Shown in pieces: positions 1 to 64,000 of a stretch of 64,000 bases of DNA (positions are counted from its first letter, which is position 1; each line of letters starts with the position of its first letter). Source of the DNA: Nitrosopumilus sp. (lineage in GTDB: Archaea; Thermoproteota; Nitrososphaeria; Nitrososphaerales; Nitrosopumilaceae). A model generated the notes under the pieces. That model was not told where the DNA came from, made no database searches, and saw only the letters and a list, made by a program, of their open reading frames with translations. The stretch lies in NCBI GenBank assembly GCA_965205215.1, contig OZ242041.1, positions 1,184,001 through 1,248,000 of the forward strand, read 5' to 3'. A program made the position numbers and the translations under genes.

Positions 1-2
1 TG

Positions 3-239
3 ATCAGGCACATAACAAAGAGGTTTCCGGCGGGATTCAGGGATTACAAGCTCGAGGACAAGGTCTCAAAGTACTGGCAGTCCCGGCGCCTTCCAAGCAC
101 CACGGTGGACATCGCTGAAAACAACGTAAAGATACCCGCCGAACTGCTTGCCACTGCAAGGTTTGACCCCGAACTGATTGCCACCGTGGAGCAGATACGC
201 GAACGTAGTCTGAAGCTGCGCAGAAAGCGGCTCTACTAG
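3..239 (+). CDS. 3' end of hypothetical protein (partial at window edge)
   Basis: Open frame from window start (IRHITKRF...LRRKRLY) ending TAG at 237-239, convergent with rps27ae. Confidence 0.55.
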   Translation: MRHITKRFPAGFRDYKLEDKVSKYWQSRRLPSTTVDIAENNVKIPAELLATARFDPELIATVEQIRERSLKLRRKRLY

Positions 240-242
240 CGC

Positions 243-419
243 CTATTGCTTGAACTCGGTAAGCCCGCACTTGCCGCACGCGTGCCTGTCCTTGTGCTCT
301 GACATGAATACGCCCTTGCCGCACCGGGAGCAGATCTTTTTTGTACGACTGAGGCTGTCGCCGTCCAACTTGTAATAACTGCTGATTCTGGGACTCGAGC
401 CCTTCTTGCCGTCTCCCAT
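243..419 (-). CDS. rps27ae: 30S ribosomal protein S27ae
   Basis: Hand translation (not in ORF track): MGDGKKGSSPRISSYYKLDGDSLSRTKKICSRCGKGVFMSEHKDRHACGKCGLTEFKQ; C4 zinc ribbon; directly downstream of rps24e. Confidence 0.95.
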   Translation of the reverse strand: MGDGKKGSSPRISSYYKLDGDSLSRTKKICSRCGKGVFMSEHKDRHACGKCGLTEFKQ

Positions 420-868
420 TACGATGCAGCCTCCGCTTCCTTGCCGCCTGATGATTCGTCCGCAGAGGCCTCGGGCTCTGCATTACTGCCGTCCTGGGCC
501 GCCCCTGACGAATCCTTTGCCTCTCCTTCTTCTTCTGAGGACGCGTCTCCTGCCGCCGCCGCCCCCTCTTCCTCTGCCTTTTTTGCCCTGCTTTTCTCAA
601 GCCTTGCAAATATGGTGGGATTGACGTGCTTGCGCGCCAGGGACTCGTCGTCGTATACGTAAAACAGTCCCGTTATTGCAGGCCTCCCAACGTGGTTTCT
701 GAGCCTCATCGGAATTACCGTCTTGCCGTCCAACCCGTACTCCTTTGAGACCATCTCCACTGCGTCCAACCTGCTGAGTTTGCCGCCAAGGCCCGCAAAG
801 TCACATGTAATCTCGCGCCTTGAGAGCAGCGCGTTGCTGGTATCAGACACCTTGCCCACAACTGACAT
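419..868 (-). CDS. rps24e: 30S ribosomal protein S24e with acidic C-terminal tail
   Basis: N-x-LLSRREI motif, G..F.YVYDDE; rps24e-rps27ae synteny; TATA-like TTTATATG upstream. Confidence 0.9.
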   Translation of the reverse strand: MSVVGKVSDTSNALLSRREITCDFAGLGGKLSRLDAVEMVSKEYGLDGKTVIPMRLRNHVGRPAITGLFYVYDDESLARKHVNPTIFARLEKSRAKKAEEEGAAAAGDASSEEEGEAKDSSGAAQDGSNAEPEASADESSGGKEAEAAS

Positions 869-956
869 GTACCATGTGCCCCCGAGAGATTTCATATAAA
901 CCTAAAGTCAGCGTGGGGGGGGGGGGAGGGAGTGTAGTAGGAGGGTAGTGAAAAAC

Positions 957-1076
957 GCAGGGCTGGCAAACGGCGGTCAGCCAAACCCCGCCTTGGCAGT
1001 CGGTACCCGCGGGCTTGTAATCCCGCGGGCTCTTGCAGGCCGGCGCGTGCCTGTCGTCTGCAGGGTTGGGCCCTGC
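957..1076 (-). ncRNA. candidate structured non-coding RNA
   Basis: Closing stem GCAGGGC/GCCCTGC, three internal hairpins, T5 run immediately 3' on minus strand; family not recognised. Confidence 0.25.
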
Positions 1077-1152
1077 ATGGCTGTGCATGCATGCATGCAT
1101 GTGTGCGTGCCCCAAGACAAGGAATTTATGAAAAGGGTTGTCGGCTATGCGC

Positions 1153-1716
1153 ATGGAGAGATACATGCTGCACCTCAAAAACGACGGAAAGTACGGCCCC
1201 CACGACTCCCGCAGGGTCGTGTACAGGGCCCGCGGACTGGGAACGCGGACAGGCGCCTCCGTACGCGTCGCAAGGATTGCAACCCAGTTCATAGAACTTG
1301 ACGTGTCAGTAGAGGCCGGACGCCTTGATGAGCTGGCGAGGGATCTGGCGCCGATCGGGCCCGTCAACAACGTACGGCACGTGGTAGAGGAGGAGATTGA
1401 AAAGGAGCAGGGCATAAGGGACGGCATATTCTACTTTAACAGCGAGCGGTTCTGGGAGAGCCACGAGGCGTTTGAGGGCGTCTGGAAAAAGTGCTTTGGC
1501 AGGGAAAAGGAGCTCGTGCAGGGGATCATACTGGTCGCAGTGGCCTTTGCGCACGGCCAGAGAAACGAGGCGCTGATAGGAATAAGGATGCTAAAGCGGG
1601 CCCTTGAAAAACTCGGGACGTCCCCCTCCAAGTATCATGCCATAGACGTGGACATGATCCGGGAGAGGGCCTCTGATATGCGCACAACGAAGAAACTGGC
1701 GCTGTTCGAGATATGA
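1153..1716 (+). CDS. DUF309 domain protein
   Basis: FN.ERFWESHEAFEGVW...QGIILVAVA..H motif of DUF309. Confidence 0.85.
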   Translation: MERYMLHLKNDGKYGPHDSRRVVYRARGLGTRTGASVRVARIATQFIELDVSVEAGRLDELARDLAPIGPVNNVRHVVEEEIEKEQGIRDGIFYFNSERFWESHEAFEGVWKKCFGREKELVQGIILVAVAFAHGQRNEALIGIRMLKRALEKLGTSPSKYHAIDVDMIRERASDMRTTKKLALFEI

Positions 1717-1825
1717 CGCGCGCCCGCGGGCTGCAGGGCCCGTGCGCGCCCCGCACACCCGGAATATCAATAACTGCCGACGCGCCCGCGTGGGACGCGG
1801 CCGCCTGCTGCTCGCCGTACGGTTC

Positions 1826-3127
1826 TCAATCGGGGCGCGTGCCCTCTCCTTGAGTGATTCGCCTTAGCATGCCAAGCGCGGTGGGGATCACGTCTGCCCC
1901 CGCAAGCATTCCTATCCTGCCCCTTGCCGCCTGGGACTCTGTCATCCTGGTGGTGCCGTCGCCCTGTATGCCGTCGTGTGATATCACCACCGGAACCGGG
2001 TCGTCGCTGTGCCCGTGGTTTATGCACGGCGTCGAGTGGTCCGCCGAGATCACTACCGCGGTTCTCGACGTGTCTATGCCGTCAAGCAGTCTTGCAAAGA
2101 ACCGCCTGTCGATCTCCTCGATGTTCTCCTTTTTCCCGACTGCGTCCCCGTCGTGCCCGAACTCGTCGGGGCCCTTGATGTGGACGTATATCGCGTTCTG
2201 GGTCTCCATGGCCTCGGAGGCCACCCTGGCCTTTTCCTCGTAGTCTGTCAGGCCCCCGGCCTCAAAGGCCTTCATCCTGAGTACCTTTGATATGCCTATC
2301 TCGACTGGCATGTCGACTATGCATGAAAAGTTCATCCCGTACCTCTGGTTGATGGGCTCGACTCGCGGGTACTTGCTGCCCGCGTCGCGGAGCAGTATGC
2401 AGCTGAGCTCCTTCTTTCCCGCCGCGACGCGAGCCGCGTTGATCCCGCTGCCCCCCATTATCGAGATTGCCTGCTCTGAGAACTCGTTTGTCGCGTCCGC
2501 GGCCGCCGCAGCCTCGCCCGAGCCGTCAAGCGGGACGCACCTCTCGACTTTCATAAAGTCGGCGACGGCCTTTGCGACCCCCATCCCGCCGATGTTGGTG
2601 TACGCGGGGTCCGTGTTTGATATCTTTGCCGAGTACGGCCTGCCGCCGCCCCTCCTCAGCCTGACCGTCACGCGGTGCCCGATGGTCGGGGAGACCTTTA
2701 CGGACGTGCGGGGGTCCGAGAACCTGACGCTCTCCTCGATCTCCCTTGATATGGCCTCCGAGTCGGCGGGCTCTATGTGCCTGCCTGCCCTCCTGTCGGT
2801 TATGACGTTGTCGCCGCCGCCCCTGTCAAGCGTGGCAAAGTTTCCACGCAAGGCCAGGTCCCCGTCGGCAAAGTCTATCCCTATGCCGATCGCCTCTATC
2901 ACGCCGCGCCCGGCATAGTCTGCATGACTGAACTTGTATCCTAGCATGTTGAATACTGCAATATCCGACTCCGGGGCGATCCCCTTGCCAACTGATATCA
3001 CCCTGCCAGACGCCCCGTTTGACGCTATTGCGTCGAGCGCGGGCGTGGATGCGGCCTCCAGCGGCGTCCTGCTCCCAAGGTCGGCGTGCGGCAGGTCCCC
3101 GACCCCGTCAAGCAGCACGTATATCAT
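1826..3127 (-). CDS. apgM: 2,3-bisphosphoglycerate-independent phosphoglycerate mutase (start may be a few codons further upstream)
   Basis: LLDGVGD..TPLEAA, PESD, GRGVIEA, HIKGPDEFGHDGD, SADHSTP motifs. Confidence 0.93.
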   Translation of the reverse strand: MIYVLLDGVGDLPHADLGSRTPLEAASTPALDAIASNGASGRVISVGKGIAPESDIAVFNMLGYKFSHADYAGRGVIEAIGIGIDFADGDLALRGNFATLDRGGGDNVITDRRAGRHIEPADSEAISREIEESVRFSDPRTSVKVSPTIGHRVTVRLRRGGGRPYSAKISNTDPAYTNIGGMGVAKAVADFMKVERCVPLDGSGEAAAAADATNEFSEQAISIMGGSGINAARVAAGKKELSCILLRDAGSKYPRVEPINQRYGMNFSCIVDMPVEIGISKVLRMKAFEAGGLTDYEEKARVASEAMETQNAIYVHIKGPDEFGHDGDAVGKKENIEEIDRRFFARLLDGIDTSRTAVVISADHSTPCINHGHSDDPVPVVISHDGIQGDGTTRMTESQAARGRIGMLAGADVIPTALGMLRRITQGEGTRPD

Positions 3128-3629
3128 GCTGATGCCGGAATTGTTAGCGTCACCTGAACTGGCGCCATAATTAGCGGCGGTGCTGCCGTCATGTCTGCCG
3201 TCGGAACGAGAAGAAGACACTGACTCGCAGAATCGGGGCTGTGTTTTAAAGCTTGGCTGCTTTTGCCGCGGTCTGTCGCAATTGCATGGACTGTTGTCTT
3301 GGCGCGCGCTCCGGTTTGGGCGCCTGCTTGCGGGCATGGCTTGGGACTGGCAGGATGGGGAAAGGCGTGGCGGGGATGGAGGGGGTGGGGAATGGAAGGG
3401 AAGGGGAGGGAAGGGGAGGGAGCAGGTAGAGGAGGAGGAGGAAGGGGAAGCAAGCCGGGAAGGAGCTACGGATTCACGCGCGACTTTTGTACTATCTGCG
3501 ATGATCCCGGGCGCCATTTCCGGAGATCACGGCTGCGCGCATGGGCCGGGGCGGCAACCGGACACCGCGCCACCTGCGCCGCCGCTAACCTTCTGGAAAC
3601 TTTTTAACAGCAATACGGTATCTCTTGGC

Positions 3630-4643
3630 ATGGGAAGCATACGGGTCGATTACGCCTCGGAACGCTTTATGATAATATATGAGGGGGACGATTCGGGCGT
3701 GGGCGCCAACTCTGCGTACGCGTCGGGAAACGAGAAAAAGACAAACCCCTCGATGCTCTCCCTTGTGATAAAGGACGGCATACTGCGGCGGCAGCAGGAC
3801 ATAGACGGCCAGATAGTAAAGGGGTGGGCCGTCAGGGTCTTTGAGAGCAAGAATCCCGTCGTGTCCGTTTCGGCCGGAAACGATTATGGCAAGGAGCCGT
3901 TTGAGAGCCAGCCGGCGTACGGGCACCACCTGGTGCTCGTGGCCTCGCCGGATCCCTCAAAGACGCTGGCCACCATCGACTCTGAGCAGTGGTCAAACGC
4001 GCTCGTAGTGGTGCAGGACCGCCTTAGGTGGCTTTACACGCAAAAGGGCGTCGCCTACGTGGCCGTATACGCGGATCACGTCGGCGGGCTCAGGGGAAGG
4101 TCCAAGGTACACCCGCACCTGAACATCGTATCGTTCCGGATGATTCCCCCGACCGTGAACGACGAGATGGAGTCGTACAAGAGGACGCAGGAGAAGCGCG
4201 GCACGTGCCCCACGTGCCACATAATAGAAAGCGACGACCAGCTGAGGCGCGTCCTGCAGACTGAGAGCTTTGTGGCCTACTGCCCGTGGTCCCCGACGTA
4301 CCCGTTTGAGTTCTGCATCGCCCCCAAGAGGCACGCGGTCAGCTTTGCAAAGATGTCGCAGAAGGAGATTGAGGACCTGGCGCTGATGATCAGGGCCACG
4401 CTTGGCGGGCTTGCAAGCATGATAAAGAACGTGACGTTCAGCATGGTGTTCCACCTGTCCGCGGAGCGCAAGAGCAGTCGCCTGATGCACTGGCACATCG
4501 AGGTATACCCCGTAACAAAGCAGTGGTCCGGCATGGAGCGCGGGTACGGCATCCACCTCAACGACGTGTCCCCCGAGGACGCGGCAAAAAGGCTGGGGGC
4601 CTCGTGCAGAAAGGAGCTCGCAAACATGGTCGGCATTGGCTGA
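3630..4643 (+). CDS. galactose-1-phosphate uridylyltransferase (GalT/HIT-like) family protein
   Basis: GNE..T, HPHLN, CPTC, HWHIEVYP...GMERG motifs. Confidence 0.8.
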   Translation: MGSIRVDYASERFMIIYEGDDSGVGANSAYASGNEKKTNPSMLSLVIKDGILRRQQDIDGQIVKGWAVRVFESKNPVVSVSAGNDYGKEPFESQPAYGHHLVLVASPDPSKTLATIDSEQWSNALVVVQDRLRWLYTQKGVAYVAVYADHVGGLRGRSKVHPHLNIVSFRMIPPTVNDEMESYKRTQEKRGTCPTCHIIESDDQLRRVLQTESFVAYCPWSPTYPFEFCIAPKRHAVSFAKMSQKEIEDLALMIRATLGGLASMIKNVTFSMVFHLSAERKSSRLMHWHIEVYPVTKQWSGMERGYGIHLNDVSPEDAAKRLGASCRKELANMVGIG

Positions 4644-4763
4644 GTCCTGCTGCTGCGCCGCCCCCTGTTTGCAGGCCCTGCAGGCGCGCCGGGATTTTTG
4701 CGCGGAGGCGGCTTCCCGCACCGACTTGAATGATTTATTTGCCAACGCCTCGGTGCGGCCGTA

Positions 4764-5204
4764 ATGGCGCTTGAAAAGTGGCTCGGGCTTGCAAGCCTGG
4801 CGCTCTTTGCAATGTTCTCGGGGCTCATGATAAGCGTGTATGGGTTTCTGACCGACGTGCCGGACGACTTTGACTACGCGCTGTCCTTTGAGGCCGATCC
4901 CAAGCTGCTCCAGTTCATATCGATAGGCGCGGCGCCCGCCGGCGTGATGGGGGCGATCGCGTTCATCATGTCCAGGTATTATGGGTCGAGGCCGGTGGGA
5001 CTGCTTTTGATCGGCGGCGGCGCCGTCATGCTGGCCGGAATGTACGTGTGCCACGTGATGCTTGAGAGGATAGACGAGGCGTACGTCACGGACGCGCTGG
5101 CGATTACCCCCTACGTGTTCATGGGGATGTCGGCCCCCGTGGTGGCGTTTGGCGCGCGCCTGTTCAAGCGCAGAAAGAGGCGGCCGAAAAAAGAGTACTT
5201 TTAG
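4764..5204 (+). CDS. membrane protein, about 4 TM helices
   Basis: Four hydrophobic segments and a basic C-terminal tail. Confidence 0.75.
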   Translation: MALEKWLGLASLALFAMFSGLMISVYGFLTDVPDDFDYALSFEADPKLLQFISIGAAPAGVMGAIAFIMSRYYGSRPVGLLLIGGGAVMLAGMYVCHVMLERIDEAYVTDALAITPYVFMGMSAPVVAFGARLFKRRKRRPKKEYF

Positions 5205-5294
5205 CATGCCGCGTGCCTTGCTGCTATCGCCGTTGCAGATGTCGCGGCGCCGCCGCAGTCGCCGCCGCAGCCGCAGCTGTACTGGCCTGCGAGC

Positions 5295-5999
5295 TCATAT
5301 CTTGCCCAGGCGCTTTATGTACTCCTGCTGCGCCATCTCGTAGGACTCTTTGTCCCCGATGTCCAGAAAACTGTTTCTTGGTGCGATGTACCCTGACACC
5401 GTCCTTTTCTGGGCTATGGCCTTTTTGATGAGCGCGTCCATGCCGTACGGCTTGTTTGCCGGAATCATCTTGATTATGCCCGGCTCCATTACGTAGCATC
5501 CCATGTTTATCGTGGCCGCAATCTCGGGTTTTTCCCTCCAGTCGGTCACCCTGCCGGACCCTGTCGTCTCTATGACCCCGTACGGCAGGTTGGTCTTGTA
5601 CGTGCTGAGGCCCATGGTGGCAAACGCCTTTGATTCCTTGTGGTGCTTTATCATGCCCCTCAGCGAAAAGTCGTATATCGCGTCCCCGTACATGCACACA
5701 AAGGTTTCGTCTATCATGTCGCCCGCGATCCTCAGCTGGCCCGCGGTGGCAAGGGGCTTTGTGGATGCCGCGTACTCTATGCTGACGCCGAACCTCTGGC
5801 CGTCCTCGAAGTAATCCTCGATGGTCTTTCGCAGATAGCTGGTGCATATTATCATGGACTTGATGCCGTTCTTCCTTATCCAGTCTATGAGGTGCTCCAG
5901 TATCGGCTTTTCGCCCAGGGGCAGCATCGGCTTTGGCAGAAACGTGGTGTACGGCTGGAGTCTGGTTCCGAGGCCGCCTGCCAGTATGATTGCCTTCAT
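5295..5999 (-). CDS. sugar-phosphate nucleotidyltransferase (NTP_transferase family)
   Basis: MKAIILAGGLGTRLQP...PKPMLP, EKP, DIG motifs. Confidence 0.9.
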   Translation of the reverse strand: MKAIILAGGLGTRLQPYTTFLPKPMLPLGEKPILEHLIDWIRKNGIKSMIICTSYLRKTIEDYFEDGQRFGVSIEYAASTKPLATAGQLRIAGDMIDETFVCMYGDAIYDFSLRGMIKHHKESKAFATMGLSTYKTNLPYGVIETTGSGRVTDWREKPEIAATINMGCYVMEPGIIKMIPANKPYGMDALIKKAIAQKRTVSGYIAPRNSFLDIGDKESYEMAQQEYIKRLGKI

Positions 6000-6103
6000 C
6001 GTGGGTGCTGGCGTTGGCGCCATTATTTATGTTCGCGACTCCGCGCGTGCTGTGTTACGCGCGCGTGGCGCAGGTGCGTATGCCCCCTCCCACCCCGGTG
6101 CCC

Positions 6104-7540
6104 TCATGCGGGGGCGGTTACCTGCCGCACCTTTGCCAGCACGTCGTCGGGGGACTCTCCGAATATTATGATCATGGGCTCCTTGCCGTGGTCGCCGTCA
6201 TGGCATACCGCGTCTGGGGCCGACTCGGCGTCCCTGACTGCCTCTGAGACGCCCCACTGCACGGACGACCCCCTGGCCTTCGTGCCTGCCGGTTCGAGGC
6301 TCCTGTCGTAGCGCGCAACGGTCATCCCGGATCCCGTGATCCTGCCTATGGTGCCCTTGTCATATCTGATGTTGACTGCTGATCTTATCCTTGGGAATTT
6401 CCTGCTTGCAGCGACCAGGGCCGCGGCCATGTGCTTTGAACCGCCATATGCAATGTCCCCCGCCACTGCAACCCCTCTGCCCGTCCGGACTATCCTGCCC
6501 CGTATGCCAAGCACATTTCGCGTGCTCCGCGGACCCGTCGTTTCGGAGTGCACAAAATTGGTCTGGCACTCTGGTATGTGCATGTATATGCCCCTGATGC
6601 GCGTAAACTCCGTTATCGCGCCTGCAAGGGCCGATGCGGCGCCGGACATACCTGCTCCATCCTGGACGTGAATATCTCCTGCAATGCCTGCGCCCTTTCC
6701 CGCATTGGTGGCGTTTCTCATGAGGCGCGCGACAAATTTTTTCGCGCCCCTTGCCGATTCCGTCACCGGCATGCCGGACGCAAGGCCGCACAGAAGCGAG
6801 GCCGCAAACGCGCACCCGCCCCCGTGCGTCTCGTACGGCACGGCCCGCCCGCGCAGGCGGCGCGTCCTAGTCCTTCCCCCGGCGTCGCGAGCCGCGACCA
6901 CGTCGTAATAATAATTGCCGGACTTGATGCCGGTGACCACGGCAGAGCCTGCGCCAAGCTCGTGCACCACCCGCAGCGCAAGCCTGTCGTATGCGTCGGC
7001 GGCCCCGTCGAGTTCCGGGTGCGCCGCGCGCGTTCTGGAGCTTTCTGCCCCTTTGGTCGCGCCTCCGCCCTCGCCCCGGGCGCAGCCAAGCAGCAGGCGC
7101 GCCTCCTGCACGTTCGGGGTCGTCGCGGCCGCAAGTGGGATTATGCGCCTTGCATAGTCGCGTAGCGCCGGCTGCCGCATGAGCGTCCCTCCCGTCGTGG
7201 ACTCGATTACTGGATCCGCCACTATGGGTACGGAGCCTGCCAGTTCGGCTAGGCGCCTTGACACGGCCCTGACGGCCCGCGAGGTGTATATCATTCCCAC
7301 CGCCACCCCGGACACCTCAAAGTCGGCCAGCACCGCGTCGAGCTGCGACTCTAGCATTCTCTGGGAGACGGGCTCGGCCCCCGCAAACGAGGACGTGTTC
7401 TGGGACGTCACGGCCGTGACTACCGACAGCCCGTAGGCGCCGTGAGCCCCGAACGTCCTGATGTCGCCCTGTACGCCTGCCCCCGACGAGGGATCGGAGC
7501 CGCCTATTGACAGGAGGTTCATGGGTGACATGGCGCGCAT
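6104..7540 (-). CDS. thiD: HMP/HMP-P kinase fused to ThiN-type thiamine-phosphate synthase domain (ThiDN)
   Basis: GSDPSSGAGVQGD, TPNVQEA, THGGGC; C-terminal IPECQTN...YGGSKH...GKEP. Confidence 0.92.
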   Translation of the reverse strand: MRAMSPMNLLSIGGSDPSSGAGVQGDIRTFGAHGAYGLSVVTAVTSQNTSSFAGAEPVSQRMLESQLDAVLADFEVSGVAVGMIYTSRAVRAVSRRLAELAGSVPIVADPVIESTTGGTLMRQPALRDYARRIIPLAAATTPNVQEARLLLGCARGEGGGATKGAESSRTRAAHPELDGAADAYDRLALRVVHELGAGSAVVTGIKSGNYYYDVVAARDAGGRTRTRRLRGRAVPYETHGGGCAFAASLLCGLASGMPVTESARGAKKFVARLMRNATNAGKGAGIAGDIHVQDGAGMSGAASALAGAITEFTRIRGIYMHIPECQTNFVHSETTGPRSTRNVLGIRGRIVRTGRGVAVAGDIAYGGSKHMAAALVAASRKFPRIRSAVNIRYDKGTIGRITGSGMTVARYDRSLEPAGTKARGSSVQWGVSEAVRDAESAPDAVCHDGDHGKEPMIIIFGESPDDVLAKVRQVTAPA

Positions 7541-7730
7541 GGGCTATTTTGCATTGTGGTTAGGTGACTATGGTAGCAGCAGCAGCAGCAGACACAGCGG
7601 CGGTGGCACCCGCAGCCGTCAACTGCATACTGCATCTTCCCCAACCGCATATGGCGCCTGCAGCCCCGTCGGCTGCCCTTGATATTGCATGCTGCGGCCG
7701 GCTCCCTTCACGTCGCCGCTACCACCACCG

Positions 7731-7829
7731 CTAGCTTGATGACTGCGAGGCGCACTTGTATGAGCAGAAGACATCACGCGTGTCGTAGAACTCTTCTCCG
7801 CAGTGCCTGCACACCCTGATGGTCCTCAT
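7731..7829 (-). CDS. 32-aa zinc-finger microprotein (CxxC...FCSxxC)
   Basis: Hand translation MRTIRVCRHCGEEFYDTRDVFCSYKCASQSSS; TTAAATA box at 7857-7851, about 22 nt upstream of ATG. Confidence 0.7.
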   Translation of the reverse strand: MRTIRVCRHCGEEFYDTRDVFCSYKCASQSSS

Positions 7830-8120
7830 GCGTACTGTGCGTCCATATCGTATTTAAGGACGGCCGGGTGTCGCGGCTCCGCACACACGCGGCGTCGCGG
7901 GGCGCGCGTAGCCTGCGGGCAGAACATCCTTCTCGTCGGCGTTCGCAGTGCGCCGGGGGCCGGGCCTGAGTCATCGCACTTCCTCCCGTCTGCAGGCCTC
8001 CACCGGCCGTGACGTGCAGGTGCGCTTTTTGGAGTGCGGGTTTACGTACGTCGCCAACCGCAAGCGGGGGGACGGTTGCCCTTCCTTACTACTTAAATCG
8101 GGCCGCCCCGTGCGCATGGC

Positions 8121-9515
8121 ATGTCAACCCAGATGGCCGCTGCAAGGCGCGGTGTAGTCACGGAGGAGATGAGGCAGGTCGCGCGTGACGAGGACGTCTC
8201 TGCCGACTGGCTGGTATCAAAGATGGCGTCTGGCGCCATTATCATACCTGCCAACAATGCCCGCCCGCAAAAGTCACATGTGCACCGGGTCGGGATAGGG
8301 CGCGGACTCAAGACAAAGGTCAACGTCAACATCGGGACCTCCACGCTCAACGTGGACCTGCCCGGCGAAATTGCAAAGGCGCGGGTGGCAGTAAAGTACC
8401 ACGCCGACACCATAATGGATCTGAGCGACGGGGGGGACGTCAAGGGGATACGGCGCAGGCTGCTGCAGGAGGCGCCGATAACGTTTGGGACGGTTCCCAT
8501 ATACGAGGCGTACAACTATGGCGTCGAGGAGCACAAGAACCCGCTGAACCTGACTGAGGACGACTATCTTAACGCGTTTGAGAACAACGCAAAGGACGGC
8601 GTGGACTATACCACGGTCCACTGCGGGATCACCAAGGACATTGCAAAGCGCATACTAAAGGTGAGGCGGCACGGCGGGGTGGTCAGCAAGGGCGGCACCA
8701 TCACGGCCGCGTGGATGCTAAAGCACGACAAGGAGAATCCCTACTACGAGCACTATGACTATCTTGTGGAGATTGCAAAAAAATACGACGTGACTTTCAG
8801 CTTGGGCGACGCGCTGAGGCCCGGCTCCATTCTGGACTCGCACGACGAGCTGCAGGTGCAGGAGATGATCAACATATCGCGCCTCACGAAGCGCGCCCAC
8901 GAGCAGGACGTGCAGGTGATGGTGGAGGGACCCGGGCACGTGCCCCTCAACGAGGTGGCCGCAAACGTCCGGCTTGCAAAATCGCTGATCGGGGACGTGC
9001 CGTATTACGTACTGGGCCCGCTGGTAACCGACGTGGCGTCCGGACACGACCACATTGCAAGCGCCATAGGCGCCGCCGTGTCGGCAAGCGAGGGCGTCGA
9101 CCTGCTGTGCTACCTGACGCCGTCCGAGCACCTGGCGCTGCCAAACGAGGAGGAGGTAAAGGCGGGGCTCATCGCGTACAGGATTGCCGCACACGCCGGC
9201 GATCTTGTCAAGCTGCGTGAAAAGGCCATAAAGTGGGACGCCGCGATGACCGAGGCCCGCCGCACGCTTGACTGGGAGCGGCAGATTGCGCTCTCAATCG
9301 ACCCCGAGGAGGCCGCGCGCATACACGGTAGGACCGGGCAGCACCCGGGAAACAACGTGCCGTGCACGATGTGCGGCGGGGCGTGCGTGTACATGATGCT
9401 GCCGCAGCAGAAAAAGTACGGCGACGGCGGTGATAGCGGTGACGGCAGTCGCGCCGGCAAACCCGCAAAACCCGAGATCCGTAACACGGCTGCGGCCACG
9501 ACCCTGCCATCATAG
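8121..9515 (+). CDS. thiC: phosphomethylpyrimidine synthase
   Basis: KVNVNIGTS, MDLS, GTVPIY, SLGDALRPG, EGPGHVP, CTMCG..C motifs. Confidence 0.97.
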   Translation: MSTQMAAARRGVVTEEMRQVARDEDVSADWLVSKMASGAIIIPANNARPQKSHVHRVGIGRGLKTKVNVNIGTSTLNVDLPGEIAKARVAVKYHADTIMDLSDGGDVKGIRRRLLQEAPITFGTVPIYEAYNYGVEEHKNPLNLTEDDYLNAFENNAKDGVDYTTVHCGITKDIAKRILKVRRHGGVVSKGGTITAAWMLKHDKENPYYEHYDYLVEIAKKYDVTFSLGDALRPGSILDSHDELQVQEMINISRLTKRAHEQDVQVMVEGPGHVPLNEVAANVRLAKSLIGDVPYYVLGPLVTDVASGHDHIASAIGAAVSASEGVDLLCYLTPSEHLALPNEEEVKAGLIAYRIAAHAGDLVKLREKAIKWDAAMTEARRTLDWERQIALSIDPEEAARIHGRTGQHPGNNVPCTMCGGACVYMMLPQQKKYGDGGDSGDGSRAGKPAKPEIRNTAAATTLPS

Positions 9516-9691
9516 CGTCTGTTCTGCCACTATCGGGGTCATCTTGAAAGGGCCTCTGGATGCGGATGTGATCCGGAGCACGCTCATTCCGGGTGGGTCA
9601 TACTGCCAGTCTTGTGCATGGCTGGGGCAGGCTACTGGGCCCCGAGCCCGCAATGACAGATCGATCGCCGGCTTGATCCGCGCGCCTGTCT

Positions 9692-10345
9692 TCATATCAG
9701 GCAGGACATCACCCTGTAAAGGTCGGGGACGGTCTCGTACTTGTCCATCTCTGATATCTTCACCCACCTGTAGTCCGAGTTCTCCCAGTTGAGCCTTACG
9801 GGGGGGCTGTCGGCCTCAAACAGGAACGCCGACACGACCCACTCGTGGTTCCTGTACTGCGGCGACTTTATCCGTATGCCGTCCGCGCTTCTTATCAGCC
9901 TGATCTTGCTTTTGGTAATGCCCGCCTCCTCGAATATCTCTGTCCTTGCGCGGTTCAGGGGCTTTTCGTTGCCCTCTATGATCCCGCTGACCCCGGACCA
10001 CTTGCCGCGCATGGTCCTCACCCTGTTGCTGCGCCTCAGGAGCAGGACCTTGTCGGTTCTGACATCCCGCACGAACGCGGTCACTATGCCGGTGGTGCGC
10101 ACTGCCGTGCTGCCGTCTGCCGCGGCCGGACGGCCGGCGCCTCGCGTGCCGTTCTCCTTTCTGTATCTTCTGCCTTTGGCGGTTCTGTCGGCCGACATGT
10201 TGCGGCCGCGGCCGCTGCTACCGTGGTTGCTGCTGCCACCCCCGCCATTATTGCGACTCCCGTCGTTCCCGCCGCTGCCGCGGCCACGCCTTTCTGTTCC
10301 CTTTCTGATAACTCTGCTGCCGGCATCCCCGGCGCTACTTTTCAA
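9692..10345 (-). CDS. NUDIX hydrolase (start uncertain; low-complexity N-terminus)
   Basis: Nudix box GIIEGNEKPLNRARTEIFEEAG; LNWEN..Y.W. Confidence 0.85.
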   Translation of the reverse strand: MKSSAGDAGSRVIRKGTERRGRGSGGNDGSRNNGGGGSSNHGSSGRGRNMSADRTAKGRRYRKENGTRGAGRPAAADGSTAVRTTGIVTAFVRDVRTDKVLLLRRSNRVRTMRGKWSGVSGIIEGNEKPLNRARTEIFEEAGITKSKIRLIRSADGIRIKSPQYRNHEWVVSAFLFEADSPPVRLNWENSDYRWVKISEMDKYETVPDLYRVMSCLI

Positions 10346-11207
10346 CTACCTTTACCATCTTTGTCATTCTCTTGTACGACTCTCTGATGTCAGTGTGCTC
10401 CGCCAGGCGGTCCTGGCAGTCGGTGATGTATCCTATCACTTCGTCGGTCTTTGACTCCTGTACTGCGGTCAGTAGCCTGCCTATGTCCTTCCAGAATTCC
10501 TCGGCCACCCTCCTGATCTCGGGGTTTGCAATGATGGTCTCGATGAGCTCCGGGGACTCCGTCATTATGCTCTCGGCAAGCGTCTTTTGCAGCCGGAACG
10601 TGGTGCCCGACATCTTTTCTGTCAGCAGCACCTTTTCGTCCTTTGATATGATGTTTGCAAAGACCAGGTTGAGCAGGTGCGTGAGGCCCAGTATGACGGC
10701 TATCTTTTTGTCGTGCTCTGCGGCGTCTATCGTGACAAAGTTCGCGCCGGCAAACAGCGACTTTATCACGGTAAGCTCCTTCTTGGCGTCCCGTATCGGG
10801 ACCGATATTATGTTCTGCCCCTTTATGGTGCGGATCCCGGGCCCGAACATGGGGTGTATGCATATGGGGTTGACCTTGGCGGGCATCTTTGAGAGCGACG
10901 AGACCACCTTTGACTTTTCAGAGGATATCTCTATCAGGTAGGTGCCCTTTGGCATCTCCTTTGCAATCAGCCTTATGATCTCCGGCGTCCTTCTGGTAGG
11001 GGTGCACAGCACCACGTAGTCCGTGCTCAGCACGCCGGACACAAGCGACTGCGTCGTCTCTATGCCCTTGACGGTGACGTCCTTCTCAGAGTCGTATCCG
11101 GTCACGACAAAGCCCTGGTCAAGAAAGTACTTTGCAAACCAGCTGCCCATCTGGCCCCCGGCCCCTATCACCGTCAGGCGCCTGTTCTTCCTCCTTGCCG
11201 CCGCCAT
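10335..11207 (-). CDS. tyrA: prephenate/arogenate dehydrogenase
   Basis: IGAGGQMG Rossmann motif, HPMFGP, EHDK..A...LTH; in aro cluster. Confidence 0.9.
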   Translation of the reverse strand: MAAARRKNRRLTVIGAGGQMGSWFAKYFLDQGFVVTGYDSEKDVTVKGIETTQSLVSGVLSTDYVVLCTPTRRTPEIIRLIAKEMPKGTYLIEISSEKSKVVSSLSKMPAKVNPICIHPMFGPGIRTIKGQNIISVPIRDAKKELTVIKSLFAGANFVTIDAAEHDKKIAVILGLTHLLNLVFANIISKDEKVLLTEKMSGTTFRLQKTLAESIMTESPELIETIIANPEIRRVAEEFWKDIGRLLTAVQESKTDEVIGYITDCQDRLAEHTDIRESYKRMTKMVKVVEK

Positions 11208-12637
11208 TACATGTGACCTCCGTCTAACATGCTCTTTAATCTATTCATTCCCTCAATTAGTCTGTTTGTGTCCTCTCGTGCGGCCGATATCCTGATGTAG
11301 TCCCGGTAGTTCTCGCCGAATCCCGAGCCGGGAGCCACGGCAACCCCGTGCTCGGAGAGCAGCCGTTCTGCAAGGCGCGCCCCGTCCGTGCCGACCCGCG
11401 CAAACAGGTACATGGCGCCCTCCGGCTCCGCGTACTCCATGCCCATCTTGCGGGCCTCGGACGCAATGACGCCGAGCCTCTCTGATATGGTGCGGGCGTT
11501 GCCTGACACGTCCTGGCCGACGGCGGACAGCGCCGCGTGCTGCACGGGCGCAGGGACGCTTGTCATGCACAGCGACAGGAGCGAGGCAATCCCGTCGACT
11601 ACGTGCCCGTCTGCCATCGCATACCCGATGCGGAGCCCCGTCATGGCGTGCGACTTTGAAAAGGACTGGACCGCGATGGCGTTCTGGTACCCGTATGACG
11701 CGACGCTCCTCCACGGCTTGTCTCCCCTGACGTACTCTGAGTATATCTCGTCCCCCAGTACGTAGATGCCGCGGTCCGACGCAACCTCCATTATGCCGTC
11801 CATTATGTCCGGCCGCAGGACCGCGCCGGTGGGGTTGTTTGGATAGTTCAGTATTATCATCTTGGTGCTGGGGCTCACTGCATCCTGTATGTCCTGGACT
11901 GAGGGCATCCACGCCTCCTCAAGCGAGGCCTGCACGGCGCGCACCCTCGCCCCCACGTGCGCGGCGCAGTCCCTGTACGCGGGCCATGCGGGCTCCACCG
12001 TTATGACCTCGTCGCCGGGGCCCAAGAGCGCGGACATGGCGGCGAACACCGCAAAGCGGCCCCCCGGGGTGACCACTATGTTGCCCGGCCCCACACTGGC
12101 GCCAAACCTCTTGGAGCCGTACTCGGCAAGGGCGTCTAGGAGCGCCGGCACCCCCCTGGGGCCCTCGTACCTGATGTGCCCCCTGCCGTACGACTCGGAG
12201 AGCGCGGTCGCCACCGAGTCTGGCGGCATATAGTCCGGTTCGCCCACCTCCATGTGGATTATCTGCTTGCCCTCCTCTTCCTCCAGCCTCTTTGCGGCCT
12301 GGAATACGGACAGGTGCGTGGGGCCGCCCTTCCCGTCCCTGCGGTGCTGCGACTGTATTGTCGTGGACTCGTCGAGCAGAAAGTTCAGGAACCTGGATAC
12401 CGCGGCCTCTTGCGGCGCCGGATCCCCCGCGCTGCCCCCAAATTCTTTCCTGCACGCGTCAAGCACGACGCCGCGGAGCTGCTCCTCCCTGGACTCGTCG
12501 GTGATCCCCCTGCCGAGCTCTTTTTTGGCCCTGCCTATGTCAGATGAAATCTGGGCCCTCCTGACGAAGAGCTTGGCCATCTCAACCGTGACGCGGCCGA
12601 TCTCCTCTCGCAGCTCGCCCAGCTCGTCTTCTGTCAT
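11207..12637 (-). CDS. chorismate mutase-like domain fused to class I/II (aspartate/aromatic) aminotransferase
   Basis: N-terminal CM_2-like helices (LR..I...R...IG..K...D..RE); GEPD, NYPNNPTG, DEIY, SFSKSHAMTGLRIG; ATGA overlap with aroC. Confidence 0.9.
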   Translation of the reverse strand: MTEDELGELREEIGRVTVEMAKLFVRRAQISSDIGRAKKELGRGITDESREEQLRGVVLDACRKEFGGSAGDPAPQEAAVSRFLNFLLDESTTIQSQHRRDGKGGPTHLSVFQAAKRLEEEEGKQIIHMEVGEPDYMPPDSVATALSESYGRGHIRYEGPRGVPALLDALAEYGSKRFGASVGPGNIVVTPGGRFAVFAAMSALLGPGDEVITVEPAWPAYRDCAAHVGARVRAVQASLEEAWMPSVQDIQDAVSPSTKMIILNYPNNPTGAVLRPDIMDGIMEVASDRGIYVLGDEIYSEYVRGDKPWRSVASYGYQNAIAVQSFSKSHAMTGLRIGYAMADGHVVDGIASLLSLCMTSVPAPVQHAALSAVGQDVSGNARTISERLGVIASEARKMGMEYAEPEGAMYLFARVGTDGARLAERLLSEHGVAVAPGSGFGENYRDYIRISAAREDTNRLIEGMNRLKSMLDGGHM

Positions 12638-13779
12638 TTTTCTAGCACCGGCTTGATGTGTCTTGATACCAGCGCGTGGTCTGCAACCACAAGCGAGACC
12701 AGCGCGTCGACCACGGGCGGCGCCCGGGGCACCACGCACGGATCGTGCCTGCCCACCACGCGCAGGGTGTCACTGCTCATGGTGTCGACGTTTACCGTGG
12801 GTTGGTCCTGCGGTATGGACGACGTGGGCTTGAATGCCACGCGCATCGTTATGGGCATGCCGTTTGATATGCCGCCCAGTATGCCGCCTGAGTTGTTCGT
12901 GTGGGTGACGACCCTCTTCGTGCCGTCCCCGTCCTCCGTCACGTAGTACGCGTCGTTGTTCTGGGAGCCCCATGTTCTGGAGCCGGCAAACCCGGATCCG
13001 AACTCGACGCCCTTTACCGACGGGATGGAGAACATGGCCGCGCTGAGGTCGGACTCAAGCGAGCCGAAGACGGGCTCGCCGAGTCCCACGGGGAGGCCTG
13101 TCGTAACCGACCTTATGACGCCGCCAAGCGAGTTGCCCTTCTTCTTCACGTCCAGTATGGACTTCCTCATGGCCTCTGCCGCCTCCGGGTCCGGGCACCT
13201 CGCCTCGTTTCCATATATCTGGGACTGGTCGTAGCAGCGCTCGGGGCCGCTGCGTGCGGCCGCCCCGCCGGCCTGGCCGCCCATCGCGATGCTCCCTATC
13301 TGCTGCACGTAGGAGCAGGTCTCGACGCCCAGCGACTCCCTGAGGAGCTTTCTTGCAATCGCGCCGCCCATCACGTGCGTGGCAGTCAGCCTGCCGGAGA
13401 ACCTGCCGCCGCCCCTGTAGTCGTTGAAGCGGCCGTACTTTACCATGGCCGTATAGTCTGCGTGCCCCGGCCTCGGCTTGATCTGCATGCCTTCATAGTC
13501 CCCCGAGCGCTGGTCGGAGTTTCTCATGATTATCGTAATGGGCGCGCCCGTCGTGCGCCCGCGGTACGTTCCTGAGATGATCTCGGCCCTGTCCTTCTCC
13601 GCGCGCTGCGTCGTAATGGCGCTCTGTCCGGGGCTCCTCCAGTCCAGCATGGGTTGTATGTCGCCCTCTGCGAGTTCCAGTCCCGCCGGGCACCCGTCAA
13701 GCGTGGCGCCAATCTGCTGGCCGTGGCTCTCGCCGAAGCTTGTGAGTACGAGTCTCTGGCCCATGCTGTTTCGGGACAC
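12634..13779 (-). CDS. aroC: chorismate synthase
   Basis: SFGESHG, RPGHAD, GGGRFSGR, GGILGGISNG, GRHDPC; GTG start inferred. Confidence 0.96.
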   Translation of the reverse strand: MSRNSMGQRLVLTSFGESHGQQIGATLDGCPAGLELAEGDIQPMLDWRSPGQSAITTQRAEKDRAEIISGTYRGRTTGAPITIIMRNSDQRSGDYEGMQIKPRPGHADYTAMVKYGRFNDYRGGGRFSGRLTATHVMGGAIARKLLRESLGVETCSYVQQIGSIAMGGQAGGAAARSGPERCYDQSQIYGNEARCPDPEAAEAMRKSILDVKKKGNSLGGVIRSVTTGLPVGLGEPVFGSLESDLSAAMFSIPSVKGVEFGSGFAGSRTWGSQNNDAYYVTEDGDGTKRVVTHTNNSGGILGGISNGMPITMRVAFKPTSSIPQDQPTVNVDTMSSDTLRVVGRHDPCVVPRAPPVVDALVSLVVADHALVSRHIKPVLEK

Positions 13780-13932
13780 GCATGTGGTATCGTGCACGTG
13801 CTTATAATTCCTAATAATTGCGGGGCGGCAGTCGGGGCCGTACCTCTTGATCCTGCCGCCGCCGCCGCGGCCGTACTGTCCCCGCAGCCCTGCAGCACAA
13901 TATGTCGTCATACTAAGGCGCAGGCGCCGCGC

Positions 13933-15312
13933 TCACTCGGCGTCCGTTATGCGGGCGCCCAGCGCCACCATGTCCCTTATGAATCCGGGATATGACACGG
14001 AGACCGAGCCGGGGTCCGATATCACGTACTCGCCGCCCGCCCGCATGGCCGCTATGCAGAGCGCCATGAAGAGCCTGTGGTCATTTTCCGGATTCAGGCG
14101 CGTGGCGTCGCCGCCGCCGTCCCGAGGCGTCGCCGCGCTTGCGTCTACCACCAGCCCGTCCTCCCGCTCATCTACGCCCACTCCGAGCTTTGGAAGCTCC
14201 CTTGCCAGTATGGATATCCTGTCCGTCTCCTTTATGCGCGCGTGCCCCACGTTGGATATCTCGAGGCTGCCTCCGCATCCGAGCGCCATTATGGCAAGCG
14301 GTGGCAGCAGGTCCGGGTGGTTTCCAAGGTCAAACTTGCCTCCCCTCAGGCCGCCGTCCGGCATGCCGACGCGCACCGTCTCGCCGCTTGCCGTATCTGT
14401 TATCTCTATGGACGCCCCCATCGACTCGAGCATGTCTATGAACGCCTCGTCCCCCTGCGGGAGCGCCCCCATCTGGGCCTCGACTGCGACGTTCCCGTCG
14501 TTGAGGGCGGAGGCCGCCAGCAGCAGGGCCAGGCTGGAGGCGTCGGACGGCACGGCAAACCCGCCTGCAGGCGGGCTGATTCTCTGCGGCGCTATGCGGT
14601 ACATCCTGTAGGGCACCTGGGTCTGGACCGACACGCCAAACTCGCGCATCGCGCTGATGGTGGACTCTATGTAGGGCCTTGAGACCATGCCCCCCGTTAT
14701 CGTGATGCTCATCCCCGAGTCCGTCTTGGGCGCGCACAGGAACAGCGACGTGACAAACTGGCTTGAGACGTTTCCCGGTATCTCCACGGCGCCTCCCCGT
14801 ATGGGCCCGCGTATGCGCATCGGGGGGCGGCCGTCCGCGGAACTGCACGAGGCGCCCATTGTGGAGAGCGCGTCGAGCAGCGGCTGCATGGGGCGGGTCC
14901 TGAGGCTGGAGTCCCCCGTGAGCTCGACGCGCCCGTCAAGCAGGGCCGCCACCCCCGCGGCAATCCTGATTGTGGTGCCGGAGTTTGCCGCGTCAATCTG
15001 TGTGATCTCTGCGCCGTCCGCCCCCGCCGCCGCGCCGCCGGGGCTGCGGGCCTTCCGTATGGTGTCCGTGACGGTAAGGGTGCCCGCCTCTGTGTCGTTG
15101 CCGTGATCTGCTTCTACCGTGATTGACGCGCCCAGCCTCCTGCACGCCTCGATGGTGGCGTCCGTATCGGCCGAGCGCAGGACGTTTGACACCCTTCCGC
15201 CCCCGGAGTCGGCGAGGGCGGCCAAGAATATGGCCCTGTGCGTATAGCTCTTGCTTGGGGGGCACCTGACGACCCCCGAGAGCGCGGACCTTGACACGCT
15301 ACAGTGTGTCAT
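13933..15312 (-). CDS. aroA: 3-phosphoshikimate 1-carboxyvinyltransferase
   Basis: PPSKSYTHRA, NSGTT.R, SSQF, KETDR, DHR motifs. Confidence 0.96.
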   Translation of the reverse strand: MTHCSVSRSALSGVVRCPPSKSYTHRAIFLAALADSGGGRVSNVLRSADTDATIEACRRLGASITVEADHGNDTEAGTLTVTDTIRKARSPGGAAAGADGAEITQIDAANSGTTIRIAAGVAALLDGRVELTGDSSLRTRPMQPLLDALSTMGASCSSADGRPPMRIRGPIRGGAVEIPGNVSSQFVTSLFLCAPKTDSGMSITITGGMVSRPYIESTISAMREFGVSVQTQVPYRMYRIAPQRISPPAGGFAVPSDASSLALLLAASALNDGNVAVEAQMGALPQGDEAFIDMLESMGASIEITDTASGETVRVGMPDGGLRGGKFDLGNHPDLLPPLAIMALGCGGSLEISNVGHARIKETDRISILARELPKLGVGVDEREDGLVVDASAATPRDGGGDATRLNPENDHRLFMALCIAAMRAGGEYVISDPGSVSVSYPGFIRDMVALGARITDAE

Positions 15313-16267
15313 GGGCCTCTGCCTTCTTGTTGCTCAGTCCGGACACTATCGTCCTGCCTTCCATCGAGGCGGCAAACACCTTGCTGACCCCCTGCACGTC
15401 GGCGTCCTTGGCGACGGCGGCAATGGCGGGGCCGTTTCCGGACACGGACGCGGCCAAGGCCCCCTTCTCGGCCAGCCTGGCCACGAGCTCGGGGTCGGAG
15501 CCGAGCACGGACGCGGTCGCCAGCCCGTTTACGGTCATGGCCTTCCAGTACTCCGCCCGCTTTGCCAGCCCCCATGCGCCGTCAAAGGCCTCCCTGAGCA
15601 GCCTGAGCCTCTTGAGGTTTCCGCGCCTCCTGCTCTTTGGTATGAATATCACCGCCGACATGCCGCGGGGCGCGCGCTGGTGCCGCACGAGGCGCCGCCT
15701 CGCGTTGTCGGTTACGTTGAACCCCCCGTAGTAGCACGAGCAGGCGTCGTCGTACGCCCCCGTGATGCTTACCTTTGACGCGATGGACGCCTCCACGCCT
15801 GCAAGGAGTATCTGGTGATCCGACATGCGGAGCCCGAACGCCCTGTCGCATGCGAGGGCCACGGCAGACGATATGGCGCTCGAGCTCTTCAGTCCAAAGC
15901 CGGCGGGCATCTCAGATGATATTGCTATCTCTATCCTGTTTGACTCGAGCTCGGGCTTTGGGACGACGCGCTGCACGGTCTTCTGTATCAGCCTCGAGCT
16001 GAACGGGTGGTTCGGCCGCCGCCTGCCCCCACCGGGGCGCCTCTCGCCCTCCTTCCGCCCGTCCTTTCTTGTCACCGTGATCCCGCTCCTGCCTGGCACT
16101 ACAAGCACGTCGGCCTCCACCCTGAGCGCCACGCCGAGGGTGGCCCCCTTTCTGGTGGCCAGTGCGTTTACTATTGATATGGCGCCGTGCACGGTGGCGC
16201 TTGCGCCCTTCTGCCCCCGCGCCGCCTCTGCTGCTCTCTCCATTTTCCTCTCTCCTCCGGCCGTCAT
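15299..16267 (-). CDS. aroK: archaeal shikimate kinase (GHMP family)
   Basis: GAISIVNA, P.GFGLKSSSA, SITGAYDDA, SGNGP; ATGA overlap with aroE. Confidence 0.93.
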   Translation of the reverse strand: MTAGGERKMERAAEAARGQKGASATVHGAISIVNALATRKGATLGVALRVEADVLVVPGRSGITVTRKDGRKEGERRPGGGRRRPNHPFSSRLIQKTVQRVVPKPELESNRIEIAISSEMPAGFGLKSSSAISSAVALACDRAFGLRMSDHQILLAGVEASIASKVSITGAYDDACSCYYGGFNVTDNARRRLVRHQRAPRGMSAVIFIPKSRRRGNLKRLRLLREAFDGAWGLAKRAEYWKAMTVNGLATASVLGSDPELVARLAEKGALAASVSGNGPAIAAVAKDADVQGVSKVFAASMEGRTIVSGLSNKKAEAHDTL

Positions 16268-17151
16268 ACCCCTACTCCCAGAAGGGCCCTCTTCATCGCG
16301 TCCCTGGGGGCCTCGACCCCGTGCCATATCTCAAAGGCCCTGGCGGCCTGCCCCAGCAGCATCTCGTATCCCATTATGCACGTAGCGCCCCTCTCCTTGC
16401 CCTTCTGTATGAGGTCGGTCTTCATGGGCATGTATACCGTGTCGTATACGATGTCGTCCCTATTAATGGACTCTGGGGATACCGGGATGATCTTCTCGGC
16501 CGATGCCGGCAGCCCTATCGAGGTGGCGTTGATTATCACGTTGCACCCCTTCGCGGCCTGGTCGGCCTCCGACAGCGGGACGGCCCTGGCGTCGGGCAGG
16601 CCCGCGAGTCCTGCAAGTCTGGCCATCTCCGAGGCGGCCTCCGGGGTGCGGTTTGCAATGGTAATCTCCGATGCGCCCCCGAGTCTTGCCAGGGCCGCGA
16701 TGACGGCCCTCGCGGCGCCTCCCGCGCCCAGCAGCAGCACCGAGGCTCCTTTGAGGCTGATTGACCTCCTGCGGAGCGGATCTGCAAACCCCTCGACGTC
16801 GGTGTTGTACCCCTTGAGCGACCCGTCGCCGGCAACCTCCACCGTGTTTGCGGCGCCCACCATGCTGCACGTCTCGTCCGTCTTTGACAGGTGGCGCATA
16901 ATCTCCACCTTGTGGGGTATGGTGACGTTGAATCCGGAAATCCCTATCTTTAGGAGTGACTCGATTCCGTGCGCAAGCTCACCCCTTGGTATGCGGTATG
17001 CTATGTACGAGCAGTCGCCCATTCCCAGTTGCCTGAACGCGGCGCTGTGCATGTGCGGCGAGAGCGAGTGATCGATTGGATCCCCAATCACGGCAAATGT
17101 TCGTGGCACTGTATGTGCGGACACGGCTCTTGATTTAAACTCAGGGGTCAT
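16264..17151 (-). CDS. aroE: shikimate dehydrogenase
   Basis: GDPIDHSLSP.MH, NVTIPHK, GAANT, NTD, GAGGAA, NATS. Confidence 0.95.
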   Translation of the reverse strand: MTPEFKSRAVSAHTVPRTFAVIGDPIDHSLSPHMHSAAFRQLGMGDCSYIAYRIPRGELAHGIESLLKIGISGFNVTIPHKVEIMRHLSKTDETCSMVGAANTVEVAGDGSLKGYNTDVEGFADPLRRRSISLKGASVLLLGAGGAARAVIAALARLGGASEITIANRTPEAASEMARLAGLAGLPDARAVPLSEADQAAKGCNVIINATSIGLPASAEKIIPVSPESINRDDIVYDTVYMPMKTDLIQKGKERGATCIMGYEMLLGQAARAFEIWHGVEAPRDAMKRALLGVGV

Positions 17152-17475
17152 CTTTTAGACGGCCGCGGTTCTGCCGCGTGTAGTTGTTAAAACCTGGCCA
17201 GCTTCCGCCTGCCGCGTGATGCCGCGGGCGGCCCTGATTGGCCGCCGCGCGGTCCGCTGGCATGCGCCGGGCCCTTTGTGCCGGCGGCGCATACGCGGCG
17301 CGCTGAGGTCCTGCGGCCTGCGGTTGTGGGTTTTCTCATCCGCGTTGCGCCGACATGCCCGGCGGTGCAAGGCGGCGACCGCGATTCGGGCCGCGCTGCA
17401 GCGGGATCATGGCGGAGTTGGGGGATGGGGACAGGCCGGCAAGGGCCGGCGCCGGCCGCGCGCAGCATGCGGCCG

Positions 17476-17937
17476 TCATGCGGTTCTCGCATCGTTGCCG
17501 CCACTGCCTCCGTCTGTGACGCCCCTGGCTTTTTCAAGGGCCGAAAGTACGCCCTCGATTGAATCCAGTATCGCAATCTCCCTTTTCCTGTCAGTCTCCG
17601 ACTCAAGCTCGCCGGCAAGCGACTCGAGCTTTTTCTCCAGAACGTCGATCAGGTTGCGCCGCTGCTGCCCCCGTAGTTGCGCGCGTGCGTCCGTCCTCTT
17701 TGCGCCTGCATGGTCTTCCGCACCACTGCCGCTGTCCTGGGGGGGCGTTATAGGCACGTCCCGTCTCTCCGGTTCTTGTCCGCAGCTGACGCACAGCGCG
17801 TCGCCGTCCTTGATCACCCTGACGCCCCCGCAGTAGGGGCATGGGTGCCCCAGCAGGGTGGCCCCGGCAAGCAGCATCTCCGCGGCGCGCCTGACGCGCT
17901 CCCTCTCTTTCTCTCCGCCGCCGTCCTTGTGCGCCAA
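17476..17937 (-). CDS. Sjogren/scleroderma autoantigen 1 (Auto_anti-p27) zinc-ribbon protein
   Basis: A..LL.GATLL..PCP.CG...CV.C motif plus C-terminal coiled coil; start uncertain. Confidence 0.8.
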   Translation of the reverse strand: MAHKDGGGEKERERVRRAAEMLLAGATLLGHPCPYCGGVRVIKDGDALCVSCGQEPERRDVPITPPQDSGSGAEDHAGAKRTDARAQLRGQQRRNLIDVLEKKLESLAGELESETDRKREIAILDSIEGVLSALEKARGVTDGGSGGNDARTA

Positions 17938-18206
17938 CGCGCCCCGTATGACACGGGCGCTAAAAAACTGTGCCGTCCATCCTTCCGAGTCGATGCCGCT
18001 TGCCGCGAGACCCGTGCGCCAGTCTTCTCTGCGCCGCCTCTTGCCGATGACCGCGCCGGGTTTCATTAATCCGTGCATGCGGCCGCCTGCAAACCGTTTT
18101 CAGAGAATCATGGTATGAATTAAGCATCCCTGCCTGAGCCTGATCGAGGCGTCAAAATTTGTGCGTAATTTTTGATATTTTTATGGACAGGCGATCCGCA
18201 CGAATC

Positions 18207-19954
18207 TAGCGTGTTGCATAATTCGTCGACCTCCTTGGCAAAATGCCATCCTCGCTTGACGATCACAGGGTTGCTGTGGCGCGCGCCAGGTGTGCCGACC
18301 GCATTGCAGGGCCCCCGCCGCAACGTCTTGTTTCTGGACGAGGTTCGTCGGCTGCAGGCTGCCCGCATGCGCATGGCATGCGGCGGGAGGCAGGCGGCGA
18401 TCGGCCTGGGCCGGTCAGGCCTCCGCGGCCGCCTCCCTGCCGACCCGTAGCATCGTGTTGTACGTGCGGATCTTCAGCCGGATCTCCTGGCGTATGTACC
18501 CCAGCTTCCTTGCCATTACGGAGCCGCCGTACGTCCTCTTGAACGCCGATATGACAATCTCTACAAGCCACCGGGTCCCGTAGCCGACTAGCTTCTTCCA
18601 CTCTTTGCGGTTCCTTTCGCGCTCCGCCTCGTCCATGGCGGCGTACTCCTCGGCCGTAACGCCGGATCCTCCCCCGAGCTGCTCGAGCACCGCCTCGGCC
18701 CGCGCCCTGTCCGTTCCGTCCGCCCTGCAGTTGGCGTTCTTGCGGACGCGTATGCGCGTCCGGATGCCCAGCCTCCTGCACTCCGAAAAGATCTCCCTGC
18801 TGTCGTACCCGCCGTCGGCCATCAGCGTGATGGCGGCGTACGTCCTGCCGCGGCTGTTTTTCTGCCCCGAGACCGCCTTGCGCCTCCCGTCAGGATCCAC
18901 CCCCATGTTTGCCAGGGCGTTTTCCAGGAGCGGCCTGAACACGGTGGGCTCGCCTACCGAGTCGTCCGTGAGCTCGAACGCGACGATCTCCAGCGTCTTC
19001 TTGTTGATCATTATCGTAAGCCTGAAAAAGCCGCGCTTCAGCCTGTGCGTGACGCGCAGGTACTCGCTGCGCACGGCGGGCGTCATACCGGTACCGTCCG
19101 GGACAAGGTCTATCGCGACGTCCTCGCATGTGACGCCTGAGAGGCTCCCCCCTATGGGCGCGTCCTGGGAGCTGATCCTCCTGAATATGGTGGTGAACTC
19201 GGGGCCCCCGCCGTCCGCGAACGCGGCCGCCATGCCCTCGCACCCCCTAAAGTCGAGCTGCAGCCTGTCGCGCAGGAACGATATGGCCGCCACCATGCTG
19301 TGCGTGTACTTGTAGGGGCGGCCGCGCTTTTTGTGGTTCATGGCGGCCAGCTCGGCGTCGTTCCGGCGGAGATCGGCCAGCTGGCGCAGCACCCCGAAAA
19401 GGTGCCTTGCCCGTCCCACGTACCTGGCGTTGGTCCTGCGCCAGGATTCCTGCCTCGGCCTTTTCCTGCCGGGCCTCGCCCTTCCCGCCTTGCTCCCGTC
19501 CGCGTCCCCGCTCACGCCGCACCCGCCGCACCCGGCCCCGGGGGATGCCGCAGCGCGCAGCTGCCGTTAAATTCGCGCCCCGTGACATGCAGTTGCATGT
19601 GCGTTGATCCCATCATTAGTTAGCCGGTGGGATCTCGCATCGTGCATATTTAACCACCCGCGCCTGTCAGCTGAAGCCGCACCCGCGGCACGGCCCGTTA
19701 AATACGGCCCCGGACAATACGTGTCGGTACCCGCAGGGCGTCAAGGCGCGTAACGCGCCGTGCCTTGCCCGTACTCTCCGCAGGCCTGGAAGCGCGGCTT
19801 GCTTGCCGCCTGTTGCCGGGGAACCGTACCGGCACCATGGCGCGGAGGCACGCAGTACGTCCTGTTCGGTTTGCGGGGCAGCCGAGCGGCCTGCACCATG
19901 CTGCAGAGCCGCACCCTTCGAGCGGGGCAGCTTGGGGAATTATGCAACACGCTA
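18207..19954 (-). mobile_element. complete IS5-family insertion sequence (1748 bp)
   Basis: Perfect 18-bp TIRs TAGCGTGTTGCATAATTC (18207-18224 and 19937-19954); 8-bp TSD CACGAATC (18199-18206 and 19955-19962). Confidence 0.95.
18415..19515 (-). CDS. IS5-family DDE transposase
   Basis: GRPY.Y, P.FTTI.RR, DGTG, ADGGYD, Y..RWLVE...S.FKR. Confidence 0.92.
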   Translation of the reverse strand: MSGDADGSKAGRARPGRKRPRQESWRRTNARYVGRARHLFGVLRQLADLRRNDAELAAMNHKKRGRPYKYTHSMVAAISFLRDRLQLDFRGCEGMAAAFADGGGPEFTTIFRRISSQDAPIGGSLSGVTCEDVAIDLVPDGTGMTPAVRSEYLRVTHRLKRGFFRLTIMINKKTLEIVAFELTDDSVGEPTVFRPLLENALANMGVDPDGRRKAVSGQKNSRGRTYAAITLMADGGYDSREIFSECRRLGIRTRIRVRKNANCRADGTDRARAEAVLEQLGGGSGVTAEEYAAMDEAERERNRKEWKKLVGYGTRWLVEIVISAFKRTYGGSVMARKLGYIRQEIRLKIRTYNTMLRVGREAAAEA

Positions 19955-20008
19955 CACGAATCACGATCCTCAAACCTTAATAGCATGTGATGCCAATTGG
20001 TAACGAAC

Positions 20009-20317
20009 GTGGCGGTAATCTGTAATACGTGTGGCCTACCCGATGACTTATGCGCATGCGGGGAGCTTGCCAAGGACAGCACCAAGATTATAATCAGGCT
20101 GGAGACGCGGCGCTTTAAGAAGAAGGGGACGATGATCGAGGGGCTTGATCCCAAGATCAACAGCCTTGAGACGGTCGCGAAGGATCTCAAAAACAAGTAC
20201 GCCTGCGGCGGAACGGCAAAAGAGGGATACATCTTTCTGCAGGGCGACCACCGCGACACGATAAAGGACACGCTGGTCTCGCTCGGCTTTGCCGAGGAGA
20301 GCATAGAGCTGCATTGA
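20009..20317 (+). CDS. translation initiation factor aIF-1 (SUI1 family)
   Basis: C..CGLP.DLC.C, LK...ACGGT.K, LQGDHR. Confidence 0.95.
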   Translation: MAVICNTCGLPDDLCACGELAKDSTKIIIRLETRRFKKKGTMIEGLDPKINSLETVAKDLKNKYACGGTAKEGYIFLQGDHRDTIKDTLVSLGFAEESIELH

Positions 20318-20318
20318 G

Positions 20319-21485
20319 ATGCCCCCGGACAGCAGCGGCAGCATTGACGATGATGATGTCGGCGGCGACGACGACGGCGCGCGGGGCGACCAGAACCAGG
20401 GCGACTACAACGACGCGGGCCGCCGCGCCGATGACGACAGTGGCGCCGCCGCCGGCAGCAGCAGCAGCAGCAGTCCCGCGCCTGCCGCCCTGACGCGGCC
20501 GTCCCTTGCGCGGCAGCTGCTCGGAGTCCCCCACGCTGCCCTCATATCGGTGACGTTCGGGCTGTTTCTAGCGTCCTTCCCGATGGGGGCGTTCGTGGTC
20601 TTTGCAAGCGGAATAGGGGGGGACATCAACTACGACCTGCCGCTGACGCACCTGAGCCTGTTTGAGGGCACGGGGCTGCACCTTGCCCCCGCGCCGGTAT
20701 CAGTCGGCGACGCGTTCGCGATACTGTGGCTTGGGTACCTGGTTGCGTTTGCAACCGCATGCATGGGCCCCGCCCGCGGGTTCATGGGCGCCATATCTGA
20801 CATCATGGCGGGCCGGCGCACGGCGCACCGGTTTGACAACTACATGCTGGGGGTCATAACGTGGTTCTCCATACTGGTGCTTGCGTCAATTGTGATAACG
20901 TCAGCGCAGGACTATGCGGGCATAGAGACCGCCCCGCCCGAGTCTGAGAACGACCTTGTGGAGTTCTTTTACGTGTCGCTTGCGCCCATCGTGGAGGAGA
21001 CCGGCTTTAGGCTCGTGCTTGTCGGGATACCCGTCTTCCTGATGTATTCCGGGCGCTTCTCGCTCCGGTACGTGGCGCGCTGCCTGTGGCGCCCCGACGC
21101 GGTCGGCATCGACGATCACAGGAGGGCGCTTGTGGTGATCGTGGCAGTCGGGCTCCTGTTCGGCTTTGCGCACATAGCGCTGGGCGAGCCGTGGAGCGAG
21201 GGCAAGTTTGCGCAGGCGGCCGCCGGCGGAATCATTTTGGGGTGGGTGTACGTCAGGTACGGGTTTGTCGCGTCGGTCCTAGTCCACTGGGCCACCAACT
21301 ATTTCATATTCTCGCACGCCCACTTCATATCGCAGACGCACCTCGTCCCGCTGGAGGAGGCATTCTCCCACTCCATGATGCTTTCTGTGGAGGTGATACT
21401 GGCCGTGTGCGGGATCCTGTCGATAATCGCGATAGTCATGTCGTCAAGGACGGCCGGCCCCTTGCGCCGAGACCGCCCCGTCTAG
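20319..21485 (+). CDS. CPBP-family (CAAX/Abi) intramembrane metalloprotease
   Basis: APIVEE..FR, FGFAH, HW..N motifs, multiple TM segments. Confidence 0.88.
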   Translation: MPPDSSGSIDDDDVGGDDDGARGDQNQGDYNDAGRRADDDSGAAAGSSSSSSPAPAALTRPSLARQLLGVPHAALISVTFGLFLASFPMGAFVVFASGIGGDINYDLPLTHLSLFEGTGLHLAPAPVSVGDAFAILWLGYLVAFATACMGPARGFMGAISDIMAGRRTAHRFDNYMLGVITWFSILVLASIVITSAQDYAGIETAPPESENDLVEFFYVSLAPIVEETGFRLVLVGIPVFLMYSGRFSLRYVARCLWRPDAVGIDDHRRALVVIVAVGLLFGFAHIALGEPWSEGKFAQAAAGGIILGWVYVRYGFVASVLVHWATNYFIFSHAHFISQTHLVPLEEAFSHSMMLSVEVILAVCGILSIIAIVMSSRTAGPLRRDRPV

Positions 21486-22037
21486 CGCCGTCCTGAGCCA
21501 CTTACACCTGTTGCGGATGGTAACCTCCGTCACGCCGGCGGCCTCGGCCACGTCCCTCCGGGTCTTGTTCTCGCCGCACTCTGTGCACGCCATGTACAGC
21601 GCGGCCGCCGCCAGCCCCATCGGGTCCTTCTCGGCCGATACCTTGTACTGCTCGGCAAGCTTTAGTATCTTTGCGGCGTGGCGCTTTGTGCGCTCGGAGA
21701 GCTCCGCCTTGCTTGCGATCCTTGAGGTGCACTTTATGGGATCGGCTACGGGCATCGTGATGTCAAGCCCCCTGAGGAGCAGCCTGTAGCACCTTGCGAT
21801 GTCCTTGCGCTTTATGTTGCTTGCCTGGCCTATGTCCTTGAGCGTGCGGGGCGTCTCCGTGACGCGGCACGCCGCGTACAGCGCCGCCGCCGCTATCCCC
21901 TTCGGGTCCTTCCCGGCCGGTATCCTGTGCTGCTCGGCGAGCTTTAGTATCTTTGCGGCGTGGAGCTTTGTGCGCTCGGAGATCTCCGCCTCGCTTGCGA
22001 TCCTTGAGATGTACTCTGTGGGATCGACTACGGGCAT
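21444..22037 (-). CDS. N-terminally truncated chimeric TFB core (two cyclin folds, no Zn ribbon); possibly a pseudogene
   Basis: Near-identical to the C-terminal part of the adjacent tfb; open 197-aa frame. Confidence 0.65.
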   Translation of the reverse strand: MPVVDPTEYISRIASEAEISERTKLHAAKILKLAEQHRIPAGKDPKGIAAAALYAACRVTETPRTLKDIGQASNIKRKDIARCYRLLLRGLDITMPVADPIKCTSRIASKAELSERTKRHAAKILKLAEQYKVSAEKDPMGLAAAALYMACTECGENKTRRDVAEAAGVTEVTIRNRCKWLRTALDGAVSAQGAGRP

Positions 22038-22098
22038 CGTAATGTCAAGCTCCCCGAAGGGCAGCAGCCTGCTGCACCTTGAGATGTCCTTGCGCTCC

Positions 22099-23040
22099 TC
22101 ACGCCGAGACCATCCCGTCTAGCGCCGTCTTGAGCCCCTTGTACCTGTTGCGTATTGTAACTTCCGTCACGCCGGCGGCCTCGGCCACGTCCCTCTGGGT
22201 CTTGTTCTCGCCGCACTCGGTGCACGCCACGTACAGCGCGGCCGCCGCCAGCCCCATCGGGTCCTTTCCGGCCGATATCTTGTGCTGCTCGGCAAGCTTT
22301 AGTATCTTCGTCGCGTGGCGCTTTGTGCGCTCGGAGAGCTCCGCCTTGCTTGCGATCCTTGAGATGCACTTTATGGGATCGACTACGGGCATCGTAATGT
22401 CAAGCTCCCTGAGGAGCAGCCTGTAGCACCTTGCGATGTCCTTGCGCTTTATGTTGCTTGCCTGGCCTATGTCCTTGAGCGTGCGGGGAGTCTCCGTGAC
22501 GCGGCACGCCGCGTACAGCGCGGAAGCTATGAGGGCCGATATCGACCTCCCCCTGACGAGCCCCTTCTCGAGGGCCTTTCTGTATATGTGGGCCGCCTTT
22601 TCGATGACGGCCTCCCCGACTCCGAGCTTGTCCTTTAGCCTGTCAAGCTCGCTGAACGCCTGCCTGAAGTTGCGGTCGACCGGCTCGTGCACCTGGCTCC
22701 TGTTGTCCCATGTGCGCAGCCTCTCGATGGTGCTCTTCATGGACGCGGCCAGCGGTTTGCCGGTGGCGTCCCTGTTTTGGGGGTTGATGATGGTTGCAAG
22801 GCCCATGTCGTGCATGGCAAGGGACGTGGGTACGCCGGCCCTGCTCTTGTTCTCCCCCTCGTTTGAGAACGAGCGCCACTCGGGGCCCGACTCCTCTGCC
22901 TTCTCGGACACCACGTAGCCGCAGCTGCCGCAAAAGTTCTCGCCCGTGCTTCCGTCCGTGATCATGGTGCCGCGGGCGCACCTTGGGCACCTCTCCTTTG
23001 CATTGATCGAACCTGCTATCTCCATTACCAACGCCTCCAA
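22099..23040 (-). CDS. tfb: transcription initiation factor IIB
   Basis: CPRC...CGSCG Zn ribbon, PEWRSF B-reader, RGRS, GKDP.G, TEVTIRNRY. Confidence 0.97.
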   Translation of the reverse strand: MEALVMEIAGSINAKERCPRCARGTMITDGSTGENFCGSCGYVVSEKAEESGPEWRSFSNEGENKSRAGVPTSLAMHDMGLATIINPQNRDATGKPLAASMKSTIERLRTWDNRSQVHEPVDRNFRQAFSELDRLKDKLGVGEAVIEKAAHIYRKALEKGLVRGRSISALIASALYAACRVTETPRTLKDIGQASNIKRKDIARCYRLLLRELDITMPVVDPIKCISRIASKAELSERTKRHATKILKLAEQHKISAGKDPMGLAAAALYVACTECGENKTQRDVAEAAGVTEVTIRNRYKGLKTALDGMVSA

Positions 23041-23193
23041 AGCTTTTTATTCTACTCTGTAATGTTAATTTACCAACTATATAAGTATTTTGTAGACTTT
23101 TTAAGTGTGGAGTCATGGGCGAGGCTTGCGCCGCCCCGGCCTAGTCGACGGGCCCCCGCATACCTATAACTGCCGCCCCGCCATGTACGGTGT

Positions 23194-24771
23194 ATGCACC
23201 CGCGCCTCGTCTTTGACCACGGGACGATACGCATCGAGAACGCCCGGATGCTGGAGATCCCGGATGCCAGATATGACGAGCGCAGCGGGACCCTGCGGGC
23301 GTACGGGATGAGCTACTCCGGCGTGCTCAGGTATTTGGAGGAAAGTGAGATTGCGCACGACGACGAGGTGAGGCAGTACGAGGCGATGCCCGCGCTGTAC
23401 GCGGAGATGCAGCTGAGGGACTACCAGCAGGACGCGGTCGACAGCTGGCAGAGGGCGGGGATGAGGGGGTGCGTGGTACTTCCGACGGGCTCGGGCAAGA
23501 CTGCAGTCGGCATGCACGCCATCTGCAGGGCCGCCGTGCCCGCCCTCGTGCTGGTCCCCACAATTGATCTGCTGCACCAGTGGACGGAGTTCCTGCGCGG
23601 CAATCTGCGCGTAATGGGATATGAGCGCGATCGTGAACATGGCGGCGACGGCGACGGCGACGTGGACGGTGACGGCGACGCGAACAATAGTAGCGGCGGC
23701 GGCGGGACGGTTGCAGTCGGGCGGCTCGGCGGCGGGTACGACGACATCCGGGCTGTGACCGTATCCACGTACGACTCCGCGTACGCTAGGGCCGCGGAGC
23801 TTGGGAACAGGTTCGGACTCCTGGTGTTCGATGAGGTACACCACCTGCCGGCCCCGGGCTACAGGCTGGTTGCAGAGCAGTGCATCGCGCCGTTCCGGCT
23901 GGGGCTGACTGCCACGCTTGAGCGCGAGGACGGACTGCATTCCGAGATCCCGAGGCTGGCCGGCGGCGTCGTGTACACGAGGGGCTCGGGGGAGCTTGCC
24001 GCCAAGAGGCACCTTGCCAAGTATGACGTGCAGAGGATACGCGTGCGCCTGACAGACGCCGAGCAGGCCGAGTATTCCAAGTGTAGGTCCAAGTTCCTCG
24101 CGGGACTGCGGGGGCTTGGCATGAGGACCGAGTCCATGTACAACCTAAAGCGGCTCATCCTCATATCAAACCGCAGCAAGGGGGCCCGCAGCGCGTTGCT
24201 TGCAAGAAACAGGGCAAACGAGATTGCATTCAATGCGGCCGAGAAGACGGCCGAGCTTGGGCGGATACTGGCCGAGAACTGCGGGCGCGCCACTGCGCGC
24301 GGCCGGGACGCCCCCGTGGAGGCCCCGGGGGCGAGGAGGAAGACCATAATATTCACGCAGAACAACAAGATGGCGCACTCCATATCCGACAGGTTCCTCA
24401 TACCGATAATAACCCACAAGACCGCAAAGGCCGAGCGCAGGGACATACTTGACGGATTCAGGGACGGAAGGTACGTGGCCGTCGTCACGTCCCGCGTGCT
24501 TGACGAGGGGGTCGACGTGCCCGACGCGGAGCTCGGCGTCATCGTGAGCGGCACGGGGAGCGGCAGGGAGATGGTGCAGAGGCTTGGGAGGCTGCTGCGC
24601 CCAAAGCGGGACGGCGCTAGGGCCAGACTGATCGAGATCGTATCTGAGGAGACTCGGGAGGTGGGCAGCAGCGCAAGGCGCACCGCGGCGCTGCGCCGCA
24701 GCGCGGCGGGGCGCACCGCGGGGCGCCGCGCCCAGGGACAGGGGCAGCGCCGCGGGGGGAGGGGCCGGTGA
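23194..24771 (+). CDS. xpb: XPB/Rad25-like SF2 helicase
   Basis: LRDYQ, PTGSGKT, DEVHH, LTAT..RED, EGVDVP, QRLGRLLR; adjacent to Bax1. Confidence 0.9.
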   Translation: MHPRLVFDHGTIRIENARMLEIPDARYDERSGTLRAYGMSYSGVLRYLEESEIAHDDEVRQYEAMPALYAEMQLRDYQQDAVDSWQRAGMRGCVVLPTGSGKTAVGMHAICRAAVPALVLVPTIDLLHQWTEFLRGNLRVMGYERDREHGGDGDGDVDGDGDANNSSGGGGTVAVGRLGGGYDDIRAVTVSTYDSAYARAAELGNRFGLLVFDEVHHLPAPGYRLVAEQCIAPFRLGLTATLEREDGLHSEIPRLAGGVVYTRGSGELAAKRHLAKYDVQRIRVRLTDAEQAEYSKCRSKFLAGLRGLGMRTESMYNLKRLILISNRSKGARSALLARNRANEIAFNAAEKTAELGRILAENCGRATARGRDAPVEAPGARRKTIIFTQNNKMAHSISDRFLIPIITHKTAKAERRDILDGFRDGRYVAVVTSRVLDEGVDVPDAELGVIVSGTGSGREMVQRLGRLLRPKRDGARARLIEIVSEETREVGSSARRTAALRRSAAGRTAGRRAQGQGQRRGGRGR

Positions 24772-24777
24772 CCGGTA

Positions 24778-26604
24778 ATGCTGCCGTCTGAGCTGCTGCG
24801 CGCCCGCACGAGCCGGGGCAGGATATACCCCATGTTCTGCAGCGTGGGCGGCGCCGATACGGGGGCGGGGGGAGACGACGACGGCGGCCCCAAGGGCGGC
24901 GCGTCTGCTGCTGCTGCCGCTGATACCGAGCGCGAGCTTGCCTCCGCACTCATCTCAAGGTTCGAAGATGCGTCTGCAAGCGGCACGAGCCGGGGCGAAC
25001 TGAACCGTACGATATCGGACATGGAGCCCGACCATGACTACAAGCTCGTCAGGGGCCTCCGCACGCTGCTTGAGCGCAGGTCCTCGTTTGTGACGCAGAG
25101 GCCGGGGTCCTGCCCGCCGGGGCTTGACCCGTACGACGTGAGGCGCGCCCTCTTCACCGAGTCGTCCGCGGCGGGACTTGCCACGTCCTCTGCAAAGAGG
25201 GACGCGATAATAAGAAAGGCGGCCGACGCGTGCGGCATCCAGCCGCCCGACGTCCCGCGCGTCATGTGGGCCGACATGGAGGAGAACCAGACGCTGGAGC
25301 GCTTTGATGCAATCTCCGTCGGGGACCTGCTGCTGTGGTACAACATGTCGCTTGCGCAGACCCTGTTGTTTGGCTGCACCAGGATGGAGTTTTACGTCAG
25401 CGAGGGCCCGTACTGGAAGGATATACTGAGGGCGGTAAAGGCGCGCGGGCTCATGTACGTGCTGGAGCCGGGCGACGGCGCGGGTAAGAGGAAGGGCGGC
25501 GGCAGCGGCAGTAGCAGCAAGGAAGGCAAAGCCCCACTGCGCTGCATACTTGAGGGGCCGCTCAGCGTCTTCAAGATGACCACCAAGTACGGCACCGCCT
25601 TTGCGCGCCTGCTTCCGGTGATAACCCGCACCCCGTCGTGGTGGATTGACGCCACAATCTCAAGAAAGACGCCGGGCGGGGTGAAGCTGTACCGATTCGA
25701 GATGGCAAGCGACTCCGCGCATGCCCACCTGAGGGGCGTCGAGTACGGGCCGCGGCATGGAACCGACGCGGACCCGCAACAGTACGACAGCGCAGTCGAG
25801 CAAAAGTTTGCCGACATCCTGTACACGCATCTGGGGCGCGGCGACCCGCTCGGATGGCGCATGACGCGGGAGCCCGGGCCGCTCATATCCGGAAACAAGG
25901 CCATGCTGCCGGACTTTGTGTTTGAGCGGCTTGGGCGTCGCGTCTACCTTGAGATCGTCGGGTTCTGGACCCCGGACTATATACGCCGAAAGTTCGCAAA
26001 GCTGCGCGACATGCTGCTGGTCGAGCCCGCCGCCGCCGGCAAGGGCGGGCCCGGGGCGGGCCCGGAGGCCGGAGGCGCGGGCGGCATCGATATGCTCGTG
26101 GGAATCGACTCCTCGCTCCTGTGCTCGCAGGCCTCGGAGGTTGCCGGGCTGCCAGGCGTCTTTATGTTCGACAAGGACGTATCGGTAAAGCCCATACTGG
26201 ACCACCTCGGCAAGATTGACGCCGAGCTGGAGCGCGAGGCGGCCTCCGGCGCGCGGCTCTCGCCGAGCGACATCGGCGCCGACGTGATTGCGATACGGGA
26301 CGTTGCAGTCAGGCGTCTGGTGCCGGAGGGCGCCGTGCCCGGCATGTTCGAGGCGTCCGCGCCCGGGAGGTACGTCCGGGCGGGCCCGTGCATGGTGTCG
26401 GCGGCAAAGGTGTCGGAGATGTCCAAGGCGATTGACGGCGGCCCCGAGGGGTTTGTAGACGCGTGCCGCATACTGGCAGACGCAGAAATCCCCGGGGACT
26501 GCCACGCCGAACTCTTGTCCTGTATGGGCTACGACGTTGTCTGGCCCGACCTTGATCCGAGCAACGCCAGAATACAGAAGAGGGCAGCATCCGGAGGGGA
26601 CTAG
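24778..26604 (+). CDS. bax1: DUF790-family endonuclease Bax1
   Basis: MLPSELL start, YN..L.QTLL, GP.S.F....YG, DSAVE..F, PDF, EIVGFWTP.Y. Confidence 0.9.
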   Translation: MLPSELLRARTSRGRIYPMFCSVGGADTGAGGDDDGGPKGGASAAAAADTERELASALISRFEDASASGTSRGELNRTISDMEPDHDYKLVRGLRTLLERRSSFVTQRPGSCPPGLDPYDVRRALFTESSAAGLATSSAKRDAIIRKAADACGIQPPDVPRVMWADMEENQTLERFDAISVGDLLLWYNMSLAQTLLFGCTRMEFYVSEGPYWKDILRAVKARGLMYVLEPGDGAGKRKGGGSGSSSKEGKAPLRCILEGPLSVFKMTTKYGTAFARLLPVITRTPSWWIDATISRKTPGGVKLYRFEMASDSAHAHLRGVEYGPRHGTDADPQQYDSAVEQKFADILYTHLGRGDPLGWRMTREPGPLISGNKAMLPDFVFERLGRRVYLEIVGFWTPDYIRRKFAKLRDMLLVEPAAAGKGGPGAGPEAGGAGGIDMLVGIDSSLLCSQASEVAGLPGVFMFDKDVSVKPILDHLGKIDAELEREAASGARLSPSDIGADVIAIRDVAVRRLVPEGAVPGMFEASAPGRYVRAGPCMVSAAKVSEMSKAIDGGPEGFVDACRILADAEIPGDCHAELLSCMGYDVVWPDLDPSNARIQKRAASGGD

Positions 26605-26842
26605 CGGCCGCTGCAGTTTTGCAGGGCGGCCCAAGGGTAGGCGGCGCCTCTTTCCCGGGCTTGGCGGCGGCGCGTCTAGCGAGTTGTCTGAAACGGAGCG
26701 CGCAAGATGTCTGCTGCGAATTCTGTGTGGAAATCGGCTTCATGCCGCTTGGGGGGGGGGGGGAGACGAACACAACACGGCCGGATGCCGCCACCGCCAC
26801 ATCATTGCATTAAATACGGAGATTCCACGCGCCGTGCGCAGG

Positions 26843-28315
26843 ATGAAGGATGCGCCAGACGCGTCACCCGGTGCGGCGCGCGCCGCGGGACAGGACGATA
26901 TGAAGGGGCGGGGCGCGCGGCAACTGCCGCGGCACGACGCGGACTCGAGCCGCGCCGCGCAGCCCACGGTTCTGGTTACCGGCGCGACTGGATTCATCGG
27001 CTCGAGGCTGATCCCGCGGCTGGCCTCGGACGGGTTTGACGTAGTCGGCATGAGCCGGAGGCGGATGGACGGGCAGGGCGCCGGTTCTGCCAAGGGCGTG
27101 CGATACGTCCAAGCCGACGCGTTTGATCCCGAGGGGCTCGGGAGGGCCATGCGCGGCGTGGATGTCGCGTACTATCTGATACATTCCATGGAGGGCGGAA
27201 GCGGCACGTGGCAGAAGTTTGCAGAACGGGAGATGCTCCAGGCCAAAAACTTTCTTGAGGCCGCAACGCGGGCGGGCGTGAAGAGGATCATCTATCTTGG
27301 CGGGCTGCACGACGCGGGCCGCCACCTCTCGCCCCACATGAGGAGCAGAAAGGAGGTCGGGGAGGTGCTGGCCTCGGGTGGCATCCCGGTGACGGAGCTC
27401 AGGGCCTCCCTGATAATCGGCGCCCGCGGAAGCTCGTACGAGATGCTGCAGTATCTCGTGGAGCGGCTGAGCGTGATGGTGTGCCCCTCGTGGGTAAAGT
27501 CCGCGGCCCAGCCCATTGCAGTGGGCGACGTAATAGAGTATCTGGCAAGGTGCCTGACGGCCGACGCCACTGTCGGAAGGATTCTTGAGATCGGAGGTCC
27601 CGACAGGGTCACCTACGAGGATCTCATGAGGATGTACGCCGGGCGCCTTGGCAGGAGGCTGATCATACTGCAGATACCCTTCCTGACGACGCGGCTCTCG
27701 TCGTACTGGGTGGATTTGGTGACCCCCGTCAGGGCGTCGCTTGCCAGGCCCCTCATAGACAGCCTCGTGCACGACACGGTGGTTACGGACGACTCGATGT
27801 CCGCCATCATCAAGATTCGGCCCAAGCCGGTACGCGAGTCCATCGACATTGCCGTTGAGGAGACCAGAAAGCTTGCCGACGCAGGAAGGCGGCAAAAAAA
27901 GGGGACGTCGGAGGCCGGGGGCAGCGGCGGCGGCCAGGAGGCGGGCCGTGCCGCGGTTCTGGTAATGCTGGTCCTGCTCGGGGCGGTCGGGACGTCCTAC
28001 TACTGGCTGGACGGCAGGGCAGACGCGTACCATCCGTTGTGGCTGTCAGGCTCGGCTCTGTGGCTCGTCGCCGTCGCGGCCTCTATTGCCATGGTCTCCG
28101 CGGGGACGCGTCTGGGATACCTGATTGCCGGCGTGCTGTCCGCGTCGGCCGCCGCGTTCTGGCTTGCTGACAACGCCCACGTCGCGTTTGGCACACCGGT
28201 CATAGCGGCGCTGCCAAGCGAGATGATCGTGGCGCGCAACTTTGCCGGCGCGGCCCTCGCCGCTGCCACCATGGCCGTCTCGCACGTCCTGTTCCACGGG
28301 GAGAGGCGCAGGTAG
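26843..28315 (+). CDS. NAD(P)-binding atypical SDR/epimerase with C-terminal 4-TM region
   Basis: VTGATGFIG, YYLIHSM, YLGGL, QPIA..DV; TATA-like TTAAATA about 26 nt upstream. Confidence 0.85.
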   Translation: MKDAPDASPGAARAAGQDDMKGRGARQLPRHDADSSRAAQPTVLVTGATGFIGSRLIPRLASDGFDVVGMSRRRMDGQGAGSAKGVRYVQADAFDPEGLGRAMRGVDVAYYLIHSMEGGSGTWQKFAEREMLQAKNFLEAATRAGVKRIIYLGGLHDAGRHLSPHMRSRKEVGEVLASGGIPVTELRASLIIGARGSSYEMLQYLVERLSVMVCPSWVKSAAQPIAVGDVIEYLARCLTADATVGRILEIGGPDRVTYEDLMRMYAGRLGRRLIILQIPFLTTRLSSYWVDLVTPVRASLARPLIDSLVHDTVVTDDSMSAIIKIRPKPVRESIDIAVEETRKLADAGRRQKKGTSEAGGSGGGQEAGRAAVLVMLVLLGAVGTSYYWLDGRADAYHPLWLSGSALWLVAVAASIAMVSAGTRLGYLIAGVLSASAAAFWLADNAHVAFGTPVIAALPSEMIVARNFAGAALAAATMAVSHVLFHGERRR

Positions 28316-28488
28316 CAGGCGCCGCCCGTGTCGGTTCGCTACCACCTCTCGTAATGGACTGCCGCGCGCCCGCGCCGGGCTACACGGGGCGGGTTCTGCA
28401 ATGAACAGGGTTTGCACAAGGATCGGCCGGTCCCGAACGGCGCACGTACGTCCCCGTAGATTTTTGTACAAGGCTGCAGGGGCCCGAA

Positions 28489-29169
28489 TCAGTTGCCCAG
28501 GCCGCGCTTTGGAAGAAACGGAATCAGCGCCCTTGCAAACTCCATCACGTTCTTGGTCTGGATGTAGACCGTGCCCGGGCCCGTGATCTCAAGGACGAGG
28601 GCCTCTCCCCCGAACAGCGACGTCTTGAGGCTGCCGTGCTTTGTCACGCGGTATTCGGCCGTGGTGGTCAGCGCCACCAGCTGGTAGTTGTCCAGGACCA
28701 TCCTCTCTCCGTGCTCTAGCTTTTTGGCGATTATCCCACCCCACGCGTTGACGAACATCCTCCCGGTTCCCACCGTTTTAAGCATGAAGAGGTTGCTTCC
28801 AAAGATCCCCTTGCTGAACCCCTGCCACTTTGTATCCAGCGTCAGGTCGGTGGTGGAGCAGACAAACGATCCGGACTGGACGATAAACTCTTGGTTCACG
28901 TCGATCATTGTAATGTCGCCCAGCATGTTGCCTGTCAGGCCCAGCCTGCAGCCGTCCTCCTCCGCGACGAACTCGTTTACAAAGAAGGACTCGCCGCCAA
29001 ACGCGGCCGCCTTTAGCGACTTGAAGAGGCCCCCCTTCCGCATCCTGGTCTCGGTGCGCACAGGCCCCTGGATGAACGCCATCGCGCCCGCCTCCGCGGT
29101 GATGGCCTCCCCGCGGTTCAGCGTAAACTCGATCAGCCCCATCGGATTCTTTGCTATCTCATACTCCAA
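28489..29169 (-). CDS. TIGR00266/AIM24 family protein
   Basis: AEAGAM, GGESFF.N.F, GGE.LV...GPG.V..QT. Confidence 0.9.
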   Translation of the reverse strand: MEYEIAKNPMGLIEFTLNRGEAITAEAGAMAFIQGPVRTETRMRKGGLFKSLKAAAFGGESFFVNEFVAEEDGCRLGLTGNMLGDITMIDVNQEFIVQSGSFVCSTTDLTLDTKWQGFSKGIFGSNLFMLKTVGTGRMFVNAWGGIIAKKLEHGERMVLDNYQLVALTTTAEYRVTKHGSLKTSLFGGEALVLEITGPGTVYIQTKNVMEFARALIPFLPKRGLGN

Positions 29170-29611
29170 TGCGAACGCCCTTTCTCATGTGTATTTAAAC
29201 CATGGAGTTTATGTCGGCTGCTGGCAATCCTGCCTAGGATGCCGCAATCTGCACCTGTGGGCGGCGGCGGCGCGAAGTTTTGCCCCGGCCTCCCCGCGTA
29301 TGCACCCATGCAGCGCCGCGGGAGTGCGCCCAGACGGGTCCGCCCGGTCGACTATGCCGCCTACCGCCTCCCTGGGGATCCTCCCGGGCCTGCCGGTTCG
29401 CAGGCCTGGCCCGTGCTTGAGACGGCTCTTGCGAATTCGGGAGCCGGGCAGTGGCCGATCCTGTGTTAGTGGGAACAACCAGGCACCGGTCATGCCCAGC
29501 TCCAGAATTCTGTAAAGATACACAGTTATTTACTTGCTAATTACGCTATCTTAAAGGGTACGTTATACGCTGCTTTACAATTACAATACTAAATCCGACT
29601 GGCTGGCCCTG

Positions 29612-32600
29612 TTGGCTGTAGTGCCGCTCATTGCGGTCGCGGCGGCCGGCTCTGCGCCGTACGGGGGGACGGATCTGCCTGCGACGGGCGAGGCGTACCC
29701 CGGGACGGGGCTGCCGGGTGCCGCCGGCGCCTGGCCGGAGCCGGGACCGGCTGCACCGGCAGGCCTGCTGGGCCATGCCCATGCCGAACCGTCCCAGCCC
29801 GTGACTGGCAGGCTGGTTCCGGTGTCATCCGTCTGGGACGGCGCCGACGGCTTTACGGCGCTTGACGGCCCGCGCAGCGCGGCCGCCTTCCAGATAGGCC
29901 GGGGCACGTACGTGGCAGTAGCCTCGCAGGGGGACGGGATACAGATAATCGACGTCACCGATCCGGCCAACCCGGCGGCGGCCGCGTCCTTCATGGACAG
30001 CAGCATCCGCGAGCTGGCCGGCGCGCGCGCCATAGAGGCATTCGAGACCGGCGGCAGGACGTACGCCATCGTCGCGGGGTTCTCCGACGACGGCGTCCAG
30101 ATAGTCGATGTCAGCGACCCGCGCCGGCCGGTTGCGGCGGGGCACATCGGCGCCGCCGATCTGCGGGAGTTTGACGGCCCGTCCGACGTCGCAGTCTTCA
30201 GGGCCGGCGGCGGCCTCTACGCCGCCGTTACGACGTCGCAGAGCAACACAGTCCAGATCATCGACATCGCCGACCCGCTCAACCCCGCCCCGGCGGGGCG
30301 CGTGCAGGACGACCAGCACCTGGAGCTTAACGGGGCGTCGGGCGTCGACACGTTTGAGACGGGAGGCGGCGTGTATGCAATCGCCGTAGGATACCGGGAC
30401 AACGGCGTGCAGATAGTCAACGTCACCGACCCCCATGCCCCGGCCGCGGCGGGCTCGCTGGCGGACAGCGCCAGCCTGGAGCTGCACCACGCCTTTGACG
30501 TTGAAACGTTCGAGTCCGGAGGCGACGTGTACGCGGCCGTGGCGGGGTACGAAGACTACGGCATACAGGTCATCAACGTCACCGACCCGCTCAACCCCGC
30601 CCCGGCGGGGCGCGTCACCACCAGGGCGGGCGGGGGCGAGTTCAGCCGCGTGGTCCAGATTGATCTCTTTGAGGCCGGCGGCGCCACGTACGCGGTCGCC
30701 CCGGCGTACCAGTTTGGCAGCATACACCTGGTGGATCTTGCCGACCCGCACAACCCCGCCGACCTGGCGCACATCCGGCCTTCCGGGTACTCCACCGGGT
30801 ACGGCATCGAGGTCTTTGAGGCCGGCGGCGGCCTGTACGCAATCTACACGGAACTCACCTCGGACAACGCGCACATCCTGCGCATCTCCCTGTCCGTCGA
30901 CCGGCCGCCCCGGCTCGTCCCCAACCCGCCGCTGCCGGCGTCAATCCAGGCCGGCTCGGCCTACGAGGACGCCGGGGCCGCCTGCGTCGACGAGGTGGAC
31001 GGGGACCTTACCGGCCAGATACGCGCCACCTCGACGGTCGACCCGGCCCTGCCGGGCGACTACACCGTCACCTACGCTTGCGCCGACTCGGCGGGCAACG
31101 AGGCCGTAGCCACCCGGACCGTGACCGTGACAGGCCCCGTCCCGGCCACGCCCCCCGCCGGCGCCCCGGCCATCACCGTAGTCGGCGCCAACCCCGCCGA
31201 GGTGGCCGTCGGGGGCGCATACGCCGACGCGGGCGCCACGTGTGCCGACGAGGCCGACGGGGACCTGACCGGCTCCATCAGAACCACGTCATACGTCAAC
31301 GTCCATGCCCACGGCAACTACACCGTCACCTATTCGTGCGCCGACTCGGCGGGCAACGAGGCCGTAGCCACCCGGACGGTGTCCGTGATCGACGCGGACG
31401 CCCCGCGCATAGCCCTGCTCGGCAACTCCGCGGTCAGGATGTACGCCGGGGACGCCTACGCCGACGCGGGGGCTACCTGCATCGACAGGGTGGAGGGCGA
31501 CCTCTCAGACTATGTTGCGGCCGCCGGCAACGTGGACACCGCCGCCGCCGGGCGGTACGCGGTAACATACACCTGCGCCGACTCGGCGGGCAACGAGGCC
31601 GCCGCGACCCGGACGGTGCTCGTGCTCGATCCCACCTACCTTATCGCCGACGGGGTGGGAGGCTATACCGAGCTGGAAGGCGCAAGCGGCGTGGCCGTCT
31701 TTGAGAGGGGCGGCAGCACCTACGCGATAGTCGCCGCGGCCGTCGACGACGGCGTCCAGGTGATAGACGTCACAGACCCGAACCGGCCCGCGGCGGCCGG
31801 CAGCATCCCGGACGGCCCCGAACTGGAGCTTGACGGCGCCTCCGGCGTGGCCGTCTTTGAGAGGGGCGGCAGCACCTACGCGATAGTCGCCGCGTACGGC
31901 GACGACGGCGTCCAGGTGATAAACGTCACAGACCCGAACCGGCCCGCGGCGGCCGGCAGCATCTCGGACGGCCCCGAACTGGAGCTTGACGGCGCCTCCG
32001 GCGTGGCCGTCTTTGAGAGGGGCGGCGACACCTACGCGATAGTCGCCGCGGCCGTCGACGACGGCGTCCAGGTGATAGACGTCACAGACCCGAACCGGCC
32101 CGCGGCGGCCGGCAGCATCCCGGACGGCCCCGAACTGGAGCTTGACGGCGCCTCCGGCGTGGCCGTCTTTGAGAGGGGCGGCAGCACCTACGCGATAGTC
32201 GCCGCGTACGGCGACGACGGCGTCCAGGTGATAGACGTCACAGACCCGAACCGGCCCGCGGCGGCCGGCAGCATCTCGGAGAGCCGCCACCACCACCTCT
32301 ATCATCCGACAGACGTGGCCGTCTTTGAGAGGGGCGGCAGCACCTACGCGATCGTCGCGGCTTACTACGACGACGGCGTCCAGGTGATAAACGTCACCGA
32401 TCCCTACAACCCGGCCGCCGCCGGTAAGCAGGGATACGACGACAGCAGCCTTGACGGCCTGTCCGGCGTCACCGCCTTTGAGGACGGCGGCCGGACCTAC
32501 GCGATCATCACGCAGACCCTGCGCGACGGCATCCGGATAGTGGACGTCACCAACCCGTCAGGGCCGGTCCTCCGGAATGTCATCTACGACAACGAGATTC

Positions 32601-35600
32601 TCAGGCTCAACGGCGCCAGCGACGCGGCCACCTTCAGGGCGGGCGGCAGCACCTACGCGATAGTCGCGGCCAGCTATGATGACGGGGCCCAGATCATACC
32701 CGTGGCCGTGACTGCCGCGGCGCGGGCGCCGCCGACCATTGCACTCAACGGGGCCTCGCCCGACAGGATAGAGGCCGGCTCGGCCTACGCCGACGCCGGC
32801 GCCTCCTGCACCGACGATATCGACGGCGACCTCACCGACCTGGTGCAGGCCATATCAGACGTCAATGCCGCCGTCCCCGGCAACTATACGGTCACCTATT
32901 CGTGCTCCGACTCGGTAGGCAGCACGGCGACGGCCGTCCGGGAGGTTGTGGTGGAGGACACCCGGCCGCCCACCCTCCTGTCGGCCGCCTACGTCATATA
33001 TGACGGCACCCTCCAGATGAACTTCAGCGAGCCGCTCAGCCCGGCGGTCCACTGGGATCGCCTGCACGTCCGCGATACGGGAGGGTCGTCCGGCGGCGTC
33101 ACCCTGGATGGCGCCCCCGGGTCGGTCCACGGCGCCACGCTGACAGCGACGCTTTCGGCCTCCCAGATGGGCGCCGTCGGCAACCTGACTGCGCCGCAGC
33201 TTGACATCGGCCGGGGCGCCGTCGCCGACCTGTATGGGAACGGCATCGCCGCGGCGCCCGACAGGGCCATTGCACTGCACGATCGCAACCTGCCCCCGAC
33301 CGTCGAGGCCGGCCCCGACCAGACCGTCTACGGGGGGCAGGACGCCGCCCTGAACGGTACGGCCTCGGACCCCGACGGCGATTCGATGACCTACCTGTGG
33401 ACCCACGACCGGCCAGACCTGGGCATAACCCTGGCCGACCCGGCCGCCCCGTCCACCACCTTTGCCGCCCCCCAGGTTGGCTCCAACGCCACCGTCACCT
33501 TTACGCTGGCCGCCACCGATGCCCACAACGCCACCTCCACAGACCGGGTCACCGTCACCGTCGCCCGCCTCAACGGCCTGCCGACCGTCGAGGCCGGCCC
33601 CGACCAGAACGCCTACATGGGACAGGCCGTCGCCCTGACCGGGACTGCCTCGGACCCCGACGGCGATTCGATGACCTACCTGTGGACCCACGACCGGCCC
33701 GACCTGGCGATCACCCTGGCCAACGCCACCTCCACATCTGCCACCCTCACCGCCCACCGGGTCCCCTCGGACACCACCATATCCGTCACGCTGACCGCCC
33801 ACGACGGCGCCGCGTCCTCCTCCGACTCACTGAACGTCACCATACGCTACGTCAACACCACCGTCGTCTGGACGCCGGATCAGGCGCCCGGCCGCTACGG
33901 CATAAGCAGGATTGCCCTGACCGGCACCACGCCCGGAACCATCCAGGCCACCTGGGACGAGCCCACCCGGGAGCCCTTCAAATACCGGATATCCTGGGCC
34001 AAGGTGGACGAGCCCTACAGGAGCTATACGGCCCCGTCGGGCAACGCCTTCCCCACCACCACATCCCACACGATTACCGGCCTGGAGGAGGGGCATACCT
34101 ACAAGGTGAATATGCGCGCCGACTACAACGGCTACGCCGGACCCTGGAGCGGCGACATCATCGTGGCCGTCGCGGGATCCGCCGCCAACAGCCCCCCGAC
34201 CGTCGAGGCCGGCCCCGACCAGACCGTGACCGGGGGGCAGAACGCCACCCTGGCCGGGACCGCCTCTGACCCGGACGGCGATTCTATGACCTACCTGTGG
34301 ACCCACGACCGGCCAGGCCTGGGCATAACCCTGGCCGACCCGGCCGCCCCGTACACCACCTTTGCCGCCCCCCAGGTTGCCTCCAACGCCACCGTCACCT
34401 TCACGCTGGCCGCCACCGATGCCCACAACGCCACCGCCTCGGACACGACCACCGTCACCATAATGCCCGGGACACCTGAGCCTGTCGAGGCGCACGTGAT
34501 CAAGGCGCCCGACGCGCCCCAAAACCTCAGGGCCACCCCCGCCCACGACTCGGTGATCCTGGCCTGGGATCCGCCGGATGACGACTCGATCACCGGGTAC
34601 AGGGTCCTCTCGACAAGCCCGGCAAACCAGTCCCGCATGTCCGTGCTTGTGGCCCAGACCAACGGCACCGAGGCCTCCTATACCGTCACGGATCTCCGGC
34701 CGTCCACCGCCTACGTCTTCGGCGTGGCGGCCGTCAACGAGCACGGCGAGTCCGGCCCCTCCGAGCCTGTCATCGTCTACACCGCCGCGCCCGCACACAC
34801 CCACTTTGTCACCACCTGGGGGACGGCCGGGGCCAACGAGAGCATAACGATTCCGGTGGGCGGAGTCGCCGGCACATACACGGTCGACTGGGGCGACGGG
34901 ACCGTCTCGGCCAACGTCACGGGGAACCAGGTGCACGCGTACGGCACCCCCGGAACCCATACGGTCAGGATATACGGCGATTTTACCAGGATACACCTCA
35001 ACGAACTTTACCCCAACGTTGGCAAGCTGCAGTCGATAGAGCAGTGGGGCGACATCAGATGGGAGTCGATGAGCGGCGCGTTCGAGGGGGCGTCCAACAT
35101 GGTCTATCGCGCGACCGATGCCCCCGACCTCTCCGGCGTTACCGACACGTCCTGGATGTTCCGCGGCGCCACCTCCTTCGACGGCGACCTCTCCGCCTGG
35201 GACGTCTCCTCGGTGACCAACATGTACTATATGTTCCACGGCGCCACCTCCTTCAACGGCAACGTATCGACCTGGGACGTCTCCTCGGTGACCGACGCGG
35301 CCCACATGTTCTCCAGAGCCCACTCCTTCAACGCCGACATATCGGCCTGGAACGTCTCCTCGGTGACCGACATGCACGGCATGTTCTCCCAGGCCACCTC
35401 CTTCAACGGCGACATATCGGCCTGGAACGTCTCCTCGGTGACCGACACGCACTCGATGTTCCCCTTCGCCACCTCCTTCAACGGCAACATATCTGCCTGG
35501 GACGTCTCCTCGGTGACCGACATGAGAAACATGTTCTCCTATTCCACCTCCTTCAACGGCGACATATCTGCCTGGGACGTCTCCTCGGTGACCGACATGT

Positions 35601-38600
35601 CCTACATGTTCAACGAAGCCTCCTCCTTTGACGGCGACATATCGGCCTGGGACGTCTCCTCGGTGGCCGACATGTCCAGCATGTTCTCGGACGCCGACCG
35701 CTTCAACGGCAACATATCGGCCTGGGACGTCTCCTCGGTGACCGACATGTACAGGATGCTCGATGGCGCCTCCTCCTTCAACGGCGACATATCGGCCTGG
35801 AACGTCTCCTCGGTGGCCGACATGCGGCAGATGTTCTCCGGAGCCACCTCCTTTGACGGCGACATATCGGCCTGGGACGTCTCCTCGGTGACCGACATGT
35901 CCTACATGTTCTATGGCACCACTTCCTTCAACGGCGACATATCGGCCTGGGACGTCTCCTCGGTGGCCGACATGCGGCAGATGTTCGACGGCGCAGACGC
36001 CTTTGATCAAAACCTGGGAAACTGGTACATGGTGCTTGACGATCTGCAGGTTGACGGCGCCGACGGGTCGGTCGGGGTGATATCCGCACAAAACGCATTC
36101 CTTGCAACCCAGGGGCCGGTGTACGGGATGGGCCCGGGCGGGGACTCGGACTCCTTTGAGATAGTCAACGGCTCCACCCTGAGGCTCAAGGCGCCCCTGG
36201 GTGACAACCCGGCAAGAAGCTCGTATGCGGTGACCGTAACATCCGCCGGCGGCTTCGGCACCGGCAACTCCCGCACGTTCGAGATCGCGGCCGCAGAAGG
36301 CTACAACGCCCCGCCGGTCGTCGAGGCCGGGGCCGACCAGACCGTCCGGGAAGGCGACACGGTGACCCTCTCCGGAACGGCCTCCGATGACGACAGAGAC
36401 GGCACCGACACCCTGACCTACCTGTGGTCCCACGACTCGAGCCTGGACATAGCCTTCGCCAACTCGACGGCGCCCTACACCACCCTTACCGCCCCGGAGG
36501 TCCCCTCCGACACCACCGTCACCATAACGCTGACTGCCGACGACGGCACCCACGCCTCCTCGGACACGCTGGCCCTGACCGTCACCGACACCGCCCCCGT
36601 CTCCGACGCCCTGCAGCCCTCCGCCTTTGTCACCACCTGGCAGACGACCGCCGCCAACGAGCCGATAACCATCCCGGTGGGAGGCGCCGCCGGCACATAC
36701 ACGGTGGACTGGGGAGACGGCACCGTCTCCGCCGATGTAACCGGCGACCAGACCCACACGTACCATGCCGCCGGGACATACACGGTCAGCATATCCGGGG
36801 ACTTTGCAAGAATCCATCTCAACGGGGACGCCAACGCCGCGAAACTGCGGTCCATAGACCAGTGGGGCGCCGCGGAGTGGGAGTCGATGGAGCTTGCGTT
36901 CAAGGGAGCGTCGTCGATGGTGTACCGCGCCACCGACTCGCCCGACCTGTCAGGTGTCACCAGCATGCGCCACATGTTCCACGGCGCCTCCTCCTTTGAC
37001 GGCGACCTCTCCTCCTGGGACGTCTCGTCCGTCACCAACATGATCGGGGCGTTCCGGGACGCGGCCACCTTTGACGGAGACATATCCTCCTGGGACGTCT
37101 CGGGCGCCAACGACATGCGCCGCATGTTCCACGGCGCCTCCTCCTTCAACCAGGACCTCTCCTCCTGGGACGTCTCGGGCGCCATCGCCATGACCGGGAT
37201 GTTCTATGGCGCCTCCTCCTTCAACGGGGACGTATCCTCCTGGGACGTCTCGTCCGTCACCGACACGCGCTACATGTTCCGGGACGCGGCCTCCTTCAAC
37301 CAGGACCTCTCCTCCTGGGACGTCTCGTCCGTCGCCACCATGGTTGACATGTTCTACGGCGCCTCCTCCTTTGACGGCGACATATCCTCCTGGGACGTCT
37401 CGTCCGTCGCCACCATGGCGGGCATGTTCTACGGCGCCTCCTCCTTTGACGGCGACATATCCTCCTGGGACGTCTCGTCCGTCGCCAGCACGGCCGACAT
37501 GTTCCGCGGCGCCTCCTCCTTCAACGGCGACCTCTCCTCCTGGGACGTCTCGGGCGCCACCGACATGGGCGACATGTTCCGCCAGGCAGGCAGCTTTGCC
37601 CGGAACCTGGGCAGCTGGTACATCACCCTGGATGACACCGCCATATCGTCGGCCGGCGAGACCCTGGCCATATCGGCGCAGAACGCCTACTTGGACGGCC
37701 AGAACCCGGACTACTCGGTCGCCGACGCCCGCTTCGCGGTGGCAGGCGGGGCCCTGGCCATCAACCCCGGCCAGGCCCCGCAGCCGGGCTCCTACAACGT
37801 CACCATCGCCTCCGCCGGCGGCTTCGGCACGGGCAACTCCAGGGTGGTGGAGATAACAGTGGACCTGGGGCAGGCCGTCCGCCCCCCCGAGGCGGTCGAG
37901 CCCGCCGCCAACCAGACCGGCCAGGACGACCCGCCGGCCAACCGCCCCCCGGCCGTCCAGGCCGGCCCCGACCTGACCGCCGCCGAGGGCTCCACCGTCA
38001 CCCTGTCCGGAACGGCCTCCGACCCCGACGGCGACGCCCTGTCCTACCTTTGGGCCCACGACTCCCAGACGCCCATCAGCCTAGACGGCCCCGCCACGCT
38101 CTCCCCGTCGTTCACCGCCCCGCAGGTCTCCTCCAACACCACAATCACCATAACGCTGACCGCCACCGACGCCCGCAACGCCACCGCGACCGACTCGCTG
38201 ACGGTCACCGTCACCGACGCCCCGCAGCCCGGTTCCACGCCGCCGGACGCCCCGCAGAACCTCCAGGCCGCCTCCACCACCAACACCACCATAACCCTGA
38301 CCTGGGACCCCGCCGGCGACGACTCGATCACCGGGTACAAGATACTCTCCAGGACGCCCCACACCCAGACCGAGCTCTCCGTACTGGTCGATGACACCGG
38401 CTCGTCGGACGCCTCCTACGTGGCAGAGGGTCTCGACCCCGATACCGTCTACGTCTTCCGCGTGATAGCCGTCAACGAGCACGGCGAGTCGGACCGCTCC
38501 AACTTCGTCAGGCTCTCCACCAACGTCACCGACGCCCCGCAGCCCGACTCAACGCCGCCGGACGCCCCGCAGAACCTCCAGGCCGCCTCCACCACCAACA

Positions 38601-38845
38601 CCACCATAACCCTGACCTGGGACCCCGCCGGCGACGACTCGATCACCGGGTACAAGATACTCTCCAGGACGCCCCACACCCAGACCGAGCTCTCCGTACT
38701 GGTCGATGACACCGGCTCGTCGGACGCCTCCTACGTGGCAGAGGGTCTCGACCCCGATACCGTCTACGTCTTCCGCGTGATAGCCGTCAACGAGCACGGC
38801 GAGTCGGACCGCTCCAACTTCGTCAGGCTCTCCACCCTGCCGTAG
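29612..38845 (+). CDS. giant surface/secreted protein (3077 aa): LVIVD-like beta-propeller repeats, DUF5011 Ig-like, PKD-like, FN3 and two DUF285/BspA-like repeat blocks
   Basis: Hydrophobic N-terminus; GVQIIDVTDP blades; YxDAGAxCxDxxDGDL; AGPDQ..Y.W; W..P...I.GY; 25-aa WDVSSVTDM..MF repeats. Confidence 0.92.
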   Translation: MAVVPLIAVAAAGSAPYGGTDLPATGEAYPGTGLPGAAGAWPEPGPAAPAGLLGHAHAEPSQPVTGRLVPVSSVWDGADGFTALDGPRSAAAFQIGRGTYVAVASQGDGIQIIDVTDPANPAAAASFMDSSIRELAGARAIEAFETGGRTYAIVAGFSDDGVQIVDVSDPRRPVAAGHIGAADLREFDGPSDVAVFRAGGGLYAAVTTSQSNTVQIIDIADPLNPAPAGRVQDDQHLELNGASGVDTFETGGGVYAIAVGYRDNGVQIVNVTDPHAPAAAGSLADSASLELHHAFDVETFESGGDVYAAVAGYEDYGIQVINVTDPLNPAPAGRVTTRAGGGEFSRVVQIDLFEAGGATYAVAPAYQFGSIHLVDLADPHNPADLAHIRPSGYSTGYGIEVFEAGGGLYAIYTELTSDNAHILRISLSVDRPPRLVPNPPLPASIQAGSAYEDAGAACVDEVDGDLTGQIRATSTVDPALPGDYTVTYACADSAGNEAVATRTVTVTGPVPATPPAGAPAITVVGANPAEVAVGGAYADAGATCADEADGDLTGSIRTTSYVNVHAHGNYTVTYSCADSAGNEAVATRTVSVIDADAPRIALLGNSAVRMYAGDAYADAGATCIDRVEGDLSDYVAAAGNVDTAAAGRYAVTYTCADSAGNEAAATRTVLVLDPTYLIADGVGGYTELEGASGVAVFERGGSTYAIVAAAVDDGVQVIDVTDPNRPAAAGSIPDGPELELDGASGVAVFERGGSTYAIVAAYGDDGVQVINVTDPNRPAAAGSISDGPELELDGASGVAVFERGGDTYAIVAAAVDDGVQVIDVTDPNRPAAAGSIPDGPELELDGASGVAVFERGGSTYAIVAAYGDDGVQVIDVTDPNRPAAAGSISESRHHHLYHPTDVAVFERGGSTYAIVAAYYDDGVQVINVTDPYNPAAAGKQGYDDSSLDGLSGVTAFEDGGRTYAIITQTLRDGIRIVDVTNPSGPVLRNVIYDNEILRLNGASDAATFRAGGSTYAIVAASYDDGAQIIPVAVTAAARAPPTIALNGASPDRIEAGSAYADAGASCTDDIDGDLTDLVQAISDVNAAVPGNYTVTYSCSDSVGSTATAVREVVVEDTRPPTLLSAAYVIYDGTLQMNFSEPLSPAVHWDRLHVRDTGGSSGGVTLDGAPGSVHGATLTATLSASQMGAVGNLTAPQLDIGRGAVADLYGNGIAAAPDRAIALHDRNLPPTVEAGPDQTVYGGQDAALNGTASDPDGDSMTYLWTHDRPDLGITLADPAAPSTTFAAPQVGSNATVTFTLAATDAHNATSTDRVTVTVARLNGLPTVEAGPDQNAYMGQAVALTGTASDPDGDSMTYLWTHDRPDLAITLANATSTSATLTAHRVPSDTTISVTLTAHDGAASSSDSLNVTIRYVNTTVVWTPDQAPGRYGISRIALTGTTPGTIQATWDEPTREPFKYRISWAKVDEPYRSYTAPSGNAFPTTTSHTITGLEEGHTYKVNMRADYNGYAGPWSGDIIVAVAGSAANSPPTVEAGPDQTVTGGQNATLAGTASDPDGDSMTYLWTHDRPGLGITLADPAAPYTTFAAPQVASNATVTFTLAATDAHNATASDTTTVTIMPGTPEPVEAHVIKAPDAPQNLRATPAHDSVILAWDPPDDDSITGYRVLSTSPANQSRMSVLVAQTNGTEASYTVTDLRPSTAYVFGVAAVNEHGESGPSEPVIVYTAAPAHTHFVTTWGTAGANESITIPVGGVAGTYTVDWGDGTVSANVTGNQVHAYGTPGTHTVRIYGDFTRIHLNELYPNVGKLQSIEQWGDIRWESMSGAFEGASNMVYRATDAPDLSGVTDTSWMFRGATSFDGDLSAWDVSSVTNMYYMFHGATSFNGNVSTWDVSSVTDAAHMFSRAHSFNADISAWNVSSVTDMHGMFSQATSFNGDISAWNVSSVTDTHSMFPFATSFNGNISAWDVSSVTDMRNMFSYSTSFNGDISAWDVSSVTDMSYMFNEASSFDGDISAWDVSSVADMSSMFSDADRFNGNISAWDVSSVTDMYRMLDGASSFNGDISAWNVSSVADMRQMFSGATSFDGDISAWDVSSVTDMSYMFYGTTSFNGDISAWDVSSVADMRQMFDGADAFDQNLGNWYMVLDDLQVDGADGSVGVISAQNAFLATQGPVYGMGPGGDSDSFEIVNGSTLRLKAPLGDNPARSSYAVTVTSAGGFGTGNSRTFEIAAAEGYNAPPVVEAGADQTVREGDTVTLSGTASDDDRDGTDTLTYLWSHDSSLDIAFANSTAPYTTLTAPEVPSDTTVTITLTADDGTHASSDTLALTVTDTAPVSDALQPSAFVTTWQTTAANEPITIPVGGAAGTYTVDWGDGTVSADVTGDQTHTYHAAGTYTVSISGDFARIHLNGDANAAKLRSIDQWGAAEWESMELAFKGASSMVYRATDSPDLSGVTSMRHMFHGASSFDGDLSSWDVSSVTNMIGAFRDAATFDGDISSWDVSGANDMRRMFHGASSFNQDLSSWDVSGAIAMTGMFYGASSFNGDVSSWDVSSVTDTRYMFRDAASFNQDLSSWDVSSVATMVDMFYGASSFDGDISSWDVSSVATMAGMFYGASSFDGDISSWDVSSVASTADMFRGASSFNGDLSSWDVSGATDMGDMFRQAGSFARNLGSWYITLDDTAISSAGETLAISAQNAYLDGQNPDYSVADARFAVAGGALAINPGQAPQPGSYNVTIASAGGFGTGNSRVVEITVDLGQAVRPPEAVEPAANQTGQDDPPANRPPAVQAGPDLTAAEGSTVTLSGTASDPDGDALSYLWAHDSQTPISLDGPATLSPSFTAPQVSSNTTITITLTATDARNATATDSLTVTVTDAPQPGSTPPDAPQNLQAASTTNTTITLTWDPAGDDSITGYKILSRTPHTQTELSVLVDDTGSSDASYVAEGLDPDTVYVFRVIAVNEHGESDRSNFVRLSTNVTDAPQPDSTPPDAPQNLQAASTTNTTITLTWDPAGDDSITGYKILSRTPHTQTELSVLVDDTGSSDASYVAEGLDPDTVYVFRVIAVNEHGESDRSNFVRLSTLP
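31688..32311 (+). repeat. four near-identical 156-bp tandem propeller-blade repeats (ABAB)
   Basis: GGCGTGGCCGTCTTTGAGAGG recurs at 31688, 31844, 32000 and 32156. Confidence 0.9.
35126..36025 (+). repeat. DUF285 block 1: 12 x 75 bp
   Basis: 25-aa period in translation. Confidence 0.9.
36944..37618 (+). repeat. DUF285 block 2: 9 x 75 bp
   Basis: 25-aa period in translation. Confidence 0.9.
38210..38836 (+). repeat. near-perfect tandem duplication (315-bp period) of the terminal FN3 domain
   Basis: 38210-38521 vs 38525-38836 differ only near the start. Confidence 0.92.
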
Positions 38846-39140
38846 GGGGGTTCTAGCGCGTTAGTGGCGGGCGGCGACGGCGACGGCGGTGGTGGTGGTG
38901 CGCCCGGTGCCGGGATCACTCTGCGGTGGACACGGCAACGCGACGGCAGGAACAAACTGCGGCAGTTAACCGGACGGAATCATAGAGCCTGTTGATTCTT
39001 TCCGGGCAAGTGCGTCGCCGGTGGGGCATGCCTGTATCGCGGCCGGGGTACGCGGACGCGCCGGCCTTGCACATGATGGCCTGCCGCCGGGGCGCGGATG
39101 ACGGCGTCCGGCCGGCGTCCTGAAAAGCGCGGACGCGCGG

Positions 39141-40733
39141 TCACGTCGCCGCGCCACCGCCACCGCCACCGCCACCGCCACCGCCACCGCCACCACTACC
39201 GCCACCACCCCGCACGTCCTGCAGCCCGCGCGCGACCCTGTCCGGCGCGCCCATGCCGCCGCTTGCCATGACGATCCGGAACATGTCCGCCATGTCTGCC
39301 GCCATCTTCCTGAACGCGTCCTGCACCTCCTGCGCCCCGCGGGAAACGGACTGATCGTCACTGCCGCCTCCCGGGAGCCCGTCCCGGCCAAACGCCGCCC
39401 CGTTTCCGGGCCGGGGGAGGACCGAAACCGAGTCCAGATATTTCTCAAAGCCGCTGAACACGTTGATCCTCCACGACGCCTTGGCGTACTCTGCGCGCAG
39501 CGTCTCTGGGTACAGCACGGCCTGCTTTTCGTACGAGTCGCGCGGGGCGTGCCCCAGCACGTGGTCTGCCGCGTACGGCGCGCACCCAGAGGCCAGCAGC
39601 GTGCTCTTCAGCAGGTCGCGCACCTCGTGCGAGCGCATCATGTACGTGTGCGGGGCGATCTTCTTCTGTATGCCGGCGTTGGCGGCCGCCGCGGAGAACT
39701 TTGAGGACACCCAGACGGGGCTGACCGGGGTGCCGCGCTGCGTTACGAACAGCGGCTCGTCCGCGCCGTGTTTTTTCCCGTATGTGGACTCCTTCCACGC
39801 CAGGCAGTCCCGCAGGTGGGTTACGGCGTCCCTGTCTATGAACGTGGTGTATGGCATGCCGGTCTTGACGCGGACCAGCCTGACCGGCACCGGGCACCGG
39901 TCCAGATCCCACGAGGAGCGGTCCTCCGTCCCAAAGTGCTTTACCATCTGCGGGTACGCCTCAAAGTTGAACCTGTCTGCCATGGTGCTCGAGTCAAGCC
40001 CCGCCTGGAACTTTGCCATCATCACGGCGCGCGCCGTGACGTCCATCCCGCCTGTCGTCATCACCTTGTAAAAGTCCATGAGGCTCATGCCGGAGTCGAT
40101 TGTAACGCCGCCATCGCCATCGCCGCCGCCGTTATGGCGCCTCCTGCCGATTTTTACGTCGACCGGCACGTCGTGCGCGGCAAAGTACGACTTTACGGCG
40201 GCGCACTTGAGCCTGGTCGTGTTTGCAGAGTAGCCTGCTCCGGCCAGCTCCGCCACGTACTGCCTGACTGCGCGGCGCGCGGCCTGCGCGCCGTTTGCCT
40301 CGCAAAATTTGAGCAGCTCCTCCACGTCTGAGAACGACCTGCCGCCTGCGCCCCCAGCCGGGAACTCGGCTCCGGGCAGCCACCTGTTGAACGCCCCGAG
40401 CTCTTCTGCGTACGTCTGCCTGGTGCCTCCCCTCTTCCTCCTCGCTCCGCCGACGTTCTTCAGCCTGGACGAGCCCAGCTGGCCAAGCCAGAACCTGGCG
40501 CTCTCTAGCTCCAGTATGCGGCAGCCGGGCTTTGCCTCCTGCAGTATGCCGCGGGAGCAGGCCCACTCGACGGCGCGCCCGGCCGCCCGGCCGCCCCCGG
40601 TCCCGGCCGCCACCCGGCCCGCCTCGACGTATCCGGCCGCCGGCAGCGATTCCAATATCGGTATGATGTCGCGTTCCGCCTCGTCCAGTTCCTTCCTGCC
40701 TGCGGTGCGCAGCACCTCGTAGTAGAGCACCAT
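39141..40733 (-). CDS. tyrosine recombinase/integrase, copy A
   Basis: SANT......AVKSYF core-binding region, RVKT, SHEVR (HxxR), LGH..Y; SD GGTGA upstream. Confidence 0.88.
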   Translation of the reverse strand: MVLYYEVLRTAGRKELDEAERDIIPILESLPAAGYVEAGRVAAGTGGGRAAGRAVEWACSRGILQEAKPGCRILELESARFWLGQLGSSRLKNVGGARRKRGGTRQTYAEELGAFNRWLPGAEFPAGGAGGRSFSDVEELLKFCEANGAQAARRAVRQYVAELAGAGYSANTTRLKCAAVKSYFAAHDVPVDVKIGRRRHNGGGDGDGGVTIDSGMSLMDFYKVMTTGGMDVTARAVMMAKFQAGLDSSTMADRFNFEAYPQMVKHFGTEDRSSWDLDRCPVPVRLVRVKTGMPYTTFIDRDAVTHLRDCLAWKESTYGKKHGADEPLFVTQRGTPVSPVWVSSKFSAAAANAGIQKKIAPHTYMMRSHEVRDLLKSTLLASGCAPYAADHVLGHAPRDSYEKQAVLYPETLRAEYAKASWRINVFSGFEKYLDSVSVLPRPGNGAAFGRDGLPGGGSDDQSVSRGAQEVQDAFRKMAADMADMFRIVMASGGMGAPDRVARGLQDVRGGGGSGGGGGGGGGGGGGGAAT

Positions 40734-41328
40734 GGTTTGTCACCTGACTTTAGTATGTGATGCTCCTTACAGACGCCGCGGATCCGCCGGAATCCCTCTT
40801 CCCCCCGATACGGACGGTGCCAAACGGCGGGCAGACGCAAATGAAAAGCATGGGATACCTAGCGCTTTTGCTCTATTAACCCTGTTTCCCAATCCTGCTT
40901 TTCCCGCCAAGATCGCGAAGAGTTGGGAACGCGGCGCGCCCGGGCGGCAAGGCCTGCTGATCGTATGGCGTCTGACGCCAGTGACATTCAAGGGGCGGGA
41001 GGAAGGGCGGCAGGGCGCGGGATCACTGCGGGCGCGCGTTCACGGGCCGCGCGCCGGTGGCGCACCGCGGTACGAGTCGCGTGCATGGTGGATGCGGGCC
41101 GCGCGCCATCGGGAGGCGGCAGGCACCACGGGGGGTACGGGAGGCGGCAGGCACCACGGGGGCGGGCGCAAGGGTGGGCCTCCCCGCGCCGTCACCTCCC
41201 CGCGCCCCGCCGAACACGCGCGCCGCCCCGTCTGGCACGTCCAGATCCCTGCCTGCCGGGAAGATCTGGAAGATGCGCATAGTGTTCTCCATCATCCTCT
41301 CGAACATGGCCCGCATGTCCTGCTGGCA

Positions 41329-42786
41329 TTACTGCTGCTCGTGGTGGTGGTGGTGATGGTGGTGTTGATGGTGGTGTTGATGGTGGTGTTGCAGCTGCTG
41401 CGCCCCCTGCGCCGCCCCGTCCGGCCCCCTGCGCCGCCCCGTCCGGCCCCCGCCCCCGCGCCCCCCGGGCCGGAACGCCTCCGAGTCCAGATACCTCTCA
41501 ATGCTGCTGAACACGTTGATCCTCCACGACGCCTTGGCGTACTCTGCGCGCAGCGTCTCGGGGTACAGCTCGGACTGCTTCTCGTACGAGTCGCGCGGGG
41601 AGTGGCCCAGCACGTGGTCTGCCGCGTACGGCGCGCACCCCGAGGCCAGCAGCGTGCTCTTCAGCAGGTCGCGCACCTCGTGCGAGCGCATCCTGTAGGT
41701 GTGCGGGGAGGCCCTCCTCTGTATGCCGGCGCTTGCCGCGGCCCTGGAGAACCTTTCGGATATCCAGCCCGGCCCGACCGGAGCCCCCCGCCGGGTGACA
41801 AACAGCGGCCCTGCCCCGTCGTGCCTCTTCCCCCCGCGCGCGTGCTCACTCGACGCCAGGTAGTCCCGCAGGAGGGACACCGCGTCCCTGTCTATGAACG
41901 TGGTGTACCGCATGCCCGTCTTGACGCGGACCAGCTTGATGGGGACGGGGCACCGGTCCAGGTCCCACGCGGAGCGGTCCTCCGTCCCAAAGTGCTTTAC
42001 TATCTGGGGGTACGCCTCGAAGTTGAACCTGTCTGCCATGGTGCTGGCGTCCAGCCCGGCCTGGAACTTTGCCATCATCACGGCGCGCGCCGTGACGTCC
42101 ATCCTCCCGGACACCATCACCTTGTAAAAGTCCATGAGGCTCATCCCGGGGTCGGCTGCGGCGCCGCGGCCGCCGCCGTTGTCGCCGCCGCGGCGCCTCC
42201 TGCCGACCTTCACGTCGACCCTCACGTCGTGCGCGGCAAAGTACGACTTTACGGCGGCGCACCTGAGCATGGTCGTGTTCGCGGAATAGCCGGATCCTGC
42301 CAGCTCCGCCACGTACCGCCTGACTGCGCGGCGCGCGGCCTGCGCGCCGTTTGCCTCGCAGAATTTCAACAGTTCCTCCACGTCCGAGAACGCTGCACCC
42401 GCCTCGCCCCCCGCCGGGAGCCTGGCATCCGGCAGCCACCTGTTGAACGCCTCGAGCTCCTCCGCGTACGTCTGCCTGGTGCCACCCCTCCTCCTCCTTG
42501 CGCCGCCGGTGTTCTTCAGCCTGGACGTGCCCAGCTGGCCCAGCCAGAACCTGACGCTCTCCAGCTCCAGCACGCGGCAGTCCGGATTTGCCCCTTGGAT
42601 TATCCCGCGGGAGCAGGCCCATTTTATGGCGCGCTCCACGGCGCGCCGGTCCCCGCCCCCGGCCGCCAGCCGGCCCGCCTCGACGTATCCGGCCGCCGGC
42701 AGCAGTTCCAATATTGGCGCGATGTCGCGCCCCGCCTCTTCCAGTTCCTTGCTGTCTGCGGGGCGCAGCACCTCGTAGTAAGGCAC
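41329..42786 (-). CDS. tyrosine recombinase/integrase, copy B
   Basis: Close paralogue of copy A with the same motifs; GTG start; His/Gln tail. Confidence 0.88.
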   Translation of the reverse strand: MPYYEVLRPADSKELEEAGRDIAPILELLPAAGYVEAGRLAAGGGDRRAVERAIKWACSRGIIQGANPDCRVLELESVRFWLGQLGTSRLKNTGGARRRRGGTRQTYAEELEAFNRWLPDARLPAGGEAGAAFSDVEELLKFCEANGAQAARRAVRRYVAELAGSGYSANTTMLRCAAVKSYFAAHDVRVDVKVGRRRRGGDNGGGRGAAADPGMSLMDFYKVMVSGRMDVTARAVMMAKFQAGLDASTMADRFNFEAYPQIVKHFGTEDRSAWDLDRCPVPIKLVRVKTGMRYTTFIDRDAVSLLRDYLASSEHARGGKRHDGAGPLFVTRRGAPVGPGWISERFSRAAASAGIQRRASPHTYRMRSHEVRDLLKSTLLASGCAPYAADHVLGHSPRDSYEKQSELYPETLRAEYAKASWRINVFSSIERYLDSEAFRPGGRGGGGRTGRRRGPDGAAQGAQQLQHHHQHHHQHHHHHHHHEQQ

Positions 42787-43647
42787 CGTGTTCAGTCACC
42801 CTTTCTTTAGTATGTGGTGCCCCCTGCGGGCGCCGCGGATCGGCCGGAATCCTCCACCCACCCGAAGTGGACTGTGCCGAGCGGCGGGGGGACGCGCATG
42901 AGAAGCATGAGATAATTAGCGCTCCTGCCCTATTAACCCTGTTTCCAAATCCGGCGCCCCGCCCTTCCCCGCAGTCGCGCCGCCGCCTCCGCCGCCTGTG
43001 CGCCCCTTGCGCGCTGCGGCGGCCCCCGCGTACCGGACGCCGCCCCCCCCGACCCGTGCGGCGGCCGCCAGCCGGGATCCGCGCGTGCCCGCCGCGGGCC
43101 TGCCGATCTCCTCCGCGGCAGCGCTCCTCCGCGGCACGGCGCAGCAGGCGCCTTCGCCGGCCGGCATCCCCGCCGCCGGCGCGTCAGGGCTTCGCCGGCC
43201 GTCGGACGCCGGCCCCGGCCCCGCGCCCCCCGATGCCGCAGCCGGTCTGCGCAGGCAGCCCGCGCCGCCCCCCGGCGCGGGCGCCAGAAGCGGCGCGGGC
43301 GCCGTCAGGGCCCCCGGCCGCCATGTGTGGCGCGCGCCGGGGGCCGAGGCGCGGGGGCGAGATCGGACGGCCGCCAAAGCCGGGCGGCGACGGCCGCGAC
43401 GGCGGGTTCTCACGGCCGGTGTATGCAGGATGGCATTATGGCGGCGGCCTCCAGACCGCTCCCCCCCCCGGTCCGGAATGGGGCGGCGCCGGCATCTGGC
43501 CCGATAGGCATTTAGCCAGATCTGGCCAAGGGGATCGCGGGTTGCTACCCATTCTGCAATCCCCGGCCGCCACCTATCCCTTTGACGTGTGGGTGGCGGC
43601 CGTGCCCGGCTTCCGAACCCGCGACAGGGCCAAATTTTACACTATTT

Positions 43648-43675
43648 TGCCGGCATAAGGATCATTATACCGCAT
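43648..43675 (+). other. dif-like recombination site, left (IRL): TGCCGGCATAA-GGATCA-TTATACCGCAT
   Basis: 11-6-11 imperfect palindrome with TAA-N6-TTA core. Confidence 0.8.
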
Positions 43676-43700
43676 AGTTACAGGGTCACGTCCCACAAGG

Positions 43701-43716
43701 CTTATTTAAGATTTTC
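43701..43716 (-). promoter_or_regulatory. BRE-TATA promoter inside the putative invertible segment, currently pointing left
   Basis: Minus strand GAAAAT-CTTAAATAAG; TTAAAT boxes also precede thiC, aroE, the AIM24 gene and the SDR gene. Confidence 0.7.
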
Positions 43717-43795
43717 AATGGCGGATTTTTCCCGCGCGTTATGCCGGCAAGTTTTCCGGCATAACGATCCGAATATTTGCAAAAATGCCGAAAAC

Positions 43796-43823
43796 TTCCG
43801 GCATAATGATCCTTATGCAGGCA
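43796..43823 (-). other. dif-like recombination site, right (IRR): TTCCGGCATAA-TGATCC-TTATGCAGGCA
   Basis: Reverse complement matches IRL at 24/28 with identical spacer GGATCA. Confidence 0.8.
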
Positions 43824-44007
43824 ATGTACGGCGCACAAGGCGTCTAGACGTGGGGGAGGGGACGCCCTGTGCGCCGCGGATCCCGCACTGCGGGACGCCC
43901 GGGTTCCAGACGGCCGCCCCTTCGGGGGCCGCAGGCGCCGCGCCCGCGGCGGCCTCCCCGGGGGGGGGGGGCGGCGTCCGGCCCCTGGATCGGTAGGTGC
44001 GCCTGAT

Positions 44008-47000
44008 ATGGGTAGGCGGCGGTTCGCGCAAACCCTGTGCCTTGCGGCCATACTTGCATTGGCGGCCGCGGCCCTCGCGGCGCCGGAGGGGCTCGCGGAG
44101 CCCGCCCTTGCGCAGGCCCTGCTTGACAACCCCGTGGCCGCCGGCAGTATTGCGGACACCGGCGATATCCTGCTTCGCGAAGCAACAAAAATTACCACCT
44201 TCGAGGTGGACGGCACCGTCTACGCGATAGTCACCATAACGTCAGAGACCTCGCATGCCGGCATCCAGATACTCAACCTCTCAAATCCCGCCGCCCCGAC
44301 CGCGGCAGGCAACCTGTCAGACACCGCGGACCTCCTGCTTACTTTCTCGCATGACGCGGCCGTCTTTACGGTCTCCGGCAACACGTACGCCGCAGTGACC
44401 TCGCCCGGAGACGGCGGCGTCCAGATGCTCCAGCTGGCAGACTCCGGCGGGCTGCTTGCAAACCCGACGGCCGCCGGAAATATTGAAGACGGCGGCGGGC
44501 GCCTGCTCGGCAACGCGAAAGACATATCCCTCTTTGAGGTCTCCGGCGCCACGTACGCGGCAGTGGCCGGAGGCGCCCGTTTCGGAGACAACGGCGTCCA
44601 GATGCTAAAGCTTACGAGTGACACGGGGACCCTGCTTGCAAACCCCAGGGACGCCGGAAAGATTGCAGACAACAACTCCCTCCTGCTTGAAGGCGCCGAC
44701 GGCATCGCCACCTTTGAGGTCTCCGACGCCATATACGCCGCGGTCGCCGCAGGCCGCGACGACGGCGTCCAGATGCTAAAGCTTACAAACGACGCGGGGA
44801 CCGCCCTGCTTTCAAGCCCCGAGGACGCCGGAAAGATTGCAGACGGCGGCTCCCTCCTGCTTGACGGCGCCGATGGCATCGCCACCTTTGAGGTCTCCGG
44901 CGCCATATACGCCGCGGTCGCCGCAAGTGGCGACAACGGCGTCCAGATGCTAAAGCTTACAAACGACGCGGGGACCGCCCTGCTTGCAAACCCCACGGAC
45001 GCCGGAAACATTGAAGACGGCGGCTCCCTCCTGCTCGACAACCCTGATGACATCACCATCCTCACGGCGTCCGGCACCATATACGCCGCGGTCACCGCAA
45101 GTGGCGACAACGGCGTCCAGATGCTAAAGCTTGCAAACTCCAGCGGGCTGCTTGCAAACCCGGAGGACGCGGGAAAGATTGAAGACGACGGCGATACCCT
45201 GCTTGAAAGTCCGACCGGAATCGCAACATTCGAGGATTCCGGAACAACGTACGCCGCGGTCGCCGCACTCTTCGAAGACGGCGTCCAGATACTGCAGCTC
45301 ACCGCCGCCGGCACCCCCGCCGACAACACCGCGCCGACTGTGGACGCGGGGGCGGCCCAGACCGTAAGCGAGGGCGATATGGTGACGCTGACGGGCACCG
45401 CCACGGACCCCGACGATAGCGACGTTCTGACGTACGCGTGGACGGTGAGCCCCGCAACCCCCGCCATTACCATAAACGACGACGACGCCCTCTCGACCAC
45501 GTTCACGGCCCCCGAGGTCACAACGGACACCGACTTTGTATTCACGCTTACCGTAAACGACGGCACCGTGGACGTATCGGACACCGTTACGGTCACCGTA
45601 AGCAACGTGAACCGCGCGCCCATAGCGGACGCCGGGGGCGACCTCATAGTCGCGCAGGGCGTCACCGTAATGCTTGACGGCACCGGCTCGTACGATCCGG
45701 ACGGCGGCGTCCTCGACTACACCTGGCTCTCGATCGGGAATGTCGTCACGCTCACGGGCGGCAACACCGCGACCCCGACGTTCACGGCCCCCTCCTCTAC
45801 TGCAACATTCATCATCGCCCTTGTCGTCAACGACGGGGAACACAATGACCGGGACGAAATCACGGTAACCGTCCCCGCGCTGCCGGTATCGGACGCCGGC
45901 TCGGACGTCCCCGCGCTTGCAGGCGACACCGTTGCGCTCAACGGCACCGGCTCGACGGGCACCGCCCTCACGTACTTTTGGAACCAGACGGCCGGCCCCG
46001 ACGTAACGCTCGACTTTATAGACGTCCGGCCGGTGGGCTGGATTGGGGACACCGAGCCTGACGGGCTCCTGCTCCACAATCCGCTCGGCGTCGCGGCATT
46101 CGAGCACGGCGGAACGCCGTATGTGGTCGCGGCCGCAAACGTCGACAACGCCGTCCAGGTAATCGACATGTCCGACCCCGCAAGCCCGGCGGCCGTAGGC
46201 AACCTTACTGACGGCGACAGCCGCGAGCTCAGCGGCCCCCGCGGCATCGACATATTCGAGCACGGCGGCACCATATACGCCGCGGTCACCGCCGAACGTG
46301 ACGACGGCGTCGAGATAGTCAGTTTGGCCGACCCCGCAAACCCGGCGGGGGTGGGCCGCCTCACCAACGATAACAACCGCGAGCTCAACGGCCCCCGCGG
46401 CATCGACATATTCGAGCTCGGCGGCACCGCGTATGCGGCGGTGGCCGGGCGTGACGACGACGGCGTCCAGATAATCAGCCTGGCCGACCCCGCAAACCCG
46501 GCTGCGGCGGGCAAGATTGGCAGGGGCGCCAACGTCCAACTTGACAACCCCGAGGACGTCGCCGTATTCGGACACTCCGGCGCCACGTATGCGGCGGTCA
46601 CCGCGACCAACGACGACACCGTCCTGATACTGAAACTGACGGACGGCTCGGGGCAGCTGCTTGCAGACCCCGTAGTGGCAGGCCTGCTCGAAGACAACTC
46701 CACCCTGGCGTTAGAAGACCCCCGCAACATCGACATATTCGAGGCAGGCGGCACCGCGTACGCCGCGGTCGCCTCATCCTCAGACCACGGCGTCCAGATA
46801 ATCAGCCTGGCGGACCCCGCAAACCCGGCTGCGGCGGGCAAGATCGTAGCCTCTGACGGCTCTGGCCTTCATCTTGGGACTGCCTATGGCATCGACATAT
46901 TCGAGGTCAACGGGGCGCCGTACGCCGCGGTCACCGCACAGGCCGGTCTTGGTAACGTCGAGATAATCGATTTGTCCGACCCCGCAAACCCCGAGCGCGT

Positions 47001-50000
47001 GGGCGACTTTCACAGCAACGCCACCTTCCAATTACCCAATACGAACGGCGTCGCCGCCTTCGAGGTCGGCACCAAGACCTACGCGGCGGTCACCTCGGCC
47101 GATTTCGTCGACATTCCCCTCAACGGCATCCGGGTCCTCGAGCTGGCCGACCGCGCCGCCCCCAGATTCACGGCGCCCGCCGCCCCCGCCACCCTCGAGT
47201 TCGACCTCGCCGTAACGGACGCGGCGTCCCAGGCCGACACCGACTCCGTGACGGTCGCCGTCCGCGACCCGTTTGTCACCACCTGGAACACCACTGCCGC
47301 CAACCAGGCCATAAAGATCGACGTCGGCACCTCCACCGCCCCCTACGACGTCGACTGGGGCGACGGCTCCGCGCAGACGGGCGTCACGGGCGACCAGACC
47401 CACACGTATGGGGAGGCGGGCATCCACACGGTCTCCATCACCGGCGGCCTCGAGCAGTTCAGGCTCGGCGACACGGACAGGGCCAACAGGGAGCGCCTCG
47501 CCTCCATAGAGCAGTGGGGCGACGTCGGGTGGACCGGCATGCGGGACGCGTTCCGGGGGGCGTCGAACATGGCATACAACGCCGCCGACTCGCCGGACCT
47601 CTCCGGCGTCACCGACATGGGCGGCATGTTCCGCGAGGCCACCGCGTTCAACGGCGACATATCCGGCTGGGACACCTCCGGCATAACCGACATGTCCGAC
47701 GCGTTCAACGGCGCCCGCTCCTTCAACCGGACCCTCAGCGACTGGAACACCTCGTCCGTCACCGACATGGGCAACATGTTCAACGGCGCCCACGCGTTCA
47801 ACGGCGACATATCCGGCTGGGACACCTCCCGCGTCACCGACATGGGCGGCATGTTCAACGGCGCCATAGCATTCAACCGGGACATCAACACCGTGACCGA
47901 CACGGCCACCGGCGAAACCCGGTGGGACACCTCGTCCGTCACCGACATGGGCCGCATGTTCAGCGGCGCCGCCGCCTTCAACGGCAACGTATCAGCCTGG
48001 GACACCTCGTCCGTCACCGACATGAACCGCATGTTCTTCTCGGCCCAGGCGTTCGACCAGGACATCGGCGCGTGGGACGTCTCGGCCGCCACCGACATGG
48101 ACCGCATGCTCACCGGCGCCACCGCCTTCTCCCAGAACCTCGGAAAGTGGTACGTCACGCTGGACACGGACGCCCCCCGGGTGTCGGATACGGACAGGGT
48201 GGCGGGCACCATATCGGCCCAGAACTCCGTGCTTGACGGCCACTCCCCCTCGTACGCCGCCGCGGCGGAGGGCGACTCGGCAAAGTTCGAGGTGACGGCG
48301 GCCAAGGTCCTCAGGCTGAAGGACGGCCAGACGGTCACGCCGGACACGACGCTCGAGGTTACGGTAACGGTCAACGGCACGGGCGTCCTTGGGACGGGCA
48401 ACAGCGTGACGGTACCGGTCGCCGCCGCGGCCTCCGCAAACACCGCGCCTACCGTCAACGCGGGTACGGACCGGGCGGTGAACGAGCGCACCGTCGTGAC
48501 GCTGGCGGGCACCGCCACGGACCCCGATACGGGCGACAGCCTGACGTACGCGTGGACGGTGAGCCCCGCATCCCCCGCAATCACGATAACCAACAGCGAC
48601 GCGCTCAGCGCCAGCTTTACGGCCCCCGAGGTGACATCGGACACCGACTTTGTATTCACGCTTACGGTAAACGACGGGACCGTGGACGCAACGGACACCG
48701 TCACAATCACCGTAAGCAACGTCAACCGCGCGCCTACGGCGGACGCCGGGGCCGACCAGGCGGTCAACGAGAGGGAGGCCGTGACGTTTGATGGCAGGGG
48801 CTCGTCTGACCCGGACGGCGACGACCTCACGTATTCTTGGAGCCAGACTGCCGGCAGCCCCACCGCATCGCCCACGTCCACCGACGGCCCAATACTCGCG
48901 TTTGTCGCCCCCGAGGTGTCATCGGACGCCGTCCTCACCTTTACGCTTACCGTATCCGACGGCGGCTCCCTGTCAGGCACGGACACGGTCAACGTAACCA
49001 TAAGGAACGTCAACCTCCCGCCTACGGCGGATGCCGGCGCGGACCAGGCCGCAGACGAGAACACCGTCGTGACGCTTGACGGCTCCGGCTCGTCGGACCC
49101 CGACGGCGACCGCCTCTTGTATTCGTGGAAGCAGACTGCGGGCAGCCCCACCGTGTCGCTCTCAAGCAACACCGCGCAGAGCCCCACGTTCACGGCCCCG
49201 GCGGTCAACGCCGAGACGGCCCTCACCTTCAGGCTTGCCGTAAGCGACGGGACGGCGGACGTCGACACCGACACCGTCGTGGTAACGGTGCGGGACGTGT
49301 CCGACCTGACGGTAAGCGCGGGCGCGGACCGGGATGTAGACGAGGGTGACACGGTCACGCTGGCCGCGACGGTATCAAACGCCACGCTGCGGGTCACCTT
49401 TGAGTGGACCACAGATTCGAGCATCGCCATATCGGACGACGACACCAGGAGCGCCTCGTTTACGGCGCCAATGGTCGACTCGGACACCGACTATACCTTT
49501 ACCGTCACGGCCACCGACGGCAACAAGACGGCGACCGACTCCGTTGTCATAACCGTGCTAGACGTCCCCCTGGCGGTCGACGCGGGTGAGGACCGGACCG
49601 CAGACGAGGGCTCTACGGTGGACCTTGCGGGGACGGTGGAGGGCGCCTCCCTGCAGGTTTCCTTTGCGTGGACCACAGATTCGGGCATTGCACTGTCGGG
49701 CAGCGGCACCCGGAGCGCCTCGTTCACCGCCCCCATGGTCGACGCCGACACGCAGTACACCTTTACGCTCACGGCCACCGACGGCGCCGAGACCGCGTCC
49801 GATACCGTCACGATAACCGTCGCCGACTCGCTGCCGCTCGAGGCGGACGCGGGGAGAGACCGCACCGTCCGCGGGGGCGACTCCGTCACCCTTACGGGGA
49901 CCGTGCGCAACGCCGCGTCCTCCAGCCCCACATACTCGTGGACCCAGACGGCGGGCACCCCCGCAGTATCCCTGAGCGGCAGCTCCACCCCCGCCGCCAC

Positions 50001-51966
50001 GTTCACGGCGCCCGACGACTCGGCCACCCTCACATTCAGGTTTGCGGCCACCTCCGGCCCCGCCACCGCGGCTGACGACGTCACCATAACGGTCGTCGCG
50101 CGCGAGATGGTGGTCGCCGACGCGGGGCCCGACCAGTCAGTCGACCCGGGCGACGCCGTACATCTTGACGGCACCCGGTCGGCGGGCGAGGCCCCCCTGG
50201 CGTACTCGTGGACCCAGACTGCGGGGCCCGTCGTGCTCATAACCGCCGCGGGCACGGCCTCCCCCTCGTTTGAGGCCCCCGACTTCCGCGCGTCGCTCAC
50301 ATTCGAGCTGACCGTAACCGACGCGGACGGCGGCACGGACACGGACACCGTTACGGTAACGGTCCGCAACATCGTACCCGTCGCGCACGCCGGGTACGAC
50401 CGGAACGTCGGCGAGGAGATGACCGGGACGCTTGTCGGCTCGAGATCGTACGACCCGGACGGCGACCCCCTCACGTATTCCTGGACCCAGACTGCCGGCA
50501 GCCCCGCCCTGGCCCTCTCCGATTACAGCGCGGCGAACCCGACGTTTGCCGCCCCCCGGGTCTCGGCGGACACCCCGTTCACCTTCCGGCTTACCGTATC
50601 CGACGGGCTGGCCTCGGACACTGACACAGTCGTAATAACGGTAAGGGACGACAACGTGAACCGCACCCCCGACGCGCGCTCGGGGCCGCACCAGACGGTC
50701 CGCGAGGGCGAGACCGTATACCTTGACGGCGCCGGCTCGTCGGACCACGATACCGGCGACGTGCTGCGGTACTCGTGGGAGCAGACGGCGGGAAGCCCCG
50801 AGGTTGCGCTCTCCGACCACACCGCGGCGAGCCCGACGTTCGTCGCGCCCCAGGTCGGCTCGTACACGGAGCTCACGTTCACGCTTACCGTATCCGACGG
50901 GCTGGCCACCGACACGGACACCACGACCATAAGGATACTCGACGTGCCCCGCAACAGCCCGCCGGCCGCGGACGCGGGTGCGGACCAGACGGTCACGGAG
51001 GGCGACACGGTCCGCATGTACGCCACGCGCTCGTCTGACCCGGACGACGGCGACTACCTCAGGTATTCGTGGAGCCAGACTGCCGGCCCCGCAGTCGCCC
51101 TGTCGAGCACCGGCTCGTCGTGGCCCACGTTCACGGCGCCCGACGTGCTGTCGGACACCGCCGTCACATTCGAGCTTACCGCGACCGACAGGAGGGGGGC
51201 CACGGACACGGACACCGTTACCATAACCATACTGGACGTACCCGAGACGGACGCCGACCCGATCCTCACCATCGTGCATGAGCGCGCAAGCGTCAAATCG
51301 GGCGACCACTCCACCAGCTACAAGTCCGACGCCCGCTGCTGGGACCTCGAGGACGGGGACATCTCCAACCTTGTAACCACGTCCGTGGCGTTCCACCCAA
51401 ACGGCAGGGCTACCATATCCTACGAGTGCACCGACAGCGACGGCAACCGCGACACGACCGTGCGCATAGTCGCGGTGTCCGGCTCGGCCCCGCCCGCGCT
51501 GTACCTGAACGGGCTTCCCCTGGTGGAGGTCGCGCAGGGCTCCTCATATGTGGACGCGGGCGCCACCTGCGTTGACCCCGAGGAGGGCGACATCAGCGGC
51601 AGGGTCAGGGCCTCGGGTACGGTCGACACCTCCCGCGCGGGCACCTACACCGTGTTCTACTCGTGCTATGACGGCGACGGCAACGGCGACACCGGCGTCC
51701 GGATAGTGATTGTACAGCCCGCGGGCGCCGACCTGGCCCCGAGGCTGACGGTGCCCGGCGACGTCACCGTTGCGGTGGGCGGCTCGTTCACGCCGCCCGC
51801 GGCCACCTGCACCGACGCCGAGGACGGGGACATCACCCACAAGGTAGGGGTCGACGACTCCGCGGTCGACACCTCCACGCCCGGCAGGTACACCGTATTC
51901 TACACCTGCGCCGACTCGGCCGACAACTTTGTCTCCGGCTCCCTGTACGTCAGCGTCAACCCGTAG
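44008..51966 (+). CDS. giant surface/secreted protein (2652 aa): signal peptide, two beta-propeller regions, many PKD-like domains, DUF285 block, C-terminal DUF5011-like domains
   Basis: MGRRRF + hydrophobic signal; SD AGGTG at 43995-43999; repeat motifs shared with 29612..38845. Confidence 0.92.
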   Translation: MGRRRFAQTLCLAAILALAAAALAAPEGLAEPALAQALLDNPVAAGSIADTGDILLREATKITTFEVDGTVYAIVTITSETSHAGIQILNLSNPAAPTAAGNLSDTADLLLTFSHDAAVFTVSGNTYAAVTSPGDGGVQMLQLADSGGLLANPTAAGNIEDGGGRLLGNAKDISLFEVSGATYAAVAGGARFGDNGVQMLKLTSDTGTLLANPRDAGKIADNNSLLLEGADGIATFEVSDAIYAAVAAGRDDGVQMLKLTNDAGTALLSSPEDAGKIADGGSLLLDGADGIATFEVSGAIYAAVAASGDNGVQMLKLTNDAGTALLANPTDAGNIEDGGSLLLDNPDDITILTASGTIYAAVTASGDNGVQMLKLANSSGLLANPEDAGKIEDDGDTLLESPTGIATFEDSGTTYAAVAALFEDGVQILQLTAAGTPADNTAPTVDAGAAQTVSEGDMVTLTGTATDPDDSDVLTYAWTVSPATPAITINDDDALSTTFTAPEVTTDTDFVFTLTVNDGTVDVSDTVTVTVSNVNRAPIADAGGDLIVAQGVTVMLDGTGSYDPDGGVLDYTWLSIGNVVTLTGGNTATPTFTAPSSTATFIIALVVNDGEHNDRDEITVTVPALPVSDAGSDVPALAGDTVALNGTGSTGTALTYFWNQTAGPDVTLDFIDVRPVGWIGDTEPDGLLLHNPLGVAAFEHGGTPYVVAAANVDNAVQVIDMSDPASPAAVGNLTDGDSRELSGPRGIDIFEHGGTIYAAVTAERDDGVEIVSLADPANPAGVGRLTNDNNRELNGPRGIDIFELGGTAYAAVAGRDDDGVQIISLADPANPAAAGKIGRGANVQLDNPEDVAVFGHSGATYAAVTATNDDTVLILKLTDGSGQLLADPVVAGLLEDNSTLALEDPRNIDIFEAGGTAYAAVASSSDHGVQIISLADPANPAAAGKIVASDGSGLHLGTAYGIDIFEVNGAPYAAVTAQAGLGNVEIIDLSDPANPERVGDFHSNATFQLPNTNGVAAFEVGTKTYAAVTSADFVDIPLNGIRVLELADRAAPRFTAPAAPATLEFDLAVTDAASQADTDSVTVAVRDPFVTTWNTTAANQAIKIDVGTSTAPYDVDWGDGSAQTGVTGDQTHTYGEAGIHTVSITGGLEQFRLGDTDRANRERLASIEQWGDVGWTGMRDAFRGASNMAYNAADSPDLSGVTDMGGMFREATAFNGDISGWDTSGITDMSDAFNGARSFNRTLSDWNTSSVTDMGNMFNGAHAFNGDISGWDTSRVTDMGGMFNGAIAFNRDINTVTDTATGETRWDTSSVTDMGRMFSGAAAFNGNVSAWDTSSVTDMNRMFFSAQAFDQDIGAWDVSAATDMDRMLTGATAFSQNLGKWYVTLDTDAPRVSDTDRVAGTISAQNSVLDGHSPSYAAAAEGDSAKFEVTAAKVLRLKDGQTVTPDTTLEVTVTVNGTGVLGTGNSVTVPVAAAASANTAPTVNAGTDRAVNERTVVTLAGTATDPDTGDSLTYAWTVSPASPAITITNSDALSASFTAPEVTSDTDFVFTLTVNDGTVDATDTVTITVSNVNRAPTADAGADQAVNEREAVTFDGRGSSDPDGDDLTYSWSQTAGSPTASPTSTDGPILAFVAPEVSSDAVLTFTLTVSDGGSLSGTDTVNVTIRNVNLPPTADAGADQAADENTVVTLDGSGSSDPDGDRLLYSWKQTAGSPTVSLSSNTAQSPTFTAPAVNAETALTFRLAVSDGTADVDTDTVVVTVRDVSDLTVSAGADRDVDEGDTVTLAATVSNATLRVTFEWTTDSSIAISDDDTRSASFTAPMVDSDTDYTFTVTATDGNKTATDSVVITVLDVPLAVDAGEDRTADEGSTVDLAGTVEGASLQVSFAWTTDSGIALSGSGTRSASFTAPMVDADTQYTFTLTATDGAETASDTVTITVADSLPLEADAGRDRTVRGGDSVTLTGTVRNAASSSPTYSWTQTAGTPAVSLSGSSTPAATFTAPDDSATLTFRFAATSGPATAADDVTITVVAREMVVADAGPDQSVDPGDAVHLDGTRSAGEAPLAYSWTQTAGPVVLITAAGTASPSFEAPDFRASLTFELTVTDADGGTDTDTVTVTVRNIVPVAHAGYDRNVGEEMTGTLVGSRSYDPDGDPLTYSWTQTAGSPALALSDYSAANPTFAAPRVSADTPFTFRLTVSDGLASDTDTVVITVRDDNVNRTPDARSGPHQTVREGETVYLDGAGSSDHDTGDVLRYSWEQTAGSPEVALSDHTAASPTFVAPQVGSYTELTFTLTVSDGLATDTDTTTIRILDVPRNSPPAADAGADQTVTEGDTVRMYATRSSDPDDGDYLRYSWSQTAGPAVALSSTGSSWPTFTAPDVLSDTAVTFELTATDRRGATDTDTVTITILDVPETDADPILTIVHERASVKSGDHSTSYKSDARCWDLEDGDISNLVTTSVAFHPNGRATISYECTDSDGNRDTTVRIVAVSGSAPPALYLNGLPLVEVAQGSSYVDAGATCVDPEEGDISGRVRASGTVDTSRAGTYTVFYSCYDGDGNGDTGVRIVIVQPAGADLAPRLTVPGDVTVAVGGSFTPPAATCTDAEDGDITHKVGVDDSAVDTSTPGRYTVFYTCADSADNFVSGSLYVSVNP
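47596..48150 (+). repeat. DUF285 block 3: 7 repeats, one with a 10-aa insertion
   Basis: 25-aa period in translation. Confidence 0.88.
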
Positions 51967-52239
51967 GTCCGGTTGCCGCCGCCGCTGCTGCTGCTGTTGA
52001 TACGGCGCCAGAGTCCGGCCTTTTGCAGGCCCGCCATCCCCGGACGCGGACTATCCGCGCGGAACACGGGGAGTCTGCGCACCTGACGGCCGGACGGTTG
52101 GAATTGTAACGTTTCGGCCGACAGGCGGCCCGGACCTGTTTCGCGCCCGCCCCTGAATGATTTGGGTGAAGACGGGGCGGGCGCTGACAGGGATCCCAGC
52201 TGTCATGCGCGAGGGTGTCCGTGCCCGTGCCCCCACCTC

Positions 52240-52375
52240 TGCCTGACGCCTGCCAGAGTCGACAGAGTCGACAGAGTCGACAACTTTGTCGACACCCGTG
52301 CCTGACGCCTGCCAGAGTCGACAGAGTCGACAAAGTCGACAAAGTCGACAAAGTCGACAACTTTGTCGACACCCG
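52240..52375. repeat. nested tandem repeat containing ten GTCGAC palindromes
   Basis: Two units TGCCTGACGCCTGCC-(ARAGTCGAC)n-AACTTTGTCGACACCCG with n=3 and n=5. Confidence 0.9.
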
Positions 52376-52502
52376 CGCCTGCAATCTTGCAGTCCGTAGT
52401 CTGGAAGATGAAGATTCGTCACGGGTAAAGGGTATCGGGTTCTTGATCAAGGACACTGCATGCGACATAACTAGGACGCTGTTTCGTCAAAGAACAGAAA
52501 AG

Positions 52503-52527
52503 TGGACCGGGTGGGGTTCAGATCCAC
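52503..52527 (-). other. degenerate tRNA 3'-end remnant (Ala-like), possible att site
   Basis: Minus strand GTGGA-TCTGAAC-CCCAC-CCGGTCC-A resembles T-arm + acceptor strand + discriminator; followed by a T-rich tract; near the GC shift. Confidence 0.4.
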
Positions 52528-52703
52528 AGTGGATCTTAATCCCTTTCATAACGGCAGAAAGCGAACTGGGACGCTTACAATATCCCTACTCTCCTTTTTT
52601 TCTAAACGAATTATTGCATATTCTGTAGGCATAGTTTGAAACCACTTCGGTCGTCTTACGAGAATCAACCGCTTATGGTTTTCTGACATTGTCTAACGTT
52701 AAA

Positions 52704-53441
52704 TTAGATTAGTTTTGTATGTCGAATTTTTTCAATCAAGTTAACCAGCATCTCACCCTGATTGGATCTTTTAAAGTCCACGTAAGTTGCCCTAGTTTGT
52801 ATGTTCGAGGGTATCTCCGTACCTTCTTCGACGATCAAAATGGTCGGTTTTCCAGTAGCCTGTCCTATCTCATCAATAACATTCTGGGCGGACTGGAATT
52901 TTGCATTTTTAGTTTCGGTGTCTTTTGTGAGCATGGCAAGAAGCGCGTTGGATTCGTCTATCATTCTGCTGATTTGTACACCTGGTGGCAGATCCGGCTT
53001 GCCTCTCTCGGAGGCGGACACGACCGTAAAGCCCATGGCTTTCATGAACCTACTGACAAGACTGTACAGGTCGTCATTCTCCGGCCGCATGGAATAGCTG
53101 ATAAAGACGGTAAATCCTTTCAGCGAGAACGGGGGGAGGCCTTCTTTCAATGGTACGACTGTACGTAGCTCACCTTCAATCAATCTGTAGCGGTATTCTC
53201 CGCTGATACCTACATCACTATAGATGACAAAGAGTCCTGATTTCCCTTCAATATTTTTGATATTTTTCAGTCCAACGATTTCCGATCCAAACGGCTTAAT
53301 CACTTGCACGTCGGTTTCATGTACAACGCCACCGTTTGAGTCATAAAACTTGATGGAATACTTTCGTTGTTCGTCTGACATGTTTGTCATGAAGATTTCA
53401 CTACCTTCCCATAATATGTCGTATTGACCGGTAAGATACAT
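52704..53441 (-). CDS. TIR-like (CAP12/Pycsar-effector type) domain protein with N-terminal beta-rich domain
   Basis: VFISYS, QNVIDEIG (catalytic Glu position), EIPSNI. Confidence 0.75.
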   Translation of the reverse strand: MYLTGQYDILWEGSEIFMTNMSDEQRKYSIKFYDSNGGVVHETDVQVIKPFGSEIVGLKNIKNIEGKSGLFVIYSDVGISGEYRYRLIEGELRTVVPLKEGLPPFSLKGFTVFISYSMRPENDDLYSLVSRFMKAMGFTVVSASERGKPDLPPGVQISRMIDESNALLAMLTKDTETKNAKFQSAQNVIDEIGQATGKPTILIVEEGTEIPSNIQTRATYVDFKRSNQGEMLVNLIEKIRHTKLI

Positions 53442-53693
53442 AACATATCAATAGTTGACTGGTATTTATTACGCGCGACGGCAGGTCTTGCAAAATGGGA
53501 TCAGTCACCTCAGACAGCTGGCTGGCATGGCGTTTTTACTATCGAACGCCAAGCAGTATTGACTCGTCACGGTATGGACAGTGACAAGTATGTAAAATGC
53601 CGCAAGATAGACGCGTCCCAATCTCTCCCGTAATATGAGAAAGAGCCCTTCATCTATTCCGTATACGTCGATTACGCATAAACTCTAACCTAC

Positions 53694-53725
53694 AAGATCT
53701 TCATATGTCGATATATGAAGATCTT
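53694..53725. repeat. 32-bp palindrome (13-6-13)
   Basis: AAGATCTTCATAT-GTCGAT-ATATGAAGATCTT. Confidence 0.85.
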
Positions 53726-53768
53726 TTCGTTGAATTACATTGTATGATTCTGTACTTTTTGCACATTC

Positions 53769-54533
53769 TCAACTGCTGGCGTCGCTGTACGCTTCTGCCT
53801 TCCCTTCGCAAGATAGGCGCAAGACGGTGGAACCGTCGCAGTCGGGCATCTCCCTGCTGTCTTCCCCCATCTTGGCCGAGATGCGGAACCTTCCAGAGAT
53901 GGCCATGGCCCCCTCTTCCTCGTATGGGGCGGGGCCTACCGTGGAGCCGTCTTCTGCGAGGCGGAGCGACAGGGTCATGCGATCCTGCTCTACTTCCTTG
54001 GCTTGGCGGTGGATGCTGTCGATTCTAAACCCGTCCCGCATGCGTCCGAACAGGGGGGTCATGATCTCATCCTTCAGTTCCCTTATGTGCCATGGTAGGC
54101 TGCACACCTCTGCCGCCTTGTCCTGGTCATATCCTGCTCCTTCTGGATCCGCATCCAATCGAACTATCCTGCTCTCTTCCGGGATTATTGTGGAGTCGGT
54201 ATAGTATATCTTGTACATCCGGCCCGGGCTGCGGACAAAGACCTTGCCGTCCTTGATTGCATCCTTCCCTGTACGAGATATGGAGTACTTGCCGTCGTAT
54301 GCTTCTATCAACTCCTCTTTTTCGCAAATCTCAAGGATCTTTTTACTCACCGGCTCCATTCCCGGAAAGAGCTCAGAGGAGAGTGACTCTGCACTGGCTC
54401 TGCCCCGCATGTCCCTTACGTGCAGCAGTACCGGCAGAATGTACCGGTGCGTGGGTATGGATATCTCAGCGTATACTATGTAGCATTCCAGCTTGATCTC
54501 TGCATCCGTCTCCATTCTGTTCATAGCCTTCAA
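53769..54533 (-). CDS. hypothetical protein (possible winged helix), coupled to the helicase
   Basis: 4-bp overlap with helicase stop; L....LI......Y.IS..G wHTH-like segment. Confidence 0.65.
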   Translation of the reverse strand: MKAMNRMETDAEIKLECYIVYAEISIPTHRYILPVLLHVRDMRGRASAESLSSELFPGMEPVSKKILEICEKEELIEAYDGKYSISRTGKDAIKDGKVFVRSPGRMYKIYYTDSTIIPEESRIVRLDADPEGAGYDQDKAAEVCSLPWHIRELKDEIMTPLFGRMRDGFRIDSIHRQAKEVEQDRMTLSLRLAEDGSTVGPAPYEEEGAMAISGRFRISAKMGEDSREMPDCDGSTVLRLSCEGKAEAYSDASS

Positions 54534-56977
54534 CCCCCATGTACAGGCGTGTTCTTGGCAAGTGCGCCCATCAACGATCTTGAGCGGATCATGGCGCTTC
54601 TGTCCCCCACAATCACGTTCTGGTACCGCGCCCTTGTTATCGCGACGTTGATACGGTTGGGATTTTCAAGAAAGAGCGTGGGGTGGTTGTTTGCGATGCT
54701 CAGGAACACCAGGTCAGCCTCGTGCCCTTGAAAAGAGTCCAGCGTGCGGCATTGGATTGTCACGATCTCCCTATCGCCGTCCCGCAGCGCAAATTCGTAT
54801 CCACTCTTGGGCTGCGCGATCCTTTTGATGTGGGACAGTATGGTCTGCTGCTGCCTTGTGTAAAACGCCAGTATGGCCACCTCCCACGGCAGGCCGTGAT
54901 CTGGCTTGGCGATGCCCGCAAACGTGTGGAATTTTACCAGTTCGTCCACTATGCGTTCGGCCTCGGCCTCGGATCTGTTCTGGGCAGCACCCCTGACGTC
55001 GATCCAGATTGACCTCTTTTCGAATTCGTCGTACTGCCACTCCCGTTCGGATCCCACGGCCTCTGGGGTCTCAAGTGCCCGCCCTTCGTACACGTGCGCC
55101 CGGGGAAACTCTGCTATCTCGGGGTGCATCCGGTACTGTCGTTGTAAGAGCACGTGCCGCTTTGCAAAGTCTTCTTCCGGGATGCCCTCTGTCATGATCG
55201 TGTCCTCCCTTGCCCCATAGCCGTACTGGAGCAGCTGCAGAATGGACGGGAGTGCAATCTTTTTGACGTCTTCCAGCCTGAGGCGCACGGCCTTGTCGTC
55301 TGCCGGCATGAGCCTCTCGATCTCCTGGCTGACCCGGTGCCCCGAATCATCCTCGTGTCCGGACAGCGATATGATACGCCACGCCATCTGCGCCCCCCAC
55401 GTAAGGTCCTTGTCCGGCCCGTTCCGCGGGAGACGGACCCTTGGCTTTTTCTGGTTTAGTTTGTCACGTATCTCGTCGTATCCCCTGATTATGACACGCC
55501 CGGAGTTGGCGTCTTGGAAGAAGCCGCTGCCAGCTTTTGATATGGAGTCTGCCGTTCCAACCACGATTCCCTTCCATGCATGCCCCGGCGGCCTGTCGTC
55601 GGCATCGTGCAGGGCGACCCCGTGCTTGTCGCACTGGCGCCTGTATGCGTCTTTCACAGGCTGATCCTCCACGACCGCTATGATGCGTCGGTCTCCACTG
55701 GAGGCCAGAAACGCGTCGAGGCACGCCTGGCCCTCCTCGCGCCCGATGCATGCGTTGACATGCAGGCCAAATTCTTCCTGGCTTGTGTGGGGGGCAAGCT
55801 GTTTGGTATCCCCCACTATTATCCAGCGCTTGGCGTGCAGAGCCGGAACCAGAAATTCCTGAAACGTGGTCTTGGAGGCCTCGTCGAGTATCATGACGTC
55901 GAACATGTCTGTGCTGCGATCTCTGATGTCAGGGTGCTGGAGTATGCCCATGGTTGTCCCACACACGAGGTTTGCGCAATCTCGCGCCATGCTTCCTATG
56001 GTGTCGTCGTGCTGGATCTGCTCGTACAGGGCTCTTTGCGCCTCGTTTTTGTCAGGAATATTATCAAGATGATTGGATATTTTTTCCTGCATTGTGTTTA
56101 CGCACGTGTCGTACAGGTACCCACGCACGAGATCGGAGATCTTCTCCGAGTCGCCTATCCTCAGCGGTATGATGTTGGAGTCGGTAGGCTTCTTTGTGTA
56201 CTGGTCTGTGATCTTTTCCAGTAGGTTGTCCACCGCTATGTGAGTCGACGCGCAAAACAGTACGCGTTTTCCCCGGCGTACAAGCTGGTAAACCAGCTCG
56301 CAAAGTGCGGTGGTTTTGCCAGAGCCTGGCGGTCCTTCCAAAAATCCAAAGTCCGGAGTGGCGAGGGCCTTTTTCACGAATTTCTTCTGTTGGTCAGAGC
56401 CATCGCGTCCGTCCAAGACAAACCACTTGTTTACGCGCTGCTCCTCCACGTCTTTCAGCGCCACTCGATCCCTGTCGTAAAAGATCTTTAACAAGGCGGA
56501 ACTCTCCGGCCGTGGCTTATGTAGCAGGGACTCTATGGCCCTCTTCTGGGCTATCATCGTGTGTGTGTTGTGGTAGACTCTCAGCTTTTCGGTTCTTGGT
56601 TTGCGCGCTAGCTGCCACCTTCCGTCAATGTCACGTTCAATGATGCTGATTTTTGACTCGTCGTTCTGATCTCTGTCCATGTCCTCGTATACATGCTTTA
56701 CATGATCTTCGCTCATAACGTGTCGCCGGTCTTCATCGCTCATCTTGCCTGGTTTGATCCATACAGGTTTGTCATGCCGTGTTTTTTGCCCGGAATTGAT
56801 CCCGTGCGGTGACTCGTACGTATAATCAAATATTATGGGATTTTCCCGATAGTACTTTGTTATGAGTTTGAGGTACTGCAGGTATGGCTGCAATCTCTCT
56901 TTCACCTGCTTTTTGTTGTAGCTGGAGTCCTCGTCTTCCATGACCTCCTTGTAGAGATCAGAGGTTGTGTATGGCAT
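54530..56977 (-). CDS. Upf1/DNA2-like SF1B helicase (AAA_11/AAA_12)
   Basis: GPPGSGKT, DEAS, GD..QL, QYRMHP.I, DSFQGHE, NVAITRAR. Confidence 0.9.
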   Translation of the reverse strand: MPYTTSDLYKEVMEDEDSSYNKKQVKERLQPYLQYLKLITKYYRENPIIFDYTYESPHGINSGQKTRHDKPVWIKPGKMSDEDRRHVMSEDHVKHVYEDMDRDQNDESKISIIERDIDGRWQLARKPRTEKLRVYHNTHTMIAQKRAIESLLHKPRPESSALLKIFYDRDRVALKDVEEQRVNKWFVLDGRDGSDQQKKFVKKALATPDFGFLEGPPGSGKTTALCELVYQLVRRGKRVLFCASTHIAVDNLLEKITDQYTKKPTDSNIIPLRIGDSEKISDLVRGYLYDTCVNTMQEKISNHLDNIPDKNEAQRALYEQIQHDDTIGSMARDCANLVCGTTMGILQHPDIRDRSTDMFDVMILDEASKTTFQEFLVPALHAKRWIIVGDTKQLAPHTSQEEFGLHVNACIGREEGQACLDAFLASSGDRRIIAVVEDQPVKDAYRRQCDKHGVALHDADDRPPGHAWKGIVVGTADSISKAGSGFFQDANSGRVIIRGYDEIRDKLNQKKPRVRLPRNGPDKDLTWGAQMAWRIISLSGHEDDSGHRVSQEIERLMPADDKAVRLRLEDVKKIALPSILQLLQYGYGAREDTIMTEGIPEEDFAKRHVLLQRQYRMHPEIAEFPRAHVYEGRALETPEAVGSEREWQYDEFEKRSIWIDVRGAAQNRSEAEAERIVDELVKFHTFAGIAKPDHGLPWEVAILAFYTRQQQTILSHIKRIAQPKSGYEFALRDGDREIVTIQCRTLDSFQGHEADLVFLSIANNHPTLFLENPNRINVAITRARYQNVIVGDRSAMIRSRSLMGALAKNTPVHGG

Positions 56978-57261
56978 GCGTCTTCATTCCCTTGTACTAT
57001 CCTACAGGCATTCATGTTGGAACTTTATAAAGAATCTGGCAGTTTCAATATTTGGAAAAGTACTAACCGCTGTTGGGCAATCCAGAGCAGATCAGATTCA
57101 TCATAAAGAATGATACGATCAGTGACGAGACTATTCTGATCTGATGCACATAACCACTTGACAAGGACATCCCAAAAGCCGACTAACCAAGTTTGCAAGC
57201 GGATCGGAGAACGACAAGCTTAAATCAAAGATTCTATTACAAGGAATTTGACGGTGATCCA

Positions 57262-57543
57262 ATGATAAAAAAGAAAAGTTACGGAACATCTTCAGAAAAA
57301 AAGCTAGAAGAAAAATCACGACAAGTACTTAAAACATGTACTATTACTAAAATTGACCCCACACGATACCAAATAACGTCACAATCAGATAAGAACAAAT
57401 GCTATACGGTCAGATTTGTGAATACGTGGCAGTGCTCGTGCAAATACCATACTAGTGGCCATGGTGACTGCAAGCATATCATGGCCGTTCAAACTATCAA
57501 AAGAATGGGTGACATGGGATTTGGTGGGATAACAACGTCATAA
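57262..57543 (+). CDS. short SWIM zinc-finger protein, possibly a transposase remnant
   Basis: W.CSC.........CKHI.AV motif. Confidence 0.65.
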   Translation: MIKKKSYGTSSEKKLEEKSRQVLKTCTITKIDPTRYQITSQSDKNKCYTVRFVNTWQCSCKYHTSGHGDCKHIMAVQTIKRMGDMGFGGITTS

Positions 57544-57892
57544 TATGAAAGAATATGATGTAAAGTAACTATACCTGTTCAAGTCGCACTTGAATTTATC
57601 ATCGGATGTACATGTCATGTTTATTTGTGATTGCAGATTTGTTGCCTCGTTGCCTGATGCCGAATCGTAGTTGAACCACGGCATCATGTACTGCGCAGTA
57701 CGGTGGTTCAAAGTTGAGGTGGGTGCGGACTCGGTGTAATCCGAATCCACAGTGAACCCTAATTCCTTTCATAACTGCAGAAAGCGAACCTAGGCGCTTA
57801 CAGGCTCTTGCCACATTTTTATCAAAAAAGTTACGTTGGATTTTGCAAGTGTAGGTTTTGAGGTTGCTATGGTTTTCCCATAGAACATGGGG

Positions 57893-57977
57893 CGCGGAGG
57901 GGGGGATTCGAACCCCCGCACGCTGACGGCGCCCTCATTCATCGGATGAGCGCCCTACCAGACTAGGCAACCTCCGC
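57893..57977 (-). tRNA. atypical class II (Ser-like body) tRNA with anticodon loop CCGATGA (GAT at 34-36, C33); may be a pseudogene
   Basis: Cloverleaf: GCGGAGG/CCTCCGC acceptor, GCCT/GGGC D-stem, CTCAT/ATGAG anticodon stem, long variable arm, GGGGG-TTCGAAT-CCCCC, G73. Confidence 0.75.
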
Positions 57978-58354
57978 AACACTTTTACATATGCTGTACC
58001 ATACTAGTTTTACGGTTCCTGAATGGATGAGTGCTGACGGCGCCCTCGGGTTCCGTTTCTTCATTATGTGATTTGATCGCTATCCTGTGACGTTGTCTGA
58101 TACCATGCCCTTGCAGTGATCCGATGTGATGATCTCATCTACAGTCAGAGGCCTACAGACTACACTTGTGTGTTTCTAGTCCTGATTTCTTAGGCTTCTC
58201 ACTCTGGCCCAAACTCCTCTGTTGGCTGTAATGTGAACTTATCCGATTCCATACCGACTGTTTGCGTATTGGTCTGTAGAACCGGTAGGGTTACCATAGT
58301 TGGCGAGAAACACTTCTGGCTAGATGACTGATATACTTAAGTTGGTTTGAATCA

Positions 58355-61300
58355 ATGGGTGGATCAAGCGGCATGGAGACATCCCTCGGAAAGTTCCAGA
58401 AGTTGTTGCGCGAGATGTTCCAGTTTGACTGCGCCGATCTGGACTTTGGCATCTATCGCATCATGAACCACAAGCGTGATGCCATTGAGAAATTCATACA
58501 GAAGACACTGCCAGAAAGGATTGCCACCGCGCTGGATGACGAATACGAGCAGAAGGCTAGGGCATCGGCAGCCTTGGATGAGATGGCGCAGCGCGTCAAA
58601 AATACGCTCGGGCCGAAAGCCGTAGGACCCGATATGGAGCTGGCCAAAGTCTACTCCGATACTACGATCGGCCGCGAATACCTGAAGGTCAAAGCACGGG
58701 CGGCTGACATGGGTGACCGCGCCGCTGTCGAAGCTGACATCTACATGAAATTGCATGATTTTTTCAGCCGTTACTATCAGGAGGGTGACTTTATATCCAA
58801 ACGCCGCATTTCCGGAAGCCGATACCGTTATGCCGTACCGTATAATGGTGAGGAGGTCTACTTCCACTGGGCCAACAGCGACCAGTACTACGTCAAGACC
58901 GTCGAACATTTTCACGACTACGACTGGCGGGCTCCTGACGGTTCGACTGTCAGGTTCGAGCTTCGGAAAGCCGACGTGGAGCACAACAACATCAAGGGAG
59001 ACAGGCGGTTCTTTCTGCCGATGATCGGCAAGATGCGGTGTGATGGGACAACCAAAAAGGTTGTTGTTCCTTTCGAGTACCGGCCCCTCACGCCTCACGA
59101 AGAGCAAGAATACGGCAAGAGGGGACAGCAGGACAAGATTGTTTCTGCCGCCGCTGAAGCAATTTTGAACAAAGTAAACGCGCTGTCGCCGAACCTTTCT
59201 GTTGCGCTCTGCGGGGGGGGGGGGGGGGTGGAATCACAGCGACAAAGATTCTGTGTCCACTGAAGTACCATCTGAAGCAGTACGTGCAGCGTAATTCATC
59301 CGATTTTTTCATCCACAAGGATCTGAAGGGATTTTTGTCGCGCGAGTTGGATTCTTACCTGAAAAACGAAGTGCTGGACTTGGACGAGATGGAACGCGCG
59401 GGCGAGCAGAGGGCCGAGGGATGGTTCCAGACGATGCGATTGATCAAGTCCGTGGGCAACAGCATCATTGACTTCTTGTCGCAGATCGAGAACTTCCAGA
59501 AGATGCTCTGGGAAAAGCGAAAGTTCGTCACCGGGACCCATTATTGCATCTCGGTGGGAAGCATACCCGCCCGATTCCATCAGACGATTGCCGGAAACGA
59601 GGCGCAGTGGTCCGAATGGCAAGATCTGTTCGGAGTTGGCAAAGACAAGGCGGGTCTCTTCAACGGAGATCAGGATGTGATGGGCAGACGCATTACCTTG
59701 TTGCAAACACATCCCACGCTAATGATTGACACCCAGCACTTTGACCGAGAGTTTACGGATGAACTGCTGGCAGTCTTCGACAATCTGGACGGGATGACGG
59801 ATGGGCTGCTCGTTCACAGCGAAAACTGGCAGGCGCTTAACCTGTTGACGGAGACGTATTCGGAAGACGTAAAGTGCATTTACATCGATCCCCCGTACAA
59901 CACCGACGCATCTGCTATTCTCTACAAGAACGGATACAAGGATTCCTCTTGGCTCTCCCTGATGGAAAACAGGCTTTCGATCTCCTTGAGAGTCTTGGAG
60001 GAAGACGGCATCCTGTGCTCTGCCATAGATGACGTGGAATATTCGAACCTCAACAAACTGCTGAAGAGTGTGTTCGGACACGGATCGAGCCTGGGAAATG
60101 CGGTAGTTCGGAGTGCCCCCTCCGGCCGCTCCACCCCTACGGGCTTCTCCTCGGCGCATGAATACGCCCTGTTTTTCGGCAAGACACATGAGGCAAAAGC
60201 AGGAAAGCTCCACCGATCGCAAAGACAGATAGACCGTTACAAGGAGGAGGATGAGGAGGGGCGCTTTGAGTGGGTTCCTTTCCGCAAGCATGGCGGGGCA
60301 GCCGCGTATAGAGAAAAGCGCCCACGAATGTTTTATCCAATATTTGTTGATGGCAATGGAAACGTGCGCATACCGGCCGCAACTTGGTTCGATGCCAAAG
60401 ACGAATGGCGTGTTGACGACGGTCAGAGGAAGGGTGAGACTACAGTCTGGCCTATCAACAGCGCCGGCGAGGAAAGAAGGTGGAAATGGGGGATGGATAC
60501 GGCGCGAGAAAAGCTATCGGATCTGCGCGCCAAAGCGAACAAACTGGGTAAGACGGACATCTACATGAAATCCCGTATGAAGCAGGGCACTCTGCCGAGG
60601 ACGTGGTGGGATGACAAAAAATATTCCGTGGCAGAGCATGGTACGGCGTTGCTGGCCAAGCTCTTTGGAGATGTGCGAAGCTTCTCTTTCCCCAAGTCCG
60701 ACAAGCTGATCGAAGACTGCCTCTTGGCCTCTGGTTGTGACAGTGAATCGCGTGTCTTGGACTACTTCGCCGGTTCCGGCACTACAGGCCACGCCGTCAT
60801 CAACCTGAACCGGGAAGACGGGGGCCGGCGCAAGTTTATCCTAGTGGAGATGGGCGAGTATTTCGAAACCGTTCTGCTGCCGCGCATCAAGAAGGTGGTA
60901 TATGCATCCGAATGGAAGGAGGGCAAGCCCCTGCGCATGACTAGGCCCAAGGAAGCGAAGCGGGGCCCCCGCATCATCAAATACATGCGCTTGGAATCCT
61001 ACGAGGACGCGCTGGACAACATAGAGTTCGGCCGCGTAATGGGAAAGCAGGCGCAGGTGGACAGGTTCGACGACTATTTGATTAAATACATGCTCACCTG
61101 GGAGAGCAAGGGAAGCAGCACCCTATTGAACGTGGAGGGACTGGCCACTCCCTTCAGCTACACGCTCCGTTTGCATGTTGATGGGGAGACTAGGGCCCAT
61201 GCCGTAGATATTCCAGAAACGTTCAACTACCTGCTGGGGCTGAACGTTCGCTCACGCCGGACGTATGACGACAGTGGCAGACGCTACCTGGCCTACCGTG

Positions 61301-61521
61301 GCGAGATCAACGGCATCTTGGGCAGGACTGTTGCCATCGTCTGGCGGGAAACGGCCGATTGGAAGCAGGGTGACTTTGAGCGTGACAAGGCATTCGTGGC
61401 GGAGCAGAAAATGATCGCGGAGGCGGACGAGATCTACGTCAACGGAGATTCTCTCATTCCAGGAGTAAAACCGGTGGAAAAACTGTTCCGGGCGCGGATG
61501 TTTGCCGGGACGGACGGATGA
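58355..61521 (+). CDS. mod: type III R-M methyltransferase (Mod), frameshifted at a G16 tract (59213-59228)
   Basis: DLDFGIYRIMN and PYNGEEV..HWAN in the first ORF; DFFIHKDL, IDPPY, DYFAGSGTT in the second; G17 or G14 fuses them. Confidence 0.88.
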
Positions 61522-61533
61522 ACGGAGCGGATC

Positions 61534-64000
61534 ATGACCAACGTTCGTCATGTCCGGCAGGACGCGTCAAATCGTGGCCGTTTGGAAAATCGTCTGGTGC
61601 TTTTAGGCTGGTTACACAGCCAGCTCGAGTACGGGTCTACCGCCGAGCTGTTGCGAGACATCAAGGAGGCCGAAGAGGGTTTTGCCTCCGACGGACACAG
61701 CTACGCCTATTCCAGACTGACCTCACGTGTACTGCCCGAAAGAATCAGGGTAAAACTGACAGAATACGACGCGAACATCCGGGCACATCTGAATGCCATA
61801 AACGCCGGCCGTCGCGAACCTTTCACCCTGAAATATTTTCAGTACTTGGCCGTGCTGTACGCCGAAATCTTTCTGGACCACTACTTCAATCACCGCCTCA
61901 CGCTACTGACATCCTTGAATGGGTGGGTTGACCGGTGCAACGAGCAAATTCTGCCCGGCGGGCGCGCATACGAGAAGTTTCGGGAAACCAACCTGAGTAA
62001 GCTCGCTTTTTGGATGGCCACCGGCAGCGGCAAGACATTGGTAATGCATCTCAACTACCTGCAATTCATGCACTACAACAGCGAGCCGCTGGACAACATA
62101 CTGCTGGTCACGCCCAACGAAGGGCTGAGCAACCAGCACATGCGCGAGCTGCGCGACTCCGGCATACCTGCGGCTCGCTTTGACTTGCGCAATGACCGCC
62201 TAGGGATAGGACTCGACTCGGTTAAGGTAATTGAGATTACCAAGCTTGCATCCGAAAAGCGCGGTGAAGGGGCAAGCGTCACAGTTGACGCGTTTGAGGG
62301 AACCAACCTGATTCTCGTGGACGAGGGGCATAAGGGATCCGGCGGGCAGGCATGGCGGAGCGTACGCGACGCTCTGGGCGCGACCGGTTTCACCTTCGAG
62401 TACAGCGCCACCTTCGGGCAGGCATTGACGGCCGCAAAAGACGACGAACTGGTTGAGGAGTATGGGAAGGCCATAGCATTTGACTACCACTACCGCCACT
62501 TTTACGACGACGGGTATGGTAAAGACTTCCATATCATCAATCTGAGAGAGGAGCCGGCCGGGGGCCAGACCGACACACTGCTGCTGGCCAACCTGCTATC
62601 CTTCTATGAGCAGCACCTCATATTTGCGGAACATGGAGAGGAGCTGCGGCCCTACAACGTGGAAAAGCCGCTGTGGGTGTTCGTAGGCAGCAGTGTCCAG
62701 CCCAAACCAACCAAGCGGATGCGCAGTGACATTCTGACTGTCGTACACTTCCTGCACCGCCTGCTGGCCGACAGGAGATGGGCCACAGAAACCATCGGTC
62801 GTCTGCTTGAGGGCAGGTCCGGCTTGGAGGACAACGGCGGGAATGACATCTTTCTTGACAAGTTTCGTTACCTGCGCAACAGCCAAGTCAATACAGCATC
62901 TACATACACAGACATTCTGAAGAGAGTGTTGCATGCAGACTCTCCTGGAGGGCTTCACTTGTACGACATACGAGGCGGCGACGGCGAATTGGGTCTCAAG
63001 GCAGCCGGCTCACAACACTACTTTGGGCTGATCAACATAGGCGATGACAACCAATTCAAAAAACAGGTCGAATCGGACAGCGCGGGCATCGTCATAGAGC
63101 AGGATCCTCTCACGCCGTCGCTGTTCGATGACATCAACAACCCCGACACGAACGTCGAGATACTGATCGGCGCCAAGAAGTTCGCGGAGGGTTGGAACTC
63201 ATGGCGCGTCTCCGCCATGGGGCTGCTCAATATCGGAACAAGTGAGGGCTCCCAGATAATACAGCTGTTCGGGCGAGGTGTTAGGCTGCGCGGTTTGGAC
63301 ATGAGTCTGAAGCGCAGCTCTGCGCTAACCGACATTCGTCCTCCTCCCACTCCGTACATCCGGGAGTTGGAGGTGCTCAACATATTCGCGCTGCGCGCCA
63401 ACTACATGCACCAATTCCGCAAGGATCTGGAGGCAGAAGGCGCCGCCGTTCACGGGACGGTGGAGATTAATCTGCCCATACGTCCAAACCGCGAGCTTCT
63501 GGGGCACGGCTTGGTCGTTCCGCGCCTGTGTGAAGGCGCAAGCTTCTTGGACAACGCCCTGGTTCTCGGCATAGACGCTGGGGTAGACGTCAAGGTGAAC
63601 CTGTCACCCAAGATTGACCTGATAACCAGCGGCGTGGACGGGGTGATGAAAACGTCAGTCATACCGTCCGACTACAAGCGCATCCCTGATGACATCTTGG
63701 ATCTGGTCGACATGTCGGACATCTATGCCGAGCTGTTGGAATACAAGAAGATATCTGGATGGCACAACATGATCGTGCGCCCTGATGCGCCGGAGATGAT
63801 ATTGAGGACGGGCAAGTATCAAATAGCCGCGGACGACTCTGTGCTGCGCCCCGCCTCCTTCGACGATGTGCGGCATCTGCAGAAGGCCGCGGCAATCGTA
63901 GTTACAAAGTACGCAGATCGGTTTTATCGCATACTGAAAGAGCGATGGGCGCGCAATAGGATGTCCTATCAGGCCCTAGATAAGGGTGACTACAATTTCC
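61534..64000 (+). CDS. res: type III R-M restriction subunit (Res), runs off the window
   Basis: Hand translation: FWMATGSGKT, VDEGH, EYSATFGQ, KKFAEGWNSWR, QLFGRGVRL; directly follows mod. Confidence 0.9.
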   Translation, partial: MTNVRHVRQDASNRGRLENRLVLLGWLHSQLEYGSTAELLRDIKEAEEGFASDGHSYAYSRLTSRVLPERIRVKLTEYDANIRAHLNAINAGRREPFTLKYFQYLAVLYAEIFLDHYFNHRLTLLTSLNGWVDRCNEQILPGGRAYEKFRETNLSKLAFWMATGSGKTLVMHLNYLQFMHYNSEPLDNILLVTPNEGLSNQHMRELRDSGIPAARFDLRNDRLGIGLDSVKVIEITKLASEKRGEGASVTVDAFEGTNLILVDEGHKGSGGQAWRSVRDALGATGFTFEYSATFGQALTAAKDDELVEEYGKAIAFDYHYRHFYDDGYGKDFHIINLREEPAGGQTDTLLLANLLSFYEQHLIFAEHGEELRPYNVEKPLWVFVGSSVQPKPTKRMRSDILTVVHFLHRLLADRRWATETIGRLLEGRSGLEDNGGNDIFLDKFRYLRNSQVNTASTYTDILKRVLHADSPGGLHLYDIRGGDGELGLKAAGSQHYFGLINIGDDNQFKKQVESDSAGIVIEQDPLTPSLFDDINNPDTNVEILIGAKKFAEGWNSWRVSAMGLLNIGTSEGSQIIQLFGRGVRLRGLDMSLKRSSALTDIRPPPTPYIRELEVLNIFALRANYMHQFRKDLEAEGAAVHGTVEINLPIRPNRELLGHGLVVPRLCEGASFLDNALVLGIDAGVDVKVNLSPKIDLITSGVDGVMKTSVIPSDYKRIPDDILDLVDMSDIYAELLEYKKISGWHNMIVRPDAPEMILRTGKYQIAADDSVLRPASFDDVRHLQKAAAIVVTKYADRFYRILKERWARNRMSYQALDKGDYNF

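Follow-up and report, generated by a model that had tools for sequence, protein, structure and literature searches.

Can the promoter enclosed by two inverted sites upstream of a giant surface-protein gene be flipped by the recombinases that are encoded beside it, or is it a fixed element? The 176-bp segment at 43648-43823 is plausibly one of five candidate invertible promoter cassettes which compose an inverton network, with inversion as its inferred step, and a probability of about one half is given to this reading. The architecture had been proposed before from the letters of the DNA (the sequence-only reading), i.e., inverted sites, a lone enclosed TATA, adjacent recombinases and a giant surface gene. 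All these elements were recovered in the window, which is the whole 64-kb stretch of DNA analysed.

Paired sites and the enclosed TATA element

The gene following the segment (44008-51966, plus strand) encodes, as judged by its translation and Pfam, a giant secreted or surface protein of 2652 aa. It contains a signal peptide, LVIVD-like propeller repeats, DUF285 repeats, 12 K319L-like PKD domains and Ig-like domains. The gene makes use of a Shine-Dalgarno (SD) motif, whereas genes in this genome are mostly leaderless, and the motif claimed earlier was located as SD-like AGGTG at 43995-43999.

The left site S1 (43648-43675, plus strand) has the 11-6-11 form TGCCGGCATAA-GGATCA-TTATACCGCAT, and the right site S4 (43796-43823, minus strand) reads TTCCGGCATAA-TGATCC-TTATGCAGGCA, with a spacer that is the reverse complement of GGATCA. 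As in the sequence-only reading, these are two inverted 28-bp sites, identical in 24 of the 28 positions and with reverse-complementary 6-bp spacers. An inverted-repeat scan placed their arms at 43647-43672 and 43799-43824 (26 nt each, with 92% complementarity and an interval of 126 nt). In 40-nt windows, the two sites match at 30/40 positions when inverted and at 25/40 when direct, and each one is an imperfect palindrome on its own. Since the central GATC is palindromic and the sites are self-palindromic, their orientation is set by the outer two bases of the spacer and the asymmetries of the arms. Inverted 11-bp arms around a 6-bp spacer are the site structure of Xer/dif, and a short segment bracketed by inverted repeats is a trait of invertons.

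The window contains five occurrences of the half-site CCGGCATAA, where 0.45 would be expected (five were reached in 0/100 shuffles), and four of these occurrences are inside 43650-43806. In the whole genome, 40 occurrences exist, 11 of them within the three cassettes with the GGATCA spacer, while 9-mers of the same composition average 18.7. The half-site is dedicated to the cassettes, and the S1/S4 site pattern is far above chance.

Additional half-sites, overlooked by the earlier reading, are located inside the segment. In detail, a perfect palindrome, CGTTATGCCGG-N8-CCGGCATAACG (43737-43766, no strand), is made of two everted half-sites and is invariant in 3/3 copies, and a third site, S3 (43754-43781, plus strand), reads CCGGCATAA-CGATCC-GAATATTTGCA, is direct to S4 and has a degenerate right arm.

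A single BRE/TATA element (43695-43716, scored on both strands) lies between the sites, as had been claimed, with TTATTTAA at 43702-43709 and AA on each side. A promoter matrix trained on the same genome (reporting threshold 7.5 bits) gave it 13.7 bits on the plus and 12.6 bits on the minus strand, and the scores of the cassettes of this type (this locus first) were 13.7/13.5/12.4 for plus vs. 12.6/12.5/10.2 bits for minus. Transcription is predicted to start from it at ~43731 on the plus or at ~43680 on the minus strand. The assembly had been taken to represent an OFF state, with the TATA pointing away from the giant gene; this is unsupported, because the TATA scores about equally on both strands. 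On the other hand, the claim that the giant gene has no TATA near its ATG held, as no matrix match of at least 7.5 bits exists from S4 to the ATG at 44008. In most genes of this genome the TATA is found 25-40 nt ahead of the start codon. By the matrix, the promoter is thus predicted within the segment and the target gene is predicted to have none of its own, which is a further inverton trait.

The same element is also relevant to a reading in which nothing is rearranged. According to it, the segment is a fixed regulatory region with a static, possibly bidirectional TATA, and the palindromic sites are operators through which the DNA is looped or wrapped by a protein bound to the sites 148 bp apart and to the internal half-sites. 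This protein, perhaps the recombinase paralogs in a role that needs no catalysis, would repress or activate the giant genes. This is a serious though rather unlikely contender. The symmetry of the TATA in the matrix agrees with it, and each predicted start is followed within a few bases by a palindrome (the minus-strand start by S1, the plus-strand one by 43737-43766); archaeal repressors typically bind just past the transcription start. Moreover, it accommodates the extra half-sites, and conservation in the cassette is highest in the internal half-site array (43716-43823). The conservation of this array also fits an operator array, and this counts against the inverton; if the TATA fired in both directions, the flip would merely shift the promoter by 60 bp, which would count against it as well. 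On the contrary, no coding ORF for another DNA-binding protein that could occupy such operators is present between recombinase and cassette.

The flanks of the segment are noncoding. The spacer at 42787-43629 (no strand) has a core of 81-86% G+C, and its last 100 bp (43530-43629) are common to another copy of the cassette in the genome (copy C). It is followed by the AT-rich flank CCAAATTTTACACTATTT (43630-43647, no strand), which is kept in all three cassette copies and has a weak minus-strand matrix match of 9.6 bits. A protein-coding gene in 42787-43647 was rejected, because the G+C of the ORFs does not differ among the three codon positions.

The G+C-rich leader (43824-44007, plus strand), which is conserved in the three copies, contains stacked hairpins and the AGGTG motif. 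The palindromes could accordingly be hairpins of a 5' leader beginning at ~43731 which control mRNA stability or translation, and this is considered very improbable. The plus-strand promoter score is the higher of the two, the leader is long with a predicted fold of -65 kcal/mol (RNAalifold), and the SD of the giant gene belongs to a mostly leaderless genome. However, S1 is upstream of the plus-strand start and is thus absent from the plus-strand RNA, compensatory change was found in only 2/44 pairs of the fold, and both the link to the recombinases and the matching of the spacers are left unexplained. An Rfam search of the leader gave no family at the gathering score, and a known RNA family was rejected as its identity.

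Five cassettes and one clade of recombinases

The genome (2.1 Mb, Nitrosopumilaceae) carries the GGATCA cassette ahead of three giant genes, i.e., at this locus, at 981.7 kb (981715-981889) and at 1109.7 kb (1109713-1109888). A second family, with an unrelated interior but identical geometry and the spacer TGCCCA, occupies two more loci (genome positions 61698-61860 and 1973311-1973476). In all five cassettes the sites fit A[TC]AA-N6-TT[AG]T, are 147-149 bp apart, carry reverse-complementary spacers and enclose one TATA; both families share the geometry site-40-TATA-108-site.

This arrangement is rare. ATAA-N6-TTAT has 21 sites genome-wide, with four pairs within 60-350 bp, and 4/4 are inverted with exactly reverse-complementary spacers. 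Similarly, A[TC]AA-N6-TT[AG]T has 68 sites and five pairs, of which 5/5 are inverted at a spacing of 147-149 bp. A general inverted-repeat scan (arms of at least 18 nt, AT-rich interior) returned only 11 pairs, four of them being cassettes.

The spacers are GGATCA and TGCCCA in the two families and TGGCTA in a cassette of the sister species G002. Within each pair they are exactly reverse-complementary in 6/6 cassettes (the five and that of G002) despite diverged flanking arms, the inverted match in windows of 38-40 nt ranging from 24 to 30. Spacers that vary by family and still match their partner are typical of crossover regions. Operators would need no family-specific spacers that are exactly reverse-complementary within the pair, and this argues against a fixed region.

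In respect to the origin of the copies, blastn aligned 43530-44117 to genome positions 1109595-1110249 (copy C). The homology of the GGATCA type extends 18 nt to the left of S1 (118 nt between copy C and the copy of this locus, W). On the right it continues for at least 130 nt past S4, and it resumes at the signal-peptide codons of the giant genes, all copies being upstream of such genes. Termini of a MITE or another mobile element were rejected as an identity of the repeats: the homology runs past both of them, and the contexts are related, all before giant genes.

A broader version of this idea holds that the sites are relics of other rearrangements or of mobile DNA, either att- or dif-like sites of integrating elements or sites of exchange among the three giant-gene loci, and it is regarded as improbable. 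The cassette is indeed multi-copy. However, the copies stay conserved past both sites, into a leader and signal peptide that they have in common, so that the sites do not mark the ends of an element, and there are no other mobile-element genes between the flanking giant genes. The direct-orientation cassettes are 118-128 kb apart and recombination between them would delete chromosome, while the constant pairing at 147-149 bp argues for partners within the cassette.

The two genes on the other side of the segment are located on the minus strand. W1 (P0003, 39141-40733, 530 aa) matches PF02899 with 25.4 bits and PF00589 with 22 bits, the latter under the cut-off. W2 (P0002, 41329-42786, 485 aa) matches PF00589 with 28.1 bits (cut-off 27.1) and PF02899 with 29.3 bits, and has a His-rich C-terminus. 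They had been described as two nearby paralogous tyrosine recombinases, and they proved to be 75% identical (353/471), with the nearer one starting 862 bp from S1. The AlphaFold2 model of W2 (mean pLDDT 85.8) had as best Foldseek matches XerA (5hxy), lambda Int, IntI, XerH and Cre, with E-values of 7e-7 to 1e-3 over ~320 columns. By this model, W2 has the tyrosine recombinase fold with catalytic and core-binding domains.

Residues K289, H369, R372 and H395 of W2 align with the catalytic residues of XerA and are invariant in 107 sequences; such conservation of K, HxxR and H across the aligned family members counts against a fixed region. The candidates for the nucleophilic Tyr are Y401 or Y408. 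The Arg-I position aligns with an invariant Asp (D246, in GLD) in a global pairwise alignment to one XerA, with a score of 58 and no statistical support, and the call comes from this procedure alone because profile and HMM methods left box I unaligned. In detail, box II was also given by the HMM, whereas box I was aligned by neither hhalign nor the HMM. Hhalign of the family alignment against one XerA aligned the N-terminal helices only, the profile of the family against PDB sequences had XerA at E 0.48 as its sole match, and a second XerA under the same pairwise procedure gave no usable alignment for box I. Seven residues after D246, R253 is ~90% conserved. The Asp aligned at the Arg-I position favors a fixed region and counts against the inverton.

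The genome contains five PF00589 matches, all of them paralogs of the W1/W2 family; the three besides W1 and W2 are at genome positions 84430, 1973859 and 601720. In 5/5 recombinases, an ORF with 1500 aa or more is found at a distance of 167-2408 bp, and such flanks make up 2.9% of the genome. The inverton architecture is strengthened by this adjacency of all five paralogs to giant genes and by the four further cassettes of the same geometry. A site-specific recombinase nearby or in trans, as in invertons, is therefore at hand. At the locus of the fifth paralog no inverted site pair was found, and this counts against the inverton. A degraded recombinase beside the cassette copies B or C was rejected, as tblastn gave only the five paralogs.

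The sequence-only reading had also suggested a role for the host XerA. This was not borne out: a search with NF040815 gave 0 matches in this genome at E <=1e-30 and none in five other genomes of the family, and in the available text of Cortez et al. (2010) Thaumarchaea are said to be without xerA. Instead of an Xer-family recombinase with a single chromosomal site, there are thus no NF040815 matches and ten paired sites.

The proposed flip and known switches

According to the proposed mechanism, a cassette would consist of two dif-like sites with ~11-bp inverted arms, (C)ATAA / TTAT(G), and a 6-bp asymmetric spacer. The two would be inverted relative to each other at a distance of 147-149 bp, and would enclose the one BRE/TATA that the leadered giant surface-protein gene can use. 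The arms would be bound by a lineage-specific tyrosine recombinase clade, the only one of the genome, with two members in tandem 0.9 kb away. Strand exchange within the matching spacers would flip the segment and would carry the off-centre TATA, which is ~44 bp inward of one site, to the same distance from the other site, so that a different flank would be transcribed. The three GGATCA cassettes would be served in trans. We infer recombinase binding, strand exchange, inversion and the direction of the promoter, and hence the state found in the assembly, from the arrangement described above.

A wider and more tentative proposal is that a XerA-less thaumarchaeon has domesticated a clade of integrases with a non-canonical active site (Asp for Arg-I), which would provide genome-wide phase variation of giant adhesin-like proteins via the five 148-bp cassettes. 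The spacers GGATCA and TGCCCA would then act as address codes which prevent cross-recombination between the cassette families, and at three loci each flip would redirect transcription, either from the surface gene to the recombinase gene itself or back.

In bacteria, phase variation through inverted promoters is a fundamental way of varying the surface. In Bacteroides, Mpi and Tsr act on capsular polysaccharide and surface-protein loci, and many promoter segments of ~150-200 bp are located between inverted repeats, some having a recombinase of their own alongside and the rest depending on one common enzyme acting in trans (see also PMC4747536). The present cassettes resemble them in being short bracketed promoter segments upstream of surface genes. 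They differ in the archaeal host, the BRE/TATA promoter and the dif-like 11-6-11 sites, in recombinases that form a thaumarchaeal clade with Asp aligned at Arg-I, and in that inversion has not been observed here.

In the fim switch of E. coli, the tandem paralogous tyrosine recombinases FimB and FimE are beside fimS, the invertible promoter of a surface structure, which is 314 bp long, has 9-bp repeats and uses IHF and Lrp. The tandem paralogous recombinases adjoining the candidate promoter segment are a common feature, but there is no sequence relationship, and this genome has five cassettes with a 148-bp segment. In the Mycoplasma vsa/vsp/vpma systems (HvsR/Xer1), a recombinase is also beside surface genes, the shared 5' leader and signal-peptide region holds the recombination site, and a single promoter is moved among silent genes. 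The likeness consists of a recombinase next to a surface-gene family with shared leader and signal peptide, whereas each gene here has its own complete cassette.

In the archaeal dif site, as given in the available text of PMC2958812, a 6-bp spacer is flanked by imperfect inverted arms of 11 bp. The sites of the cassettes share with Xer/dif the 11-6-11 structure and ATAA/TTAT next to the spacer, and XerA is the best structural match of W2. On the contrary, the ten sites form inverted pairs upstream of genes, as opposed to one at the terminus, and no XerA was found.

Novelty had been claimed in the form that no archaeal equivalent is described, and this stood only in part. The accessible text of the preprint of Chanin et al. 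(10.1101/2023.03.11.532203) gives 12 putative archaeal invertons in 42 genomes, detected by PhaVa, so that such elements are not wholly undescribed, and none of them is characterised there. These are likewise segments flanked by inverted repeats in archaeal chromosomes; they come from isolates of Euryarchaeota and Crenarchaeota, were found from reads and, as far as that text goes, are given without a described recombinase, site logic or target. The available text of a 2021 review of archaeal tyrosine recombinases names phase variation only as a bacterial role. A full-text search of the literature, supplements aside, returned no invertible promoter from Archaea for which recombinase, sites and target are all described.

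If the inversion reading is true, no invertible-promoter system of Archaea would have been defined mechanistically before this one. It would mean that the flipping of DNA is a means by which an ammonia-oxidising archaeon varies its giant adhesin-like surface proteins, that BRE/TATA promoters can be packaged as invertons, and that an integrase clade recognising dif-like sites was recruited to host gene control in a XerA-less lineage. The 28-bp sites, the 148-bp segment and the five candidate enzymes offer a testable substrate for archaeal recombinase biochemistry and possibly for genetic tools.

Relatives and orientation of the cassettes

The recombinase family is widespread in the genus (36/121 genomes, up to seven copies per genome), which suits the mobile-DNA explanation. 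Its more distant members are not beside giant genes, and this counts against the inverton. Distant members also behave like integrases of mobile elements, again in agreement with the mobile-DNA explanation: in 28 of 32 metagenome loci with recombinase relatives, the contig ends <1.1 kb upstream of the recombinase gene. All 32 are at most 39% identical and do not inform on this clade. The two closest homologues, P0004 (78% identity) and P0005 (66%), are encoded on one ENA contig of 14,967 bp.

A search of relatives had been proposed together with the sequence-only reading, and its outcome was mixed. Of the two recombinase homologues found to be closest in G002, one (60% identity) is again divergent from the gene of an 1825-aa PKD protein, and an inverted-site/TATA cassette is placed between the two. 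The 341-nt cassette sequence itself, searched with blastn, matched 0/60 relatives.

The inverted-repeat scan at 18 loci of relatives revealed a comparable cassette near the recombinase in one (L044). Among five further loci, one (L081) contains an inverted pair of 30 nt that precedes the recombinase by ~100 bp; the gene next to it encodes an HTH protein, not a giant one. In 151 genomes of the genus, the 14-mer ATAAGGATCATTAT is paired in the present genome only, with single matches in 10 others. The generic paired pattern in the same 151 genomes had 21 matches outside the present one, none with reverse-complementary spacers and with counts at control level; one of these is a 5/6 match inside a membrane-protein ORF, and another is a 148-bp tandem duplication. 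The paired site pattern had 0 matches in JGI metagenome contigs.

In respect to orientation, the three GGATCA copies are collinear in the alignment, and so are the two TGCCCA copies and the cassette of G002, with no opposite orientation among them. The TATA-distal site faces the giant gene in 6/6 cassettes. This single orientation favors a fixed region and counts against the inverton.

Eight sequencing runs were found, none recorded as RNA, and orientation was looked at in the assembled contigs of four. The Logan contigs of these 4/4 runs (X1-X4) showed no strand-changing joint, which is a weak test, since variants are lost from contigs and the contigs are interrupted at the three repeat copies. 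The contigs end at 43659 and resume at 43878. The break at 43659 is caused by the merge with copy C, the last W-specific base being 43629 and the last W-specific 31-mer ending at 43659. The interior at 43692-43715 appears in the contigs as the C-type variant only, which is attributed to the collapsing of variants. One contig of X4 ends exactly at 43675.

Paired sites and their recurrence in the genome

The genome is a single contig of 2,098,239 bp with 60.3% G+C, of which the window covers bases 1184001-1248000, and the DNA of the window, which encodes a Bax1 endonuclease and an archaeal-type phosphoglycerate mutase (NCBIfam), is archaeal. The two 28-bp sites proposed by the sequence-only reading (S1, 43648-43675; S4, 43796-43823) were confirmed at their positions, and their inverted reading scores better than the direct one (30/40 vs. 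25/40). Among the inverted repeats of this intergenic stretch they rank first (arms of 26 nt with 92% complementarity, separated by 126 nt), and the window contains five instances of the half-site CCGGCATAA where 0.45 would be expected. Because the sites are themselves imperfect palindromes (11-6-11), orientation is carried by the spacer (GGATCA vs. TGATCC) and by asymmetries of the arms. That reading had overlooked a perfect internal palindrome (43737-43766), a third site (43754-43781) direct relative to the right one, and the recurrence of the entire unit elsewhere in the genome.

This type-1 cassette is present in three genomic copies of one orientation, that is, the copy of the window (W), B (981.7 kb, 88% identity) and C (1109.7 kb, 79-91% identity). 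The unit consists of an AT-rich flank, S1, a TATA, internal half-sites, S4 and a G+C-rich leader of ~130 nt; after a variable stretch, homology returns at the SD, start codon and signal-peptide codons. Copies B and C are located upstream of other giant genes, and no recombinase gene or remnant was found near them. Type-2 cassettes share the identical plan with an interior unrelated to type 1. They are placed at locus A (61698-61860), between two divergent giant genes, and at locus D (1973311-1973476), between a giant gene (minus strand) and a recombinase paralog (plus strand). A homologous cassette of the sister species G002 (L044, 7675/7842) has its sites 167 bp apart.

An unbiased genome scan with the pattern A[TC]AA-N6-TT[AG]T returned 68 sites, which form five pairs within 60-350 bp. 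These five pairs are the cassettes; each is inverted, its two spacers are exact reverse complements, and the distances from start to start are 147, 148, 148, 148 and 149 bp. The cassettes are a real, non-random feature with far more to it than was first reported.

In copy C (L088, genome 1110130-1110690), the conserved ATG and signal-peptide codons are out of frame with the main 2790-aa ORF, which begins at 1110690 after a Pro/Ser-rich low-complexity stretch; possible explanations are a frameshift, an assembly error or a pseudogene. A small family of hairpin-type repeats (…GGTTCCGTTGCTAATTCGTGAC… and its complement; genome 687894-687978, 1107678-1107763 and 945393-945468) has one copy 2 kb left of cassette C. 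Among the few other long inverted pairs of the genome is a 37-nt repeat (33 matches) around 156 bp (L089, 647040-647269), ~100 bp upstream of a 542-aa ORF.

The recombinases

The tandem recombinases W1 (39141-40733) and W2 (41329-42786), both on the minus strand, share 75% identity and, together with three paralogs (genome 84430-86007, 1973859-1975469 and 601720-603366), account for all five PF00589 matches of the genome. XerA (NF040815) was not found in this genome nor in five others of the family, in agreement with Cortez et al. (2010), whose statement on xerA describes Thaumarchaea as being without it. Each of the five paralogs has an ORF of ≥1500 aa at a distance of 167-2408 bp, and such flanks make up only 2.9% of the genome (filtered list of 16 such ORFs, a few giant ones being missed by the filter).

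The predicted structure of W2 is confident (pLDDT 85.8) and matches XerA, lambda integrase, IntI, XerH and Cre across both domains. The active-site Lys, HxxR and His are conserved in the family. The position of the first catalytic Arg corresponds to an invariant Asp (GLD) in a single global pairwise alignment to XerA that carries no statistical support, and the same procedure with a second XerA yielded no usable alignment. For the nucleophile there are two candidates, Y401 and Y408. The C-terminus of W2 is a His/Gln run, and its tail therefore seems to have been split off by a frameshift or stop. Directly past the stop codon of W2, a 98-aa ORF (41023-41316, minus strand) starts with MRAMFERMMENTMRIF and resembles the C-terminal tail (…QKMAADMADMFRI…) still seen in W1 and in the locus A and locus D paralogs.

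Of 121 genomes of the genus, 36 encode members of the family. The distant ones resemble mobile-element integrases, and Krupovic et al. (2019), in their catalogue, treat thaumarchaeal integrases as parts of mobile elements. The association with surface-protein genes belongs to the clade near W (this genome and G002). In metagenomes, 28 of 32 contigs with distant relatives (L091-L121) stop <1.1 kb upstream of the match; assembly seems to fail immediately ahead of such genes, which would fit a variable junction, for example, an att site or heterogeneity.

Promoter direction and the assembled state

Ahead of ORF starts an AT-rich peak appears at -40 to -20, which finer analysis resolved into a BRE-like AA plus a TATA motif. 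Using a matrix built from the sequences preceding 1340 filtered ORFs of this genome (upper decile of real gene upstreams, 11.6 bits), the cassette TATA scores 13.7, 13.5 and 12.4 bits on the plus strand and 12.6, 12.5 and 10.2 bits on the minus strand in W, C and B, respectively. The direction is equally ambiguous in type 2. Since the TATA is strong on both strands, the earlier proposal of a promoter pointing away from the surface gene (44008-51966), with the assembly in the OFF state, is possible but unsupported. No match of at least 7.5 bits exists between S4 and the ATG, which leaves the cassette TATA as the sole candidate promoter for the giant gene.

In all cassettes the TATA centre is consistently ~40-44 bp from one site centre, so that an outward-firing start would land at the inner edge of that site. 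A giant gene lies on the side of the far site in every cassette, and at W, D and the G002 locus it is the recombinase gene that lies on the near side. Outward firing would mean that, in the assembled state, all these giant genes are OFF and the recombinases are ON; with inward firing the giant genes would be ON, with leaders of 220-290 nt.

Possible inversion and the surrounding region

The arms next to the spacer are similar across cassettes, (C)ATAA/TTAT(G), with CAA/TTG at locus D. Spacers differ by family (GGATCA in type 1, TGCCCA in type 2, TGGCTA in the G002 cassette), and within each pair they are perfect reverse complements (6/6), with diverged outer arms. Spacers free between cassettes and locked within the pair are what strand exchange would require and an operator would not. 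This inferential argument draws on few instances: the three type-1 copies are paralogous to one another, and homology also links loci A and D with the G002 cassette. The main rival reading, a static regulatory region bound by protein, seems less likely than inversion.

All six copies are collinear, which speaks against frequent unbiased flipping and is compatible with a strongly biased switch. Logan contigs, in which variants are collapsed and which break at the three repeat copies, showed no strand-switch joint. A search of 150 other genomes of the genus and of JGI metagenome contigs returned no close relative carrying the cassette. The best reading, at about even odds, is a small network of candidate invertible BRE/TATA cassettes that a domesticated integrase clade would serve.

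No archaeal invertible promoter with recombinase, sites and target was found in the literature searched (supplements excluded). In its passages on inversion, a 2021 review of archaeal tyrosine recombinases refers to large chromosomal events or assays, and there cites phase variation solely for bacteria. The Chanin et al. preprint (10.1101/2023.03.11.532203), where it deals with archaea, gives 12 putative invertons, found in 42 read sets of Euryarchaeota and Crenarchaeota, and terms archaeal invertons minimally investigated.

A second giant ORF (3077 aa, 29612-38845, plus strand) ends 296 bp from the 3′ end of W1, and thus W1 and W2 have a giant gene on either side. The DNA ahead of this ORF (genome 1213170-1213611) is AT-rich, and no paired sites were seen there on reading the sequence. 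Between the recombinase start and the cassette lies a 400-bp tract (43000-43400) of 84-86% G+C without codon-position signal; similar G-rich tracts are located upstream of the locus D paralog. In the segment 52300-64000, which may be a defence or mobile island, a low-G+C island (36-47%) precedes an SF1-helicase-like gene (54530-56977) with weak matches to anti-phage models; further on lie tRNA-Ile (57890-57978), on the minus strand, and a gene resembling DNA methyltransferases (59284-61521).

Other repeats were seen near recombinase homologues of relatives. In G018, three tandem 44-bp units (L050, 10314-10441), all with the palindrome ATAACTTCT-N14-AGAAGTTAT, were seen 1 kb downstream from a homologue of 43% identity. 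The inverted pair CAGTTAACCCAAA(G/T)GTGA…, with arm starts ~100-205 bp apart, is found at three loci of two other genus members (L080 1181-1404, L084 5205-5428 and L052 780-900), each a few kb from a homologue, and may represent another cassette or MITE family.
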